Positions 1 through 64,000 of a stretch of 64,000 bases of DNA are shown here, piece by piece. This DNA comes from Candidatus Marinacidobacterium sp. (lineage in GTDB: Bacteria; Acidobacteriota; Vicinamibacteria; Marinacidobacterales; Marinacidobacteraceae), in the NCBI GenBank assembly GCA_965220965.1, contig OZ244852.1:1120001-1184000 (forward strand), read 5' to 3'. The notes beneath the pieces were generated by a model, which saw only the letters and a program-made list of their open reading frames with translations, did no database searches and was not told the origin of the DNA. The stretch's first letter is position 1; each line of letters starts with the position of its first letter. The position numbers and the translations under genes were made by a program.

Positions 1-953
1 TTTTCCTTCACCATCCGCCGCATCAGATCGGAGGCGTCCACCCGCCAATTCGCCTCGTTCGCGTGCCGGCCGGGTTTGCCGGCAAAGCGGTCTTCGTCCA
101 GCAGGCTCATGAAGAGCGAGAAGTTGGCCTCGATCCCCGAGTGGGGTGTCGCCGTCATGAGCAGCAGGTGGCGAGTCTTCTGCGAGAGAAGCCGACCGAG
201 CTGGAACCGCTTGGTGTACTTGATCTCGTCGCCGTAGTACTGGGCCGACATCTTGTGGGCCTCATCGCAGATCACCAGGTCGTAGCGGCAGTCCCGGGCC
301 CTGATCTGGCTCTGGAGCTCCTCGTTGCGGGACAGCATGTCGAGGCGGGCGATCCCGAACGGGGTCTCGAGGAACCAGTTGCCGCTGGCCGCGGTCTCGG
401 CCTTGTCTTTGGTCAGGATGTCGAACTGGAGCCGGAACTTCTGATCCAGCTCGTCCTGCCACTGCTCCACGAGCGCCCCGGGACACACCACGAGACAGCG
501 CTCCACATCCCCGCGGGCGATCAGCTCGCGGATGAGGAGGCCCGCCATGATCGTCTTCCCGGCGCCCGGGTCGTCGGCCAGCAGGAAGCGCAGCGGCTGG
601 CGCGGCAGCATCGCCTCGTAGACGGCGGTGATCTGGTGTGGCAGGGGCTCGACGTCGGACGTCTGGACCGCAAGGCGCGGGTCGTAGAGGTGCGCGAGGT
701 GGATGCGCTCCGCCTCCGCCGCGAGGCGAAACAGCGCGCCGTCGGCGTCGAACCGAAACGCCGGCTCTTCCGGCGCGACCTCGAGTCGGGACTCGTCGGC
801 GCGGTAGAGAACCCGCTCGTCGAGGCGGCCACCCTCGTCACGCGTGATCAGGGTGAGCGCGTCGTTTCCGTGCCACGTCAGGCTTTCGACGCGGACCGGC
901 GCCGACGCCAGACCGAGAACGTGAACCCCGGTCTGGAGATCTTCGAGCTTCAC
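1..953 (-). CDS. SNF2-family helicase of a DUF499/DUF1156 restriction-like system (5' part; runs off the window)
   Basis: Not in the ORF track (no stop in window). Manual translation from GTG at 953 gives MKLEDLQTG...PLPHQITAVY...RFLLADDPGAGKTIMAG (motif I)...LVICDEAHKM (DEAH)...LLLMTATPH (motif III)...DLMRRMVKE, open to position 1. Confidence 0.9.
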   Translation of the reverse strand, partial: MKLEDLQTGVHVLGLASAPVRVESLTWHGNDALTLITRDEGGRLDERVLYRADESRLEVAPEEPAFRFDADGALFRLAAEAERIHLAHLYDPRLAVQTSDVEPLPHQITAVYEAMLPRQPLRFLLADDPGAGKTIMAGLLIRELIARGDVERCLVVCPGALVEQWQDELDQKFRLQFDILTKDKAETAASGNWFLETPFGIARLDMLSRNEELQSQIRARDCRYDLVICDEAHKMSAQYYGDEIKYTKRFQLGRLLSQKTRHLLLMTATPHSGIEANFSLFMSLLDEDRFAGKPGRHANEANWRVDASDLMRRMVKE

Positions 954-969
954 GCCGGTGTTCCGGTGC

Positions 970-3900
970 TCATTCGTCCTCGAAGCCGTGTTTGGCGAAG
1001 CGGAGGGACTGGCTGTTCTCCCGGACGATCCTGACGATGTCCTCCGGGAACCCTTCGGACCGCTCGGCCGAGACCTCGAGGGTGACCTGGACATCGGCGC
1101 CGATCTGTCCGGAGAGATGAGCGATGACCTCTTCGGCGACTCTGGCCGCATCAGGTCCGATGCGCCCTGGATCGAGCGCGACCGAGCCGAAGAAGCGCCG
1201 TGACGTCGGGACCGGCGGGGGAGGTATCGGCGGATCCGGCGGGGGCACGGGCCCGGGTTCCCGATCCGCGGCCACCGCCTCCGGCCGCACCAGCACCCCC
1301 GGAGAATCGGGCGTCACCCGGTAGGCCTGCCCAGCGCTCACCCCAACGTAGCGCCCTTCTCCTTCATCGTAGGACTCGGCAAAGCCGAAGGTGTCCCGCT
1401 TCCAGCTCAGGAGCCCGAGCCCCTGCGTGATCGTCTCCGCGAGAACCTCCGGTCCCGCCAGACGGGGGCGCTCCAGGAGCTGCGCGTAGTAGTGGACCAG
1501 CTTCCGGATGGAGACGTGGTCGCCGTCCCAGAGCGGCACGCGGTCCAGATCCCGCCGCAGCAGCGTCGCGCCGTACTGCGTGATGAGGAGTTCTTCCTTC
1601 CGGGCCCGGACTGCAACGCGCTCGACGAGACCGCCCGATCCCTTGAGCCGCAGCGCCTCCCAGGTGACCGGGGCCTGCGGCCCCGTCTTCTTGGGCGCCA
1701 GCAACCAGCAGTAGGTCTCGCGCAACTGCGCCTCCACCCCCCGCTCCGCATCGTCCCGCCGCGCCTCCGCCTGCTTTCGTTGCGACGGCGCGAGATTCAG
1801 GCGGTCGGCGTCGTCAACGACCGAGCGCCACGCCAGAAGCCGACGGACCGCGCCTTCGAGATCCTGACTCCTTGTCTTGTCAGCCGCCAGGAACAGCAGG
1901 GTGTTCCGGAACTCCCGTGGCGCGTTGCCGCGCCATTCCAGGATCTTCTGCGCCTTCCCCACGGCGGGGTCATCCCCCTCTCCCTTCACGCACGGTGTAT
2001 CGGTGGAGAGGATCACGAGTCGGACGCGCGTCTCGTCGGGCACATCCCCCGATTCGCGCGGCGCTGCGTGGATCGCCGCGAAATCCCCACGCCTCTTCGC
2101 CTCCTCGCGGAGGCGTTTCCCGACCTCCTGCGCCACATCGTCGCCCCGGCATTCCTGCGCCCGATCCCGGGCGAGCTTGGTAACCGTCGGCTGGATGTCG
2201 TACCAGTAGCGGGAGCCGTCGGCGTAGAGATACGTCCCGCGTTCCGTGAGGCGGCGCAACGCATCCTCGTAGACCGCGATCCGTTGTCCCGGAATGGCGC
2301 ATCCGAGTCGGATGCGGCGGGCCTCGATCCCCTGCTGGGCCGCTTTCTGCTTCGGCGCCGACCCCAGGAATATGGTGCGGGCGACCTTCCCGGCGGCCCG
2401 CACCCGGCCGAAGTTGGCGTTCGACTTATCGATCTCGAGCGGCAGCGATCGGTCGCCATCCACGTCCTGATCGAGGATCGAGTCCCAGGGATCCTCCAGG
2501 TAACGAAGCAGCTCGGACCGCACCGGCCCCGGGTCCAGAGGGATCATGGACGGCAGGATCAGCGGGCTCTGATCGTTCGATTCCCACAGCGAGTGGATGA
2601 CCGCCGCCATCAGGCGAAGGACGCCCCGGGTGCGCTGGAAGCGGAGCCGCGAGGCCCAGTCTTCGTAAAGCCGGTCAAAGACCTCCGGGTGGATCGGGTA
2701 GGCGCTCTCGATTCGCTCGCGGTACGGGACCTCGGAGCAGGCCCTCGGAAAGTCCGCCCGGCCCTCCCGGTAATACTCGGCGAACCGCCGGGCGGTCTGG
2801 TCCCGGTGCTTGTAGTGACTGCCGGGCATGTTCTCGAACAGCCTCCGCCGGACGATCTCGAAGCCCTCCTCCGATGTCGCTGGCTTCCACGATGAGGCCA
2901 CGCGACCGAGAACATTCCGCAGCTTGTCAAGGGCCTGCCGACCCCGCACTCCGCCGACCTCCTCGTCCATGTCGTCGGAGGAGGCGTGTCCCTCGCTGGA
3001 CGCCGGGAGCGAGATCACGAGCAGGCAGTTCTTCGCCTGCTTGACCGTTTCGGTGAGGGCCTGGGCGAACGAGAACTGCGTCTCGAACGATCCACCGGGA
3101 AGGTCGGAGCGGTCCTGAAGCTGGCGGGCGTAGGCCACCCATTCGTCCACCAGGATCAGGGCCGGCCCGTAACGCTCGAGCAACTTGCCGAGCGCCGCCC
3201 CCGGGTTGGTGGCTTTTTCGTCGTCGGTCCGGATCCGGGCGAAGGCCTCCGGGCCGCCGAGTTGCCAGGCGAGTTCTCCCCAGAGCGTTCGGACGATCAC
3301 GCCGTCGGGCTTTTTCTGCGGGCTACCGGGTGAGATGCGGTTCCCGACGAGAACCACGCGCCGCACGTTCGATGGCAGTTCGGTGATCTCCGCCTTGGAA
3401 AGCAGGTTGTCCACACCGTACAGATCCGAGGCCGGCTTTCCGGAAAAGAGGTGGTAGAGCGCCAGCATCGAGTGGGTCTTGCCCCCACCAAAGTTCGTCT
3501 GGAGGTCGACCACCGGGTCTCCGCCAACCCCGGAGAGCCGGCGCACACCCCCGGTCAGCAAGGCCCGGAGTCCCGCGGTGAGATGGGTTCGCCGGAAAAA
3601 CTGGCCGGGATCGCCGTACTCGGCCCCCACGGCTCCCGCATCGTCATGGACGGCGTGGAGATCCGCCGCGAACTCGGCCTGCTGGTAGGCGCCTCCCCGA
3701 ACATCCTCGTGCGGCGTGATGACGTCCCGCCACGGCTTCAGTCCCTCGACCGGCCCCTCCGCAACGCGTTCCTTCCGCTTCCGGCGGCGATCCGCGTCAC
3801 GCGCCCGTTCCTCGTACCGGAGGCGAAGAAGCTCGTCCTTCATCGGGACCAACTGAGCGGCCTGCGAGGCCGACACCGCCGCCAGGAGTCGCTCGGCGTC

Positions 3901-4242
3901 ATCCAGCGCGCGGAAGGCCTCGTCGCCGGAAAACGTCTGCTGGTGAGCCCAACGGTTCCGCGCCGCCTTCAGAGCGTGGATCAGACTCCGCTCGGCGTTT
4001 CCGAGCGGAAACCGGAAGACCGGATCCCAGAGATCGAGCATCACCCCGAGGAGCGCGGCGGCGTCCCATCCCTCCGGGAACGACTTCGCCTGGTTCCGCG
4101 ACCGCGCCAGCGCGGAAAGCGCGTCCCGGCCGACGCGTTGCTTCTCTATTCCGCTCTGGACCTCCCGCTCGATGAAGGGGGCGAGCCCCTGCTGCAGCAG
4201 GTCGAGCGCCTTCCCGACCTGATCGCGGTTCGTCAGTGCCAC
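970..4242 (-). CDS. Swt1-like HEPN + DUF499 AAA+ ATPase (BrxC-related) of a restriction-like defence system
   Basis: 1090 aa. N-terminal HEPN Rx4H motif (RNRWAH); LKPWRDVITPHEDV..YQQAEFAADL; Walker A QTNFGGGKTHS; Walker B ILVDEW; AYPIHPEVFDRLY and FQRTRGVLRLMA typical of DUF499 proteins. Confidence 0.9.
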   Translation of the reverse strand: MALTNRDQVGKALDLLQQGLAPFIEREVQSGIEKQRVGRDALSALARSRNQAKSFPEGWDAAALLGVMLDLWDPVFRFPLGNAERSLIHALKAARNRWAHQQTFSGDEAFRALDDAERLLAAVSASQAAQLVPMKDELLRLRYEERARDADRRRKRKERVAEGPVEGLKPWRDVITPHEDVRGGAYQQAEFAADLHAVHDDAGAVGAEYGDPGQFFRRTHLTAGLRALLTGGVRRLSGVGGDPVVDLQTNFGGGKTHSMLALYHLFSGKPASDLYGVDNLLSKAEITELPSNVRRVVLVGNRISPGSPQKKPDGVIVRTLWGELAWQLGGPEAFARIRTDDEKATNPGAALGKLLERYGPALILVDEWVAYARQLQDRSDLPGGSFETQFSFAQALTETVKQAKNCLLVISLPASSEGHASSDDMDEEVGGVRGRQALDKLRNVLGRVASSWKPATSEEGFEIVRRRLFENMPGSHYKHRDQTARRFAEYYREGRADFPRACSEVPYRERIESAYPIHPEVFDRLYEDWASRLRFQRTRGVLRLMAAVIHSLWESNDQSPLILPSMIPLDPGPVRSELLRYLEDPWDSILDQDVDGDRSLPLEIDKSNANFGRVRAAGKVARTIFLGSAPKQKAAQQGIEARRIRLGCAIPGQRIAVYEDALRRLTERGTYLYADGSRYWYDIQPTVTKLARDRAQECRGDDVAQEVGKRLREEAKRRGDFAAIHAAPRESGDVPDETRVRLVILSTDTPCVKGEGDDPAVGKAQKILEWRGNAPREFRNTLLFLAADKTRSQDLEGAVRRLLAWRSVVDDADRLNLAPSQRKQAEARRDDAERGVEAQLRETYCWLLAPKKTGPQAPVTWEALRLKGSGGLVERVAVRARKEELLITQYGATLLRRDLDRVPLWDGDHVSIRKLVHYYAQLLERPRLAGPEVLAETITQGLGLLSWKRDTFGFAESYDEGEGRYVGVSAGQAYRVTPDSPGVLVRPEAVAADREPGPVPPPDPPIPPPPVPTSRRFFGSVALDPGRIGPDAARVAEEVIAHLSGQIGADVQVTLEVSAERSEGFPEDIVRIVRENSQSLRFAKHGFEDE

Positions 4243-4331
4243 AAGATTTCCTCCATCCGACGTTCGGGACGCGGATGTGAACGGATCTTATGCGGGTCGC
4301 CGGTCAGAACCTGTCACTTGCCGACTCCGCT

Positions 4332-5246
4332 TCACCGCGCGCTGCGGGGCCGCCGTGACGCCTCGAAATCACGGGAAGGATCGAGCAGAGCGGCGATCGC
4401 GCTCCCGATCCGTTCGGCCGCCGCCTCCAGATCCCGGTCGCCCACATGGGTGTAGCGCAGGGTCATCCGCGTCCCGCTGTGCCCGAGCAGGCGGGAGACG
4501 ACGGGGAGGGGCGTTCCCCGCAGCACCGCGTGGCTCGCGAACGTGTGCCTCAGATCGTGCAGGCGAACATCCTCGATGCGGGCGTCACGGCGCACCTTGC
4601 GCCAGAGGGAAAGCTCCGAAGATCGAGGCTGGGACGGATCTCGAAGGCAGGGGAAGACCCAGGGGCTCCCGTTGCGAGGCTGCCTCCGCAGGATGTTCCG
4701 GGCGGGCGCATTCAGAAGCACCGTGCGAGCGCCGGTCTTGCTGTCCGGTAGGTGAAGCATGTCGTCGTCCACGTCGCGGCAGCGCAGATGCACGAGTTCT
4801 CCCTTGCGGCAGCCGGTGAGGAGCAGAAGGCGCAGAATGTCCGCCTGTTGGCCTCCGGACCCTCGGCCCCGATGACGATCTATGGCGCGGTGCAGCCTCC
4901 GGACTTCCGTCCGTGACAGGAATCGGGTCCGGCGGACCTCCGGGTTGCGCACGACTCCGCGCGCCGGATTGCGACGGAGATGCCCGCAGGCCACGGCGTG
5001 ATTCAGGATCTGGCGCAGGATGTCGAGGGTCCGGTTGGCGCCGGCCGGGGCGCTCGCGCTGTAGCGGTCGAACCAGGCATGGACGACGCGCGGCTGGATG
5101 CGTGTCACGCGGCGTCCCCCGAACGTGGGCAGCAGTTGGGTTCGCAGCGCGCTGTCCACCCGCCGGCGGGTTGAGGGCTTCAAGCGCTGGTAGCACTCGG
5201 CCCTCCACCGACCGCTCACGAACTCCGCAAACGTTGGCGCGGTCAA
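4332..5246 (-). CDS. Tyrosine recombinase/integrase (copy 1 of tandem pair)
   Basis: Full catalytic set: LLTGCRKGE (R), DSKTG (K), RLHDLRHTFAS (HxxR), LLGH, TLRY (Tyr). No obvious arm-binding N-domain. Confidence 0.92.
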   Translation of the reverse strand: MTAPTFAEFVSGRWRAECYQRLKPSTRRRVDSALRTQLLPTFGGRRVTRIQPRVVHAWFDRYSASAPAGANRTLDILRQILNHAVACGHLRRNPARGVVRNPEVRRTRFLSRTEVRRLHRAIDRHRGRGSGGQQADILRLLLLTGCRKGELVHLRCRDVDDDMLHLPDSKTGARTVLLNAPARNILRRQPRNGSPWVFPCLRDPSQPRSSELSLWRKVRRDARIEDVRLHDLRHTFASHAVLRGTPLPVVSRLLGHSGTRMTLRYTHVGDRDLEAAAERIGSAIAALLDPSRDFEASRRPRSAR

Positions 5247-5248
5247 GC

Positions 5249-6154
5249 TCAGCCCCCGAGCGCCCGCCCGACCCGCTCGGAGGCGAGACGAGCCATGGCG
5301 TCGCCGAAGTGGAGGTAGCGGAGCGTCGTCGCCGGGTCGCGGTGGCCGAGCAGTCGGCCGATGGTCAGCACCGTCTCTCCTCGCCGCAACGCAAGGCTGG
5401 CGTAGGTGTGCCGAAGGTCGTGGAGCCGGACGTCCGGGAGGTCAGCCATCCTTCTCAGGCTCCGCCAGTGGCGCGACAGGGTCTCGGAGGGCATCGGCCC
5501 CGAACCCCGGCTCGCCGGGAAGACCCACACGCTGCGCCGAGGCAGCAGGTCCAGGACCGAGCGCGCCGCGCGCGAAAGCCAGACAGTGCGCGGGCCAACC
5601 TTGCTGTCGCTCAGGAACAGACAGTCCTCCCGGTAGTCGGACCACCGGAGCGCCCGGATCTCGCTCTGCCGGCAGCCGGTCAGCAGGAGGAGCCGGACCA
5701 GGGCGGCAGGTAAGGGGATGTTGCTCTGCTCGGCGGCGAGCGTCGCGCCGAGCCGCCGGGTCTCCTCCATCGTCAGGAAGCGTTGCCTGCCCGGTCGCCG
5801 GTAGCGCCGGATCCCGAGGCACGGGTTCGCGCCCCGTCGCCGGTAGCCGTAGATCTCAGCCTGACGAAGGATGACCGACAGGATGGGAAGCGAACGATCG
5901 GCGGCCGCGGGAGTCTTGTGCAGGGCGGAGAACCACCGCTGCACCTCGGCGCGCGTGATGGAGCGCACCGGTCGCTCCCCGAACCAGGGGAGGATCTGGT
6001 TGCGCAAGTAGATCCGGTTCACCGCCAGGGTGCTCGGCTTCCAGGTCCGGCCGTAGCGTTGGAAGACTTCGCTTGCGACGGCATGAAAGCGGTGGCCGCG
6101 CGTCGGAGAGCGGCGTGGTGAGTCGTGTGTCGGCATGTGAGCAAGGATCGCCAC
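5249..6154 (-). CDS. Tyrosine recombinase/integrase (copy 2 of tandem pair)
   Basis: LLTGCRQSE, DSKVG, RLHDLRHTYAS, LLGH, TLRY. Ends 2 bp before copy 1 starts. Start may be GTG 6154 or a later ATG. Confidence 0.92.
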   Translation of the reverse strand: MAILAHMPTHDSPRRSPTRGHRFHAVASEVFQRYGRTWKPSTLAVNRIYLRNQILPWFGERPVRSITRAEVQRWFSALHKTPAAADRSLPILSVILRQAEIYGYRRRGANPCLGIRRYRRPGRQRFLTMEETRRLGATLAAEQSNIPLPAALVRLLLLTGCRQSEIRALRWSDYREDCLFLSDSKVGPRTVWLSRAARSVLDLLPRRSVWVFPASRGSGPMPSETLSRHWRSLRRMADLPDVRLHDLRHTYASLALRRGETVLTIGRLLGHRDPATTLRYLHFGDAMARLASERVGRALGG

Positions 6155-6247
6155 AAAGGGGAGCCATTGACGGGAGGTTCGGAGTCACAGGAGGGGCGCC
6201 GCGGAACCTCTTGTCCCGCAAGTCTTTGGGGTGTCCTGGAGGCTCCG

Positions 6248-9110
6248 ATACCCTCTACCCTCGTGGCCGCGCGCAAGCTGATCGAGACCTCGCTGCCGCT
6301 GGACGCGATCAACGCTGCGGGCGCTCGCGAGAAGTCCATCCGCCACGGGCACCCTTCTACGCTGCACCTCTGGTGGGCGCGCCGGCCGCTCGCGGCGGCG
6401 CGGGCGGTCCTGTTCGCCCAGATGGTGGACGATCCGGACGAGGAGCGGTTCCCGACCGAGGAAGCGCGGCAGGCGGAGCGTGAGCGCCTGTTCGACATCC
6501 TGCGCCGGCTGGTGCTGTGGGAGAACACCACTAACGAGGAGGTGCTCGAGGAGGCGCGAGAGGAGATCCGCAAGAGCTGGCGGCGCGCGTGCGAGGACAA
6601 CCGCGACCACCCCCGCGCCGCCGAGCTCTTCGACCCGGAGCGCCTCCCCGCGTTCCATGACCCCTTCGCCGGGGGCGGCGCCATCCCGCTGGAAGCCCAG
6701 CGGCTCGGGCTCGAGGCGCACGCCAGCGACCTGAACCCGGTCGCCGTCCTGATCAACAAGGCGCTGATCGAGATCCCGCCGAAGTTCGCCGGGAAGCCGC
6801 CGGTGAACCCGGAGGCGTGCAGCCAGCCGAAGCTCTCGCAGCGGAGCTGGAAGGGAGCGACCGGCCTTGCGGAGGACATCCGCCACTATGGCCAGTGGAT
6901 GCGGGACGAGGCGGAGAAGCGGATCGGACACCTCTACCCGAAGGTCGCGGTCACAACACAGATGGTCGAGGAGCGGCCGGACCTGAAGCGCTACGCGGGT
7001 CGGGAGCTGACGGTCATCGCGTGGCTCTGGGCGCGGACGGTGCGGAGCCCGAACCCAGCGTTCCGGGACGTGGAGGTTCCGCTGGCGTCAAGCTTCGTGC
7101 TTTCGGCGAAGAAGGGGAAGGAGGCGTGGGTGGAGCCGGTCGTGGAGGGGCGCAGCTACCGCTTCCGGGTGCGGACGGGAACGCCTTCGGACGAGGCGAA
7201 GAGGGGCACAAAGTCTGGCGGGAGCGGGAGTTCCTTCCTCTGCCTGTTGTCCGGAGTCCCAATGCTCTTTCCGTATCTGCGATCCGAAGGCAAGGGGGGG
7301 CGCCTGAGGTCCCGCTTGATGGCCGTTGTCGCGGCGGGTGACCGGGAGCGCGTGTATCTGAGCCCCAACCAGGAACAGGTGCGCGCGTCCGTAGCGGCGA
7401 AGCCGGATGTGCTTCCGGAGACAGCTCTTCCGGCTAGAGCCTTGGGCTTTCGCGTTCAGGAATACGGAATGCTCCGATGGTCCGACCTCTTCACCGATCG
7501 TCAGCTCGTTGCGCTGACGACATTCTCCGATCTCGTCGGTGAGGCCATGGATCGCATCCGCCGGGATGCGTCCATAGCGGGGCTCCGGGACGACGGGATT
7601 GCACTGCGGAAGGGCGGCGTTGGCGCGCTCGCGTATGCCGAGGCGGTGGCGGTGTATCTGGCGTTCGCGCTGAGCAAACAAGCCGATTTGGGAAACAGCC
7701 TGTGTCGCTGGGAGCCCCTCGCACAGTGTCCACGTCAGCTCTTTGCACGACAGGCGATTCCGATGGTGTGGGACTTCGCCGAAGGGAATCCGTTGGGGTA
7801 CAGCTCCGGTTCCTGGACGGTTTGCGTTGAGGGGATTGCCAAGGCCTTCACTCGAGCGTTTCGCGTCGCTCGGACAGATGCCGTTGGTGTGGCCCGGCAG
7901 ATGGATGCCCAGTCGCAGGGCCTATCGCGAGGCCGGGTCGTCTCTGCGGATCCACCCTACTACGACAACATCGGCTATGCGGACCTCTCGGATTTCTTCT
8001 ATGTCTGGCTGCGCCGGTCGCTGAGGTCAGTGTGTCCCGAGCTGTTCGCCACCCTGTCAACACCCAAGGCAGACGAGCTCATCGCCACGCCGTATCGACA
8101 CGGCGGCACAGAAGAAGCCGAGACCTTTTTTCTGGAGGGTATGTCGACCTGCCTGCGTCGCATCGCCGTCGATGCACATCCGATGTTCCCGATTTCCGTC
8201 TATTACGCTCGGAAACAGAGTGAGCAGCGGGGTGCCCGGGGAAACAGGACGGGTTGGGAGACATTCCTTGAATCTGTTGTACGTGCCGGTGTTTCCGTAC
8301 ACGGTACGTGGCCCATGCGCACAGAAAACGCGAGTCGAATGACCGGCCAGGGGACGAACGCGCTCGCCTCCAGCATCGTTCTCGTCTGCCGTCGCCGTCC
8401 GGACGATGCCCCGACCGCGTCCCGCCGCGAGTTTGTAACGGCATTGCGCCGGAAACTTCCCGTCTCGTTGCGGCTTCTGCGTAGCGGCAACATTGCCCCC
8501 GTAGACCTCGCCCAGGCTGCTATCGGTCGCGGGATGGCGATATACACCCGTTACGCCCAAGTGCTTGATGCATCCGGAACTCCGGTCCCGGTGCGGGACG
8601 CTCTGGCGTTGATCGACCAGGTCCGCATTGAGGAACTCACACGAGCGGAAGGAGACTTCGACAAGGAGAGCCGCTGGGCTCTCGCCTGGTTCGACAGTCA
8701 CGGGTTCGCCGAGGGGCCCTTCGGCGAGGCGGAGACGCTCTCGACGGCCACGAACACAAGCGTGGCAACGATGGCAAGAGTCGGAATCCTCGAATCGCGG
8801 GGAGGTAGTAGCCCCAGAGGAGGCGGTAGCAGAGTTCCCGGTACGCGGGGACCCGCCCGACAGCGCCCTCCGCACAGGGTCGGGGTGCCGTCCATCACCT
8901 GATCCGGGCGCACGAGTCGGAGGGAGAGGACGGCGCTGCGACACTCGGCAAGAAGCTCGGCGCGAAGGCCGATGCCGCCCGCGAACTCTGCTACCGCCTC
9001 CACTCGGTCGCCGACCGCAAGGGAAGGCCTGCCGAAGCCCTGCGGTACAACACCTCGTCCAGAGTTGGCCGGAGATCCAGAGGCTCATGCGGACGCCAGC
9101 TTGGACGTGA
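6248..9110 (+). pseudogene. DUF1156 adenine DNA methyltransferase, copy A (no clear start codon; frameshifted C-terminal tail)
   Basis: ORF 6125-8902 carries [27 protein letters not shown], motif [10 protein letters not shown] and motif [10 protein letters not shown]. After GILESRGG (~8805) the family-like tail continues in other frames (AVHHLIRAHE..ARELCYRL..EALRYN, then LVQSWPEIQRL) to TGA at 9110. GGAGG 6238-6242 is followed by an in-frame ATA (6248); GTG 6263 is an alternative start. Confidence 0.8.
8522..8555 (+). repeat. Left arm of a perfect 34-bp inverted repeat (candidate inversion site)
   Basis: ATCGGTCGCGGGATGGCGATATACACCCGTTACG; exact reverse complement at 9303-9336. Confidence 0.9.
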
Positions 9111-9114
9111 GCCG

Positions 9115-11604
9115 TCACTGTTCGCTTCCTGATGGTGATCGCGCTGCCGGCGTGTCCTCCAGGCCGCCACAGTGCTCCGTCATCGTGGCGAGCGCCCTCA
9201 CGCTGCCAACCGAGGACGCGAGGCCACGAACCTGCGCGCCGACAACGCTGTCTCCAGTGGCTCCGGGTCCCGCTGGTTCCGGGAGACGCCGCTTCAACGG
9301 CCCGTAACGGGTGTATATCGCCATCCCGCGACCGATGGCGGCCTGCGCGAGGTCAACGGGGGCGATGTTCTCGCTCCGCAGAAGCTGTAACGCCTCCGGA
9401 AGCTCCCGGCGCAGACCCGCCAGAAACTCGCGGCGGGGCGCGGTCGGCGCATCGTCCGGACGGCGACGGCAGACGAGCACGATGCTCGATGCGAGAGCAG
9501 CGACATTCTTCTTGAGATTCCCGGTCAGTTCGGTCCGCATGGGCCAAGTGCCGGTCAGCGAGAAGCCAGACTCGATCACCGCCGCCAGGAAGGTCTCCCA
9601 CCCGGTGCTGGTTGTTCCGGCATCGACCTTCGTCTCTGACTGCTTGAAGGCGTAGTAGATCGTGACCGGGTAGTGCGGATGGGATTGCTCAGAGAGCCGG
9701 CGAAGTGCCCGGGTCATGCCCTCCACGAAGAACTGTCGGGCGGCCTCCCGACTACCGTGCCGGTACGGCGTGGCGACGAGTTCGTCGGACTTTGGTGTCG
9801 CCAGCGTGGCGAGGAGGTCAGAGAAAGCTCGTCTCAGCGAGTGGCGAAGCCAAACGTAAAAGAAATCGGAAAGGTCCGCATATCCGATGTTGTCGTAGTA
9901 GGGCGGGTCGGTCGATACGACCGAGTCCCGCAGGGACCGAATCAGCTGCGCGTCGCCTTGTGTGGCCATGCCAGCGATCGCCAGCGGAGCTGCGACGACG
10001 CACTTGATCGGAAATCTGAGTTGCCCTGCCCAGCTACCGGTGGATGAGCTGAATGGATTGGCCTCGCATGAATCCCACACCATGGGCAGCGCTTGGCGAG
10101 CGAAGACCTGTTGGACGTTTTGCCCTTTCCGGTCCCAGAAGGAGAGCGACGAGTGCCGATTGGCCAACCGACCCACTGCCAGACCGAGATACACCGCCAC
10201 CGCCTCGGCATAGGCAAGCGCGCCAGCCCCGCCCTCCCGCAGCGAAACGCCATCGTCCGGGAGCTCCGCTGCCGCCGCATTCCCGCGGATGCGATCTATC
10301 GCCTCGCCGACGAGATCGGAAAACGTCGTCAAGGCTTGGAGTTGGCGCGAGGTGAAGAGATCTCGCCACTCCACGAAGCCGTAGGGCACACAAGTGCCCC
10401 CCGTGAGCCGCGGTGGCACGAGCCCCTGTGGACGCCATGCCGGCTCTGTCAATCGTGGCTCTGATTCGTGTGGCGGCGAGGGATCGAGGTAGATACGTTC
10501 GCGCTCTCCCTCGGCTACTACAGCTAGCAGGCGGGCACCCATCCGCTTGGCCTGCCCCTCCGCCTTGATGTAGTCGCTGCGGATCGGCGAGGCCGACATC
10601 AGGCACCGGAAGTTCGCTCCTCGCGACAGCTTGGTGCCCTTCCTGGCGTCTTCCGGCGAGGCTCCCCGCCGCACCCGGAACCGGTAACTCCGTCCGTCGA
10701 TCACCGGCTCGACCCACGCCTCCTTCCCCTTCTTCGCCGAGAGCACGAAGCTCGACGCCAACGGAACCTCCACGTCCCGGAACGCCGGATTCGGGCTCCG
10801 CACCGTCCGCGCCCAGAGCCAGGCGATGACCGTCAGCTCCCGGCCCGCATAGCGCTTCAGGTCCGGCCGCTCCCCAACCATCTCCGGCGTGATCGCGACC
10901 TTCGGATACAGGTGGCCGATCCGCTTCTCCGCCTCGTCCCGCATCCACTGGCCGTAGTGGCGGATGTCCTCCGCAAGGCCGGTCGCTCCCTTCCAGCTCC
11001 GCTGCGAGAGCTTCGGCTGGCGTCGCGCCTCCGGATTCACTGGCGGCTTCCCGGCGAACTTGGGAGGGATCTCGATCAGCGCCTTGTTGATCAGGACCGC
11101 GACCGGGTTCAGATCGCTGGCGTGCGCCTCGAGCCCGAGCCGCTGGGCCTCCAGCGGGATCGCGCCTCCCCCGGCAAAGGGGTCGTGGAACGCGGGGAGA
11201 CGCTCCGGGTCGAAGAGCTCGGCGGCGCGGGGGTGGTCGCGATTTTCCTCGCAGGCGCGCCTCCAGCTCTTTCGGATCTCCGCGCGGGCCTCCTCGAGCA
11301 CCTCCTCGTTCGTGGTGTTCTCCCAAAGCACCAGCCGGCGCAGGATGTCGAACAGGCGCTCCCGCTCCGCCTGCCGCGCTTCCTCCCTCGGGAACCGCTC
11401 CTCGTCCGGATCGTCCACCATCTGGGCGAACAGGACCGCCCGCGCCGCCGCAAGCGGCCGGCGCGCCCACCAGAGGTGCAGCGTGGAAGGATGCCCGTGG
11501 CGGATGGATTTCTCCCGCGAGGCGGCGGCGTTGACCGCGTCCAGCGGCAGCGCCGCTTCGATCAGCTTGCGACGGTGACTGACAACGTTCCCTGACGGAC
11601 TCAC
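9115..11604 (-). CDS. DUF1156 adenine DNA methyltransferase, copy B (good start, lacks the conserved C-terminal tail)
   Basis: 829 aa with GGAGG RBS and GTG start; same motifs as copy A ([15 protein letters not shown]). Homology to copy A ends abruptly after [10 protein letters not shown], followed by an unrelated ~60-aa tail. Confidence 0.85.
9303..9336 (-). repeat. Right arm of the perfect 34-bp inverted repeat (candidate inversion site)
   Basis: CGTAACGGGTGTATATCGCCATCCCGCGACCGAT is the reverse complement of 8522-8555 and marks the end of A/B homology. Confidence 0.9.
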
Positions 11605-12012
11605 GATTCAGGCGCCTCCTCGGAAGCGGGCGGCGCGACAGCGTGACGTGTCACGAGCGCAGCTTCCGCAGCAGATCGAGCGTCGTGCCGCTCGTCGGCG
11701 AGCGGAACTTCAGTTGGCGGATCCGCGCGACGATGTCCCGGCGCGCTTCCTCGGTCTCCTGGTTCACCAACGGTTCCCGTTCCTCCTCCAGAGTCCGGCC
11801 GGCGCCGGTGGGAGTGGCCGGGCGACAGCCCTCGATCGGCTCCGCGTCGCGCCCGATCCCATCCGGAAGGCTGTGAGGTCGTTGTCCGCGGCCCCGCGCA
11901 TCGTCCCTGACCATGATCGCGGAGGATGGGCGGTTCAGCCCCGCGGTGTCAATACGCGCGCGCAACACGGAGCCCAGCGGAGAAACCCCCAAACCGCGGC
12001 GTGGCCGGCAGC

Positions 12013-12252
12013 TCAGGCGTCCTCCTCCATCACCCTGTCGAGCGCGTCGCGGTCGGCTATATCGACGCGCGGCGTCCCGCCGCTCCAGCTTGGCAAGGGC
12101 GGGAGAGGCTTGCGAGCGGCTGCCTGGGCTGGTTCGGACAGGACCAGTCGGACCCCTTCCTCGACGAGGCGTGAGACCGTGACGCCGCGACGCGCGGCCT
12201 CCTCGGTTGGGCGTCGCAGGAGCACCTCGTCCAGTTCGAACGTCGCCTTCAT
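12013..12252 (-). CDS. VapB/CopG-like ribbon-helix-helix antitoxin (orphan)
   Basis: 79 aa MKATFELDEVLLRR..EEAARRGVTVSRLVEEGVRLVL..LPPLPSW..VDIADRDALDRVME, typical VapB-type architecture. No PIN toxin downstream. Confidence 0.7.
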   Translation of the reverse strand: MKATFELDEVLLRRPTEEAARRGVTVSRLVEEGVRLVLSEPAQAAARKPLPPLPSWSGGTPRVDIADRDALDRVMEEDA

Positions 12253-12372
12253 GGAGCAACCCTACTCCCGCGCGAGGGAATCAGCAGATCCGGTCCCGCC
12301 CGGTCTGTCTCGGTCCGTCCCGCGCCGCAATGAAGGAAACGCTCCCCCGCTGCGTAGTCCTACAGTAGAACG

Positions 12373-12951
12373 ATGCCGCGCCCTGCCGACGCTTCCGATC
12401 CTGCGGCGCTCGATCCGGAGGAGCAGGAGTGGATCCGGCGCTGCCGGAACGGTTCTCGCCGGGCCTACGAGCCGCTGGTCCGGCGCTACGCCACGTGGGC
12501 GGAGGCCTTCGCGTTCCGGCGGGTGGGCGACCGGGAGGAGGCGCGCGATCTGGCGCAGGAGGCCTTCGTCCGGGCGTTCCACGCGATGCCGCGGTTTCGC
12601 CCGGGGCGGCCGTTCCTGCCGTGGTTCCTCGCGATCCTCGACAACCTCTGCCGGAGCGAAATCCGGAGGCGGCGTCCCCATCTTGGGCTCGACGAGGTGC
12701 GTGAGCCCTCGAACGACGGCGGGATGGGGGATGTCGCGCGGCGACTCGATGTGGCGGAGGGTCTCGCGGCTTTGACCGAGGCCCAGCGGCAGGTCGTCGT
12801 GCTGAAGGATCTCGAAGGCCGGCCTCACCGGGAGGTGGCGGCCCGGCTCGGGATCCCCGAAGGGACCGTGATGTCCCGCCTGCACTTCGCGCGGCGACGC
12901 CTGCGCGAACTGTTTTCCGGCGCCGGACGGCGGCGCGCGGGAGGCGCCTGA
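12373..12951 (+). CDS. ECF RNA polymerase sigma factor
   Basis: Region 2 DREEARDLAQEAFVRAF..FLPWFLAILDN; region 4 HREVAARLGIPEGTVMSRLHFARRRL. Confidence 0.9.
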   Translation: MPRPADASDPAALDPEEQEWIRRCRNGSRRAYEPLVRRYATWAEAFAFRRVGDREEARDLAQEAFVRAFHAMPRFRPGRPFLPWFLAILDNLCRSEIRRRRPHLGLDEVREPSNDGGMGDVARRLDVAEGLAALTEAQRQVVVLKDLEGRPHREVAARLGIPEGTVMSRLHFARRRLRELFSGAGRRRAGGA

Positions 12952-13325
12952 TGATGACGAACGAACAGAAGTCTGCTAGCCCCGCGTCCTCGGGGCGGCT
13001 TCCGGCGGATGCGCCCGGGGTCGAAGATCGGGACATCCGGCCCGCCGACTCCGACGACGCCGCACTCGACCGGTTCTGGCTGGGGGTCTACTCCCGGCTG
13101 GAGCGGGGGATCGCGTGGGTCCTCGTCTCTGCGTCGCTTGCGGCGCTCGGGATGTACGGCGCCTACCACTTCGCGACCGAGTTCCTCGCCGACGGCGAGG
13201 TTCCGATCGTGGTCCGTTTCGGGACCGCCGGGCTGCTGCTCGGTATCCTGCTTCTTCTCCTCGGCGTGGTCCGCGAACGGATCCGCGCCCTCTCCACGGA
13301 TCCGTTCCGGAGGGTCCGCCGATGA
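12951..13325 (+). CDS. Small membrane protein coupled to the ECF sigma (putative anti-sigma-like)
   Basis: Two hydrophobic helices; LDRFWLGVYSRLERGIAW; overlaps the sigma stop codon. Confidence 0.65.
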   Translation: MMTNEQKSASPASSGRLPADAPGVEDRDIRPADSDDAALDRFWLGVYSRLERGIAWVLVSASLAALGMYGAYHFATEFLADGEVPIVVRFGTAGLLLGILLLLLGVVRERIRALSTDPFRRVRR

Positions 13326-13636
13326 TCCTGAGCACAACCTCATCTGTCCCCGGACGCGAAGTCGCCTCCGTCCTGGGAGTCGCCCGGGGCAACACGATCC
13401 GCACCCGCCACGTCGGGCGCGACATCCTCGCCGGGCTGCGAACCATCGTCGGCGGCGAGGTCGTGGGATACACCAAGCTCATGGCCGAGAGCCGCGAACA
13501 GGCCATCGCCCGCATGATCGAACACGCCGAGTCCCTCGGCGCCGATGCGGTGCTGGGCATGCGGGTCAGCACCCAGATGGTCATGGCGGGGGCCTCCGAG
13601 ATCCTCGTCTACGGGACCGCGGTCAAGCTGCGGTAG
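13322..13636 (+). CDS. YbjQ/UPF0145 family protein
   Basis: From ATG 13322: MILSTTSSVPGREV..GRDILAGLRTIVGGEVVGYTKLMAESREQAIARM..LGADAVLG..VYGTAVK. Confidence 0.88.
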   Translation: MILSTTSSVPGREVASVLGVARGNTIRTRHVGRDILAGLRTIVGGEVVGYTKLMAESREQAIARMIEHAESLGADAVLGMRVSTQMVMAGASEILVYGTAVKLR

Positions 13637-13642
13637 GCCGCG

Positions 13643-14131
13643 GTGGCGGACGCCCCCGAGCGGGACGCGGGTCGGTTCTACGAGGACTTCCGCGTCGGAC
13701 AGCGCATCGTCCACCCGCTCGGGAGGACCGTCCACGCGGCGGACAACTCCTGGTTCTCGCTGCTGACCCAGAACCAGAACCCGATCCATGTGGATCACCA
13801 CTTCAGCGAGCGGACGCCCTTCGGGAAGCCGCTGGTGAACTCCTGTCTCACGCTGGCGCTTGCGACCGGACAGTCGGTGAACGACCTGACCCGGAACGTG
13901 CTGGCAAACCTCGGGTGGGAGGATGTCCGGCTCCCGGCTCCGTTCTTCGAGGGGGACACGCTCTATTCGGAGAGCGAAGTGCTCACCGCCCGGGAGTCCC
14001 ACTCCCGGCCGGAGGCGGGCGTCGTCATCGTCCGGACGACCGGGAGGAACCAGGACGGGACCGTCGTGATCTCGTTCCGGCGGACGTTCCTCGTGTGGAA
14101 GCGGGCGCACGCTCCGGCGTCGCCGGGGTAG
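13643..14131 (+). CDS. MaoC-family dehydratase
   Basis: GRFYEDFRVGQRIVH, NQNPIHVD, PFFEGDTLYSESEV hot-dog fold motifs. Confidence 0.88.
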   Translation: MADAPERDAGRFYEDFRVGQRIVHPLGRTVHAADNSWFSLLTQNQNPIHVDHHFSERTPFGKPLVNSCLTLALATGQSVNDLTRNVLANLGWEDVRLPAPFFEGDTLYSESEVLTARESHSRPEAGVVIVRTTGRNQDGTVVISFRRTFLVWKRAHAPASPG

Positions 14132-14169
14132 GGGGCGGGGCCCGGGTCCCCGGGGCGGGCTGGCGCGCC

Positions 14170-15927
14170 ATGATGTCCATCGATCCCGAGCGTTTCTGGC
14201 GGGAGGTCGCCCGGGGCGAGGACACCGCTCTCGAACTGCGCGCGGTCAGGTTGCGGGGCGAGAAAGTCACCAGCCCGCATCGGGATGGGCTGGCGGACGC
14301 CTTCGCAGCGTTCGGGAACGCGTCTGGAGGGCGTCTGGTGCTCGGCGTGCGTAACGACCGGAGCGCCCAGTCGCTCGGTCCTCCACAACTCGATGCGCTC
14401 ATGCGGCTCGTTGAGGAAGCCTGCACCGACGGCATCACGCCGCCACTGGATTACGAAGCGTTTCGGGTCCCCGCGCCGAAGCCTGGTGTCCGCGGGGTTC
14501 TCCTCGTTGACATCCCCGAGAGCGGCGAGGTTCACCGCGCCCCCAGCGGATATCTCCAATGGAAGGGCGACGCGACATGGCGGATGGATGCGCGCGCGGT
14601 GCGACGGCTGTCGCACGACCGCCGGCATGCGGACGCTTCCCCGCATGACGCCCGGGTCGTGCGCGGAACGGGGGTCGACGCCCTGGAACGGGATCTCTGG
14701 CGGCGGTATCTGAGCTCGTGGGTCGAGGACCCGCCCGAGATCTCGCTCGCGAAGCTCCGGTTCGTGAAGGCCGACTCAGCCGGAACGCTGCGGGCCACGG
14801 TCGCCGGGGTCCTGCTGGCGACGAAGGAGCCCCGGGTATGGCTGCCCGGCGCCTGGATCGAGGCGATCTGCTACCGGGGAGACCGGCCGGACGCGGAACT
14901 GCAGTTGGACGCTTCGGACATCACCGGCCCGCTCGACGAGCAGATCCGGGAGGCGACGCGTTTCGTGGTCCGCAACCGTTGGGTCGCCGCCTTCAAGGAT
15001 CCGGCGCGCACCGATGTGCCGCAGTTCAGCGAACGGGCGGTCTTCGAGGCGGTTGTCAACGCGGTCGTCCACCGCGACTACCGGGTGAGGGGATCCCATA
15101 TCCGCCTGCTCCTGTTCGAGGGCCGGCTCGAGCTCCAGTCGCCCGGCGGACTGTCGAACTGCCTGAAGCCCGAGGACCTGCGCACGAACCAGTCCGCGCG
15201 CAACGAGCTGCTGGCCTCCCGGCTGGGACAGTGCGTCGTGGGCGATGTTCCGGGCGCGGGAGGACGGCGCTACTTCATGGACCGGCGGGGCGGGGGGATC
15301 CGCGTCATCGAGGACGAGACCCGGGCGCTGGCCGGGCGACCGCCGGTCTTCGAGCTGCTCGGCGAACGGGAGCTTCGGGTCGTGCTGCCCGCCGCCCGGC
15401 CTCCGGTGGCGGGGGGCGTTGCTGCCCGCGTGACGACGCTTCGGGAGGAGGGAGGGAAACCTCTGGCGGACGCGCACGTGCTGATGCTCTGTCCCAATGG
15501 AACCTACCGGGAGGCGCGCACGAACAGCCTCGGCGAGGCCGACTTCGTCCTGCACTCGCGACTGGCGATGACGGTGCTGTGCGCGGCAGAGGGCTTTCGG
15601 GCGCACGTCGAGCGCGACCATCTCCCCGACGGTCCGCTGGAAGTGGTCATGCGGGCCGCGCCCGAGGGCGGCTCGCTGATCCTCCCTGACCAGGCCGGGA
15701 ATCTGCCCGGCATCCAGGGTCGAATGAACCCGATCCTGGACAACCTGGACCGCGCCTACCTCTATGCGCACAACGTCGCCATCAACGACGGCCAGGCCCA
15801 GCCCGTCCACTTCGCGCTGAACGAGCCGGTGCGCCTCACGGACTCACTCGGGGCGAGGGCGACGCTCTGGTTCCGGGAAATGGTGGGCGCTTCGTGCATC
15901 TTCGATTACGAATTCGATCGGGGATAA
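14170..15927 (+). CDS. AlbA_2/Schlafen-like domain + HATPase_c_4 protein with an extra beta-rich C-terminal domain
   Basis: C-terminal part of ORF 13009-15927 from ATG 14170: GEDTALELRAV..AFGNASGGRLVLGVRND; EAVVNAVVHRDY; RLELQSPGGL; ARNELLA..L; MDRRGGGIRVI. Confidence 0.8.
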   Translation: MMSIDPERFWREVARGEDTALELRAVRLRGEKVTSPHRDGLADAFAAFGNASGGRLVLGVRNDRSAQSLGPPQLDALMRLVEEACTDGITPPLDYEAFRVPAPKPGVRGVLLVDIPESGEVHRAPSGYLQWKGDATWRMDARAVRRLSHDRRHADASPHDARVVRGTGVDALERDLWRRYLSSWVEDPPEISLAKLRFVKADSAGTLRATVAGVLLATKEPRVWLPGAWIEAICYRGDRPDAELQLDASDITGPLDEQIREATRFVVRNRWVAAFKDPARTDVPQFSERAVFEAVVNAVVHRDYRVRGSHIRLLLFEGRLELQSPGGLSNCLKPEDLRTNQSARNELLASRLGQCVVGDVPGAGGRRYFMDRRGGGIRVIEDETRALAGRPPVFELLGERELRVVLPAARPPVAGGVAARVTTLREEGGKPLADAHVLMLCPNGTYREARTNSLGEADFVLHSRLAMTVLCAAEGFRAHVERDHLPDGPLEVVMRAAPEGGSLILPDQAGNLPGIQGRMNPILDNLDRAYLYAHNVAINDGQAQPVHFALNEPVRLTDSLGARATLWFREMVGASCIFDYEFDRG

Positions 15928-16029
15928 GTCGCTCGTTCCGGCCGGGGACCAGGTGAGACGCACGGCGCCACCGGGTCTCGGTGGCGCGGGCGAGAACCGG
16001 GGCCGTAGGGTTCGCGTAAGCGAAGGGCA

Positions 16030-16443
16030 ATGAAGACTCGTTCCGTGGCCGCGTCGGCAAGGCGGCGTCCGATCCTCCTGGGCGTTGTCGTCCTGCTCGC
16101 CGCCGCGCAGATCAACTGCTCGGTCGTCCTGACCAAGGGCCCTCCGCGGCCCGGCGACGACCGCTATGACGCGAGCGGCGCCTATCCGGACGGCGTCCCC
16201 TGCACCACCAGCCGGATGTGGCCGCTGGTGGACACCGGGTTGCTGCTGTGGGTGCTCATCGTCACGGCGAACTACCCGGCCGACCAGACCGACGACCGGA
16301 TCGACGGGCTGCTGACGGCGGCCGGCGCGGCGCTCTCGGCGTGGATCGGCTACCGCCGGACGAACGCCTGCCGCGAGCTCGAGCGCGACCTGATGACGCC
16401 CACGTCCGGGGCTCTGGGACCGGACGCGCTCGGACGTTCGTAG
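16030..16443 (+). CDS. Hypothetical exported/membrane protein
   Basis: Signal-like N-terminus with Cys, two hydrophobic segments, coding-like codon usage. Confidence 0.55.
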   Translation: MKTRSVAASARRRPILLGVVVLLAAAQINCSVVLTKGPPRPGDDRYDASGAYPDGVPCTTSRMWPLVDTGLLLWVLIVTANYPADQTDDRIDGLLTAAGAALSAWIGYRRTNACRELERDLMTPTSGALGPDALGRS

Positions 16444-16882
16444 CCCGGGCCGCCGCCCAACACCCCGGGAGATTCGTGGTTCACTCACGGAACACGATCG
16501 CCAACAACGAGTTACGTGCGGATTGAACCACTAAGGATTCCTTAGGAGTTCGAATCGAGGGCGGCCGGCCGTTCCGGGGCGCGCTCCGGATTGAGGTGCT
16601 CCGCGAACGCGCCGTTCACCCTCCCGGTGAACCTGTGCAGATCGTGCACAGGTTGCCGGCCGGCGCACACGGCCAGGAACGAAGGATCGGCCGCCCATCG
16701 CCTCGCGCGAAGGAGACGCCCGGCAGACTGGACCCGTCATCGTGCGTGGAGCCTGGGGCAGTGCGACGCTCGTAGCCCAGGGCGCCGATCCGAGGCGCCC
16801 CCTCTGCGGCGGGTTCACACGCTTCGGCGGCAGACGGCGACGGAGAGTTGATTTGCGGGCGTGCGCGCCTCACGATGCCGGC

Positions 16883-17158
16883 ATGCGCGCGACCGTCACA
16901 CTGGACCCCGATACCCGCTTCCTGGTGAAACGCAGGATGCGCAGCCGGGGCGGTACGTTCGAAGAGGTCGTGAACGCCGCCATGCGGCGCGGTCTCCTGA
17001 TGGAGACGGCCGCTGCGGAGGAGCCGGAGTTCGTGGTCGAGGCGCGCTCCATGGGGCTTCGCGTTCAGGATCCGAAGGAACTCCGCCAGATCAACAACGA
17101 CTTCGAGGTCGAGCGGTTCGTCAGGGTCACCCGGCAGCTCGAGGAGGACTCGGAGTAG
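16883..17158 (+). CDS. VapB-like antitoxin (orphan)
   Basis: From ATG 16883: MRATVTLDPDTRFLVKRRMRSRGGTFEEVVNAAMRRGL..FVVEARSMGLR, the MRTTVTLD-type antitoxin pattern. No toxin follows. Confidence 0.7.
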   Translation: MRATVTLDPDTRFLVKRRMRSRGGTFEEVVNAAMRRGLLMETAAAEEPEFVVEARSMGLRVQDPKELRQINNDFEVERFVRVTRQLEEDSE

Positions 17159-17227
17159 TCCGGCAAAGGACGAAGGCCTCTCAGGCCCAGGGCCGCGGCT
17201 CGCAGCGCTTCGAGTGTCTTCGGGCGG

Positions 17228-18541
17228 TCAGTGGATCGCGTCGGGACGCGTGGCCGCAAGTGGGCCCTTCGAGGCCGCTGGGACCGCGCCCCTGGCGAAC
17301 AGGACGCTCCGGTCGATGGATCCCCGCCAGGAACGGAGGATCGGGTGCTCGTCGCCTCGCACGATGTCCGACGCTCCGTCACCGTCCTTGTCGAAGCACA
17401 GCACGTGGTCGGGCTCGACCAGGCCGAGAAGGGCGGGGGAATGCGTAGTCGCGAGGATCTGCGCGTCATAGGCGGACAGGAGCGAGTCCCGGATCGCCTC
17501 CAGCGCCAGCGGATGAATCCCGTTCTGCGGCTCCTTCAGAAGGTAGATCTCCTTGTTGTCAGGGATGTAGGCAAGGAGCGTGAGCGCCAGAAGGCGCATC
17601 GTCCCGTCGGAGGCTGTCCAGGACGGAACATCCACTCCGGTTTCGTACCGAAGAGTCAGGTAGGCGCGCCGGTCCTCGGGTCGAACGACGACTTCGATGT
17701 CCCGCAGGTCTTCGAGCACCGTCCGCACATGCGACAGCCACTCGGCGTAGTCCTCGGGACGCTCCTCGCGAAGCCGCTTGACGACCCAGGGCAGGCTGGA
17801 CCCGTCGTCGGCGAAGCCGTTGACCCCGCGTTCCGGAGGGCTGGGCGCTCGCATCGCCTCGCTGTCGAGAAAGACACGCCGGATCCCGGCGTCCAGCTTC
17901 TGCTTGAGGAAGGTCGCCACCGGGAACTTCTCCGGAGACTCGGGGAGGTTCGCGAGCGTCGATCGGCGAGGACCAAATGAAATGCTCGTGACCCAGCCCT
18001 TGCCGGGCTTCGGCGTGGTCTCGACGTAGTAGCTGTCAGTCCCCTTGTCCGACTTGCTCACGACGGACCGCGTTCCGGACCCGCCTCTCCCGCGCAGGAT
18101 GGTGGCGGGGGGAGGAGCCGGGTCGGGAAAGAGGAGCCTTCGTTCCGGCGCCATCCGGCCCCGCGACGCTTTCTTGAGGACCGCCCGCTCCGACGCAATG
18201 CCAGGTCCGTCGGGACCCTCCCGAATGCCGATCTCGTAACGGAAGACGCGGAAGTCCTCGGGCAGCCGCGGTCGCAGTTCCTCCGGTACGTCCACCTCGA
18301 TGGCGAGCTCGAATCCGGACTGCCCGCCGGGCCGCCCCCAGACCAGATCCCGGAAGTTCGAAGTCCGCTTCACGACGGCGGCTTCGAGGCCGTCCCGCAC
18401 CAGATCGCCGAGGAAGGCGATGGCGTCGAAGAGGGTGCTCTTCCCGCTCGCGTTCGGGCCGATGAGGACGTGAAAGCGGTCCAGCCGGACATCCACGTGG
18501 CGAAGACACCGGTAATTCAGCGCTTGTATCCGGCGGATCAT
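17228..18541 (-). CDS. AAA_21/AbiEii-like ABC-type ATPase (defence-associated), degenerate Walker B
   Basis: MIRRIQALNYRCLRHVDV; Walker A IGPNASGKST; signature ASDGTMRLL; Walker B region YLLKEPQNGIHP; H-loop ATTHSP. Confidence 0.8.
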   Translation of the reverse strand: MIRRIQALNYRCLRHVDVRLDRFHVLIGPNASGKSTLFDAIAFLGDLVRDGLEAAVVKRTSNFRDLVWGRPGGQSGFELAIEVDVPEELRPRLPEDFRVFRYEIGIREGPDGPGIASERAVLKKASRGRMAPERRLLFPDPAPPPATILRGRGGSGTRSVVSKSDKGTDSYYVETTPKPGKGWVTSISFGPRRSTLANLPESPEKFPVATFLKQKLDAGIRRVFLDSEAMRAPSPPERGVNGFADDGSSLPWVVKRLREERPEDYAEWLSHVRTVLEDLRDIEVVVRPEDRRAYLTLRYETGVDVPSWTASDGTMRLLALTLLAYIPDNKEIYLLKEPQNGIHPLALEAIRDSLLSAYDAQILATTHSPALLGLVEPDHVLCFDKDGDGASDIVRGDEHPILRSWRGSIDRSVLFARGAVPAASKGPLAATRPDAIH

Positions 18542-18696
18542 GCCGATCCTCCCTGGGCCGGTAGTCTCGCAGGGGCGGTCGTCACGTCGCAGCCTGGTGG
18601 CGCGCCGGGATCACAAGGGGGCCGGGCTGTGGCGCGCACAGGACTCGAAGCGCCGCGCGCTGGACAGCGCCCCCGAGGCGCAACGAACCTCGGCCC

Positions 18697-20376
18697 CTAC
18701 CGCCAGCCGCGGAGGGAGGCGACGATCGCCTCGGCGTCCTTCGGCGGGGGGCCGGTGCGGCGGCTCACGACCCAGGTCACCGCGAAGTTGAGCAGCATCC
18801 CGAGCGTTCCGATGCCCTCCGGGCTGATCCCGAACCACCACGACTCCGGTCCGCTCCACTCGAAGACCTTGAACCAGCCGATGTAGACGGCGGTGAACCC
18901 GGTCCCGGCGATCATGCCCGCGACCGCGCCGCGGGCCGTGACCCAGGTGGTGAACACCCCCAGAACGAGCACCGGGAAGAAACTGGCGGCGGCCAGACCG
19001 AAGGCGAACGCCACGACGGCGGCGACGTAGTCGGGCGGATAAATCCCCACCACGATCGCCACGATGACCGCTCCGGCGGCCGAGAGGCGAGCGGCGAACA
19101 GCTCGCTCCGCTCGCTCATGTTGGGGCGGAGGAAGCTCTTCAGGAGGTCGTGGGAGACCGAGGCCGAGATGACGAGCAGCAGCCCGGCGGCGGTGGAGAG
19201 CGCCGCGGCGAGGCCTCCCGCAGCGACAAGCCCGACGACCCAGGCCGGGAGCTCGGCGATCTCCGGGTTCGCGAGGACCATGATGTCCCGGTCGATCACG
19301 AGCTCCGCCCCCGGACCCTCCCCGTACTGGATCAGCCCGTCCCCATTCACGTCGGTGAACCGGATCAGCCCGGTCGCCTCCCAGGTGCGGAACCAGTCCG
19401 GCGCCTCGGCGACCGGGGTGTTGTGGAGCGTCTGGATCAGGTTGACCCGGGCGAAGGCGGCGACCGCCGGGGCGGTCGTGTAGAGGATCGCAATGAAGGC
19501 GAGCGCCCAGAGGACGCTCCAGCGGGCGAGCCTTGCGCTCCGCACCGTGTAGAAGCGGATCAGCACGTGCGGGAGGCCGGCGGTCCCCGCCATGAGCGCG
19601 AGGGTGATCGCGAAGACGTCCTGGAGGGTCTTCTTGCCGGCGAGGAAGGCCCCGGTGTATTCAGGGAGGCCGAGATCCCGGTGGATCAAGTCGATGGCGC
19701 GCAGCAGCGCGACGCCGGCGCGCTCGCCCTCGACGAGGATCGACCCGAACCCGATCTGCGGGATCGGCGTCCCGGTCATCATCCAGGAGATGGCCCCCGC
19801 CGGGATCAGGAAGGCCACGATGAGCACGCAGTACTGCGCCACCTGGGTGTAGGTGATGCCGCGCATCCCGCCGAGCGTCGCGTAGAGGAGGACGATGACC
19901 CCGCCGATGACCACCCCGTACTCCACCGGGATCGTCAGGAACCGCGAGAACACGACCCCGACGCCGCGCATCTGCCCGGCGACGTAGGTGAACGAGATGA
20001 ACACCGCGCACGCCACCGCGACCAGCCGGGCCATCTGGGAGGCGTAGCGGTCGCCGACGAACTCGGGGATCGTGTAGCGGCCGTAGCGGCGCAGGTAGGG
20101 CGCGACGAGCAGCGCCAGCAGGACGTACCCGCCGGTCCACCCCATGAGGTAGATCGCCCCGTCGTAGCCCATGAACGATATGAGCCCCGCCATCGAGAGG
20201 AACGACGCCGCGCTCATCCAGTCGGCGCCGGTGGCCATCCCGTTCGCCACCGCCGAGACGCCGCGCCCGGCGACGTAGAAGCCGGAGGTCGTCCCCACCC
20301 GGCTCGCCACCGCGATCGCGCTGTAGAGCGCGAAGCTGAGCCCCACGAAGAGCAGGGTCCAGCCGGCGATGCTCAA
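18697..20376 (-). CDS. actP: Sodium:solute symporter, ActP-like (putative acetate/monocarboxylate uptake)
   Basis: GFYVAGRGV..NGMATGADWMSAASF; GTAGLPHVLIRFYT; GGLAAALSTAAGLLL; many TM helices; adjacent DUF4212 gene. Confidence 0.8.
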   Translation of the reverse strand: MSIAGWTLLFVGLSFALYSAIAVASRVGTTSGFYVAGRGVSAVANGMATGADWMSAASFLSMAGLISFMGYDGAIYLMGWTGGYVLLALLVAPYLRRYGRYTIPEFVGDRYASQMARLVAVACAVFISFTYVAGQMRGVGVVFSRFLTIPVEYGVVIGGVIVLLYATLGGMRGITYTQVAQYCVLIVAFLIPAGAISWMMTGTPIPQIGFGSILVEGERAGVALLRAIDLIHRDLGLPEYTGAFLAGKKTLQDVFAITLALMAGTAGLPHVLIRFYTVRSARLARWSVLWALAFIAILYTTAPAVAAFARVNLIQTLHNTPVAEAPDWFRTWEATGLIRFTDVNGDGLIQYGEGPGAELVIDRDIMVLANPEIAELPAWVVGLVAAGGLAAALSTAAGLLLVISASVSHDLLKSFLRPNMSERSELFAARLSAAGAVIVAIVVGIYPPDYVAAVVAFAFGLAAASFFPVLVLGVFTTWVTARGAVAGMIAGTGFTAVYIGWFKVFEWSGPESWWFGISPEGIGTLGMLLNFAVTWVVSRRTGPPPKDAEAIVASLRGWR

Positions 20377-20699
20377 TGCGGTTCCGCCTTGGTGTCAGGT
20401 TGTTCGTTGGCGTCGACTCCGGAGTCGCGCTCGATCCGGTCCATGGCGACCGCGTTCACTGCGAGCAGCAAGACGAACACGATGATCGACCCCTGCTGCG
20501 CGAACCAGAACCCCAGCGGGAAGCCGGCGACCCAGATCTGGTTGAGCGGCCCGGCGAACAGCACGCCGAGCCCCAGCGACGCGGTGAACCAGATCGCGAG
20601 CAGGACGCCGATGAGCCGCAGGCTCCGCTTCCAGGCGCGTTCGCGGCCGTCAACCGGCGGGGCCGGGGACGGGTCGGGAGCGGGGGGATCGGGAGTCAT
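20373..20699 (-). CDS. DUF4212 small membrane partner of the SSS transporter
   Basis: LLAIWF..GFPLGFWFAQQGSI motif; overlaps the actP start. Confidence 0.85.
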   Translation of the reverse strand: MTPDPPAPDPSPAPPVDGRERAWKRSLRLIGVLLAIWFTASLGLGVLFAGPLNQIWVAGFPLGFWFAQQGSIIVFVLLLAVNAVAMDRIERDSGVDANEQPDTKAEPH

Positions 20700-20792
20700 G
20701 CGCGCGGGAGAGGACCGTGAACGAGTTGCGGCCCTCCCGGTGGCAAAGGCTATATGCTCGGGCAGCGTTACCGAAACAGAGAGGAGATCGAA

Positions 20793-21665
20793 GTGATACC
20801 ACCGTCATTCGACTACCACGCACCGGGGTCGCTCGACGAAGCGAGCCGGCTGCTGCGGGACGATCCGGAGGCGAAGATCCTGGCGGGGGGCCACAGCCTG
20901 ATCCCGATGATGCGGTTCCGGGTGGCGCAGCCCGGCTCGCTCGTGGATCTGCGCCGGGTGCCCGGTCTTTCCGGCCTTCGCGAAGAGCGGGGTCACCTCG
21001 TCATCGGGGCGATGACCACGCAGTCCGAACTCGAGAAGTCCGACTTGGCGAAGAGCCGTTACCCGCTGCTCGCCGACGCGGCGCGGGTCATCGCCGACCC
21101 GCTGGTCAGGAACCTCGCCACCGTCGGCGGCAACGTCGCCCACGCCGACCCCGGGAACGACCTGCCGGCGGCGATGCTGGCCTGCGGAGCCTCGTTCACC
21201 GCCTGGAGCCCGGCCGGGGAACGCACGATCTCCGCGGATGACTTCTTCCTCGGACCGTTCGCCACCGCGCTGGAGGCCGGCGAGATCCTGACCTCGATCC
21301 GGGTCCCGTCGCCCGCGGCCGGATCCGGCGGCGCCTACATGAAGTTCGAGCGGAAGGTCGGCGACTACGCGGTCGCCGCGGTCGCGGTCCAGTTGCGGGT
21401 CGACGGCGGACGGATCGCCGACGCCGGGGTGGCGCTCACGAACGTCGGCCTCACCGCCATCCGGGCGAACGCGGCGGAAACGGCGCTTATCGGCTCGGAC
21501 GGGAGCGAGGACGCTCTCGACGCCGCCGCGGCGGCGGCCGCCGGGGCCGCGGAGCCCGCCGCCGACCACCGCGGCTCCGAGGACTACAAGCGCGCGGTGG
21601 TTCGCGCGCTGACGCACCGGGCGGCGACCAGGGCGCTGGCCCGGGCCCGGGGAGGGGAAGCATGA
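20793..21665 (+). CDS. coxM: Aerobic CO dehydrogenase medium (FAD) subunit
   Basis: RBS GAGGAG then GTG 20793: [54 protein letters not shown]. Confidence 0.9.
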
Positions 21666-22151
21666 GCGCGCACCGCGTCACGATCACCGTCAACGGCGAG
21701 CCGATGGAGCGCGAGGTCGAATCGCGCCTCCTGCTCGTCCACTTCCTCCGCGAGGAGCTCGGCCTCACCGGCACCCACATCGGGTGCGACACGACCTCCT
21801 GCGGCGCCTGCACCGTCCTGCTGGACGGAACGCCGGCGAAGAGCTGCACCGTGTTCGCGGTCGCGGCCGACGGGCGCGAGGTCACGACCGTCGAGGGGCT
21901 CGGCAACGGCGGGCTCCACCCCATCCAGCAGGGCTTCATGGAATGCCACGGCCTGCAGTGCGGATTCTGCACCCCGGGCATGATGCTGACCTCGAAGGCC
22001 CTGCTCGACGAGAACCCCGATCCCAGCGAGGAGGAGATCCGCTGGGGCATCTCCGGCAACCTGTGCCGGTGCACCGGTTACGTGAACATCGTCAAGGCGG
22101 TCCGGCACGCCGCCGACGCCATGCGCGACAACGCCGGCGAGGAGAGCAGCA

Positions 22152-22159
<8 letters not shown>
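21662..22159 (+). CDS. coxS: Aerobic CO dehydrogenase small (2Fe-2S) subunit
   Basis: [12 protein letters not shown] and [17 protein letters not shown] motifs. Confidence 0.93.
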
Positions 22160-24497
<2,338 letters not shown>

Positions 24498-24677
24498 CAG
24501 TCCGTTGATAAAGTCGCGTGCAGCGCCGAGAGCGGTGAGGCGCCCGTCCGACAAGGCGCGTGAGCGAGGAATATCGGGAATATTCCGAGCGAAACGCAAC
24601 GATGAGCGCCCCGAAGGGGCGTGATTCGGGCGGGATGCATCGCCGCTCGAACGCCGCGGGACTTTGTCAACGGGCTG
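24498..24677 (+). mobile_element. 180-bp MITE, copy 1
   Basis: Ends CAGTCCGTTGATAAAGTC ... GACTTTGTCAACGGGCTG (imperfect TIR). TTAG duplicated at 24494-24497 and 24678-24681; the left copy includes the coxL stop. Confidence 0.88.
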
Positions 24678-25684
24678 TTAGCGGGGCGCCGGCGTCCCCG
24701 CTCGCGGTGGCGGTCTCTCCCGGTGAGGGCCCGGGCGACCTTCTCCGGGAGGCGGTGCGCCTCCAGGAGGCGGGGGAGCCCTTTGCGCTCGCCACCGTGG
24801 TGCGGGCCGAGCGGCCCACATCGGCCCGGCCCGGCGCGAAAGCGCTCGTCACCCCGGACGGACGGGTGCTCGGCTTCGTCGGCGGCGCCTGCGTCCGGCC
24901 CTCGGTGCTGCGCGAGTCGCTCCGGGCGCTCGAGGACGGCGAGCCCCGCCTGCTGCGGATCTCGCCGGACGCCCCCCCGCCGGGGGTCAGCGCCCCGGAA
25001 GGGGTCCTGGAGGAAGTCATGGCCTGCGTGAGTGGCGGCGCCCTCGACATCCACATCGAACCCCACCTGCCGAAGAAGCGGCTCGCGGTGTTCGGCGAGT
25101 CCCCGGTCGCCCAGGCCTGCCGGTCCCTCGGGGCCGCGCTCGGATTCGCGGTCGAGGCGCCGCCCGCCGAGGAAGCGGCGCTCGAGGGCGCCGTGGTGGT
25201 CGTCGCGCTCCACGGGGAATCGGAGGGAAAGATCCTGCGCGCCGCGCTCGCCGAAGGCCGGGCGGCCTGGGTGGGCCTGGTGGCCAGCCCCCGACGCGCC
25301 GAGGCGGTGCGCGCCGACCTCCGCCGTCAGGGGCTTTCCGAAGCGGACATCGCGCGGCTCGCGTCTCCGGCGGGGCTCGATATCGGCGCCGAGACGGCGG
25401 CGGAGATCGCGCTCAGCATCTTCGCCCAGGTGGTCGCCGACATCCGGCGGCCCGCAGCGGTGGAGCGGGAGGCGGCGCAGCCGGCCGAGCCGGCGCCGAT
25501 CGCGATTTCGCTCGCCGCCGATCCCCCGGCCGATCCGCCGGAGGTGTTCGTGGACCCCATCTGCGGGATGACGGTCCGCGCCGACTCCCCGCACCGCCTC
25601 GAGGGCGAGGACGGCCCGGTGCTCTTCTGCTGCGGCGGCTGTCTGGACCGCTACCAGGCGGCCTCCCCGCAGGCGACCGCCTGA
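24560..25684 (+). CDS. XdhC/CoxF-like Mo-cofactor maturation protein with C-terminal YHS domain (start uncertain; ORF begins inside the MITE)
   Basis: FALATVVRAERPTSARPGAKALV..GFVGGAC; CVSGGALDIHIEP; VGLVASPRR; PAGLDIGAETAAEIALSI; YHS-like VDPICGMTV..FCCGGC. Native start may be GTG 24707. Confidence 0.85.
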   Translation: MSEEYREYSERNATMSAPKGRDSGGMHRRSNAAGLCQRAVSGAPASPLAVAVSPGEGPGDLLREAVRLQEAGEPFALATVVRAERPTSARPGAKALVTPDGRVLGFVGGACVRPSVLRESLRALEDGEPRLLRISPDAPPPGVSAPEGVLEEVMACVSGGALDIHIEPHLPKKRLAVFGESPVAQACRSLGAALGFAVEAPPAEEAALEGAVVVVALHGESEGKILRAALAEGRAAWVGLVASPRRAEAVRADLRRQGLSEADIARLASPAGLDIGAETAAEIALSIFAQVVADIRRPAAVEREAAQPAEPAPIAISLAADPPADPPEVFVDPICGMTVRADSPHRLEGEDGPVLFCCGGCLDRYQAASPQATA

Positions 25685-25705
25685 GCTGCGAGCGCCCGTT
25701 CGGCG

Positions 25706-26497
25706 TCAGCCGGAAGGCGCGTCGGACCGCTTCGGCGGCCAGGGGAAGAACGCGCTCGTCCGGCGGACGTAGTCGTCGTAGCCGGGGCGCGCCGAGAGGC
25801 CGCGCTCGAGCAGCGTCACGCCGGAGACGCGGACGATGAGCAGGCTCATCAGCGCCGGCCCCAGCAGCGTCCACGCGCCGCCGGGAACCGCCAGCGCGAA
25901 ACAGCCAAGACCCCACCACAGCGTTGCGTCCCCGAAGTAGTTCGGGTGGCGGGAGAGCCGCCAGAGGCCGCGGTCCATGACCCGTCCGGCGTTCGCCGGG
26001 TCGGCCCGGAAGCGGCTCAACTGCAGGTCGGAGACCGCCTCGAAGAAGAACCCGACCGCGAAGAGGGCCACGCCGAGGCTGTCGAGCCAGGACCACGGAG
26101 TGGAAGCCGTCTGCGCTGCGAGGAGCGGCATGGCGACGATCCACATGAGGACCGCCTGGAGCCAGAAGACGATCGGCAGCGAGAGCAGCGGGAACCGCGC
26201 TCCCCGTCGCTTCCGCATCGCCTGGTAGCGCGGGTCCTCGCCTTTCCCCCGGCTGCGCCAGAGGATGTGGAGCGCGAGCCGCAAACCCCAGATCGTGACG
26301 AGGACCGGGACGAGGGTCGCCCGGAGCGACTCCGAGGCGCCCAGGTCCCGGTAGAGCCAGGCGAGGACCACGAAGCCGGGTCCCCAGAAGATGTCCACGA
26401 TCGAGGCGTCGCGGCGGAGGAGGCTGAGGAGCCAGACGAGCGTCAGGAGGCCAAGGACGGCCCCGAGGCCGTAGAAGGCCGCCGGGACGAGCGTCAT
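25706..26497 (-). CDS. DUF1295 / steroid 5-alpha-reductase-like membrane protein
   Basis: From ATG 26497: RDASIVDIFWG..GEDPRY..EAVSDLQL..GLWRLSRHPNYFGD..SGVTLLE. Confidence 0.88.
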   Translation of the reverse strand: MTLVPAAFYGLGAVLGLLTLVWLLSLLRRDASIVDIFWGPGFVVLAWLYRDLGASESLRATLVPVLVTIWGLRLALHILWRSRGKGEDPRYQAMRKRRGARFPLLSLPIVFWLQAVLMWIVAMPLLAAQTASTPWSWLDSLGVALFAVGFFFEAVSDLQLSRFRADPANAGRVMDRGLWRLSRHPNYFGDATLWWGLGCFALAVPGGAWTLLGPALMSLLIVRVSGVTLLERGLSARPGYDDYVRRTSAFFPWPPKRSDAPSG

Positions 26498-26832
26498 CGG
26501 CCCGGCGCCGGCCGCAGCAGCAGATCCCGGACCGAAGCGCCCCGGGGCAGCATCCAGAGCCGGATGAGGAGGTAGACGGAGACCGCGATCGTGCCGAGCG
26601 TCATGACGAGGACGAACCACAGGACGCGGCGGGGCCAGGTCGGCTCCCGCCAGGCGATCCAGAGGTACGCGAAGAGGAAGCCGAAATAGGCGTCGGCGAG
26701 GGTGGCGCGGAACCAGGGATCGGGCCAGAGCGCCGACCCGGCCTCGAAGAGCCCGCGGTCGCCCGAGGCGATCACGGTCACGCTCACCATGGACACGAGG
26801 ACCCCGAGCGAAACGAGTCGGAGAAGCGTCAT
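26494..26832 (-). CDS. DUF1475-like small membrane protein
   Basis: From ATG 26832: PWFRATLADAYFGF..WIAWRE..LGTIAVSVYL; 4-bp overlaps with both neighbours. Confidence 0.75.
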   Translation of the reverse strand: MTLLRLVSLGVLVSMVSVTVIASGDRGLFEAGSALWPDPWFRATLADAYFGFLFAYLWIAWREPTWPRRVLWFVLVMTLGTIAVSVYLLIRLWMLPRGASVRDLLLRPAPGR

Positions 26833-27881
26833 GAACTTGCCTCCTTGGGCGGACCCGGCGCGGCCCTCCGGGACCACAGCGAGTGGGACACGAACCACTC
26901 GCGCCCCTCGTCGTAGCCGAAGGTCCCGGCGCAGGCCAGGAAGAAGATCCGCCAGCGACGCAGCGCGACGGCTCCCGAGCCGCCTCCCGGCGCGGCGAGC
27001 GCGGCGCGCGCCGCGGCGCGGCGCCGGTCGAGATTCCGAAGCCACGCGAGCGCGGTGCGCTCGTAGTGATCGCCGCCGACCCGCCAGCGCGCTTCAAGTT
27101 TCAGCGGCCCGGCGAGAGCGTCGAGCAGCGTTTCCGAGGGCATCAGGCCGCCGGTGAAGAAGTGGCGGGCGATCCAGTCGCCCGAGCCCCGGTCCTCGAA
27201 GAAGTAGGGGCGGGAGCGGTGGCAGAAGTGGTGCACGAACAGACGCCCGTCCGGCTTCAGCCACTGAGCCACCCGCCCCATCAGCAGCGCCTGGTTCCAC
27301 ATGTGCTCGAACATCTCGATCGAGAGGACCCGGTCGAAGCGCCGCCCCGGCTGGAAGCCGTTTAGATCCGCGGTCCGCGCCTCGACCCCGGAGTGGCCCC
27401 GGCGCCGTGCGGCTTCGCGGATCCACTCCCCCTGGGACCGGGAGTTCGAGACCGCCAGCACCCGGCAGTTCGGGTAATGCGCCGCGATCCAGAGGGTCAG
27501 CGAACCCCAGCCGCACCCCAGATCGAGGACCTCCATCCCGTCCTCGAGCCCGGCGCGCTGGCAGACGAGATCCAGCGCGGCCGCCTCGGACCCGTCGAGC
27601 GTGTCCACGCCGTCCGGCCAGTAGCCGCAGGAGTACTTCAGGTGACGACCCAGCACCAGCCGGAAGAACCCGGTCGGGACCTCGTAGTGCTGTTCGTTCG
27701 CGGCGTCGGTGGCGGCGGCGAGCGGCTCGCCCCGCATGCGCTCGAGGATCGCCGCCTCGGCCTCGGCGGCGTCCACCGCGCAGATCTCGTCGTGGCGCGC
27801 CTCGACGAACCGGTGGATGCCGCGTCGCAGCAGGCGATCGGGAACCAGGCCGCGCTCCGCCAGCGCGATGGCGGCTCTCAC
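26829..27881 (-). CDS. SAM-dependent methyltransferase, cyclopropane-synthase-like
   Basis: From GTG 27881: ANEQHYEVP..LGRHLKYSCGYW; VLDLGCGWGSL; FDRVLSIEMFEHM; HFFTGGLMPS. Confidence 0.87.
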   Translation of the reverse strand: MRAAIALAERGLVPDRLLRRGIHRFVEARHDEICAVDAAEAEAAILERMRGEPLAAATDAANEQHYEVPTGFFRLVLGRHLKYSCGYWPDGVDTLDGSEAAALDLVCQRAGLEDGMEVLDLGCGWGSLTLWIAAHYPNCRVLAVSNSRSQGEWIREAARRRGHSGVEARTADLNGFQPGRRFDRVLSIEMFEHMWNQALLMGRVAQWLKPDGRLFVHHFCHRSRPYFFEDRGSGDWIARHFFTGGLMPSETLLDALAGPLKLEARWRVGGDHYERTALAWLRNLDRRRAAARAALAAPGGGSGAVALRRWRIFFLACAGTFGYDEGREWFVSHSLWSRRAAPGPPKEASS

Positions 27882-29110
27882 GCCGGCGCCCCGGCGCCGC
27901 GGAGGGGTCCCGGCCCCCGGAAGCCGGGCTTCGCGTAGAGGAGGTGCTGGTCGGTGATCGTCCGCTCGAGAAAGCCCGCTTCGCAGTAGGCGAAGTAGAA
28001 GCGCCAGAGGCGCCGCCGCTCCTCTGACAGCCCGAGCGCCGCGATCGCCTCGTCGCGCGCCTCGAAGCGGGCGCGCCAGAGCGAGAGCGTCCGGGCGTAG
28101 TGGCGGGTCAGGTCCTCGAGGTCGAGCAGCCCGAGGTCGGAGACCTTCGCGACGCACGCCTGGATCCGCGCCAGCGAAGGCAGGAGCCCGCCGGGGAAGA
28201 TGTGCTTCTGGATGAAGTCGACGGAGCGCCGGTAGCCCTCGTAGCGCTGGTCGGAGATCAGGATCGCCTGGATGAGCGCGAGCCCGCGGGGGGCGAGAAG
28301 CTCGCTAACCGTGCGGATGTAGCCGGGCAGGAAGCGGTGGCCGACCGCCTCGATCATCTCGATCGACGCCAGCTTGTCGAAGGCGCCCCGGAAGCGGTCG
28401 GGCAGGTTCCGGTAGTCCTCGCGGATGACCGTCACCCGCTGGCCGAGCCCGGCGCGCGCGACGGCGTTCGAGGCGTAGGCGAACTGCTCGCGAGAGATCG
28501 TGGTGGCGACCACCCGGCACCCGCGCGTCCGGGCGGCGTGGATCGCGAGCGATCCCCATCCGGCGCCGATCTCCACCAGCCGGTCGTCAGGCCCCAGATC
28601 CAGCTTCCGGCAGACGAGCTCCAGCTTCGCCGCCTGCGCGGCTTCGAGCGGGGCGTCCTCGCCGTCGAAGACCCCGCAGGAATAGGTCATCGTGGGGTCC
28701 AGGAACTGCGCGAAGAAGTCGTTCCCGAGGTCGTAGTGCGCCGCGATGTTCCGTCGGCTGCCCTTGAGGCTGTTGGGCTGGAGGAGGTGCGCGGCGCGGG
28801 CGAGGCCCCGGAAGAGCGTGGCGAAACCGCCGTCCAGCCGCGAGAGCGCATCGCGGTTCCTCGCCACCACCCGGACGACGGCGGTGGGGTCGGGGCTCGT
28901 CCACAGGCCCTGCGCGAACGCCTCGCCGGCGCCGATCGATCCGTCGCGCGCCAGCCGGACCCAGCACGAGGGGTCGCGCACCGTCATGCGGGCGCGGAGC
29001 CCGGGCTCGTCGCCGGCGTCCCCGAAGGCGTGCCGCGCCCGGCCCTCGAACACCTCGAGGCGGCCGGAGCGGATCGCCTGCAGGCGTTCCAGCACCATCC
29101 GGCGCGCCAT
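27878..29110 (-). CDS. cfa: Cyclopropane-fatty-acyl-phospholipid synthase / fatty-acid methylase (UfaM-like); start uncertain
   Basis: SRRNIAAHYDLGNDFF; LDPTMTYSC; VEIGAGWG; SIEMIEAVG; FIQKHIFPGG; YFAYCEAGF. Confidence 0.87.
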   Translation of the reverse strand: MARRMVLERLQAIRSGRLEVFEGRARHAFGDAGDEPGLRARMTVRDPSCWVRLARDGSIGAGEAFAQGLWTSPDPTAVVRVVARNRDALSRLDGGFATLFRGLARAAHLLQPNSLKGSRRNIAAHYDLGNDFFAQFLDPTMTYSCGVFDGEDAPLEAAQAAKLELVCRKLDLGPDDRLVEIGAGWGSLAIHAARTRGCRVVATTISREQFAYASNAVARAGLGQRVTVIREDYRNLPDRFRGAFDKLASIEMIEAVGHRFLPGYIRTVSELLAPRGLALIQAILISDQRYEGYRRSVDFIQKHIFPGGLLPSLARIQACVAKVSDLGLLDLEDLTRHYARTLSLWRARFEARDEAIAALGLSEERRRLWRFYFAYCEAGFLERTITDQHLLYAKPGFRGPGPLRGAGAPA

Positions 29111-29151
29111 ACGTCCGGACCAGCCTCCGTCCGGAACCCGGACGGCGCCGG

Positions 29152-29925
29152 TCAGCGCGCCCGGCGATCCGGATGCGGATGGAACGGGATTCCCTTGAAC
29201 CAAAGTCGCATCGCCTCCCAGTGGATCCGGCCCACGACGCGGAGCGTCATCGCGGGGAACCGCGCCAGCGCCCAGGCGAGGCGCCGGCCGGTGATTTCCC
29301 TGCGCTCGAGCCGCAGGGTTGCGTCAAAAACCTTCGCCGTCCCTCGCAGGGCCTCGATGTGGACCGCGAGGCGCTCCCCGGGGGAGCTGAGCCGCCAGGA
29401 ATACTCGAGGTCCATCGGCAGAAACGGCGAAACATGGAACGTCTTGGAGTGGCGGTGGCGGCCGACCCCGGCGTCCGCCTCCGTCTCCCGGGCGTCGAGG
29501 ACGTAGCAGTGGCGCTCCCCCCACGGCGTGTTGTGCACCTCGGCGACGATCGCCTCCACCGCGTCGCCCGGGGGATCGAAGCAGTAGTAGAGGCTGAGGG
29601 GGTTGAAGCAGTGCCCGAAGGAGCGGAGGTGGGTCAGCAGCCGGATGGGTCCCGCGGGGCGCCAGCCGGTCTCGGAAGCCACCAGCTCCCGAACGGCCCC
29701 GTCGAGCGGCGCCGACGGGTCGCCGAGGTGGTCCCGCCGATCGAACCAGTGCAGGTTCCGCCGGCGCCCGGACCACAGCCAGCGCCCCTCGAACACCGTG
29801 TCGAGCTCCGACAGGTCGAGGTACATCAGGTAGAGGGGGTAGTCGAAGGCGTGCTCCCTCGGGAGGAAGCGCCGGTGGCGGATCCTTCCGGCGTAGAGCG
29901 CGCTGGACCGGTCCGCGGAGGTCAC
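29152..29925 (-). CDS. DUF1365 family protein (UfaO-like)
   Basis: LYAGRIRHRRF; FNPLSLYYC; AEVHNTPWGERHCY; KTFHVSPF; IHWEAMRLW. Confidence 0.9.
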   Translation of the reverse strand: MTSADRSSALYAGRIRHRRFLPREHAFDYPLYLMYLDLSELDTVFEGRWLWSGRRRNLHWFDRRDHLGDPSAPLDGAVRELVASETGWRPAGPIRLLTHLRSFGHCFNPLSLYYCFDPPGDAVEAIVAEVHNTPWGERHCYVLDARETEADAGVGRHRHSKTFHVSPFLPMDLEYSWRLSSPGERLAVHIEALRGTAKVFDATLRLERREITGRRLAWALARFPAMTLRVVGRIHWEAMRLWFKGIPFHPHPDRRAR

Positions 29926-31217
29926 GCCGCGACTCCCAGCGCCCGCGCCGCGCGGAGACCGCTCACGACGCCGTCCTCATGAAATCCATGGCCACACCAG
30001 GCCCCACAGTAGTGGATCCGGTCGACGCCGCTGATCTCCGGGAGCCGCGCCTGCGCCGAGACGGCCGCCCGATCGTAGAGCGGGTGCTCGAAGGGGAAGC
30101 GGGCGATGACGCTGGCGGCGGCCACCTCGTCCTCCTGGTTCAGCGAGACCAGGTAGGGGGTCTTCGTCGGCAGGCTCTGGAGCAGCGTCATGTTGTAGGT
30201 GACCACCACCGGGCGCCCGGGATCGCCGGGCGTCCGGTAGTTCCAGCTCGCCCAGGCGCGTCGGCTTCGGGGCAGCACGGACGGGTCGGTGTGGAGGATC
30301 GCCGGGTTCCGCTGGTAGCGGATCGCGCCGAGGACCTCCCCCTCCACCGGGGTGGGAGCTTCCAGCATACGCAGGGCCTGGTCGCTGTGGGTCGCGACGA
30401 CGACCTGGTCGAAGAGCGCCGGCCCGCGGTCCGTCACGACTTCAACGCCCCCCTTGCGCCGCCGCAACCGGCGCACCGGCGTCTCCAGGTGGATGCGGTC
30501 GCGGAAGGGCAGGGTCATCTGGTCCACGTAGACCTGCGAACCGCCCCGGATCACCCGCCAGACCGGCCGCTCGCGAAGGCCGAGGAGACGATGGTGGTCG
30601 AGGAAGCGCAGCAGGAAGAGCGCCGGGGCCTCGAGGATCCGCCGGGGGTCGGTCGACCAGATCGCCGACGTCAGCGGGATCAGGTACTGCTCGGCGAGCG
30701 CGCCTTCCAGCCGGCTGGCGGCGAGGAAGTCGCCGAGCGAGCCCTCGAACCCCTCGGCGATGGCGCGGCGGCCGACGCGGTGGAAGCGCAGGATCTGCGC
30801 CAGGAAGCGGTAGTGGGCGAGGCGGAACAGGTTGCGGCGCTGGGCGAAGAGCGCGCCCCATTCGGGGCCGGCGAACTCGAACCCGGTCCGGTCGCTCCGG
30901 AAGCTGAGGCTCATCGGCGCCGGCTGCGAGCCGACTCCCAGCTCCTCGAGCAGCCGGACGAAGTTCGGGTAGTTGGGCGGGTTGAAGACGATGAACCCGG
31001 CGTCCACCGGAAGCGGGCCGTCCGGAGTATCGACCCGGGTGGTGACGGTGTGTCCGCCGGCGTAGGGCGCGGCCTCGAACACGGTGATGTCGTGGCGGGA
31101 CCGAAGCGCTCGCGCCGCGACCAGCCCGGCGATCCCCGCGCCGACGATGGCGACGCGCTGCCCCCGCGGCGCTGCTGGGCGCCGGGCGGGATCGGGCGAG
31201 GAACTGGAAACGGTCAA
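29922..31217 (-). CDS. FAD-dependent oxidoreductase (UfaD-like fatty-acid desaturase)
   Basis: VAIVGAGIAGL; GGHT; VDAGFIVFN..YPNF; ATHSDQAL; AWASWNY; GAWCGHGFHEDG. Confidence 0.88.
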   Translation of the reverse strand: MTVSSSSPDPARRPAAPRGQRVAIVGAGIAGLVAARALRSRHDITVFEAAPYAGGHTVTTRVDTPDGPLPVDAGFIVFNPPNYPNFVRLLEELGVGSQPAPMSLSFRSDRTGFEFAGPEWGALFAQRRNLFRLAHYRFLAQILRFHRVGRRAIAEGFEGSLGDFLAASRLEGALAEQYLIPLTSAIWSTDPRRILEAPALFLLRFLDHHRLLGLRERPVWRVIRGGSQVYVDQMTLPFRDRIHLETPVRRLRRRKGGVEVVTDRGPALFDQVVVATHSDQALRMLEAPTPVEGEVLGAIRYQRNPAILHTDPSVLPRSRRAWASWNYRTPGDPGRPVVVTYNMTLLQSLPTKTPYLVSLNQEDEVAAASVIARFPFEHPLYDRAAVSAQARLPEISGVDRIHYCGAWCGHGFHEDGVVSGLRAARALGVAA

Positions 31218-31257
31218 AACGGGCGCTTAGGATACACTCCGGCTGGTCGATATCCGA

Positions 31258-31275
31258 GTGATTCCCGGGAATCAC
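31258..31275. promoter_or_regulatory. Perfect 18-bp palindrome in a divergent promoter (candidate operator)
   Basis: GTGATTCCCGGGAATCAC is its own reverse complement; it lies in the 90-bp gap between the lipid operon and its regulator. Confidence 0.5.
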
Positions 31276-31307
31276 CGGTGTTTCCCAATGTTCAAAACGT
31301 TCAGATC

Positions 31308-32177
31308 ATGCGAACCGAACTGACGCCCCGGCAATTCGCGGGGGCCATCGGGGTCAGCGAGTCCTCGGTCAAGCGGTGGATCGACGCCGGCCGGATCACC
31401 GCGATGCGCACTCCCGGCGGGCACCGGCGGCTCAGCGTGGCCGAGGCCTTCCGCTACGTCCGGGAGGCGGGGTTGCCCCTCGTCCGGCCGGAGGAGGCGG
31501 GGCTGCCGGATCTCGCCGCCTACGTCGGCGACGGGAACGGGGGGACGCTCTTCGAGTTCCTGACTTCGGGGCGGGCGGCCGAGGCCGCCGGGCTGCTGGA
31601 GGCCCGTCTTCTGGCCGGAGCGAGCGTCGCCGAGCTGATCGACGGACCGCTGGTGGAGGCGATGTCCCGCGCCGGGGAGCTGTGGCTCGGGAAGCCGGAG
31701 GGCATCGTCGCCGAGCACCGGGCCACCGAGACCGCGGTTCAGGCGCTCAGCCGGATCCGGGCGCTCCTGCCCCCGCCGCCGGGCGCGCCGGTGGCGCTCG
31801 GCTGCGCTCCGGCGGGAGACCCGTACCTGCTGCCGACGCTCTCCGCCGCCACCGTCCTCCAGGAGGAGGGATACCGGGCGGTCAATCTGGGGGCCGACAT
31901 GCCGCTCGGCGCGGTCGAACCGGGTCTGGACGCGCTGCGGCCGCGTCTCGTCTGGGTCAGTTGCAGTACAGTACCCACCGACTCCCGATTGCGCCGGGAG
32001 ATCCTGAATCTGTCGAGACGAGTTGAGTTGGCGGGCGCGGCGCTCGTCGTCGGCGGCGCCCAGGCGCGCCGGCTTGAACTGAATCGCGAGAAGAGCCTGT
32101 ATCTGGGGGCCTCCATGTCGGAACTGCGAGCCGTCGCGCGCGGCCTTCTGCACAGCGCGGCGGCGGCGCGGAATTGA
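31308..32177 (+). CDS. MerR/excisionase-HTH + cobalamin-binding regulator (CarH/LitR-like)
   Basis: From ATG 31308: LTPRQFAGAIGVSESSVKRWID..RTPGGHRR; W-x9-EH motif (WLGKPEGIVAEH); Rossmann part GYRAVNLGADMP. Confidence 0.8.
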   Translation: MRTELTPRQFAGAIGVSESSVKRWIDAGRITAMRTPGGHRRLSVAEAFRYVREAGLPLVRPEEAGLPDLAAYVGDGNGGTLFEFLTSGRAAEAAGLLEARLLAGASVAELIDGPLVEAMSRAGELWLGKPEGIVAEHRATETAVQALSRIRALLPPPPGAPVALGCAPAGDPYLLPTLSAATVLQEEGYRAVNLGADMPLGAVEPGLDALRPRLVWVSCSTVPTDSRLRREILNLSRRVELAGAALVVGGAQARRLELNREKSLYLGASMSELRAVARGLLHSAAAARN

Positions 32178-33112
32178 TGACGCGACGCAACCCGCTGCGG
32201 GTCGTCGCAGTCTGGCTGGACAGTTGGTCCTACCGGCCGGTGACCGGCGAACGCGCGATGCGCGTGGAGTGGCTGCGCGTCGCGCCCTTCATCGCGGTCC
32301 ACCTCGCGTGCCTCGGGCCCATCTGGGTGGGGTGGAGCTGGAGCGCGGTCGGCGTCGCGCTCGGCCTCTACTGGCTGCGGGTCTTCTTCGTGACGGCCTT
32401 CTACCACCGCTACTTCTCGCATCGCACCTTCCAGACCTCGCGCCCGATGCAGTTCGCGTTCGCGCTGGCGGGCGCCACCGCGGTCCAGCGGGGCCCGCTC
32501 TGGTGGGCGGCGCACCACCGGCTGCACCACCGCCACTCCGACGCCCCGGAGGATGTCCACTCCCCGCACCAGCACGGCTTCTGGTGGAGCCACATGGGCT
32601 GGATCACCGCCCCCGCCAACTTCCCGACCCGGCTCGACCAGGTGCCGGACCTCGCGCGCTACCCGGAGCTTCGCTGGCTGGACCGGTTCGACACCGTCGT
32701 GCCGCTGGTCCTGGCGGCCTCGCTCTACGGGCTCGGCGCGTTCCTCGCCGGCGTCGGCGTGAACACCAGCGGCCCCCAGATGCTCGTCTGGGGCTTTTTC
32801 ATCTCGACGGTCGCGCTCTTCCACGCCACCTCGCTGATCAACTCGGCGGCGCATCAGATGGGAAAGCGCCGCTACGCCACCCGCGACGACAGCCGGAACA
32901 GCCTGGTGCTGGCGCTGATCACGATGGGCGAGGGCTGGCACAACAACCACCACCGCTACCCGGCCGCCGCCCGGCAGGGCTTCTTCTGGTGGGAGATCGA
33001 CCTGACCTACTACTTCCTGGTCGTCCTCTCGTGGTTCGGGATCGTCCGGGAACTGCACCCGGTCCCGGCCCGCGTCAAGCTGGCTGACGCGGAAGCGCCG
33101 GCCGGGGGCTGA
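32174..33112 (+). CDS. Acyl-CoA (delta-9-type) fatty acid desaturase
   Basis: His boxes YHRYFSH, HHRLHHRHSD, GEGWHNNHH. Confidence 0.92.
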   Translation: MMTRRNPLRVVAVWLDSWSYRPVTGERAMRVEWLRVAPFIAVHLACLGPIWVGWSWSAVGVALGLYWLRVFFVTAFYHRYFSHRTFQTSRPMQFAFALAGATAVQRGPLWWAAHHRLHHRHSDAPEDVHSPHQHGFWWSHMGWITAPANFPTRLDQVPDLARYPELRWLDRFDTVVPLVLAASLYGLGAFLAGVGVNTSGPQMLVWGFFISTVALFHATSLINSAAHQMGKRRYATRDDSRNSLVLALITMGEGWHNNHHRYPAAARQGFFWWEIDLTYYFLVVLSWFGIVRELHPVPARVKLADAEAPAGG

Positions 33113-33136
33113 CCGGACGGCGGGTAAGCCGCCGGT

Positions 33137-34585
33137 TCAGTGCCCGGCGGTGGTCGGGACCGCGAGGATCGAGGCGCTCGTGCGGAGCATCATGTGGATC
33201 GCCGGGTCCGGGCGGAAGAACGACCCGGTGCGGCCCCGGTCGTAGCCGATCACGACGAGGTCGCCGGGCTTGGTGAGCCGGCCCACCTGCCTCGGCGGGT
33301 TCCCCTCGGAACGAACCACCGGAACCCGGGTGCGGTAGAGCCCCGCCATCCGTTCGATCGCGGCGAGCGCCGTCCCGAGCTCGCCCTTGTCGGAGACCTC
33401 CCCGCCGATGAAGTGCGGCGGCGTCACCGCCAGCACCGCGAGCGGGATCCCGAACTGCTGCGCCAGCCCGATCGCGGTGTCGAACGCCCGCAGCGTCGGG
33501 CCCAGGTCGGTCACCGGGACGACGAGCCGCTCCCACGGGAACGTGCCTCCCGGAAGGAGCGCCGGACAGGAGAACTGCGCCATCGTCGCGAGGAAGCCGG
33601 GGGTGTTCCACCCGATCCGCGCCGCGAACGAAGCCTCCCCCCGCTCCAGGATCACGCAGCCGGCGTCCGGGCGCACCGCCGCCGTCGGCTCGCTCCCCGG
33701 CGCCGCCCGCGCCAGCCGATCCGGAGGAACCCCGAAGTCGGGCGGCGGTCCGATCTCTTCGGGCGCGACGATCCGGAAGCGGCGCGCCCGCGAGGTGCGG
33801 AACAGGTAGTCCGCCTCCCGCCAGGCCACCTCGGGCAGCGGCCGCTCCGCGTAGACCACGATGTGGCTGCCGAACTGGAGCGGGAACAGGGACTTACCCT
33901 CCCGCAGGAACTCGGCGGCGCCGGGCGCCACATCGGGTTCGCCGGTGATCAGCAGCCGGTCGCCGACCTCGATGACCGCATCGCCGTGCGGCACGACGAA
34001 CCGGCCAGCCCGGTAGATCCCGGCGATGATCCAGTTGCGGGCGCCCAGGTCCTTCAGGCGGACATTCACGGCCGGGGAGGTGGGCAGGACCTGGATCTCC
34101 CGGATCTCCCCCTGGCCGAGGCCGAGCGAAGTGGCGACCTGGTGGGAGCGCTCGATCCGGTTCCGGATCTGGCTCGCCACCATGGACGGCCGGGACACCC
34201 CTTCGGCGCCGGTGGCGCGCATCTTCGGGATCCGCCGGCTGTCGCGGAGCGTGCCGATCCGGGCGGGCGCGGGAGCGAGCTCCGCGGCCACCCGGCAGAC
34301 CTCGATGTTCACCTCGTCGCGATCGGTGGTCGCGACCACCCATTCGGCCCCGGACCCGGCGGCGCCCGTGAGCGCGAGCCGGCTCGCGCCATCGGCGCAG
34401 CGACTTTGAACCGCCTCGCCCAGGTCTTCATGAAGCCGGCTCAGCTTCTCCGGGTCGGTGTCGAGAACGGTGACCCGCCAGTCGCTCGCCAGATGGCGCG
34501 CCAGCGCCCGCCCGGTCTGGCCCGCGCCGACGATCACGACGCCCGGCCGGGCGTCGACGGACGGCGCTCCCGCGCCTTCAGCCAC
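33137..34585 (-). CDS. TrkA-like NAD-binding RCK protein with a C-terminal USP-like domain
   Basis: IVGAGQTG; ATTDRDEVNIEVC; TrkA-C IAGIYRAG..VPHGDAVIEVGDRL; C-terminal LVVPVTD..EGNP..DLVVIG..SILAVP. Confidence 0.72.
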   Translation of the reverse strand: MAEGAGAPSVDARPGVVIVGAGQTGRALARHLASDWRVTVLDTDPEKLSRLHEDLGEAVQSRCADGASRLALTGAAGSGAEWVVATTDRDEVNIEVCRVAAELAPAPARIGTLRDSRRIPKMRATGAEGVSRPSMVASQIRNRIERSHQVATSLGLGQGEIREIQVLPTSPAVNVRLKDLGARNWIIAGIYRAGRFVVPHGDAVIEVGDRLLITGEPDVAPGAAEFLREGKSLFPLQFGSHIVVYAERPLPEVAWREADYLFRTSRARRFRIVAPEEIGPPPDFGVPPDRLARAAPGSEPTAAVRPDAGCVILERGEASFAARIGWNTPGFLATMAQFSCPALLPGGTFPWERLVVPVTDLGPTLRAFDTAIGLAQQFGIPLAVLAVTPPHFIGGEVSDKGELGTALAAIERMAGLYRTRVPVVRSEGNPPRQVGRLTKPGDLVVIGYDRGRTGSFFRPDPAIHMMLRTSASILAVPTTAGH

Positions 34586-34657
34586 GGCGGAGGTCTCCGG
34601 AGCGCCGGCGGAAGCGGAGCCAGGCGCTCTGCGCCGCCGGCCGCTCCGTGGGGATAC

Positions 34658-35425
34658 CTACTCGGACTGCGGGGTGGCGATGATCCGCGACACCGGCGTG
34701 CCCGCCGGGGTGAACGGGGCCTTGTCGAGGTGGGTGATCGGCTGCGTCGTGTCGGCCCCGTCCGCCTTGTCGGCGAAGTCATCGCCGGCGGCGGTGCCGG
34801 CGTCGAAGGCCGCGGCCTCGAACGCGATCTCGTCGAGCCAGGCGCCGTCCTCGTCGGTGGCGCACACGTGCGAGAAGCCGACGAACCAGTCCGGGCTGGG
34901 AGCGATCGCCTGCGCGAAGGTGAAGCACGGGTTGTCGCTGCTCACCTCGATCGACGGGTTCCCCGACGTGAGCAGGGCGGTGATCTGGTCTTCGTGGTTC
35001 GCCTGGATCGTGAAGCCGCGCCCGGTCGCCTCGGCGACCACGTCGGCGGACTCGCCGGTCTCGGCCAGGACCTTCATCGCCGCGGAGGCGGTGGCCCCCA
35101 TCTCCCACAGCGTCTCCCCTCTCGGGTGCGCGATGAACGCCACCGGCGGCGCGGTGGTGACGCCGTCGGGGTAGGGCGTGGCGCCGAACAGCGCCTGGAA
35201 GAGCGGGTTGCCGGAAATCAGCGCTTCGTACTGGATGGTGTAGACGCGCGTCTCCGGCTCCGGGTCAGGCTCGGGTTCCGGCGTCGGCGTCGGCGTCGGG
35301 GTGGGCGCCGGCGTGGGCGCCGGGGCCGCCGAGCCCCCGTCGTCGCCACACGCGGCCAGCGTCAGGGCGGCGGCCAGCAGGACCCCCAGCGAAAGCGCGA
35401 AGCCGAAATTGCGATTCCTGAGCAT
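34658..35425 (-). CDS. Spondin_N-domain lipoprotein with Pro/Thr linker
   Basis: Lipobox LAAC; (PT)n/(PE)n linker; IAPSPDWFVG and FDAGT spondin motifs. Confidence 0.8.
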   Translation of the reverse strand: MLRNRNFGFALSLGVLLAAALTLAACGDDGGSAAPAPTPAPTPTPTPTPEPEPDPEPETRVYTIQYEALISGNPLFQALFGATPYPDGVTTAPPVAFIAHPRGETLWEMGATASAAMKVLAETGESADVVAEATGRGFTIQANHEDQITALLTSGNPSIEVSSDNPCFTFAQAIAPSPDWFVGFSHVCATDEDGAWLDEIAFEAAAFDAGTAAGDDFADKADGADTTQPITHLDKAPFTPAGTPVSRIIATPQSE

Positions 35426-35568
35426 GCGGGCGGCCCTCCTTCTTCGGGCGATGCAGGTTGGGGAACAGTACCAGCCGCCGCCGCTCGCCGGACCCGCGAG
35501 GCGGGCTCGGGAACCCGCCCCGACGACCGGTTCCGATCAGGACGGGGGCGAACCGGCACAATCCCGGA

Positions 35569-37488
35569 ATGCCTCCCCTCCGCGCGATTCTCCCGGGCCG
35601 ACGCGCCGCGCTCGCCGGCGCGCTCTGCCTGCTGGCGTGGCAGACCGCGGCCTGTCGTGGTCCCGAGCCGACGCCGCCTTCCGGCGACGCCGTCCCGCTC
35701 ACGCTCGAGAACATCTTCCGCGACGAGCGGGGCGGCGTCCTGGCCGCCGCGCTCTCCCCCGACGGGCGCTGGGTCGCGATGACCGCCCGGGGGCGCGACG
35801 GCCAGGGGATCCACCTCCTCGATCTCGCCGAGACGCCGCCGGTCCCCCGCTTCTGGCTGGCGGGGGCCGGCCCCGTCTGGTCCCCTGACGGGAGTTCGGT
35901 GGCCTTCCTCCGGGAGGGCGACCTCTGGAGCGCTCCGCGGGGCGACCCGGAGGCGGCGCGGCTCACCGACGGGCTCTCCGGCGTCCGGGCGCCCGCGTGG
36001 TCACCGGATGGGGCAACGCTCGCGGTGATGTCGGACCAGAGCGGCAGCCAGGATGTCTGGCTCGTTCCCGCGGACGGCGGGGATCCCCTCCAGCTCACCT
36101 CCGGGGCGATGAGCGGAGACGAGGTCCGGTTCGGCGTCTCCTGGGCGCCGGACGGCGGCCGGATCGCCTTCATCTCGAATCGCGCCGGCCTCGCCGCCGA
36201 CGACGTGTGGCTGGTGGACGTCGCCACCGGCGAGGAGCGCCGCCTCACCCGGACGATCCGCGCCCTCTCCGAGGTTCCGGTCTGGTCTCCCGACGGCAGC
36301 CGGATCGCGGTCCTCGCGGTGAAGAACGACGAGTACTGGTACCTCGACATCGCCGACATCTACCTGCTGGACCCGGACGGCGGCCCGGAAGAGCCGCTCC
36401 CGATGTCGACCTTCACCACCGGCTACCGGTTCCGCCCGTTCTGGTCCGCGGACGGCGCCCACCTCGTCTTCGCCCACCAGGAACGCGGGGAGCACCACCT
36501 CTGGTCCGTCCCGGCGACCGGCGGCGCGGCCACCCGGATCAGCCATCTCGGAGGGGTCTTCTCGAGCCTCACCGCCGACGCCGGCGCGGATCGCTTCGCC
36601 TTCGTCCGTTCCGCCCCCGGCGAGGGCCCGGATCTCTACACCCTGACCGCCGGGGGAGGTCCAGCCCGGCGTCTCACGCGCTTCGCTCCCCACTGGGAGG
36701 GCGTGACGCCGCCGCAGGAAATCTCCTACCGCAGCTTCGACGGCCACTACATCCAGGGCTACCTGTTTCTGCCGGATGAAGTCGGGGAGGGCGCGGTCTG
36801 TCCGGCGCTCGTCCAGGTGCACGGCGGCGGCACGAACTCGTATCTCGACGGGCCCAACCTGATCGAGCAGTACCTGGCTTCGCGGGGGTTCGTCGTCCTC
36901 GCGATCAACTACCGGGGCGGCTCCGGGTTCGGGCGCGAGTTCCAGGACCTCGGCGACGAGGACTGGCTCAACGGGCAAGCGCTCGACCCCGGCTGGGCCG
37001 CCGACTGGCTGCGGGAGCAGCCGTACGCGAGCGGCCGGGTCGGGATCTACGGCTACAGCTACGGCGGGATGCAGACGATGGCCGCCATCACCCGGACGCC
37101 CGACCGGTTCGACGCCGCCGCCCCGATGGCGGGCATCTACTCGGAGCGGCGCACCTTCGAACACCAGGACCGTCTGGGCCGGATCTTCACGATCGACGGG
37201 CACGGCGGCCTGCCGGAGGAGCGCCCGGAGATCTACGACAAGACCGAGACGCTCGACCGGATCGGGAACATCACCGCGCCGGTGCTGATCCAGCACGGAG
37301 AGCTCGATGTGCGCGCCCCGTTCCTGAACTTCGAGCTGGCGGTGGCCGAGTTCGAGCGCCACGGCGTCGAGTACGAGGCCCACACCTACCCCGAGCGGCA
37401 CGGGTTCCGGGACCCGGAGAACCGGATCGCGCTCTACCGCCGGGTGGAGGAGTTCTTCAGCCGCGAACTGGGGGCCTGCAGCCGCTGA
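35569..37488 (+). CDS. S9 family peptidase with PD40/TolB-like propeller
   Basis: Repeated WSPDG; VQVHGGG; GYSYGG nucleophile; HGELDVR; RHGF. Start at ATG 35569 assumed. Confidence 0.88.
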
Positions 37489-37564
37489 GCGCTCCGCGTC
37501 AGGGCGGACAGGCCGGAAAGTACGATTCCGGGAAGGCGCGTCAGCGCCGGGAGGACCCATCCCC

Positions 37565-38965
37565 TTGACCGAACCTGTCAGGATCGAGCGCGACACGCTC
37601 GGCGAAGTCGAAGTCCCGGCGGCGCGCCTCTACGGCGCCCAGACCGAGCGTTCCCGGCGCAACTTCCGGATCTCGGGCGAGCGGATGCCGGTCGAGCTCA
37701 TCCGCGCCCTGGCGCTCGTCAAGAAGGCGGCCGCGCTGGTGAACCGGGACCTTGACGCCGGGTTCGAGCCCACCTCGGACGCCATCGCCGTCGCCGCCGA
37801 CGAGGTTCTCGCCGGGGAGCATCCGGAAGAGTTCCCGCTGATCGTCTGGCAGACGGGGAGCGGCACCCAGTCCAACATGAACATGAACGAGGTGCTCGCG
37901 AACCGCGCCAGCGAGATCCTCGGGGGAGAGCGGGGGCAGGGGCGTCTGGTCCACCCGAACGACCACGTGAACCGGGGCCAGTCCTCGAACGACGTGTTCC
38001 CGACCGCCATGCACGTGGCGGCGGTGCTGGCGCTCGAGGAGCGCGTGCTTCCCTCGGTCCGGGCGCTCGCGGCGGCGTTCCGGGAGCGCTCGGAGGCCTT
38101 CGCCACGGTCGTCAAGATCGGGCGAACCCACCTCCAGGACGCGACGCCGCTGACGCTCGGGCAGGAGTTCTCGGGGTACGCCGCGCAGCTCGAGAACGGA
38201 TGCGCCCGGGTCGAGGCGGTCCTGCCGCATGTGCGCGAGCTGGCGCTCGGCGGCACCGCGGTGGGCACCGGGCTGAACGCCCACCCCGAGATGGGCGAGC
38301 GCGCCGCCCGCTGGCTCTCCCGCCTGACCGGGGCGGAGTTCGTGACCGCCCCGAACAAGTTCGAGGCGCTCGCGGCGAAGGACGCGCTGGTCGCCGCCCA
38401 CGGCGCGCTGAAGACCGTCGCGGTCTCGCTTCACAAGATCGCGAACGACATCCGCTGGCTCGCCTCCGGACCCCGCTCCGGGATCGGCGAGATCGTCATC
38501 CCGGCGAACGAGCCGGGAAGCTCGATCATGCCCGGCAAGGTCAACCCGACGCAGTGCGAGGCGCTGCTGATGGCCACCGCGCAGGTCCTGGGCAACGACG
38601 TGGCGATCGCGCTCGGCGGCGCGGGCGGCAACTTCGAGCTCAACGTGATGAAGCCGCTCATCATCCACAACTTCCTCGGGAGCGCCCGCCTGATCGCCGA
38701 CGGCTGCGACTCCTTCCGCGAGCGCTGCGTCGCCGGGATCGAACCGAACCACGAGCGGCTCGACGAGAACCTGAAGCGCTCGCTGATGCTCGTGACCGCG
38801 CTGAACCCCCACATCGGCTACGACAACGCCGCGCGGATCGCCAAGAAGGCCTACGCCGACGGAACGTCGCTCCGGGAAGCCGCCATCGCCCTCGACCTCC
38901 TCACCGGGGAGCAGTTCGACGCATGGGTCCGCCCGGAGACGATGACCGGCCCACGAGACGAGTGA
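37565..38965 (+). CDS. fumC: Class II fumarate hydratase
   Basis: [12 protein letters not shown]; HPNDHVN; [10 protein letters not shown]; [15 protein letters not shown]. Confidence 0.95.
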
Positions 38966-38998
38966 CCCCCCGGCCCCGACCGCCGGCGGTCTGAGAAG

Positions 38999-39967
38999 TC
39001 AGTCCGGACCGCGGAGCGCGCGGGTCAGGGCGGGGAGGATCTCCTTGACGTCGGCGACGACACCGACATCGGCGGCGCCGAAGATCGGGGCGTCGGGATC
39101 CTTGTTGACCGCCACCACGAAGCGGGATCCGCGCATGCCGACGAGGTGCTGGATCGCGCCGGAGATGCCGCAGGCGACGTAGAGCTTCGGCGAGACGCTC
39201 ACCCCGCTGGATCCGACCTGGCGGTCGTGCGGCAGCCAGCCGGCGTCGGTGACGGCGCGGGAGGCCCCGACCGCGCCCCCGAGCGCCTCGGCCAGCTCCT
39301 CGACGAGGTGCAGGTTCTCCGGGCCTCCCAGCCCGCGTCCGGCGGAGACGACGACATCGGCCGCGGTCAGGTCCACGCCCTCGCTGGCCGCCGAGCGGGT
39401 CTCGAGGAGGCGGGAGTTCGCGGCGTCCGCCGCGAGCGGCGAGGGCCGGACGCTCACCTTGCCGGCGGCGCCGGCGGCGCGCGCCGGAAAGGCGCCGCGC
39501 TCGACGGTCGCCACCGCCGGGCGCCGCGGAAGCTCGATCTCCTGGACGAACTTGCCCTGGAACGCCTGTCGTTCCGCCGCGATTCCGGCGTCGGTCCACC
39601 GCAGGCTCGAGACTCCGGTCGCGGCCGCGCCCCCGAGGCTGGCCGCGATGAGCGGCGCCGCATCCCACCCGGTCGGGCTGTGCGGCAGCAGGATCAGATC
39701 GGCGCCGGTCGCCTCCCGGGCGTGGAGCACCGCCGCGGCGGTCTCGCCGGCGGTGCGTCCGGCGTGAGCCGGTCCCTCGACGAGGAGGACGCTCCCCGCA
39801 TCGAGCGCCTCCGCCGCGCTCTCTTCGGCGGCGGCGTCCGCGGTCGGGATGACCGCATGGACCGCCGACGCGTCCCCGGCGAGCGCGTGCGCCGCCCCGA
39901 GGAGTTCGCCGGTGACTCCTGCGTCCGGTCCCCCGGTGGCGGCGAGGACGAGAACCGGGCGGCTCAC
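38999..39967 (-). CDS. etfA: Electron transfer flavoprotein alpha subunit
   Basis: VVVSAGRG; GASRAVTDAGW; QVGSSG; GISGAIQHLVGM; NKDPDAPIF. Confidence 0.92.
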   Translation of the reverse strand: MSRPVLVLAATGGPDAGVTGELLGAAHALAGDASAVHAVIPTADAAAEESAAEALDAGSVLLVEGPAHAGRTAGETAAAVLHAREATGADLILLPHSPTGWDAAPLIAASLGGAAATGVSSLRWTDAGIAAERQAFQGKFVQEIELPRRPAVATVERGAFPARAAGAAGKVSVRPSPLAADAANSRLLETRSAASEGVDLTAADVVVSAGRGLGGPENLHLVEELAEALGGAVGASRAVTDAGWLPHDRQVGSSGVSVSPKLYVACGISGAIQHLVGMRGSRFVVAVNKDPDAPIFGAADVGVVADVKEILPALTRALRGPD

Positions 39968-40755
39968 GACCCGCCTCCCGGGAGCCCGATCCCGGCCTCG
40001 GCTCGCATCCGGGCGATCAGCTCCGCGGCCACGTCGTCGGCCGAACCCTCGAGGATCTCGGCGGAGGCGGCGCGCTCGGGCTTCCCGAGGGCGAGCGGGC
40101 GAAGCGTGGCTTCGGGCCCGTCGGCGTCCTGGAGTTCCGGGGCCTCGATCCGCTCCACCGGCTTGCGGCGCGACGCCATGATGCCGCGGAGGCTGGCGTA
40201 GCGGGGGGTGTTCGCCCCGGTCTGGACCGCAACCACGGCGGGGAGGTCGAGCTCGACGACCGCGACCCGGTGGTTCTCGAGCTCGCGGTCCACTTCGAGG
40301 CGGCCTTCGCGGAACCGGACCCCGGTGACCGCCGAGGCGTAGGCGTATCCCAGCAGCCCCGCCACCAGCCCGCCGACCTGCCCGTGGCCGCTGTCCTCCG
40401 CCAGTAGGCCGGCGAACACGATGGGGGCGTCCTGCTTCCCGACGACCCCTGCGAGCGCCCGGGCCACCCGGAAGGGGTCGTGGAGCGCCGCCCGGGGGCA
40501 GACCAGATGAACCGCGCGGTCCATCCCCATCGCGAGCGCGGTGCGCACCGCCTGCCCGGCGTCCTCGGGCCCGGCGGTCACCACCACGGCCTCCTCCACG
40601 ACCCCGGCCTCCCGAAGCTGGAGCGCCGCCTCGACGGCGTAGCGGTCGTAGTCGTTCACGCCGTACCCGAGGCTCGATTCGTCGATCCAGGCGCCGGCGG
40701 GCCGGAACGCCGAGTTCCGGTCTGGGACCTGCTTCACCAGCGCGACCGCGTTCAA
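39964..40755 (-). CDS. etfB: Electron transfer flavoprotein beta subunit
   Basis: VKQVPD; NDYDRYAVEAAL; ALAMGMDRA; NTPRYASLRGIM. Confidence 0.92.
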   Translation of the reverse strand: MNAVALVKQVPDRNSAFRPAGAWIDESSLGYGVNDYDRYAVEAALQLREAGVVEEAVVVTAGPEDAGQAVRTALAMGMDRAVHLVCPRAALHDPFRVARALAGVVGKQDAPIVFAGLLAEDSGHGQVGGLVAGLLGYAYASAVTGVRFREGRLEVDRELENHRVAVVELDLPAVVAVQTGANTPRYASLRGIMASRRKPVERIEAPELQDADGPEATLRPLALGKPERAASAEILEGSADDVAAELIARMRAEAGIGLPGGGS

Positions 40756-40808
40756 GCCGGGTTCCTCATGTCGCCGTTATGATCGTCGCCGGACCGTTGG
40801 GGGGCAAG

Positions 40809-41393
40809 ATGCGAAGCGGTTTGGTTGCGGTCGTCGCCATCGTGGGGCTGGCCGCCGGACTGGCCACGCTGGCGCTCCGGGGCAAACCGAGCGCGCTGCG
40901 GCGGCCCGCCGCCGTCGAGCGGCCGGTGCTGCTCGTTCCCGACTTCGTGAACCGCACCGGCGACGGGACTCTCGGCGATCTCGCGCGGGGCCTGACGGAG
41001 GCGGTGCGCGAGCGGCTCGCGGCGCCGGAGAGCATCTTCGTCGTGTCGCCCCGGAGGCTCCGACCGGTGCTGGGGCCGGAGGAGCGCGAGGACGGGCTGG
41101 TGCGGATCGCGGCGCGGCTGGGGGCCGACTACGTGCTCGTGGGCAGCCTGGAGTCCGGCCCGGAGGTTCCGCTCGGCCCGGGCTCGGCCTGGGGGGCGAC
41201 CGGCGCGGCGCCGGCGGACCCCGGGACCGACGACGGCGTCCGCGTCGACGTGCTCCTGGTGCGCGACGCCGACCCCCCGGAAGTGTTCGCCGAGCGGTTC
41301 CCGCTGGGGGAGGACCTCGGGGATGCGGCGGTCCGCGAGCGGACCGTCCGGATCATCGCGGACCGGATCGCCCTGTCCCTCCGAAGTCCTTGA
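40809..41393 (+). CDS. Hypothetical protein with TolB-N/adenylate-cyclase-associated-like domain
   Basis: N-terminal TM; VLLVPDFVNRTGD..LARGLTE..LGADYVLVGSL. Confidence 0.6.
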   Translation: MRSGLVAVVAIVGLAAGLATLALRGKPSALRRPAAVERPVLLVPDFVNRTGDGTLGDLARGLTEAVRERLAAPESIFVVSPRRLRPVLGPEEREDGLVRIAARLGADYVLVGSLESGPEVPLGPGSAWGATGAAPADPGTDDGVRVDVLLVRDADPPEVFAERFPLGEDLGDAAVRERTVRIIADRIALSLRSP

Positions 41394-41468
41394 GATCGGG
41401 CATCGGCCCTTCGGGCCGTGAATCGAAACTTGCGCTGCGCGCCAAGTTCCGATTCGAACGTACGAATT

Positions 41469-41493
41469 GCGGGAGGGGGACACCCCCTCCCGC
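41469..41493. terminator. GC-rich hairpin between convergent genes (possible terminator)
   Basis: GCGGGAGGGGG-ACA-CCCCCTCCCGC, an 11-bp perfect stem with no clear U-tract. Confidence 0.4.
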
Positions 41494-41560
41494 GGCCCCC
41501 ACCGGGAGAACTGGCTCCCCCTAAGGACCCCGAAACAACCGCAACGAGCGCGCCGGGTAT

Positions 41561-42721
41561 TCAGTTGCCGCGGAGCGCGAACAGCGACCCGTCCTGGGTT
41601 CCGAAGGTGATGTACGACCCGGAGAGGGCGGGGGAGCCCATGATCGGGCCTCCGGCGAGGAACTCGGCCACCTTCTCCCCGGTGGCGAGATCGAGCACGT
41701 AGAGGCGGCCATCGGCGTTGCCGGCGTAGACCCGGTTCCCCGCCACCGCCGGAGAGGCGTCGAAGCGGGCCCGGCCGCGGAACGTCCAGCGCGCCTCGCC
41801 GGTCTCCCGGTCGAGCGCGTGAACGAGCTTGTCGCGGCCGGCCACGATGACCAGATCGTCCTTCACCGCCGCCGAGGCGTAGAAGGGAAAGCGACGCTCG
41901 GGGTGCTCGTAGCGCCACTTCAGGACGCCGGCCTTCGTGTCCACCGCGAGGATCTCGTTGTTGAACGTGCCGTAGTAGAGCGTTCCATCCACGATCGCCG
42001 GGGAGGCGGCGGTGTAGGCGCCGGAGTCGAAGCGGATGGCCTCGTGGCCGTCGCGGATCCGGACGCCCCGGAGGATCGCGTCGCAGCCGGTGATCCAGGC
42101 GAGGCCGTCCCCACGCGCCGGGGTGGCGTGGACCGGACCCTCGGTCTGGAGCGACCAGAGCTTCTCGCCGGTCCCGGCGTCGAGCGCGTAGAAGTGCTCG
42201 TCGTAGCTCCCCACGAGAACGACCCCGGCGTCCACCACCGGCGAGGCCTTGATCTCGGCGCCGGTGGCGAAGGTCCAGCGGGCTTTCCCGGACTCGGCGT
42301 CCACCGCATGGAGCACGCCGAGCAGATCCCCGACGAAGACGAGGCCATCGGCGACCGCGGGGGAGGACTCGCCGAAGAGGTCTTCCTCGAGGCCATCCGG
42401 TTCGGCGTCCTCCGCCCCCGGCTCGTAGCGCCAGAGCTCCGCCCCGGTGGCGAGATCCAGCTTCACGAGCAGCCCGGGAAGCGCCGTGGCGTAGACCGCG
42501 CCGTCGACGACGGCCGGTGACGAATCCACCGAGAAACCGAGCGGCACGCTCCAGACCAGCTCGAGGTCGTCCCCGGGCGCCACCGGGGCGATGCCGGTGA
42601 GCGCCGGGTCGCGGCGGAACTGGGGCCAGTCCTCCGCCCCCTGGGCGGACGCCAGCGCGGGTGGGAACGCGAGCCCCGCAAGAAGCGCGAGGCGGGACAG
42701 GGTCGAGAGGTTCAGGCGCAT
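41561..42721 (-). CDS. PQQ-binding-like (BamB-type) beta-propeller protein
   Basis: From ATG 42721: signal peptide, DWPQFRRD, repeated SSPAV/ASPVV and ALDAGTGEKLW blades. Confidence 0.88.
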   Translation of the reverse strand: MRLNLSTLSRLALLAGLAFPPALASAQGAEDWPQFRRDPALTGIAPVAPGDDLELVWSVPLGFSVDSSPAVVDGAVYATALPGLLVKLDLATGAELWRYEPGAEDAEPDGLEEDLFGESSPAVADGLVFVGDLLGVLHAVDAESGKARWTFATGAEIKASPVVDAGVVLVGSYDEHFYALDAGTGEKLWSLQTEGPVHATPARGDGLAWITGCDAILRGVRIRDGHEAIRFDSGAYTAASPAIVDGTLYYGTFNNEILAVDTKAGVLKWRYEHPERRFPFYASAAVKDDLVIVAGRDKLVHALDRETGEARWTFRGRARFDASPAVAGNRVYAGNADGRLYVLDLATGEKVAEFLAGGPIMGSPALSGSYITFGTQDGSLFALRGN

Positions 42722-43974
42722 GCGCGGTAGAGCTCCAGGGCGGCCTCGGCTTCGAACGGCCGCGGATTGAAACGCCCGGTCCACTCCTCGGCGGCCTCCC
42801 CCGCGAGCGCGGGGAGGTCGGGCCCGGCGACTCCGGCGGACGGGAGATCCCCCGGGAGCCCGGCGGCGCGGGTCCAGCCGCGAAGCAGCGCGGCGAGGCG
42901 GGCGCCGGGCGACTGACCCTCCGGCCGGATCTCCGCCGCTTCGAGGAGGCTGACGTAGGCGTCGTCCGCGGCGGCGGCGTTCCAGCGCACGACGCGGGGA
43001 AGCGTCACCGCGAGCGCCCGCCCGTGGACGACGCCGTGTCGCTTCGTCAGCGGGTTCGCGAGCGCGTGGGCAGCCCCCAGCATGGACCGCTCGATCGCCG
43101 CCCCGGCGAGGAAGGCCCCGCGCTGCATGGCGCTCCAGGCGGCGGCGTCGGCGCTTCCCGAGAGCACATCGGGAAAGGCGCTCGCGAGCAGGCCGAACGC
43201 CTCCCGGCTGAGCCTCCGGGAGGACTCGTCCGACCGGGTCGAGGCCGCGGTCTCGACCGCGTGGGCCACCGCGTCGAATCCGGTGGCCGCCACCACGCTC
43301 GCCGGAGCGGAGGGAAGGAGTTCCGGGTCGAGGCACACGCCCCGGAACATCGCCGAGGGGCTCCCGCAGGCGAGTTTCTGGTGGTCCCGGTCGCGCGAGA
43401 TCAGGGCGTAGGACTGCGCTTCGCTGCCGGTTCCGGCGGTCGTGGGAACGCCGAGCAGCGGGGGGAGGGGTTCGGGACACCGGTCGTAGCCCCGGTAGTC
43501 CTCCATGCGGCCGCCGCCCGCCAGCAGGAATCCGGCGGCCTTCGCCACGTCGAGCGAGCTGCCGCCGCCGACCCCCACGAGCGCATCGGCGCCGAAGGCG
43601 CGCGCCGCCTCCATCGCCCGGCCGGCGTCGGACTCGGTGGGGTTTTCTCCGAAGTCGCCGAAGAGCCGCGCCGCCACCCCGGCGGCCTCGAGGCTCGAGA
43701 TCGCCCGCTCCGCAATCCCGGCGGCCACGATTCCCGGGTCGGAGGTCACGAGCGCGCGCTCGAGCCCCATCGAGCGCGCCATCGGGCCGAGCGAGCGGAT
43801 CGCCCCCGCGCCCGACACGACCTCGGGCGACGGGCCGTCGGGGAGCCGCCAGTTAGCAGCCCGTTGACAAAGTCCCGCGGCGTTCGAGCGGCGATGCATC
43901 CCGCCCGAATCACGCCCCTCCGGGGCGCTCATCGTTGCGTTTCGCTCGGAATATTCCCGATATTCCTCGCTCAC
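42712..43974 (-). CDS. Iron-containing alcohol dehydrogenase (N-terminus contributed by the MITE; start uncertain)
   Basis: GVGGGSSLDVAK; VPTTAGTGSE; GFDAVAHAVE; LGAAHALANPL; HGRA. Confidence 0.87.
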   Translation of the reverse strand: MSEEYREYSERNATMSAPEGRDSGGMHRRSNAAGLCQRAANWRLPDGPSPEVVSGAGAIRSLGPMARSMGLERALVTSDPGIVAAGIAERAISSLEAAGVAARLFGDFGENPTESDAGRAMEAARAFGADALVGVGGGSSLDVAKAAGFLLAGGGRMEDYRGYDRCPEPLPPLLGVPTTAGTGSEAQSYALISRDRDHQKLACGSPSAMFRGVCLDPELLPSAPASVVAATGFDAVAHAVETAASTRSDESSRRLSREAFGLLASAFPDVLSGSADAAAWSAMQRGAFLAGAAIERSMLGAAHALANPLTKRHGVVHGRALAVTLPRVVRWNAAAADDAYVSLLEAAEIRPEGQSPGARLAALLRGWTRAAGLPGDLPSAGVAGPDLPALAGEAAEEWTGRFNPRPFEAEAALELYRACA

Positions 43975-44036
43975 GCGCCTTGTCGACCGGGCGCCTCACC
44001 GCTCTCGGCGCTGCACGCGACTTCGTCAACGAACTG
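43857..44036 (-). mobile_element. 180-bp MITE, copy 2 (inverted)
   Basis: Near-exact reverse complement of 24498-24677; TTAG on one flank only (43853-43856). Confidence 0.86.
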
Positions 44037-44079
44037 CTCCCCCGAACGTCGCCGGGATCGCTGGCGGCCGGAAGCCCGC

Positions 44080-45513
44080 TCAGGGCCCGGTCGCGCCCTG
44101 CTCGATGGCGAACAACTGGTTGCGGCTCGCGATGTAGAGGACGCCCCCCGACGGGACCACGCTCGAATACACGGAGCTGCCCATGTTCATCTCCGCGATG
44201 ACCTCCTCGGTCGGGCCGGGCCGCAGAACGACGATGTCACCATCCTCGTCCCCGAGGTAGAGCTTGTCGTCGGCGATCACCGGCGATCCCCAGACCGCCG
44301 CAAAGGTGTCATGGACCCACAGGGACTCCCCGGTCTCGATGTCCACCGCGTGGAGGAACCCGGAGAAGTCCGGCAGATAGAGGATCCCGTCCTTCACCGC
44401 GGCGGTGGAGATCGACCGGCGGATCGTGTCGTAATGCCAGAGGCGCCCCGACCAGGTGATGTCCCCGCGCTGGGTGGCGTCGATCGAGTAGAGGTGGCCG
44501 ACGCCCTCGCCGTGTTCGGGGTCCTGGCCGTTCGCGATGAACAGCCGGTTGCCGAGGATGACCGGGGTCGAGATCACGTTGTTCCGGGTGCGGGGCCAGG
44601 CCGAGTCCTCCGGGTTTGTGTCGAAGCTCCACAGGAGCTCGCCGGTCTCCGCCATGTAGCCGCGGACCCAGCCGTCCCCCTCGCCCATGACGACCTGGGT
44701 GACGCCGCCGATCTCGCCGACCCCGGCGGAGGACCACTGGCCGTGGAGGATCCGCTCCCCGACGTGGTTCGCTTCCCAGACGAGCTCTCCGGTGCGCTTG
44801 TCGAGCGCGATGATGGCCGGGGCCCGGGGCGAGGGGATCGTGATGTGCGTCTCGTCCTGCCCGTTCGAGGAGTTGATGAAAAGCAGGTTCCCCCACGACA
44901 CCGGACTCGAGTTCGACATGTTGTGCGGGAACGCGCCCACCTCTTCCATCATGTCGAACCGCCAGAGGATGTCGCCGTCAGTGGGCGACTGGAGCGCCTC
45001 GTCGGTGAACGGGCCGTCGTTGCCGTTCGCCATCCCGTGGACATCGAGCGCGAGGACCTCGCCCCGGTTCGTGACGTAGTAGAGGATGTCCCCCTCGACG
45101 AGCGGCGAGGAACAGACGCCCTGGTAGGGCCAGTCGTTCACCCGGCCGGCCGCCAGCTTGTCGGACACCATCTGCCAGAGGAACTCTCCGGTGGCGGCGT
45201 CGAAGGCCAGCAGGATCCCCTTGTCGCCCACGATCTCGGTGTCGTAGAGCGCCTCGTTGTTCGTGCCGACGAACACGCGCCCGCCGGCGACCACCGGGTT
45301 CCCGTAGGTCTGGGACCCGAGCGCCGCCACCCAGCGCACGTTCCGGCCCGACTGCACGTCCCATTCCGCCGGGAGTTCCTGGGCCACATCGGACACCATG
45401 TTGCGGTCGGGGGTTCCGCCCCACATCGGCCAGTCCTGGGCCACGGCCGGAGCGGCGAACGCCAGGATGCCGGTAACAAGAAGAAGCGCCGAAGCCTTGG
45501 CGGATCGGGTCAC
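44080..45513 (-). CDS. PQQ-binding-like beta-propeller protein
   Basis: RBS GAGGAG then GTG 45513; signal peptide; QDWPMWGGTPDRNMV; LGSQTYGNPVV. Confidence 0.87.
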   Translation of the reverse strand: MTRSAKASALLLVTGILAFAAPAVAQDWPMWGGTPDRNMVSDVAQELPAEWDVQSGRNVRWVAALGSQTYGNPVVAGGRVFVGTNNEALYDTEIVGDKGILLAFDAATGEFLWQMVSDKLAAGRVNDWPYQGVCSSPLVEGDILYYVTNRGEVLALDVHGMANGNDGPFTDEALQSPTDGDILWRFDMMEEVGAFPHNMSNSSPVSWGNLLFINSSNGQDETHITIPSPRAPAIIALDKRTGELVWEANHVGERILHGQWSSAGVGEIGGVTQVVMGEGDGWVRGYMAETGELLWSFDTNPEDSAWPRTRNNVISTPVILGNRLFIANGQDPEHGEGVGHLYSIDATQRGDITWSGRLWHYDTIRRSISTAAVKDGILYLPDFSGFLHAVDIETGESLWVHDTFAAVWGSPVIADDKLYLGDEDGDIVVLRPGPTEEVIAEMNMGSSVYSSVVPSGGVLYIASRNQLFAIEQGATGP

Positions 45514-45527
45514 GTTGGGGTTCCTCC

Positions 45528-47759
45528 TCACTCGCCGGGTGTCACGACGATGTTGTCGAAATAGATCTCGGACGTCACGGCGTCCGCGAAGACGCCGGGG
45601 GTTCCTTCCCGGTGGGGCAGCTCTTCGCGCCACTCCAGCGTCCATTCCTCGGGCTCGGGGTCCGAGCGAAGCCAGGCCTTGCCCCGGGCCAGGACCCCGT
45701 CGCCGTCCTCGACGACCTCGAACTTCATGGAGTACCAGGTGTCTTTCTCCCAGGCGAAGGGCATGGCGGTGGAGCGGCCGGGGGTGGCGTGCCAGGAGTG
45801 GATCTCGAGGCGCTGGTGATTCCCCATGAGGACGAACTGGTAGCGCTGGGCCACCAGGCCCACGTTGCCCAGCGAGCGGCGCCGCTCGGTGGCGAACACG
45901 TCCGCGGAGACCGTATAGCCGGTCATGTCGGGCGGGCCCATGTAGATCCGGGCGCGCCGCAGGAACGGGTTGTCCGCGGCCTTGATGAGAACCCGCTCGC
46001 CGGTGTCGAGCTCGCCGGTGCGGTACTTCCCGGCGGCGTTGACCCAGTGGGACGGAACCGCGGCGTCCTCGGCGTCGAAGTCCCAGCTCCAGGGCAGGGG
46101 CGGGACGACCCGGAAGCGGGCCGCTCCCTCGACGGTCCCGGTGGTCGCGGTGACGACTCCGGCGCCGGGGGATCCGCCGACCCGGAGCGTGGCTCCGCCG
46201 TCGGCCGGCTCGACTTCGGCTTCGAACCCGGCGACCGACCACGCGATGTCGGCGGGGAGCGCAGCCGGGTTGCCGCGCGCGTCGAACGCTGCGACCCGCA
46301 GCGCGAACTCGTCTCCCGGCGCCAGGATGTGCTCGGTCGGCGAGACGACCAGCCGGGCCGCTTCGCCGCCCATCGCGGGCGCCGGATCGGGCTCGGGATC
46401 GGGGCCGGGACGGCGCTCGCCGATCGCGTAGAGCCCCCCGCTGGACACGACGTAGACCACGCCGTCGCTCACCGCCGCCGAGGCGATGATCTCCTCGGGC
46501 GCCTCCTCGGTTCCGAGCAGGTCGCTGTCGAGGATCTCGACGCCGGAACGGCTCGGACGAAGGATGAAGAACCGCCCGTTCGCCGTCCCGACGTAGAGCT
46601 TGCCGTCAGCGAGGACCGGGGAGGCGCGCTGGATCGTGCCGAGGTTCTCGGACCACAGCAACTCACCGGCGTTGGCGGAAAACGCGCTCAGGTTCGCGCT
46701 GTTGTCGATCTGGTAGACGAGCTCCCCGTCGGTGACGCCGGAGGAGAAGCCGCCCATGAAGCCCTGCGCCTGCCAGCGGGCGGACTCATAGGCGATCTCT
46801 CCGGAAGAGGTCGCGTCGAGCGCGGCGAGCAGGCCCATCGTGGAGGAGGTCGTGTTCTCCTCGCCGTGGCTCACGATCGCGAGGTCGCCGATCACGACCG
46901 CTCCGCTGTTCACCCCGCGCTTGCTCATCGGGTAGTTCCAGACCGAGGCGCCGGTCGTGGGCTGGAGCGCGTGGAAAGCTCCGTCGCCGCCGCCCACGAG
47001 GAGGAGCGGCTGCCCCCCGATGGTGGCGATCTGCGCCGGGGAATACGTCGTGTCGAAGGGACGCCCGCCGGGCGCCGACATCCAGATCATCTCCCCGGTA
47101 CGCTTGTCGAAAGCGAAGAACCGCTGGCCGCCGCGGGCGTGGGCGCCCCATATCGAAGTCAGCGCGCTCACGATCACGTGGTCGCGGAACACCAGGGGCG
47201 AGGCGGTGCGGCCGCCGTGGGTCGAAACCAGTCCGATCTCCTCGGGGAGCGAGCGGGTCCAGCGCAGCGACCCGTCCTCGACGGAGAACGCGCTGAGCTG
47301 CCCCCCCACGGTCATCATGAACACCGAGCCGGTCTCGGCGTCCACCGCGGGCGCCGCCCAGCCCACCCGGCGCGGCGGGGCGTCCGAGTGGTAGATGTTC
47401 TGCCGGACTTCCCAGAGGACATCGCCGGTCCCGGCGTCGAGCGCCACCAGCCGTTCCTGTCGCGTCGCGCCTTCGCCGAATCCGTTCTGCGCGAACAGCC
47501 GGTCCCCGAGGACGACAGGGGTGGAGCGGCCGCCGAACGGGGCCCGGAAGAGGAGGTTCTCGCCGTCGGGCGACCACGACTCGGGGAATCCGACGCCGAC
47601 GGCGATCCCGTCGCGGGTCGGACCCCTGCGCTCCGGCCAGTCGGGAGCGGATGCTCCCGGCGCCCCGACTGCGGACCCCGAAATGGCGATCACCGCCACG
47701 ACTGCAAGCCAGCCGGACCGGCCAGCCAAGAGACTCTTTGAACCAGATTGAGCGCGCAT
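45528..47759 (-). CDS. PQQ-binding-like beta-propeller protein with C-terminal Ig-like and lectin-like domains
   Basis: From ATG 47759: DWPERRGPTRDG and propeller blades; C-terminal WYSMKFEV..GKAW..EPEEW..IYFDNIVV. Confidence 0.82.
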   Translation of the reverse strand: MRAQSGSKSLLAGRSGWLAVVAVIAISGSAVGAPGASAPDWPERRGPTRDGIAVGVGFPESWSPDGENLLFRAPFGGRSTPVVLGDRLFAQNGFGEGATRQERLVALDAGTGDVLWEVRQNIYHSDAPPRRVGWAAPAVDAETGSVFMMTVGGQLSAFSVEDGSLRWTRSLPEEIGLVSTHGGRTASPLVFRDHVIVSALTSIWGAHARGGQRFFAFDKRTGEMIWMSAPGGRPFDTTYSPAQIATIGGQPLLLVGGGDGAFHALQPTTGASVWNYPMSKRGVNSGAVVIGDLAIVSHGEENTTSSTMGLLAALDATSSGEIAYESARWQAQGFMGGFSSGVTDGELVYQIDNSANLSAFSANAGELLWSENLGTIQRASPVLADGKLYVGTANGRFFILRPSRSGVEILDSDLLGTEEAPEEIIASAAVSDGVVYVVSSGGLYAIGERRPGPDPEPDPAPAMGGEAARLVVSPTEHILAPGDEFALRVAAFDARGNPAALPADIAWSVAGFEAEVEPADGGATLRVGGSPGAGVVTATTGTVEGAARFRVVPPLPWSWDFDAEDAAVPSHWVNAAGKYRTGELDTGERVLIKAADNPFLRRARIYMGPPDMTGYTVSADVFATERRRSLGNVGLVAQRYQFVLMGNHQRLEIHSWHATPGRSTAMPFAWEKDTWYSMKFEVVEDGDGVLARGKAWLRSDPEPEEWTLEWREELPHREGTPGVFADAVTSEIYFDNIVVTPGE

Positions 47760-47837
47760 GCCGACAAGGAATTCTATGCCAGCGATTCCGGACCCCACGG
47801 GAGCGTCGGGCTGAGCGGGCACAATACGCAGCGGCCC

Positions 47838-49259
47838 GTGCGAATCCTCCTTGCAGCCCTGCTGCTCGCTCCCGTCGTCTCGCTGGCGGGCCCGCCCGCC
47901 GAAGGAACTCCGCCGCAGGCGCCGGCCGCGTCCGGGGCGACCCCGGCGGAGGCGGCGCACGGCGCCTGGCCCGGGTGGCGGGGACCGCGCGGCGACGGCG
48001 TCTCGGAGGCGACCGGACTCCCGGTGCGCTTCGATCCGGAAGCGAACGGCCTCTGGAAGATACGGCCTCCCGGCCGCGGGCACTCCTCGCCGATCGTCCA
48101 GGACGGCCGGATCTTCCTCTCCGCCTCGGTCGCGGGCGAGCCCGTCCCGGGCCACGGGCCGCCCGTCCACATGCGCGACGGCGCGGTCTATCTCCACCCG
48201 GGGAGCACCCACGGCGACCGCTCGCATCGACTCCTCGCGCTCGCCTACGACGCCAGGAGCGGCGAGGAGCTCTGGCGCCGGACGGTCCACGACGGGCCCG
48301 TCCACGACAACCGCCACCAGAGCAACACCTACGCCTCGCCCACCGCGGTGACCGACGGATCGCGCGTCTACTTCTGGTTCGGCTCGGAGGGCCTCTTTGC
48401 GTTCACACTGGACGGGGATCCGGTGTGGGAGGCGGACCTCGGCGACTTCGGCGTCTGGGGTCTCGGGCACGGCATCTCGCCCGTGCTCCACGGCGAGCAC
48501 ATCATCCTGGTCTGCGACGACGACGCCGGCGACGGGTCGGTGATCCTCGCGGTGGACCGCGGAACCGGCGAGGTGGCGTGGACGACGCCCCGCCGGGTGC
48601 GCAAGAGCTGGGCGACGCCGGCGCTCATCCCGGTGGGTGACGGGGTCCAGCTCTTCGTGCCGAGCTACAACCTGGTGGCCGGCTACGACCCGGAGACCGG
48701 CGCCGAGCTGTGGCGGAGCGAGGGGTTCGACTCGAACCTCGTCCACACCCCCGTCCATCAGGCGTTCGGCGACGGACGCCTGGTCTTCGCCTCGACCGGC
48801 TACCCGAGGAAGGAGATGCGGGCGCTCGAGATCCTCCCCGACGCGCCGCCCCGCATCCGCTGGCGCCACGAACGCGGGACCGGGTACCTGCCTTCGGCGC
48901 TCCTCTACCAGAACATCCTGTTCTTCCTCTCGGACGGCGGCGTCATCACCGCGCTGAACCCCGACGACGGGTCGGTCCACTTCCAGGCGCGCCCCCCGCA
49001 GCCGGGGCGCTACCACGCTTCGCCGCTGGGGTACGAGGGACAGGTGCTCATCGCCAGCCTCGAAGGGGATCTGACGGTGTTCCGAGCCGCGCCCGAGTTC
49101 GGGATCGTCGCCACCAGTTCGCTGCCGGAGGCGGTCTGGGCCTCGCCCGCCGTCTCCGGGAACACGATGTTCCTGCGCACCGTCGACCACCTCTACGCCT
49201 TCCGCGAGGCCGGGGAGGCGACCACCGCCGCCGCGCGGCCGCGAGGAGAGCCCCGATGA
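47838..49259 (+). CDS. PQQ-binding-like beta-propeller protein
   Basis: WPGWRGPRGDG; PGRGHSSPIV; NTYASPTAVTDG; SWATP. Start at GTG 47838 assumed. Confidence 0.86.
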   Translation: MRILLAALLLAPVVSLAGPPAEGTPPQAPAASGATPAEAAHGAWPGWRGPRGDGVSEATGLPVRFDPEANGLWKIRPPGRGHSSPIVQDGRIFLSASVAGEPVPGHGPPVHMRDGAVYLHPGSTHGDRSHRLLALAYDARSGEELWRRTVHDGPVHDNRHQSNTYASPTAVTDGSRVYFWFGSEGLFAFTLDGDPVWEADLGDFGVWGLGHGISPVLHGEHIILVCDDDAGDGSVILAVDRGTGEVAWTTPRRVRKSWATPALIPVGDGVQLFVPSYNLVAGYDPETGAELWRSEGFDSNLVHTPVHQAFGDGRLVFASTGYPRKEMRALEILPDAPPRIRWRHERGTGYLPSALLYQNILFFLSDGGVITALNPDDGSVHFQARPPQPGRYHASPLGYEGQVLIASLEGDLTVFRAAPEFGIVATSSLPEAVWASPAVSGNTMFLRTVDHLYAFREAGEATTAAARPRGEPR

Positions 49260-50608
49260 AGCAGCGACGCCACCTCTACGGCGCCTGCGCGGCGTTGCTG
49301 ATCGCCGCCAGCGCCGGCGCCCAGGCCGAATGGCCGCAGTGGCGCGGCCCGGGCGGCGCCGGAAGGGCGGATTCGACCGCCCCCAGCCGCTGGGGACCGG
49401 AGGAGAACGTCCTCTGGCGGACGCCCCTCGAGGGCCGGGGCCATTCCTCGCCGATCGTGGTGGGCGACCTGCTCTTCGTGACCTCGGCGGTCGCCGGGGA
49501 TCCGGCGCCCGACAACCGGGCCATCGTCCACTTCCTCGGCGGGGAGGAGTTCCTCCACCCGGACAGCATGGGCGCCGACCAACGGATCGATGTCCTGCTG
49601 CTCGCGCTGGAGCGGGAGAGCGGCGCGGTGCGCTGGAGGCGGGTCGCGCGCTCCGGCGCGCTGCCCTACGACAACCGCCACCGGGTGAGTTCCTACGCGA
49701 ACCCCACGCCGGTGAGCGACGGCGAGCGCGTCATCGTGTGGTTCGGGACCCACGGGCTCCACGCCTTCGACCTCGGGGGCGAGCCGGTCTGGGAGCGGGA
49801 CTTCGGCGGCGTGGGGACCGTGGGGATGGGCGTCGGCGTCTCGCCGGTCCTCGTGGAAGGGCTCGGCCTCGTGGTCATCCAGAACGATGTCGAGCAGGGG
49901 GAGGGCTCGTTCCTGCTGGCCGTCGACACCGCCTCGGGCGACGTGCGCTGGCGGGTGGACCGGGGCGAGCGGGTCGGCTGGGCCACCCCGGTCGTCGCGA
50001 CCGCTTCCGACGGAGCGCCCGTCGTCGTGACCGTCGGCACGACGACGAACCAGGGCTACGACGCCTCAACCGGAGCCCTTCTCTGGGAGTCCGACGGCCT
50101 CGGCGGCAATGCGGTGCCGAGCCCGGTTCCCTCGGGCGAGGGCGTGGTGTTCGCCGCGACCGGCTACCCCCGAAAGCGCGTCGTCGCGCTCGATGTCTCG
50201 GACGGGAAGGAGCTGTGGGAGTACCGGAAGGGGCAGGGGTACGTCCCGTCGCCCGCCTACCACCGGGGCCTGCTCTACCTGGTGAGCGACGGCGGGATCC
50301 TGACCGCGCTCGACGGCGCAACCGGCGAGATCGTCTACGAGGGTGGGCGCATGCCGCTGCCGTCGAGGTTCTTTTCCTCCCCGGTCATCGCCGGGGAGCG
50401 TCTCTATCTGACCAGCGAGGACGGCGACACCCACGTCATCCGAACCGGCCCGCGATTCCAGGTGCTCGCCACGAACAGCCTGGACGAGCCGGTCATGGCC
50501 TCGCCGGTCGTCGTGGACGGCGCGATGTATCTGCGAGGGGTGGAGTCGCTCTACGCGATCGCCCCCGACCCCGACTTCGGCGCGGGAGACCCGCCGGGGA
50601 TCCGCTGA
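49256..50608 (+). CDS. PQQ-binding-like beta-propeller protein
   Basis: From ATG 49256: EWPQWRGPGGAG; GRGHSSPIV; YANPTPVSDG; YVPSP. Confidence 0.87.
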   Translation: MKQRRHLYGACAALLIAASAGAQAEWPQWRGPGGAGRADSTAPSRWGPEENVLWRTPLEGRGHSSPIVVGDLLFVTSAVAGDPAPDNRAIVHFLGGEEFLHPDSMGADQRIDVLLLALERESGAVRWRRVARSGALPYDNRHRVSSYANPTPVSDGERVIVWFGTHGLHAFDLGGEPVWERDFGGVGTVGMGVGVSPVLVEGLGLVVIQNDVEQGEGSFLLAVDTASGDVRWRVDRGERVGWATPVVATASDGAPVVVTVGTTTNQGYDASTGALLWESDGLGGNAVPSPVPSGEGVVFAATGYPRKRVVALDVSDGKELWEYRKGQGYVPSPAYHRGLLYLVSDGGILTALDGATGEIVYEGGRMPLPSRFFSSPVIAGERLYLTSEDGDTHVIRTGPRFQVLATNSLDEPVMASPVVVDGAMYLRGVESLYAIAPDPDFGAGDPPGIR

Positions 50609-50623
50609 CGGCGGAGGGACTTC

Positions 50624-64000: not shown

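Follow-up and report, generated by a model that had tools for sequence, protein, structure and literature searches.

We identified an Hma (type-1 BREX-related) defence locus that is likely to contain a programmed-inversion cassette, or shufflon, in which two tyrosine recombinases, rec1 and rec2, would invert a methylase tail bounded by two short S sites and switch which of two HmaB bodies, and with it which recognition region, is completed. The locus lies in the 64-kb stretch of DNA analysed here (hereafter the window), in which profile matches reveal a DUF1156 methylase, a DUF499 ATPase and a SNF2 helicase. In the proposed model, two HmaB bodies, each with a DUF1156 domain, a methylase core and its own recognition region, face each other and have one C-terminal tail in common. 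Inversion of the DNA between the two S copies by rec1 and rec2 would transfer this tail, which completes copy A in the current assembly, to copy B. Whichever way the segment lies, the cell would produce a complete HmaB together with a truncated one, and each flip would change the recognition region in use and hence the DNA motif that is methylated and defended.

Anatomy of the HmaB cassette

The HmaA helicase, the HmaB methylase and the HmaC ATPase are all encoded in one cluster (Table 1), with hmaC and hmaA on the same strand as rec2-rec1. The hmaA gene continues past the window start; 383 of its residues fall within the window and the C-terminal nuclease part lies outside. As stated in a preliminary description of this DNA, whose sequence claims could all be reproduced, two DUF1156 paralogues lie tail to tail beside the recombinases within this cluster, a convergent arrangement reproduced with both Pfam (DUF1156, E = 1.8e-28 and 4.4e-28) and PADLOC. 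For the two small ORFs upstream of copy B no Pfam or PADLOC family was matched, and codon-position GC across 11651..12885 prefers the minus-strand frames over a 375-aa plus-strand ORF.

Table 1. Features of the hma locus (window coordinates)
Feature	Position	Strand	Remarks
hmaA 5' part, SNF2 helicase	3..1151	-	PADLOC HmaA E = 2.2e-137; Pfam SNF2-rel_dom, ResIII
hmaC, N-terminal Swt1-like HEPN fused to DUF499 AAA+ ATPase	970..4242	-	PADLOC HmaC E = 0; Pfam PF04465, PF18731
rec1, tyrosine recombinase	4332..5246	-	Pfam Phage_integrase E = 9e-20
rec2, tyrosine recombinase	5249..6154	-	42% identical to rec1; consistently paired with rec1
Divergent intergenic region rec2 / copy A	6155..6262		Junction HmaB <- / -> rec2 rec1 kept in related loci
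HmaB copy A	6125/6263-8902	+	Pfam DUF1156 and PADLOC HmaB (E = 0)
HmaB body A	6263..8555	+	DUF1156, motif I (FAGGG), variable and presumably nested recognition region, motif IV (DPPY), core to S site
N-terminal inverted repeat, arm A	6272..7213	+	Partner 10630-11571
Internal islands A	7484-7659 and 7927-8103	+	Paired with B 10187-10362 (81%) and 9755-9931 (77%)
Further repeat island	8360-8555 / 9303-9498		Inverted pair
S site, left	8522..8555	+	34-nt exact inverted repeat, ends at codons ...AIYTRY
Candidate invertible segment, 747 nt	8556..9302	+	Single HmaB C-terminal tail and spacer of ~190 nt
S site, right	9303..9336	-	Reverse complement of 8522-8555
HmaB copy B	11604-9115	-	Pfam DUF1156 and PADLOC HmaB (E = 0)
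HmaB body B	9303..11604	-	Own recognition region; start GTG 11604 with GAGGAGG box
N-terminal inverted repeat, arm B	10630..11571	-	Partner 6272-7213
Two small ORFs	12885-12262 and 12259-11651	-	Just upstream of HmaB B, co-directional; status uncertain

The FAGGG and DPPY motifs are visible in the HmaB copies and, counted from GTG 6263 in copy A, lie near residues 135 and 563, respectively, with a variable stretch between them. Copies A and B share 71% identity across 762 aligned residues; their central parts, previously noted as different, diverge most. The divergent region coincides with the region that is variable across the family (1.48 vs 0.54 bits, n = 758) and appears to correspond to the recognition insert that PMC12839542 describes as nested in these alpha-class-like N6-adenine methylases; the HmaB domain scheme and nested recognition architecture used here come from that paper. 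Bodies A and B would be expected to methylate different motifs.

Only copy B has a good start, as had been claimed, with its GAGGAGG box situated ~8 nt 5' of the GTG; copy A has no close Shine-Dalgarno box, yet GTG 6263, its only plausible start, is the one implied by the window's recorded 879-aa protein (P0003). The conserved C-terminal tail is carried by A alone, again in line with the earlier account, the PADLOC HmaB profile being covered at positions 6-860 by A and only at 5-782 by B. Identity between the copies ends abruptly at the S site, exactly where copy B is broken off; as assembled, copy B continues past this point into unrelated sequence and stops at 9115.

The long outer inverted repeats reported earlier, with identical runs of over 60 bp, correspond to the 942-nt N-terminal repeat (91% identity, exact runs of 64 and 67 nt, the longest being 67), and further islands of similarity follow, of which 7927-8103 spans DPPY. 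The final 20 nt of S, its core, have exactly two occurrences in the 64 kb, inverted with respect to each other, against 0 expected by chance. Between the two sites lies the sole HmaB C-terminal tail (~190 residues, coding to about 9110), and flipping 8556-9302 in silico yields a B of 958 aa and an A of 798 aa with compatible frames. The inverted repeats lie within oppositely oriented paralogous coding sequences and are adjoined by site-specific recombinases, as expected of a shufflon.

Both recombinases contain the catalytic R-K-H-R-H/W-Y set of the Phage_integrase family (PF00589), and none of the six positions (R147, K170, H230, R233, H256 and Y265 in rec1) varies among the 8 sequences of alignment A2; both enzymes are catalytically intact. 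By sequence, the closest solved structure to rec1 is the XerC-like recombinase 4a8e. The pair resembles XerC/XerD in consisting of adjacent, catalytically intact paralogous tyrosine recombinases (~42% identical) with XerC-like and XerD enzymes as the best solved sequence relatives. Unlike XerC/XerD, it is not known to act as a heterotetramer or on a dif-like site, and its association is with the HmaB cassette or with a multicopy unit of 2.4 kb. We infer that rec1 and rec2 catalyse the inversion.

Comparison of related Hma loci

The preliminary description had proposed comparing syntenic loci as a check, and we examined 19 Hma loci with rec1/rec2 orthologues (the window, L034, 12 from a list of 76, and L123-L127). 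In every related Hma locus the orthologues of the two recombinases are neighbours, and 17/19 loci combine both with two oppositely oriented HmaB copies; of the other two, L124 is cut by a contig end and L039 has a single HmaB copy. One full-length HmaB and one ending at P0004 residues 772-779 are found in 10 of the 19 loci, and 2 more contain an S-truncated HmaB whose partner is cut off. The point at which the full and the truncated copy part ways agrees to within 3 nt among the window, G148 and G186, and P0022 and P0070, two of the 119 best HmaB homologues, also end directly after ...YTRY. The truncation point is common to at least 10 loci of several phyla. The S copies are inverted in all cases and never direct, unlike an integration product, which would leave direct copies.

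Within genomes, mean identity between copies exceeds that between genomes for the N-terminal 290 residues (0.90 vs 0.78) and for the stretch just before S (0.92 vs 0.80), whereas the recognition region shows the same value in both comparisons (0.52 vs 0.52). Similarly, the nearest relative is the partner copy of the same genome for 15/25 copies in the N region vs 2/24 in the middle. On these comparisons the repeats evolve in concert and the recognition region is hypervariable. Two points count against the model: S is a short repeat, and the N repeat of the window, at 91% identity and with dS well above zero, has not been homogenised recently.

Orientation differs between the genomes G186 and G196, from two species of a single genus: between collinear flanks the recombinase segment lies in opposite directions, and the tail-adjacent body of one genome resembles the distal body of the other. 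This difference, the sole clear one among the relatives, is explained by an S-to-S inversion. Alternative arrangements among relatives thus occur together with a conserved breakpoint, and we infer that inversion also occurs in the population sampled here. Taken together, the module in 17/19 loci, the common breakpoint, the concerted repeats and the congener orientation strongly support the earlier proposal of a recombinase-associated invertible cassette in a DUF1156-DUF499-SNF2 system, with the inner flip as the well-supported event. Cells with this recurrent layout can probably alternate between the two methylase versions as the complete one.

The architecture varies among loci, L043 and L125 having two tails and L123 and L126 ending elsewhere (882 and 829). 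In G148-type loci one body points outward into hmaC and the other into hmaA, so that flips would rearrange transcription units. More tentatively, Hma systems of Acidobacteriota, Gemmatimonadota and some Alphaproteobacteria may share a conserved, undescribed 'tail-swap' shufflon, in which a dedicated tyrosine recombinase pair related to the 2.4-kb mobile unit would flip DNA between short hmaB sites and assign a single DNA-binding tail to one of two full methylase bodies that differ in their recognition domains, allowing heritable and reversible switching of self-mark and phage defence without an OFF state, the truncated copy also driving hmaA in head-to-head versions.

Expression of the two copies and alternative explanations

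In the window the tail is split across three reading frames. These frameshifts are absent from the read-derived X1 contigs, in which copy A reads through as a 955-aa HmaB. Between the X1 contigs and the window there are 27 differences (21 substitutions and 6 indels), all inside 8556-9302, against 0 in the seven remaining long pieces. That the disagreement between assembly and reads is confined to the S-bounded segment is the only sign, and an indirect one, that both orientations may coexist. Invertible segments can produce long-read consensus errors that resemble pseudogenes, as in the window tail.

Among the N-terminal 314 codons, 75 differ between A and B, 51 of them synonymously and 24 with a residue change. 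Judged from this ratio, both N-terminal regions are under purifying selection, which argues that both loci are translated, and we regard both as probably expressed. The region 6155..6262 presumably serves as promoter region for A and for rec2-rec1-hmaC-hmaA; no sigma-70-like site was detected in it, an absence that is uninformative.

The preliminary description had suggested a nested scheme with three states, in which only the B locus is expressed and the system is OFF as assembled, ON with B after the inner flip and ON with A after an outer flip between the arms of the 942-nt N-terminal repeat. We consider this scheme unlikely. It would account for the better ribosome-binding site of B, for its orientation shared with the two upstream ORFs and rec2-rec1-hmaC-hmaA, and for the homogenisation of the N-terminal repeats within genomes, and it has a precedent in L. 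rhamnosus BREX PglX, for which PMC9881135 describes nested inversions and unstable one-inversion intermediates without the C-terminus. However, the OFF state is doubtful, since the read-derived segment restores a complete 955-aa copy A, whose 5' end lies in the conserved divergent rec2 junction, and the excess of synonymous differences is as expected if A and B are both translated. In G148-type loci the truncated copy reads straight into hmaA and must hence be transcribed. As for the outer flip, a window search found no S-site sequence in the N-terminal repeat, the S core being present only twice in the window, and no genome comparison needs an N-to-N flip, the clear orientation difference being explained by S-to-S inversion.

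A similarly improbable reading is that the locus is a relic, its paralogues having arisen by inverted duplication or capture on a two-recombinase mobile element, with a truncated pseudogene, occasional gene conversion and no present-day switching in this genome. In alphaproteobacterial genomes the rec2-rec1 pair is also found as a multicopy unit of 2.4 kb that lacks Hma, and could thus serve mobility and not switching; in L121, a genome of the same genus, the pair is present with no HmaB within 10 kb. The N repeats are only 91% identical, and the truncated HmaB copies of L036 and L046 are interrupted by transposase-like ORFs, indicating that partner copies can decay. There is also no read-level sign of inversion in the X1 Logan contigs, which break at repeats with no joints reported and whose k of 31 is too small for an inverted repeat of 34 nt; the raw Hi-C run X3 gave 0 placed reads. 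A relic would, however, hardly explain a truncation point common to so many loci with S copies always inverted, two intact recombinases kept next to the cassette, congeners that differ in orientation, an assembly/read disagreement confined to the S-bounded segment, or a truncated B that retains an intact 767-residue body under purifying selection. Least probable by far, in our view, is a real inversion that switches the system as a whole ON and OFF or regulates it, for instance through transcription into hmaC/hmaA or the recombinases, instead of changing specificity. The outward-reading bodies of G148-type loci would fit such a role, as would the unproven methylase activity of HmaB (PMC11232893). 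Against it, the two bodies of any one genome are invariably unlike in the recognition region (identity 0.47-0.63 across 12 within-genome pairs), compared with identities of up to 0.82 between genomes, and a pure ON/OFF switch is hard to reconcile with this maintained diversity.

Relation to known shufflons and to Hma systems

In type I hsdS shufflons, such as pneumococcal SpnIII, recombinase inversion between repeats in paralogous specificity genes yields alternative methylation specificities. The proposed specificity-switching HmaB cassette shares with them the inversion between repeats within paralogous genes by a recombinase; in hsdS a separate S subunit is shuffled by half-domains, whereas the Hma methylase itself carries the recognition region and the whole body is exchanged against the common tail. 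Programmed inversions of BREX type 1 PglX (L. rhamnosus, B. casei) and of DISARM DrmMI / Cj0031-like type IIG enzymes were described by Milman et al. 2023 (PMC9881135), where the hsdS shufflons are also listed. Like the cassettes described there, the Hma cassette places the adenine methylase of an RM-like defence system beside a recombinase and an inverted paralogue (partial or whole in the published cases), would swap the variable recognition part while the constant parts are kept, and includes forms without the C-terminus. It differs in its methylase (DUF1156/HmaB with a nested recognition insert), in having two paired tyrosine recombinases vs one, and in that each body has its own N-terminus and start, so that the unit to change partner would be the one C-terminal tail or else the body-recombinase-body block as a whole. 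The text of PMC9881135 and one of its supplements mention neither DUF1156 nor DUF499, and our literature search returned no paper describing an invertible methylase cassette for Hma. We rate the Hma cassette as an addition to known methylase shufflons such as BREX PglX, DISARM DrmMI and HsdS; if true, it would bring a new methylase family, and phyla that have been little studied, into the range of recombinase-driven epigenetic switching.

The Hma system was described by Payne et al. 2021 (PMC8565338), is also named type-1 BREX-related system (PMC12839542), and is among the most widespread RM-like systems, with 26 phyla in the former report and 2446 taxa given in the latter. The window agrees with canonical Hma in its three core genes, with very strong profile matches, and in the common HEPN fusion of HmaC, and departs from it in having two inverted hmaB copies where the canonical locus has one on the hmaA/hmaC strand. 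A survey of Hma-embedded genes (10.1101/2024.01.29.577857) retained a locus only if every hma gene occurred a single time and all lay on the same strand, a requirement by which two-copy loci would be filtered out. In the sole experimental paper, PMC11232893, the phage-protection test presented concerns Halomonas HmaA only, and passage of phage T4 through an HmaB-overexpressing host is reported to have had no effect on the phage. The Hma methylase being functionally uncharacterised, a natural two-allele switch would offer a handle on the HmaB target, the tail requirement and the recognition of self vs phage. Finally, integrases near Hma, interpreted as signs of mobility in PMC11232893, may instead be invertases.

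Two hmaB copies and a single C-terminal tail

The three-gene set next to the recombinases corresponds to the Hma system in the terms used by Payne et al. 2021 (PMC8565338), for which a passage of a subsequent study (PMC12839542) uses the later name type-1 BREX-related system. The two HmaB (DUF1156 methylase) copies, A and B, had been recognised in a preliminary description as tail-to-tail paralogues with long inverted repeats, an arrangement which we reproduced, the two proteins being 71% identical over 762 aligned residues. The paired recombinases, rec1 and rec2, share 42% identity, and their nearest relatives of solved structure by sequence are XerC-like and XerD. Both are intact, as had been claimed, since the six catalytic residues (Arg, Lys, His, Arg, His, Tyr) are invariant in an alignment of the pair with three orthologues of each. 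No solved structure was matched by the HmaB sequence, and a promoter scan of the locus returned 0 sites, a result which is uninformative in this GC-rich genome.

Features of the Hma locus and its surroundings (window positions)
Feature	Position	Strand	Description
hmaB copy B	11604-9115	-	PADLOC HmaB E = 0
hmaB copy A	ORF 6125-8902, likely start GTG 6263	+	between B and rec2; PADLOC HmaB E = 0
rec2	6154-5249	-	tyrosine recombinase
rec1	5246-4332	-	tyrosine recombinase
hmaC	4242-970	-	HEPN + DUF499; PADLOC HmaC E = 0
hmaA, start only	from 1151	-	SNF2; PADLOC HmaA E = 2.2e-137
Inverted repeat, N-terminal	6272-7213 / 10630-11571		942 nt, 91%; longest exact runs 64 and 67 nt
Inverted-repeat islands	7484-7659 / 10187-10362 and 7927-8103 / 9755-9931
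Inverted repeat before S	8360-8555 / 9303-9498		86%; terminates in the 34-nt exact block 8522-8555 / 9336-9303
Segment between the S copies	8556-9302		747 nt
Two small ORFs	11651-12885	-	202 and 207 aa; immediately upstream of B, co-directional
Plus-strand ORF, rejected	11648-12775	+	375 aa
Schlafen-type protein	13009-15927	+	972 aa
AAA_21 ATPase	17228-18541	-	437 aa

Windowed identity between A and B drops from about 0.9 to random just past 8555 / 9303, at the boundary of the exact inverted repeat S. This boundary encodes ...AIYTRY, past which A runs on into homology with the HmaB C-terminus and B enters unrelated residues, then stops. Using an HmaB profile of 967 positions, B was matched only to position 782 and A to position 860; with the full-length HmaB reference P0004 as query, the rest of the tail was located in two further reading frames of the plus strand (8890-9051 and 9054-9092) and nowhere else in the genome. 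The single conserved tail, previously assigned to A only, lies on the segment between the S copies. Across the 64-kb window, the terminal 20 nt of S are present at these two places alone, inverted relative to one another.

Logan contigs of the sequencing run X1 were compared with the window over 3500-12500; this run contains a 0.92 share of the sampled words and, as possibly the source sample itself, is not independent of the assembly. Seven long X1 pieces showed 0 differences, and an 803-nt contig of the same depth (about 100), spanning 8526-9332, showed 6 single-base indels in addition to 21 substitutions, every one within 8809-9278. After these differences had been applied by script, A could be read from GTG 6263 as an uninterrupted 955 residues, of which the last 240-250 gave one local alignment per full-length homologue (147/243, 151/241 and 155/250 identical), and B ended 34 residues past ...AIYTRY. 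The continuity of the corrected A and its alignment with full-length homologues indicate that the tail frameshifts in the window are best read as assembly consensus errors. These discrepancies do not extend beyond the S-bounded segment, where a polisher given both orientations mixed could have introduced such errors. At 8804-8841 the sequence is similar to the reverse complement of a different part of this segment (31/38 nt), which is suggestive of mixed orientations, the matching part lying ~36 nt off the position expected in a flipped molecule. A 38-nt inverted repeat (8804-8841 / 8979-9016) was also considered as a recombination site and rejected, its left arm being absent from the read-derived contig and most likely a consensus artefact. 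The X1 contigs, like the Logan contigs of a further run, X2, break at every repeat with no joints across, and X2 contributes flanks only, at a depth of 2-3, with nothing spanning the cassette.

Using the read-supported segment, the assembled orientation yields 955 residues at the A locus and 801 at the B locus, and inversion of 8556-9302 in silico yields an ORF of 958 residues at the B locus and 798 at the A locus. The reading frame survives the flip, as the two S copies do not differ in sequence, and the proposed inner flip would, as anticipated, give a complete B.

Recurrence and sequence divergence of the module in related loci

A same-phylum sample of 401 genomes contained an HmaB-like match in 71, including the unpublished G049 and G024, on which no result beyond this tally rests. 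Two oppositely oriented HmaB copies were found in three of the 71 (G148, G186 and G196), where they flank orthologues of both recombinases with 60-69% identity. A recombinase-alignment scan using one genome per species retained 76 loci; rec1 was at least 62% identical in 12 of these, all within Hma loci and 11 with an inverted HmaB pair. In the window's own family, rec1 orthologues are present in 6/27 genomes. Once duplicates had been removed (L037 = G148, L043 = G196, L107 = L122 = G415), 19 distinct loci were left, from Acidobacteriota (Vicinamibacteria, Thermoanaerobaculia, Terriglobia, Bryobacterales), Gemmatimonadota / Longimicrobiales and one alphaproteobacterium. Two inverted HmaB copies are present in 17 of the 19, so that the module of recombinases and inverted HmaB copies recurs in related loci; the remaining two are L124, truncated at the edge of its contig, and L039, with a single copy.

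A full-length copy is combined with one ending at P0004 residues 772-779 in 10/19 loci (the window, L034, L036, L037, L040, L041, L046, L107, L108 and L127), and L044 and L124 also contain an S-type truncated copy, its partner being cut off. Departing from this pattern, L043 and L125 have two tails and L123 and L126 have shorter ends, at 882 and 829; contig ends interrupt L042 and L038. In a DNA alignment of the junctions of the window, G148 and G186, full and truncated copies separate within 3 nt of a common point, and in P0022 and P0070, two of the best 119 HmaB homologues in the protein collection, unrelated sequence begins directly past ...YTRY.

Most loci are arranged head-to-head around the recombinases; the window and L046 are tail-to-tail. 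Between the congeneric G186 and G196, hmaC is collinear together with the full-length hmaB beside it, and the recombinase block is inverted. The tail-linked body of G186 is 79% identical to the distal copy of G196 versus 74.5% to the collinear copy, and a single S-to-S inversion of the body-recombinase-body block accounts for the difference between the two loci, which is evidence of past inversion. G148-type loci have the full copy running into hmaC and the truncated one continuing directly into hmaA, for which reason the truncated copy must be transcribed there.

Identity was further averaged over 27 HmaB copies, with regions defined by P0004 residues. Means within and between genomes were 0.90 and 0.78 in the N-terminal region (10-300), 0.92 and 0.80 just before S (705-772), and 0.52 (range 0.47-0.63) and 0.52 (maximum 0.82) in the middle (320-560). 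The own-genome partner is the nearest relative for 15/25 copies in the N region and for only 2/24 in the middle, where the 24 regions form 16 clusters at 60% identity. Shufflons combine homogenised repeats with maintained, very different cassettes, and the HmaB loci show the same pattern. The variable stretch is situated between motif I (FAGGG) and motif IV (DPPY) and corresponds to family-wide variable columns (1.48 versus 0.54 bits, n = 758). By the domain scheme set out in part of PMC12839542, the bodies of A and B would differ in the predicted recognition domain, and the movable tail would carry part of the predicted HTH-like region.

Several loci showed further particularities. G413, from the window's family, has three separate HmaB-recombinase cassettes (L123, L124 and L125), both L125 copies being full-length. 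L038 is a 4805-nt short-read contig with rec2-rec1 between two inverted HmaB 5' parts, both cut at residue 460, as expected if the assembler halted at an internal inverted repeat. Isolated HmaB-tail matches (P0004 residues 811-961) in short open frames were detected at G367:C1:890161-890595, G399:C2:2551751-2552056 and G172:C1:672306-672755, with no adjacent full HmaB body at E <= 1e-20 in the same search; these may be split or orphan tails.

State of the window and alternative readings

The preliminary description held that the assembled window is OFF and that only B has a good start. The latter point agrees with our data, as a Shine-Dalgarno box is present at B and none at A; this, together with the position of B behind the two co-directional small ORFs, counts against a state in which A is complete. 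In favour of that state, A is intact in the reads, and its 5' end faces rec2 over 108 nt, a junction common to other loci. Moreover, at 75/314 codons of the N-terminal repeat A is unlike B, and of these differences 51 are synonymous and 24 alter the residue, which argues that both N-termini are maintained as coding sequence and would fit a tail visiting both loci. A complete A with a truncated B is therefore the more likely state, rather than OFF. An outer flip across the N-terminal repeats, proposed as the route to an active A, is possible, e.g. by homologous recombination, but no observation requires it, and the N-terminal repeat contains no S-like site at up to 3 mismatches. Insertion of a mobile element at S was rejected, as the S copies are inverted, not direct, in every locus.

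Several observations weaken the case for inversion. The alternative orientation is seen in no read; of about 1 in 100 reads sampled from the Hi-C run X3, the one set of raw reads, 0 matched the locus, which makes it uninformative on orientation. In L036 (5240-6619) and L046 (12283-14196), transposase-like ORFs of 459 and 637 aa split the truncated HmaB near the boundary between N-terminal repeat and variable region. L121 (G402, the window's genus) has rec1 and rec2 orthologues, 71% and 67% identical, with no HmaB within 10 kb and no large inverted repeats nearby. The rec2-rec1 pair occurs without Hma in 64/76 loci, mostly alphaproteobacterial and often several per genome. There it sits in a unit of about 2.4 kb, with genes ~290 nt apart versus 3-17 nt and copies 81-86% identical in unrelated flanks; seen at L049, L050 and L054 (one genome), L051, L061 and some 60 further loci, this unit has the appearance of a small mobile element with genes for two tyrosine recombinases. 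Its multiple copies in unrelated flanks suggest that the rec2-rec1 pair of the Hma loci is related to it. Finally, DNA methylation by HmaB is unproven; according to a passage in PMC11232893 on Halomonas, overexpression of HmaB during growth of phage T4 left the phage behaving as wild type.

Taken together, the inverted HmaB/recombinase module is a real, conserved feature and, judged from sequence comparison, most likely an invertible methylase cassette, a candidate in this population.

Published systems and neighbouring genes

Full-text literature searches turned up no account of inversion or phase variation for Hma, DUF1156 or DUF499, and the words 'recombinase', 'integrase', 'inversion' and 'shufflon' are absent from the text of the BREX-related paper (PMC12839542). 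A preprint on Hma-embedded genes (10.1101/2024.01.29.577857) states that loci were retained only if every hma gene was present a single time and all were on one strand. Milman et al. 2023 (PMC9881135) list PglX, DrmMI, Cj0031-like enzymes and HsdS, and neither DUF1156 nor DUF499 was found in its text and one supplementary file; other supplements, also those of preprints, might list such loci. What is new here is most likely methylase-cassette inversion of a known type, in a variant form for Hma.

The two small ORFs upstream of B gave no Pfam or PADLOC matches, and the overlapping plus-strand ORF was judged spurious by codon-position GC, with no family matched. Further upstream of B, the Schlafen-type protein (AlbA_2 / HATPase_c_4) gave weak PADLOC matches to Argonaute-associated models and the AAA_21 ATPase matched the HEC-01A and mad3 models; the region around the Hma locus looks like a defence island.

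Follow-up and report, generated by a model that had tools for sequence, protein, structure and literature searches.

The 64,000-nucleotide stretch analyzed here (the window; Candidatus Marinacidobacterium sp., GCA_965220965.1 OZ244852.1:1120001-1184000) carries an anti-phage system of the Hma kind (helicase-methylase-ATPase; DUF499 centred and BREX related, type 1), and this system probably contains a programmed DNA-inversion switch; we assign the switch a probability of roughly 0.78. Under the proposed mechanism, hmaB-A and hmaB-B are complete alternative bodies that face each other, each with its own start, sharing an N-terminal part and differing in the middle (target-recognition) part. A promoter-less cassette between them would encode the sole copy of an HTH-like C-terminal tail of ∼190 amino acids. 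The co-transcribed neighbours int2 and int1 would recombine two inverted sites of ∼34 to 40 bp and flip the 747-bp cassette, so that the tail is fused in frame to A or to B and the other body closes with a short, meaningless extension. The population would be a mix in which some cells make full-length A and others full-length B, and modification and defence specificity would differ accordingly. The case for the switch is carried by comparing the sequences of related loci. The relevant features are as follows (positions are those of the window).

1..1151, minus strand: 5′ part of hmaA, an SNF2 helicase with a NOV_C/DUF3883-type C terminus (Pfam SNF2-rel_dom, Helicase_C, and NOV_C; PADLOC HmaA, 1469 bits)
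970..4242, minus strand: hmaC, a HEPN(Swt1-like)-DUF499 AAA+ ATPase (Pfam DUF499 and HEPN_Swt1; PADLOC HmaC, 1023.6 bits)
4332..5246, minus strand: int1, tyrosine recombinase, 304 amino acids (Pfam Phage_integrase, Phage_int_M, and SAM_3; motifs GCR..HDLRH..LGH..RYTH)
5249..6154, minus strand: int2, tyrosine recombinase, 301 amino acids, directly upstream of int1 and 43% identical to it
6263..8555, plus strand: hmaB-A body, with a DUF1156 domain, an N6-adenine MTase core, and a variable middle (Pfam DUF1156; PADLOC HmaB, 1312 bits, profile 8-860/967)
6272..7213 with 10630-11571, no strand: long 5′ inverted repeat (942 nt, 91%), the homogenised N-terminal parts of A and B
8522..8555, plus strand: left 34-nt site, the proposed crossover, encoding 11 residues
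8556..9302, no strand: putative invertible tail cassette, 747 bp (tblastn of canonical tails)
9303..9336, minus strand: right 34-nt site (repeat match and genome-wide copy count)
9303..11604, minus strand: hmaB-B body, 767 codons, intact and without a tail (PADLOC HmaB, 1227.5 bits, profile 5-782/967)
13009..15927, plus strand: Schlafen/AlbA_2 and HATPase_c_4 gene (Pfam)

PADLOC recognized HmaA, HmaC, and two HmaB proteins, the genes of which are contiguous. The hmaA gene extends beyond the left edge of the window; its full ORF lies at L093:9384-13151(-), a record equal to the window up to position 1151. HEPN is fused to DUF499 in HmaC, matching the description of type 1 systems in the sections available of a recent preprint (bioRxiv 10.1101/2025.10.09.681413). 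A BREX type 1 pglX switch (brxA-brxB-brxC-pglX-pglZ-brxL) was considered and rejected: the best PADLOC models were HmaA/B/C, no match to PglX, PglZ, or BrxC was among those listed for the locus proteins, and the BrxHI/II models matched the helicase more weakly than HmaA did. Against the NCBIfam equivalog DUF1156_antiphage (NF042963; cutoff, 1000 bits), A and B scored 100.7 and 113.7 bits; they belong to the same superfamily as that model but to another subfamily. The Schlafen/AlbA_2 and HATPase_c_4 gene recurs on the tail-less side of relatives, with homologues adjoining the locus in L028, L032, L095, and L150.

The A and B ORFs (6125-8902, plus strand; 9115-11604, minus strand) are convergent. 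The A frame is open from 6125, and a GTG codon at 6263 agrees with the start of its homologues. The two proteins are 71% identical over A50-810 and B12-767, with synonymous identity of 0.74 to 0.97 in the 942-nt 5′ repeat versus 0.14 to 0.6 in the middle, and the bodies probably have different target motifs. As now oriented, B runs on into 9302-9115, an unrelated extension of 62 amino acids as assembled and of about 35 in a version derived from reads (X1; Logan contigs, short-read, k = 31). The tail-less form of HmaB is presumably inactive.

Positions 8522 to 8555 are the reverse complement of 9303 to 9336 at 34/34 nucleotides, which bears out the perfect 34-bp inverted repeat described in the first-pass annotation. 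The run closes a 196-nt inverted repeat (86%; 8360-8555/9303-9498) with arms 747 nt apart, and only two copies of the site occur in the whole 3.25-Mb genome. The wobble differences listed there just upstream of the repeat (ATT/ATC, GTA/GTT, GCC/GCG, and GCT/GCC) are present in the A/B alignment, and the claimed end of homology is equally evident: similarity is gone right past the 34-mer, and the A/B protein match ends with the same 10 residues in both. Since A and B share one frame relative to the repeat, flipping 8556 to 9302 would, as anticipated, fuse B in frame to the tail of A (...YTRY-AQVLDASG...). The locus thus has a segment with inverted repeats at both ends that lie inside coding sequence and allow in-frame alternative products, as in a programmed gene-altering inversion.

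Within this window alone, the 34-mer is statistically unexceptional. It was said to contain rare codons; ATA, GGT, and CGT are indeed minority codons (7%, 12%, and 10%), but 3 AT-ending codons in 11 are unremarkable at a GC3 of 0.80 (P = 0.375). At the synonymous identity of ∼0.78 found nearby, 11 identical codons correspond, by our estimate, to roughly P = 0.07. The run is the longest perfect one of the 3′ half, and the 5′ parts hold six that are longer (35, 35, 38, 41, 64, and 67 nt). These longer runs, together with the inverted repeats of 942 nt (91%) and 196 nt (86%), favour a different account in which general RecA-dependent homologous recombination inverts the cassette, the recombinases are otherwise employed, and the 34-mer is simply the last stretch of homology. 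Exchange within the 5′ repeat, however, would leave the tail unmoved, and the homology adjoining the tail amounts to just 34 perfect nucleotides within 86% identity, a poor substrate for RecA. We regard RecA-driven inversion as unlikely, taking these points with those from the relatives below.

A profile search with int1 retrieved 66 loci, the 19 closest of which (64 to 71% identity) come from Acidobacteriota, Gemmatimonadota, and Pseudomonadota. Orthologues of int2 (61 to 72%) lie directly upstream of int1 in all 19, as a 76% fragment in L029. HmaB is present in 18 of the 19, and the pair accompanies two oppositely oriented copies in 17; the remaining two loci are short contigs. A dedicated recombinase pair is thus conserved beside its putative target (18/19), as expected of an inverton, and this linkage speaks against recombinases that are otherwise employed. 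Where both junctions are visible, 12 of 13 loci combine two bodies with a single tail, the exception (L042) having two tails; L030, outside those 13, has none. In every locus with a clean junction pair (11/11, the window included), homology breaks off 1 to 11 nt past the same TAC codon, and at least 18 perfectly matching nucleotides adjoin the break. The tail-less flank varies among loci (the helicase, the Schlafen-like gene, int2, or the 3′ end of the tail), whereas the break point is fixed, a combination that also weighs against RecA. Descent from a single ancestral duplication may explain part of this agreement in break point.

Two records are especially informative. In the metagenome contig L126, a tail without a body follows a stretch of just about 40 nt from the body end, and the left edge of this stretch coincides with that of the 34-mer in the window; these ∼40 nt are all the homology that would be left to RecA. 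L032 and L033 lie at opposite ends of a single circular chromosome record (Longimicrobiales), in which the locus is present in both orientations: the two are collinear (98%) over the middle ∼10 kb (body-int2-int1-body), and the flanks are swapped and reverse complemented. Differences linked to the body stop about 200 nt short of the junction, and those linked to the flank start directly after it. The copies are 95 to 98% identical rather than 100%. Because the crossover is mapped just to ∼200 nt within a near-identical repeat of ∼1.1 kb (about 98% identity), exchange of the RecA type is possible in this pair, and the 854-nt repeat of L034, identical at 100%, would likewise suit RecA. Taken together, the relatives (recombinase pair with opposed copies, 17/19; one tail, 12/13; common break, 11/11; the L126 cassette; and the two orientations of L032/L033) support the switch first proposed from the window alone.

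The site also encodes ...IG(R/P)GMA(I/V)YTRY. The suggested check of whether its conservation at the DNA level is restricted to loci with integrases came out negative: many single-copy HmaB genes contain the DNA motif too. By our reading of 80 loci from a metagenome motif search, ATGGCN-RTW-TACAC-N-CGN-YACG occurs in 49 with a single-copy HmaB gene, hmaC directly downstream, and no integrase on the fetched stretch. Its presence thus does not mark a recombination site, and the protein largely determines its sequence. An A/T wobble in (G/A)T(A/T)-TAC-AC at first appeared to discriminate switch loci (12/13) from 11 single-copy genes of a phylum sample (mostly GTC/GTG-TTC), a sample confounded by distance. 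It was dropped when the metagenome search, itself biased towards the motif, gave 67 HmaB loci among 80, most of them single copy. The exact 25-mer of the site had no match in metagenome contigs. On the tail-less side of related loci, the search for a conserved right arm beyond the break gave merely a weak G..G..GT pattern. The site has no obvious dyad symmetry, which would suit a site whose two halves are each recognized by a different protein.

The tail cassette bears on whether the switch is active in this genome. Tail coding runs on the plus strand from 8556 to about 9132 (about 191 amino acids, the canonical HmaB C terminus), followed by about 170 nt of spacer. As assembled, the tail of A is broken, being canonical in the frame of A to about 8794 and continuing in two other frames. 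In the X1 contig, the tail occupies a single frame to its terminal 22 residues. The window and X1 differ at 27 places (6 indels and 21 substitutions), all within the cassette, with none in flanking contigs of 1528 and 1513 nt. The frameshifts stem from errors of assembly, all of which fall in the putative invertible segment. Among the differences is a patch containing an exact inverted copy, 19 nt long, of the 8979-9016 region; it is situated where the true segment, once flipped, aligns if it is forced onto the forward version (3/3 scoring schemes). The patch is a hint that the reads of the assembly included flipped molecules. A nested site formed by the inverted pair 8804-8841/8979-9016 was rejected, since the pair is missing from X1. 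Consensus sequences of long-read MAGs can be corrupted precisely at switches of this kind, a concern for annotation: the true gene here resembles a pseudogene.

These data also bear on a frozen relic, in which a partial inverted hmaB duplication or a once-active switch no longer inverts here and B is a leftover copy. The X1 contigs of this genome end at the repeat and give no recombinant junction, but with k = 31 against a 34-nt repeat they contain no information on orientation. The identity run, which alone is not beyond chance, and the degenerate relatives L029 (truncated int2 and a fragmented second body) and L030 (tail missing) are likewise compatible with a relic. Both recombinase genes and both bodies are nevertheless intact, the read-derived contig has an intact tail, A/B identity climbs towards the junction, and the assembly errors, including the inverted-copy patch, are confined to the cassette. 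A relic is thus improbable, and inversion of the cassette probably takes place in this genome.

Int1 and Int2 presumably catalyse this inversion, at the 34-nt site. Both match PF00589 (71.5 and 64.5 bits) and contain the GCR, HDLRH, LGH, and RY(T/L)H motifs; identity as XerC/XerD was rejected at NCBIfam scores of 34 to 67 bits versus cutoffs of 330 to 335. Their nearest other relatives (54 to 62%) lie in a unit of ∼2.4 kb, present in many copies per genome in Alphaproteobacteria MAGs and without HmaB. This distribution would suit a mobile element that landed by chance beside hmaB, with the duplication as a by-product of insertion. Neither the 19 HmaB-linked loci nor the window, however, contain the conserved left end of the unit, apart from one partial string match at an unrelated position. 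In a quick tree, a branch of 98% SH-aLRT sets the HmaB-linked pairs apart from the multicopy clade. These pairs are invariably next to HmaB copies, in layouts of several kinds. A chance insertion is accordingly very hard to credit. The outermost conserved left-end motif of the multicopy element (ACACC, then 6 to 7 variable nt) does match the junction core TACAC(C)-CGN-TAC. We tentatively raise the possibility, which we hold to be less probable than the switch itself, that a dedicated heteromeric tyrosine recombinase pair acts on an asymmetric site of ∼34 to 40 bp within conserved coding sequence and is a domesticated sister, or the source, of the 2.4-kb element. In that case, a recombinase pair of the transposon type would have been recruited, together with its core site, for passing a single protein domain from one alternative defence enzyme to another, and the module would have travelled between at least three phyla.

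An AF2 model for an intact orthologue places the junction in a loop (residues 774 to 777) between a helix (758 to 773) and the confidently folded tail. BR-type methylases end in a triad of HTH-like domains, according to the available sections of bioRxiv 10.1101/2025.10.09.681413. A PDB sequence search gave no match, and Foldseek against PDB gave nothing at an E value of ≤0.001. The first-pass annotation held that the switch donates a C-terminal domain rather than swapping a promoter or a TRD. The donated part is indeed a tail of about 190 amino acids that begins in the loop after the helix, but the net effect would be a change of target-recognition region all the same because the A and B bodies differ mainly in their middle parts. 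The switch would supply two HmaB enzymes of one host, the motifs of which could be compared, and the tail-less and tailed forms of the same body offer a clean test of the role of the HTH-like tail. It would also constitute a compact inversion module inside an ORF, comprising two recombinases and a ∼34-bp site.

Several known systems invite comparison. The hsdS invertons and shufflons of Type I R-M systems (e.g., in S. pneumoniae) exchange half-TRD cassettes of a small specificity subunit. The proposed switch shares with them phase-variable specificity, site-specific inversion between short in-gene repeats, and an adjacent tyrosine recombinase; unlike them, it would pass a constant C-terminal domain between two enzyme bodies of ∼770 amino acids. 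In the R64 shufflon and the G segment of phage Mu, a constant N-terminal part with the promoter is retained and variable C termini flip. Inversion would likewise combine one constant protein part with alternatives here, with opposite polarity: the variable parts hold the starts, and the constant C terminus would flip. As with XerC/XerD, two paralogous tyrosine recombinases are encoded or act together, although the locus has no dif-like site or chromosome-resolution context.

The closest parallels are programmed inversions described in BREX type 1 pglX (Lacticaseibacillus rhamnosus and Brevibacterium casei), DISARM drmMI-like, and Type IIG genes, in the portion of Milman et al. 2023 (PMC9881135) on which we draw. 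There, as proposed here, an inversion with its end points in inverted repeats inside the coding sequence reassembles a defence N6-adenine methylase gene that lies beside a recombinase gene, and silent partial or alternative copies are present in inverted orientation. The related loci of type (ii) (L034 and L037) resemble the middle-cassette, two-inversion design of those systems, as far as that portion describes it. The present system differs in being Hma/BR type 1, with two complete bodies with their own starts competing for one tail cassette. One inversion would yield two full products and therefore no non-functional intermediate, unlike in the systems of PMC9881135 as covered there, and two recombinases are conserved versus one. 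The term DUF499 has no occurrence in the main text of PMC9881135, a literature search combining DUF1156 with inversion found no paper, and none of the papers listed for DUF1156 by itself treats inversion. Hma and other DUF499-centred systems are very widespread BREX relatives (3592 taxa; bioRxiv 10.1101/2025.10.09.681413, available sections). With the proposed switch, Hma would join Type I, Type IIG, BREX-1, and DISARM among the defence systems that vary by phase.

The window (G+C, 70.8%) holds a complete Hma system, because PADLOC models identify HmaA, HmaB (two copies), and HmaC at one locus, where the genes are arranged as follows:

extending beyond the left window edge, minus strand: hmaA, SNF2 helicase (PADLOC HmaA, 1469 bits)
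970-4242, minus strand: hmaC, HEPN-DUF499 ATPase (PADLOC HmaC, 1024 bits)
4332-5246, minus strand: int1, tyrosine recombinase
5249-6154, minus strand: int2, tyrosine recombinase, 43% identical to int1
6125-8902 (open reading frame), divergent from int2: A, DUF1156 methylase (PADLOC HmaB, 1312 bits), with GTG 6263 as its probable start
11604-9115, convergent with A: B, second DUF1156 methylase (PADLOC HmaB, 1227 bits)

A and B are the only 2 HmaB copies in the whole genome. In a recent survey (see also a table of PMC11232893), such a system is named DUF499-centered, BREX-related type 1. Near the Hma locus, in the window (17228-18541, minus strand) as well as in genome G148 of the phylum sample (L022:2297-3475, minus strand), there are ATPase genes of the AAA_21/AAA_15 families (AbiEii-like, OLD-type); thus, the region resembles a defense island. 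A 375-amino-acid open reading frame at 11648-12775 gave no family match in Pfam, NCBIfam, or PADLOC.

Between A and B, a 34-nt perfect inverted repeat (8522-8555 and 9303-9336; here, the site) bounds a 747-bp segment (8556-9302; here, the cassette). As the first-pass annotation had described, homology between the two genes ends at this repeat: identity between A and B is 71% as far as the junction, with no relationship beyond it, the 34-nt run terminates a 196-nt repeat of 86% identity, and the wobble differences listed immediately upstream of the run are present. In both copies, the repeat falls in the same reading frame; therefore, inversion of 8556-9302 would join B in frame to the tail beginning AQVLDASG, as had been proposed. 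In the favored mechanism, the recombinases would drive inversion of the tail cassette, which would make A and B the full-length methylase in turn. We assign this reading a probability of roughly 0.78. Most differences between the two methylases fall in residues ~350-470, 510-590, and 700-745. The 34-nt run is not remarkable by itself. Perfect inverted runs of 35-67 nt are present in the homogenized 5' parts of A and B, and its 11 identical codons are only mildly improbable at the local synonymous identity. The rare codons in the run, pointed out in the first-pass annotation, are not significant in number (P = 0.375).

In the phylum sample, 49/301 genomes gave a match at E <= 1e-30, and two neighboring, oppositely oriented copies were found in 4 of these 49 (G000, G148, G186, and G196). 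In G148 and G186, the copies are separated by two integrase genes, the second copy matches only as far as residue 811 or 815, and 38-39 nt of perfect identity adjoin the break. The integrases form two orthologous sets, with 59-69% identity across genomes and 38-45% between paralogues. A search of species-representative genomes with an int1 profile retrieved 66 loci of two classes. In the closest 19 (Acidobacteriota, Gemmatimonadota, and Pseudomonadota), int2 lies directly upstream of int1; HmaB is present in 18/19, with two oppositely oriented copies in 17/19, the other two being short contigs.

The remaining 47 loci (54-62% identity to int1 of the window; Alphaproteobacteria metagenome-assembled genomes [MAGs]) carry the recombinase pair in a ~2.4-kb unit without HmaB (int2- and int1-like genes in L044-L090, e.g., L057:8463-10886), with many copies per genome in several of these MAGs. 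The left end of the unit reads ACACC, 6-7 variable nucleotides, and then GCACC-N3-4-GGTGCTAAC; by eye, ACACC forms the outermost conserved letters in ~27/30 left ends, and the right end was not resolved. This unit has the appearance of a mobile element with two tyrosine recombinases, of a kind not described before. Such kinship could suggest that the recombinases at the Hma locus are a chance neighbor derived from a mobile element, a reading that we consider very improbable beside the recurrent pairing with HmaB. The conserved left end is absent from the HmaB-linked loci, and a quick tree whose root is unsure places the multicopy set in a clade of its own (98% SH-aLRT), separate from the HmaB-linked pairs.

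Among loci with both junctions visible, 12/13 have a single tail, the exception being L042 (genome G196) with two; L030, outside these 13, has no tail. The bodies (HmaB up to the junction) are divergent around the integrases in most loci, while L038 and probably L043 share the convergent layout around the tail seen in the window. In all 11 loci with a clean junction pair, the window included, partner homology stops 1 to 11 nt past the same TAC codon, and perfect identity of at least 18 nt adjoins the break; L029 (local duplication at the break) and L030 (single junction visible) fall outside this set. The tail-less sides of the 11 junction pairs represent at least 5 unrelated sequence contexts. 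In the metagenome contig L126, a body-less tail is preceded by only ~40 nt of body end (3 mismatches), a stretch that begins at the same position as the 34-mer of the window. Because of the fixed break point, the varied tail-less contexts, and the ~40 nt of L126, a short, defined site is favored over diffuse homology. Inversion by general recombination, with which the longer perfect runs in the 5' parts of A and B would be compatible, is accordingly given a low probability.

The site sequence itself is not special to integrase-linked loci. A degenerate site motif search of metagenomes returned 84 stretches, with HmaB encoded in 67/80 examined; by a count from the locus map, in 49 of these 67, HmaB is single-copy, hmaC comes directly after the tail, and the fetched stretch carries no integrase. 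Thus, the motif is mostly a property of the protein subfamily.

Several loci depart from the common arrangement. In L126:149-4853 (also L105 and L160), body (plus strand) and site are followed by hmaC, which is encoded on the other strand, and then by a directly oriented second site with the body-less tail (plus strand), so that in L126 hmaC itself lies between two sites; a third site or excision/insertion may have given rise to this state. At L029:13240-13300, the core is duplicated at the tail-less junction (GTATACACC-AGG-GTATACACCCGCTAC); the locus also has a truncated int2 and a fragmented second body. Aberrant recombination in a switch that is decaying may have left this trace. In "Ca. 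Multivorans"-type loci (L034:2300-9200, L037:3600-9200, and L030), the second copy consists of a cassette limited to residues ~265-810, with a sharp 5' homology edge at the RIGHLYP codons (CGCATTGGCCATCTGTATCCCC). This edge suggests a second kind of site, with the middle part exchanged by two inversions. L034 and L037 pair a full gene with a cassette of residues 265-810 only, a layout that would need two nested inversions; the L034 repeats of 854 nt and 250 nt are both 100% identical. A large Schlafen/AlbA_2 and HATPase_c_4 protein (window 13009-15927, plus strand) recurs in several relatives (L028:5234-6544, L032:2769-3995, L095, and L150), where it adjoins the switch on its tail-less side. 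It shows weak PADLOC matches to Argonaute-associated models and may be an accessory of these Hma loci.

In the window, the tail of A is canonical (tblastn with canonical tails) only to ~8794, continuing in a second frame at 8887-9051 and a third at 9054-9098. A read-derived k-mer contig (X1 set; ~100x depth) of 803 nt spans exactly 8526-9332; compared with the window, it shows 21 substitutions and 6 one-base indels, which lie without exception within 8809-9278, inside the cassette. The adjoining contigs (1528 and 1513 nt) show 0 differences. Applying these differences yields a single open frame with the canonical C terminus (...GILESRGGRVRLLAPEELP...AVHHLIRA...ARELCYRL...YNTLVQSWPEIQRL...*; stop at ~9130-9132) and reduces the present extension of B to ~35 amino acids. 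The tail gene is intact, and its frameshifted appearance comes from the window assembly. Because k = 31 is shorter than the 34-nt repeat, the contig breaks there and is uninformative on orientation. Clustered in a patch at 8804-8841 are 18 of the 21 substitutions. The window version of the patch includes 19 nt that exactly match, in inverted orientation, the 8979-9016 region, 140-210 nt downstream, with 31/38 positions complementary (next best within 10 kb, 23/38; X1 version, only 18/38). In a forced global alignment of the true segment with its own reverse complement, the 19-mer lands on 8805-8852 under three scoring schemes. From this indirect evidence, we infer that consensus polishing was contaminated by reads of molecules with a flipped cassette.

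Both orientations of a homologous locus appear within one Longimicrobiales chromosome record, whose first and last ~19 kb are L032 and L033. Once both are oriented by int1, they align collinearly over the middle 10.2 kb (body-int2-int1-body; 98.2% identity), whereas the flanks are swapped and reverse-complemented (98.3% and 95.4% identity), such that body X has the tail beside hmaC in one copy and body Y has the tail in the other. Differences between X and Y are body-linked until ~200 nt before the junction, number 0 in the last ~200 nt, and are flank-linked immediately past it, mapping the crossover to ~200 nt at finest. The simplest reading of these sequences is that a circular assembly kept an untrimmed overlap at its ends and captured both switch orientations; a true tandem duplication or two strains are conceivable. 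That the window locus is a frozen relic appears about as improbable as general recombination, given the intact tail gene.

The intact L033 protein was modeled with AlphaFold2 from 18 aligned homologues (mean pLDDT, 68.8). In this model, the junction follows residue 776 and falls in a loop of four residues that connects helix 758-773 to strand 778-780. The modeled tail (777-955; pLDDT mostly 77-89) comprises a helix-helix-hairpin unit and then a helical bundle. Neither a PDB sequence search nor Foldseek against the PDB retrieved a solved relative. We assume that tail-less HmaB is inactive.

Our literature search, which covered abstracts and main-text passages, found no report of inversion in DUF1156/Hma. 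The terms "invert," "recombinase," and "phase variation" do not occur in the BR-systems paper, nor does "DUF499" in the main text of PMC9881135. Programmed inversion is known to rebuild other defense methylases, namely, BREX-1 pglX, DISARM-like drmMI, and Type IIG genes (PMC9881135), as well as Type I hsdS (PMC7672463). Compared with these, the polarity of the Hma switch would be reversed, with a constant C-terminal cassette common to two complete, separately started bodies; it also has a conserved recombinase pair, with kin in the multicopy two-recombinase element. Thus, the kind of programmed inversion is already known, and the putative Hma tail-cassette variant would differ by its polarity, its recombinase pair, and its mobile-element kin.
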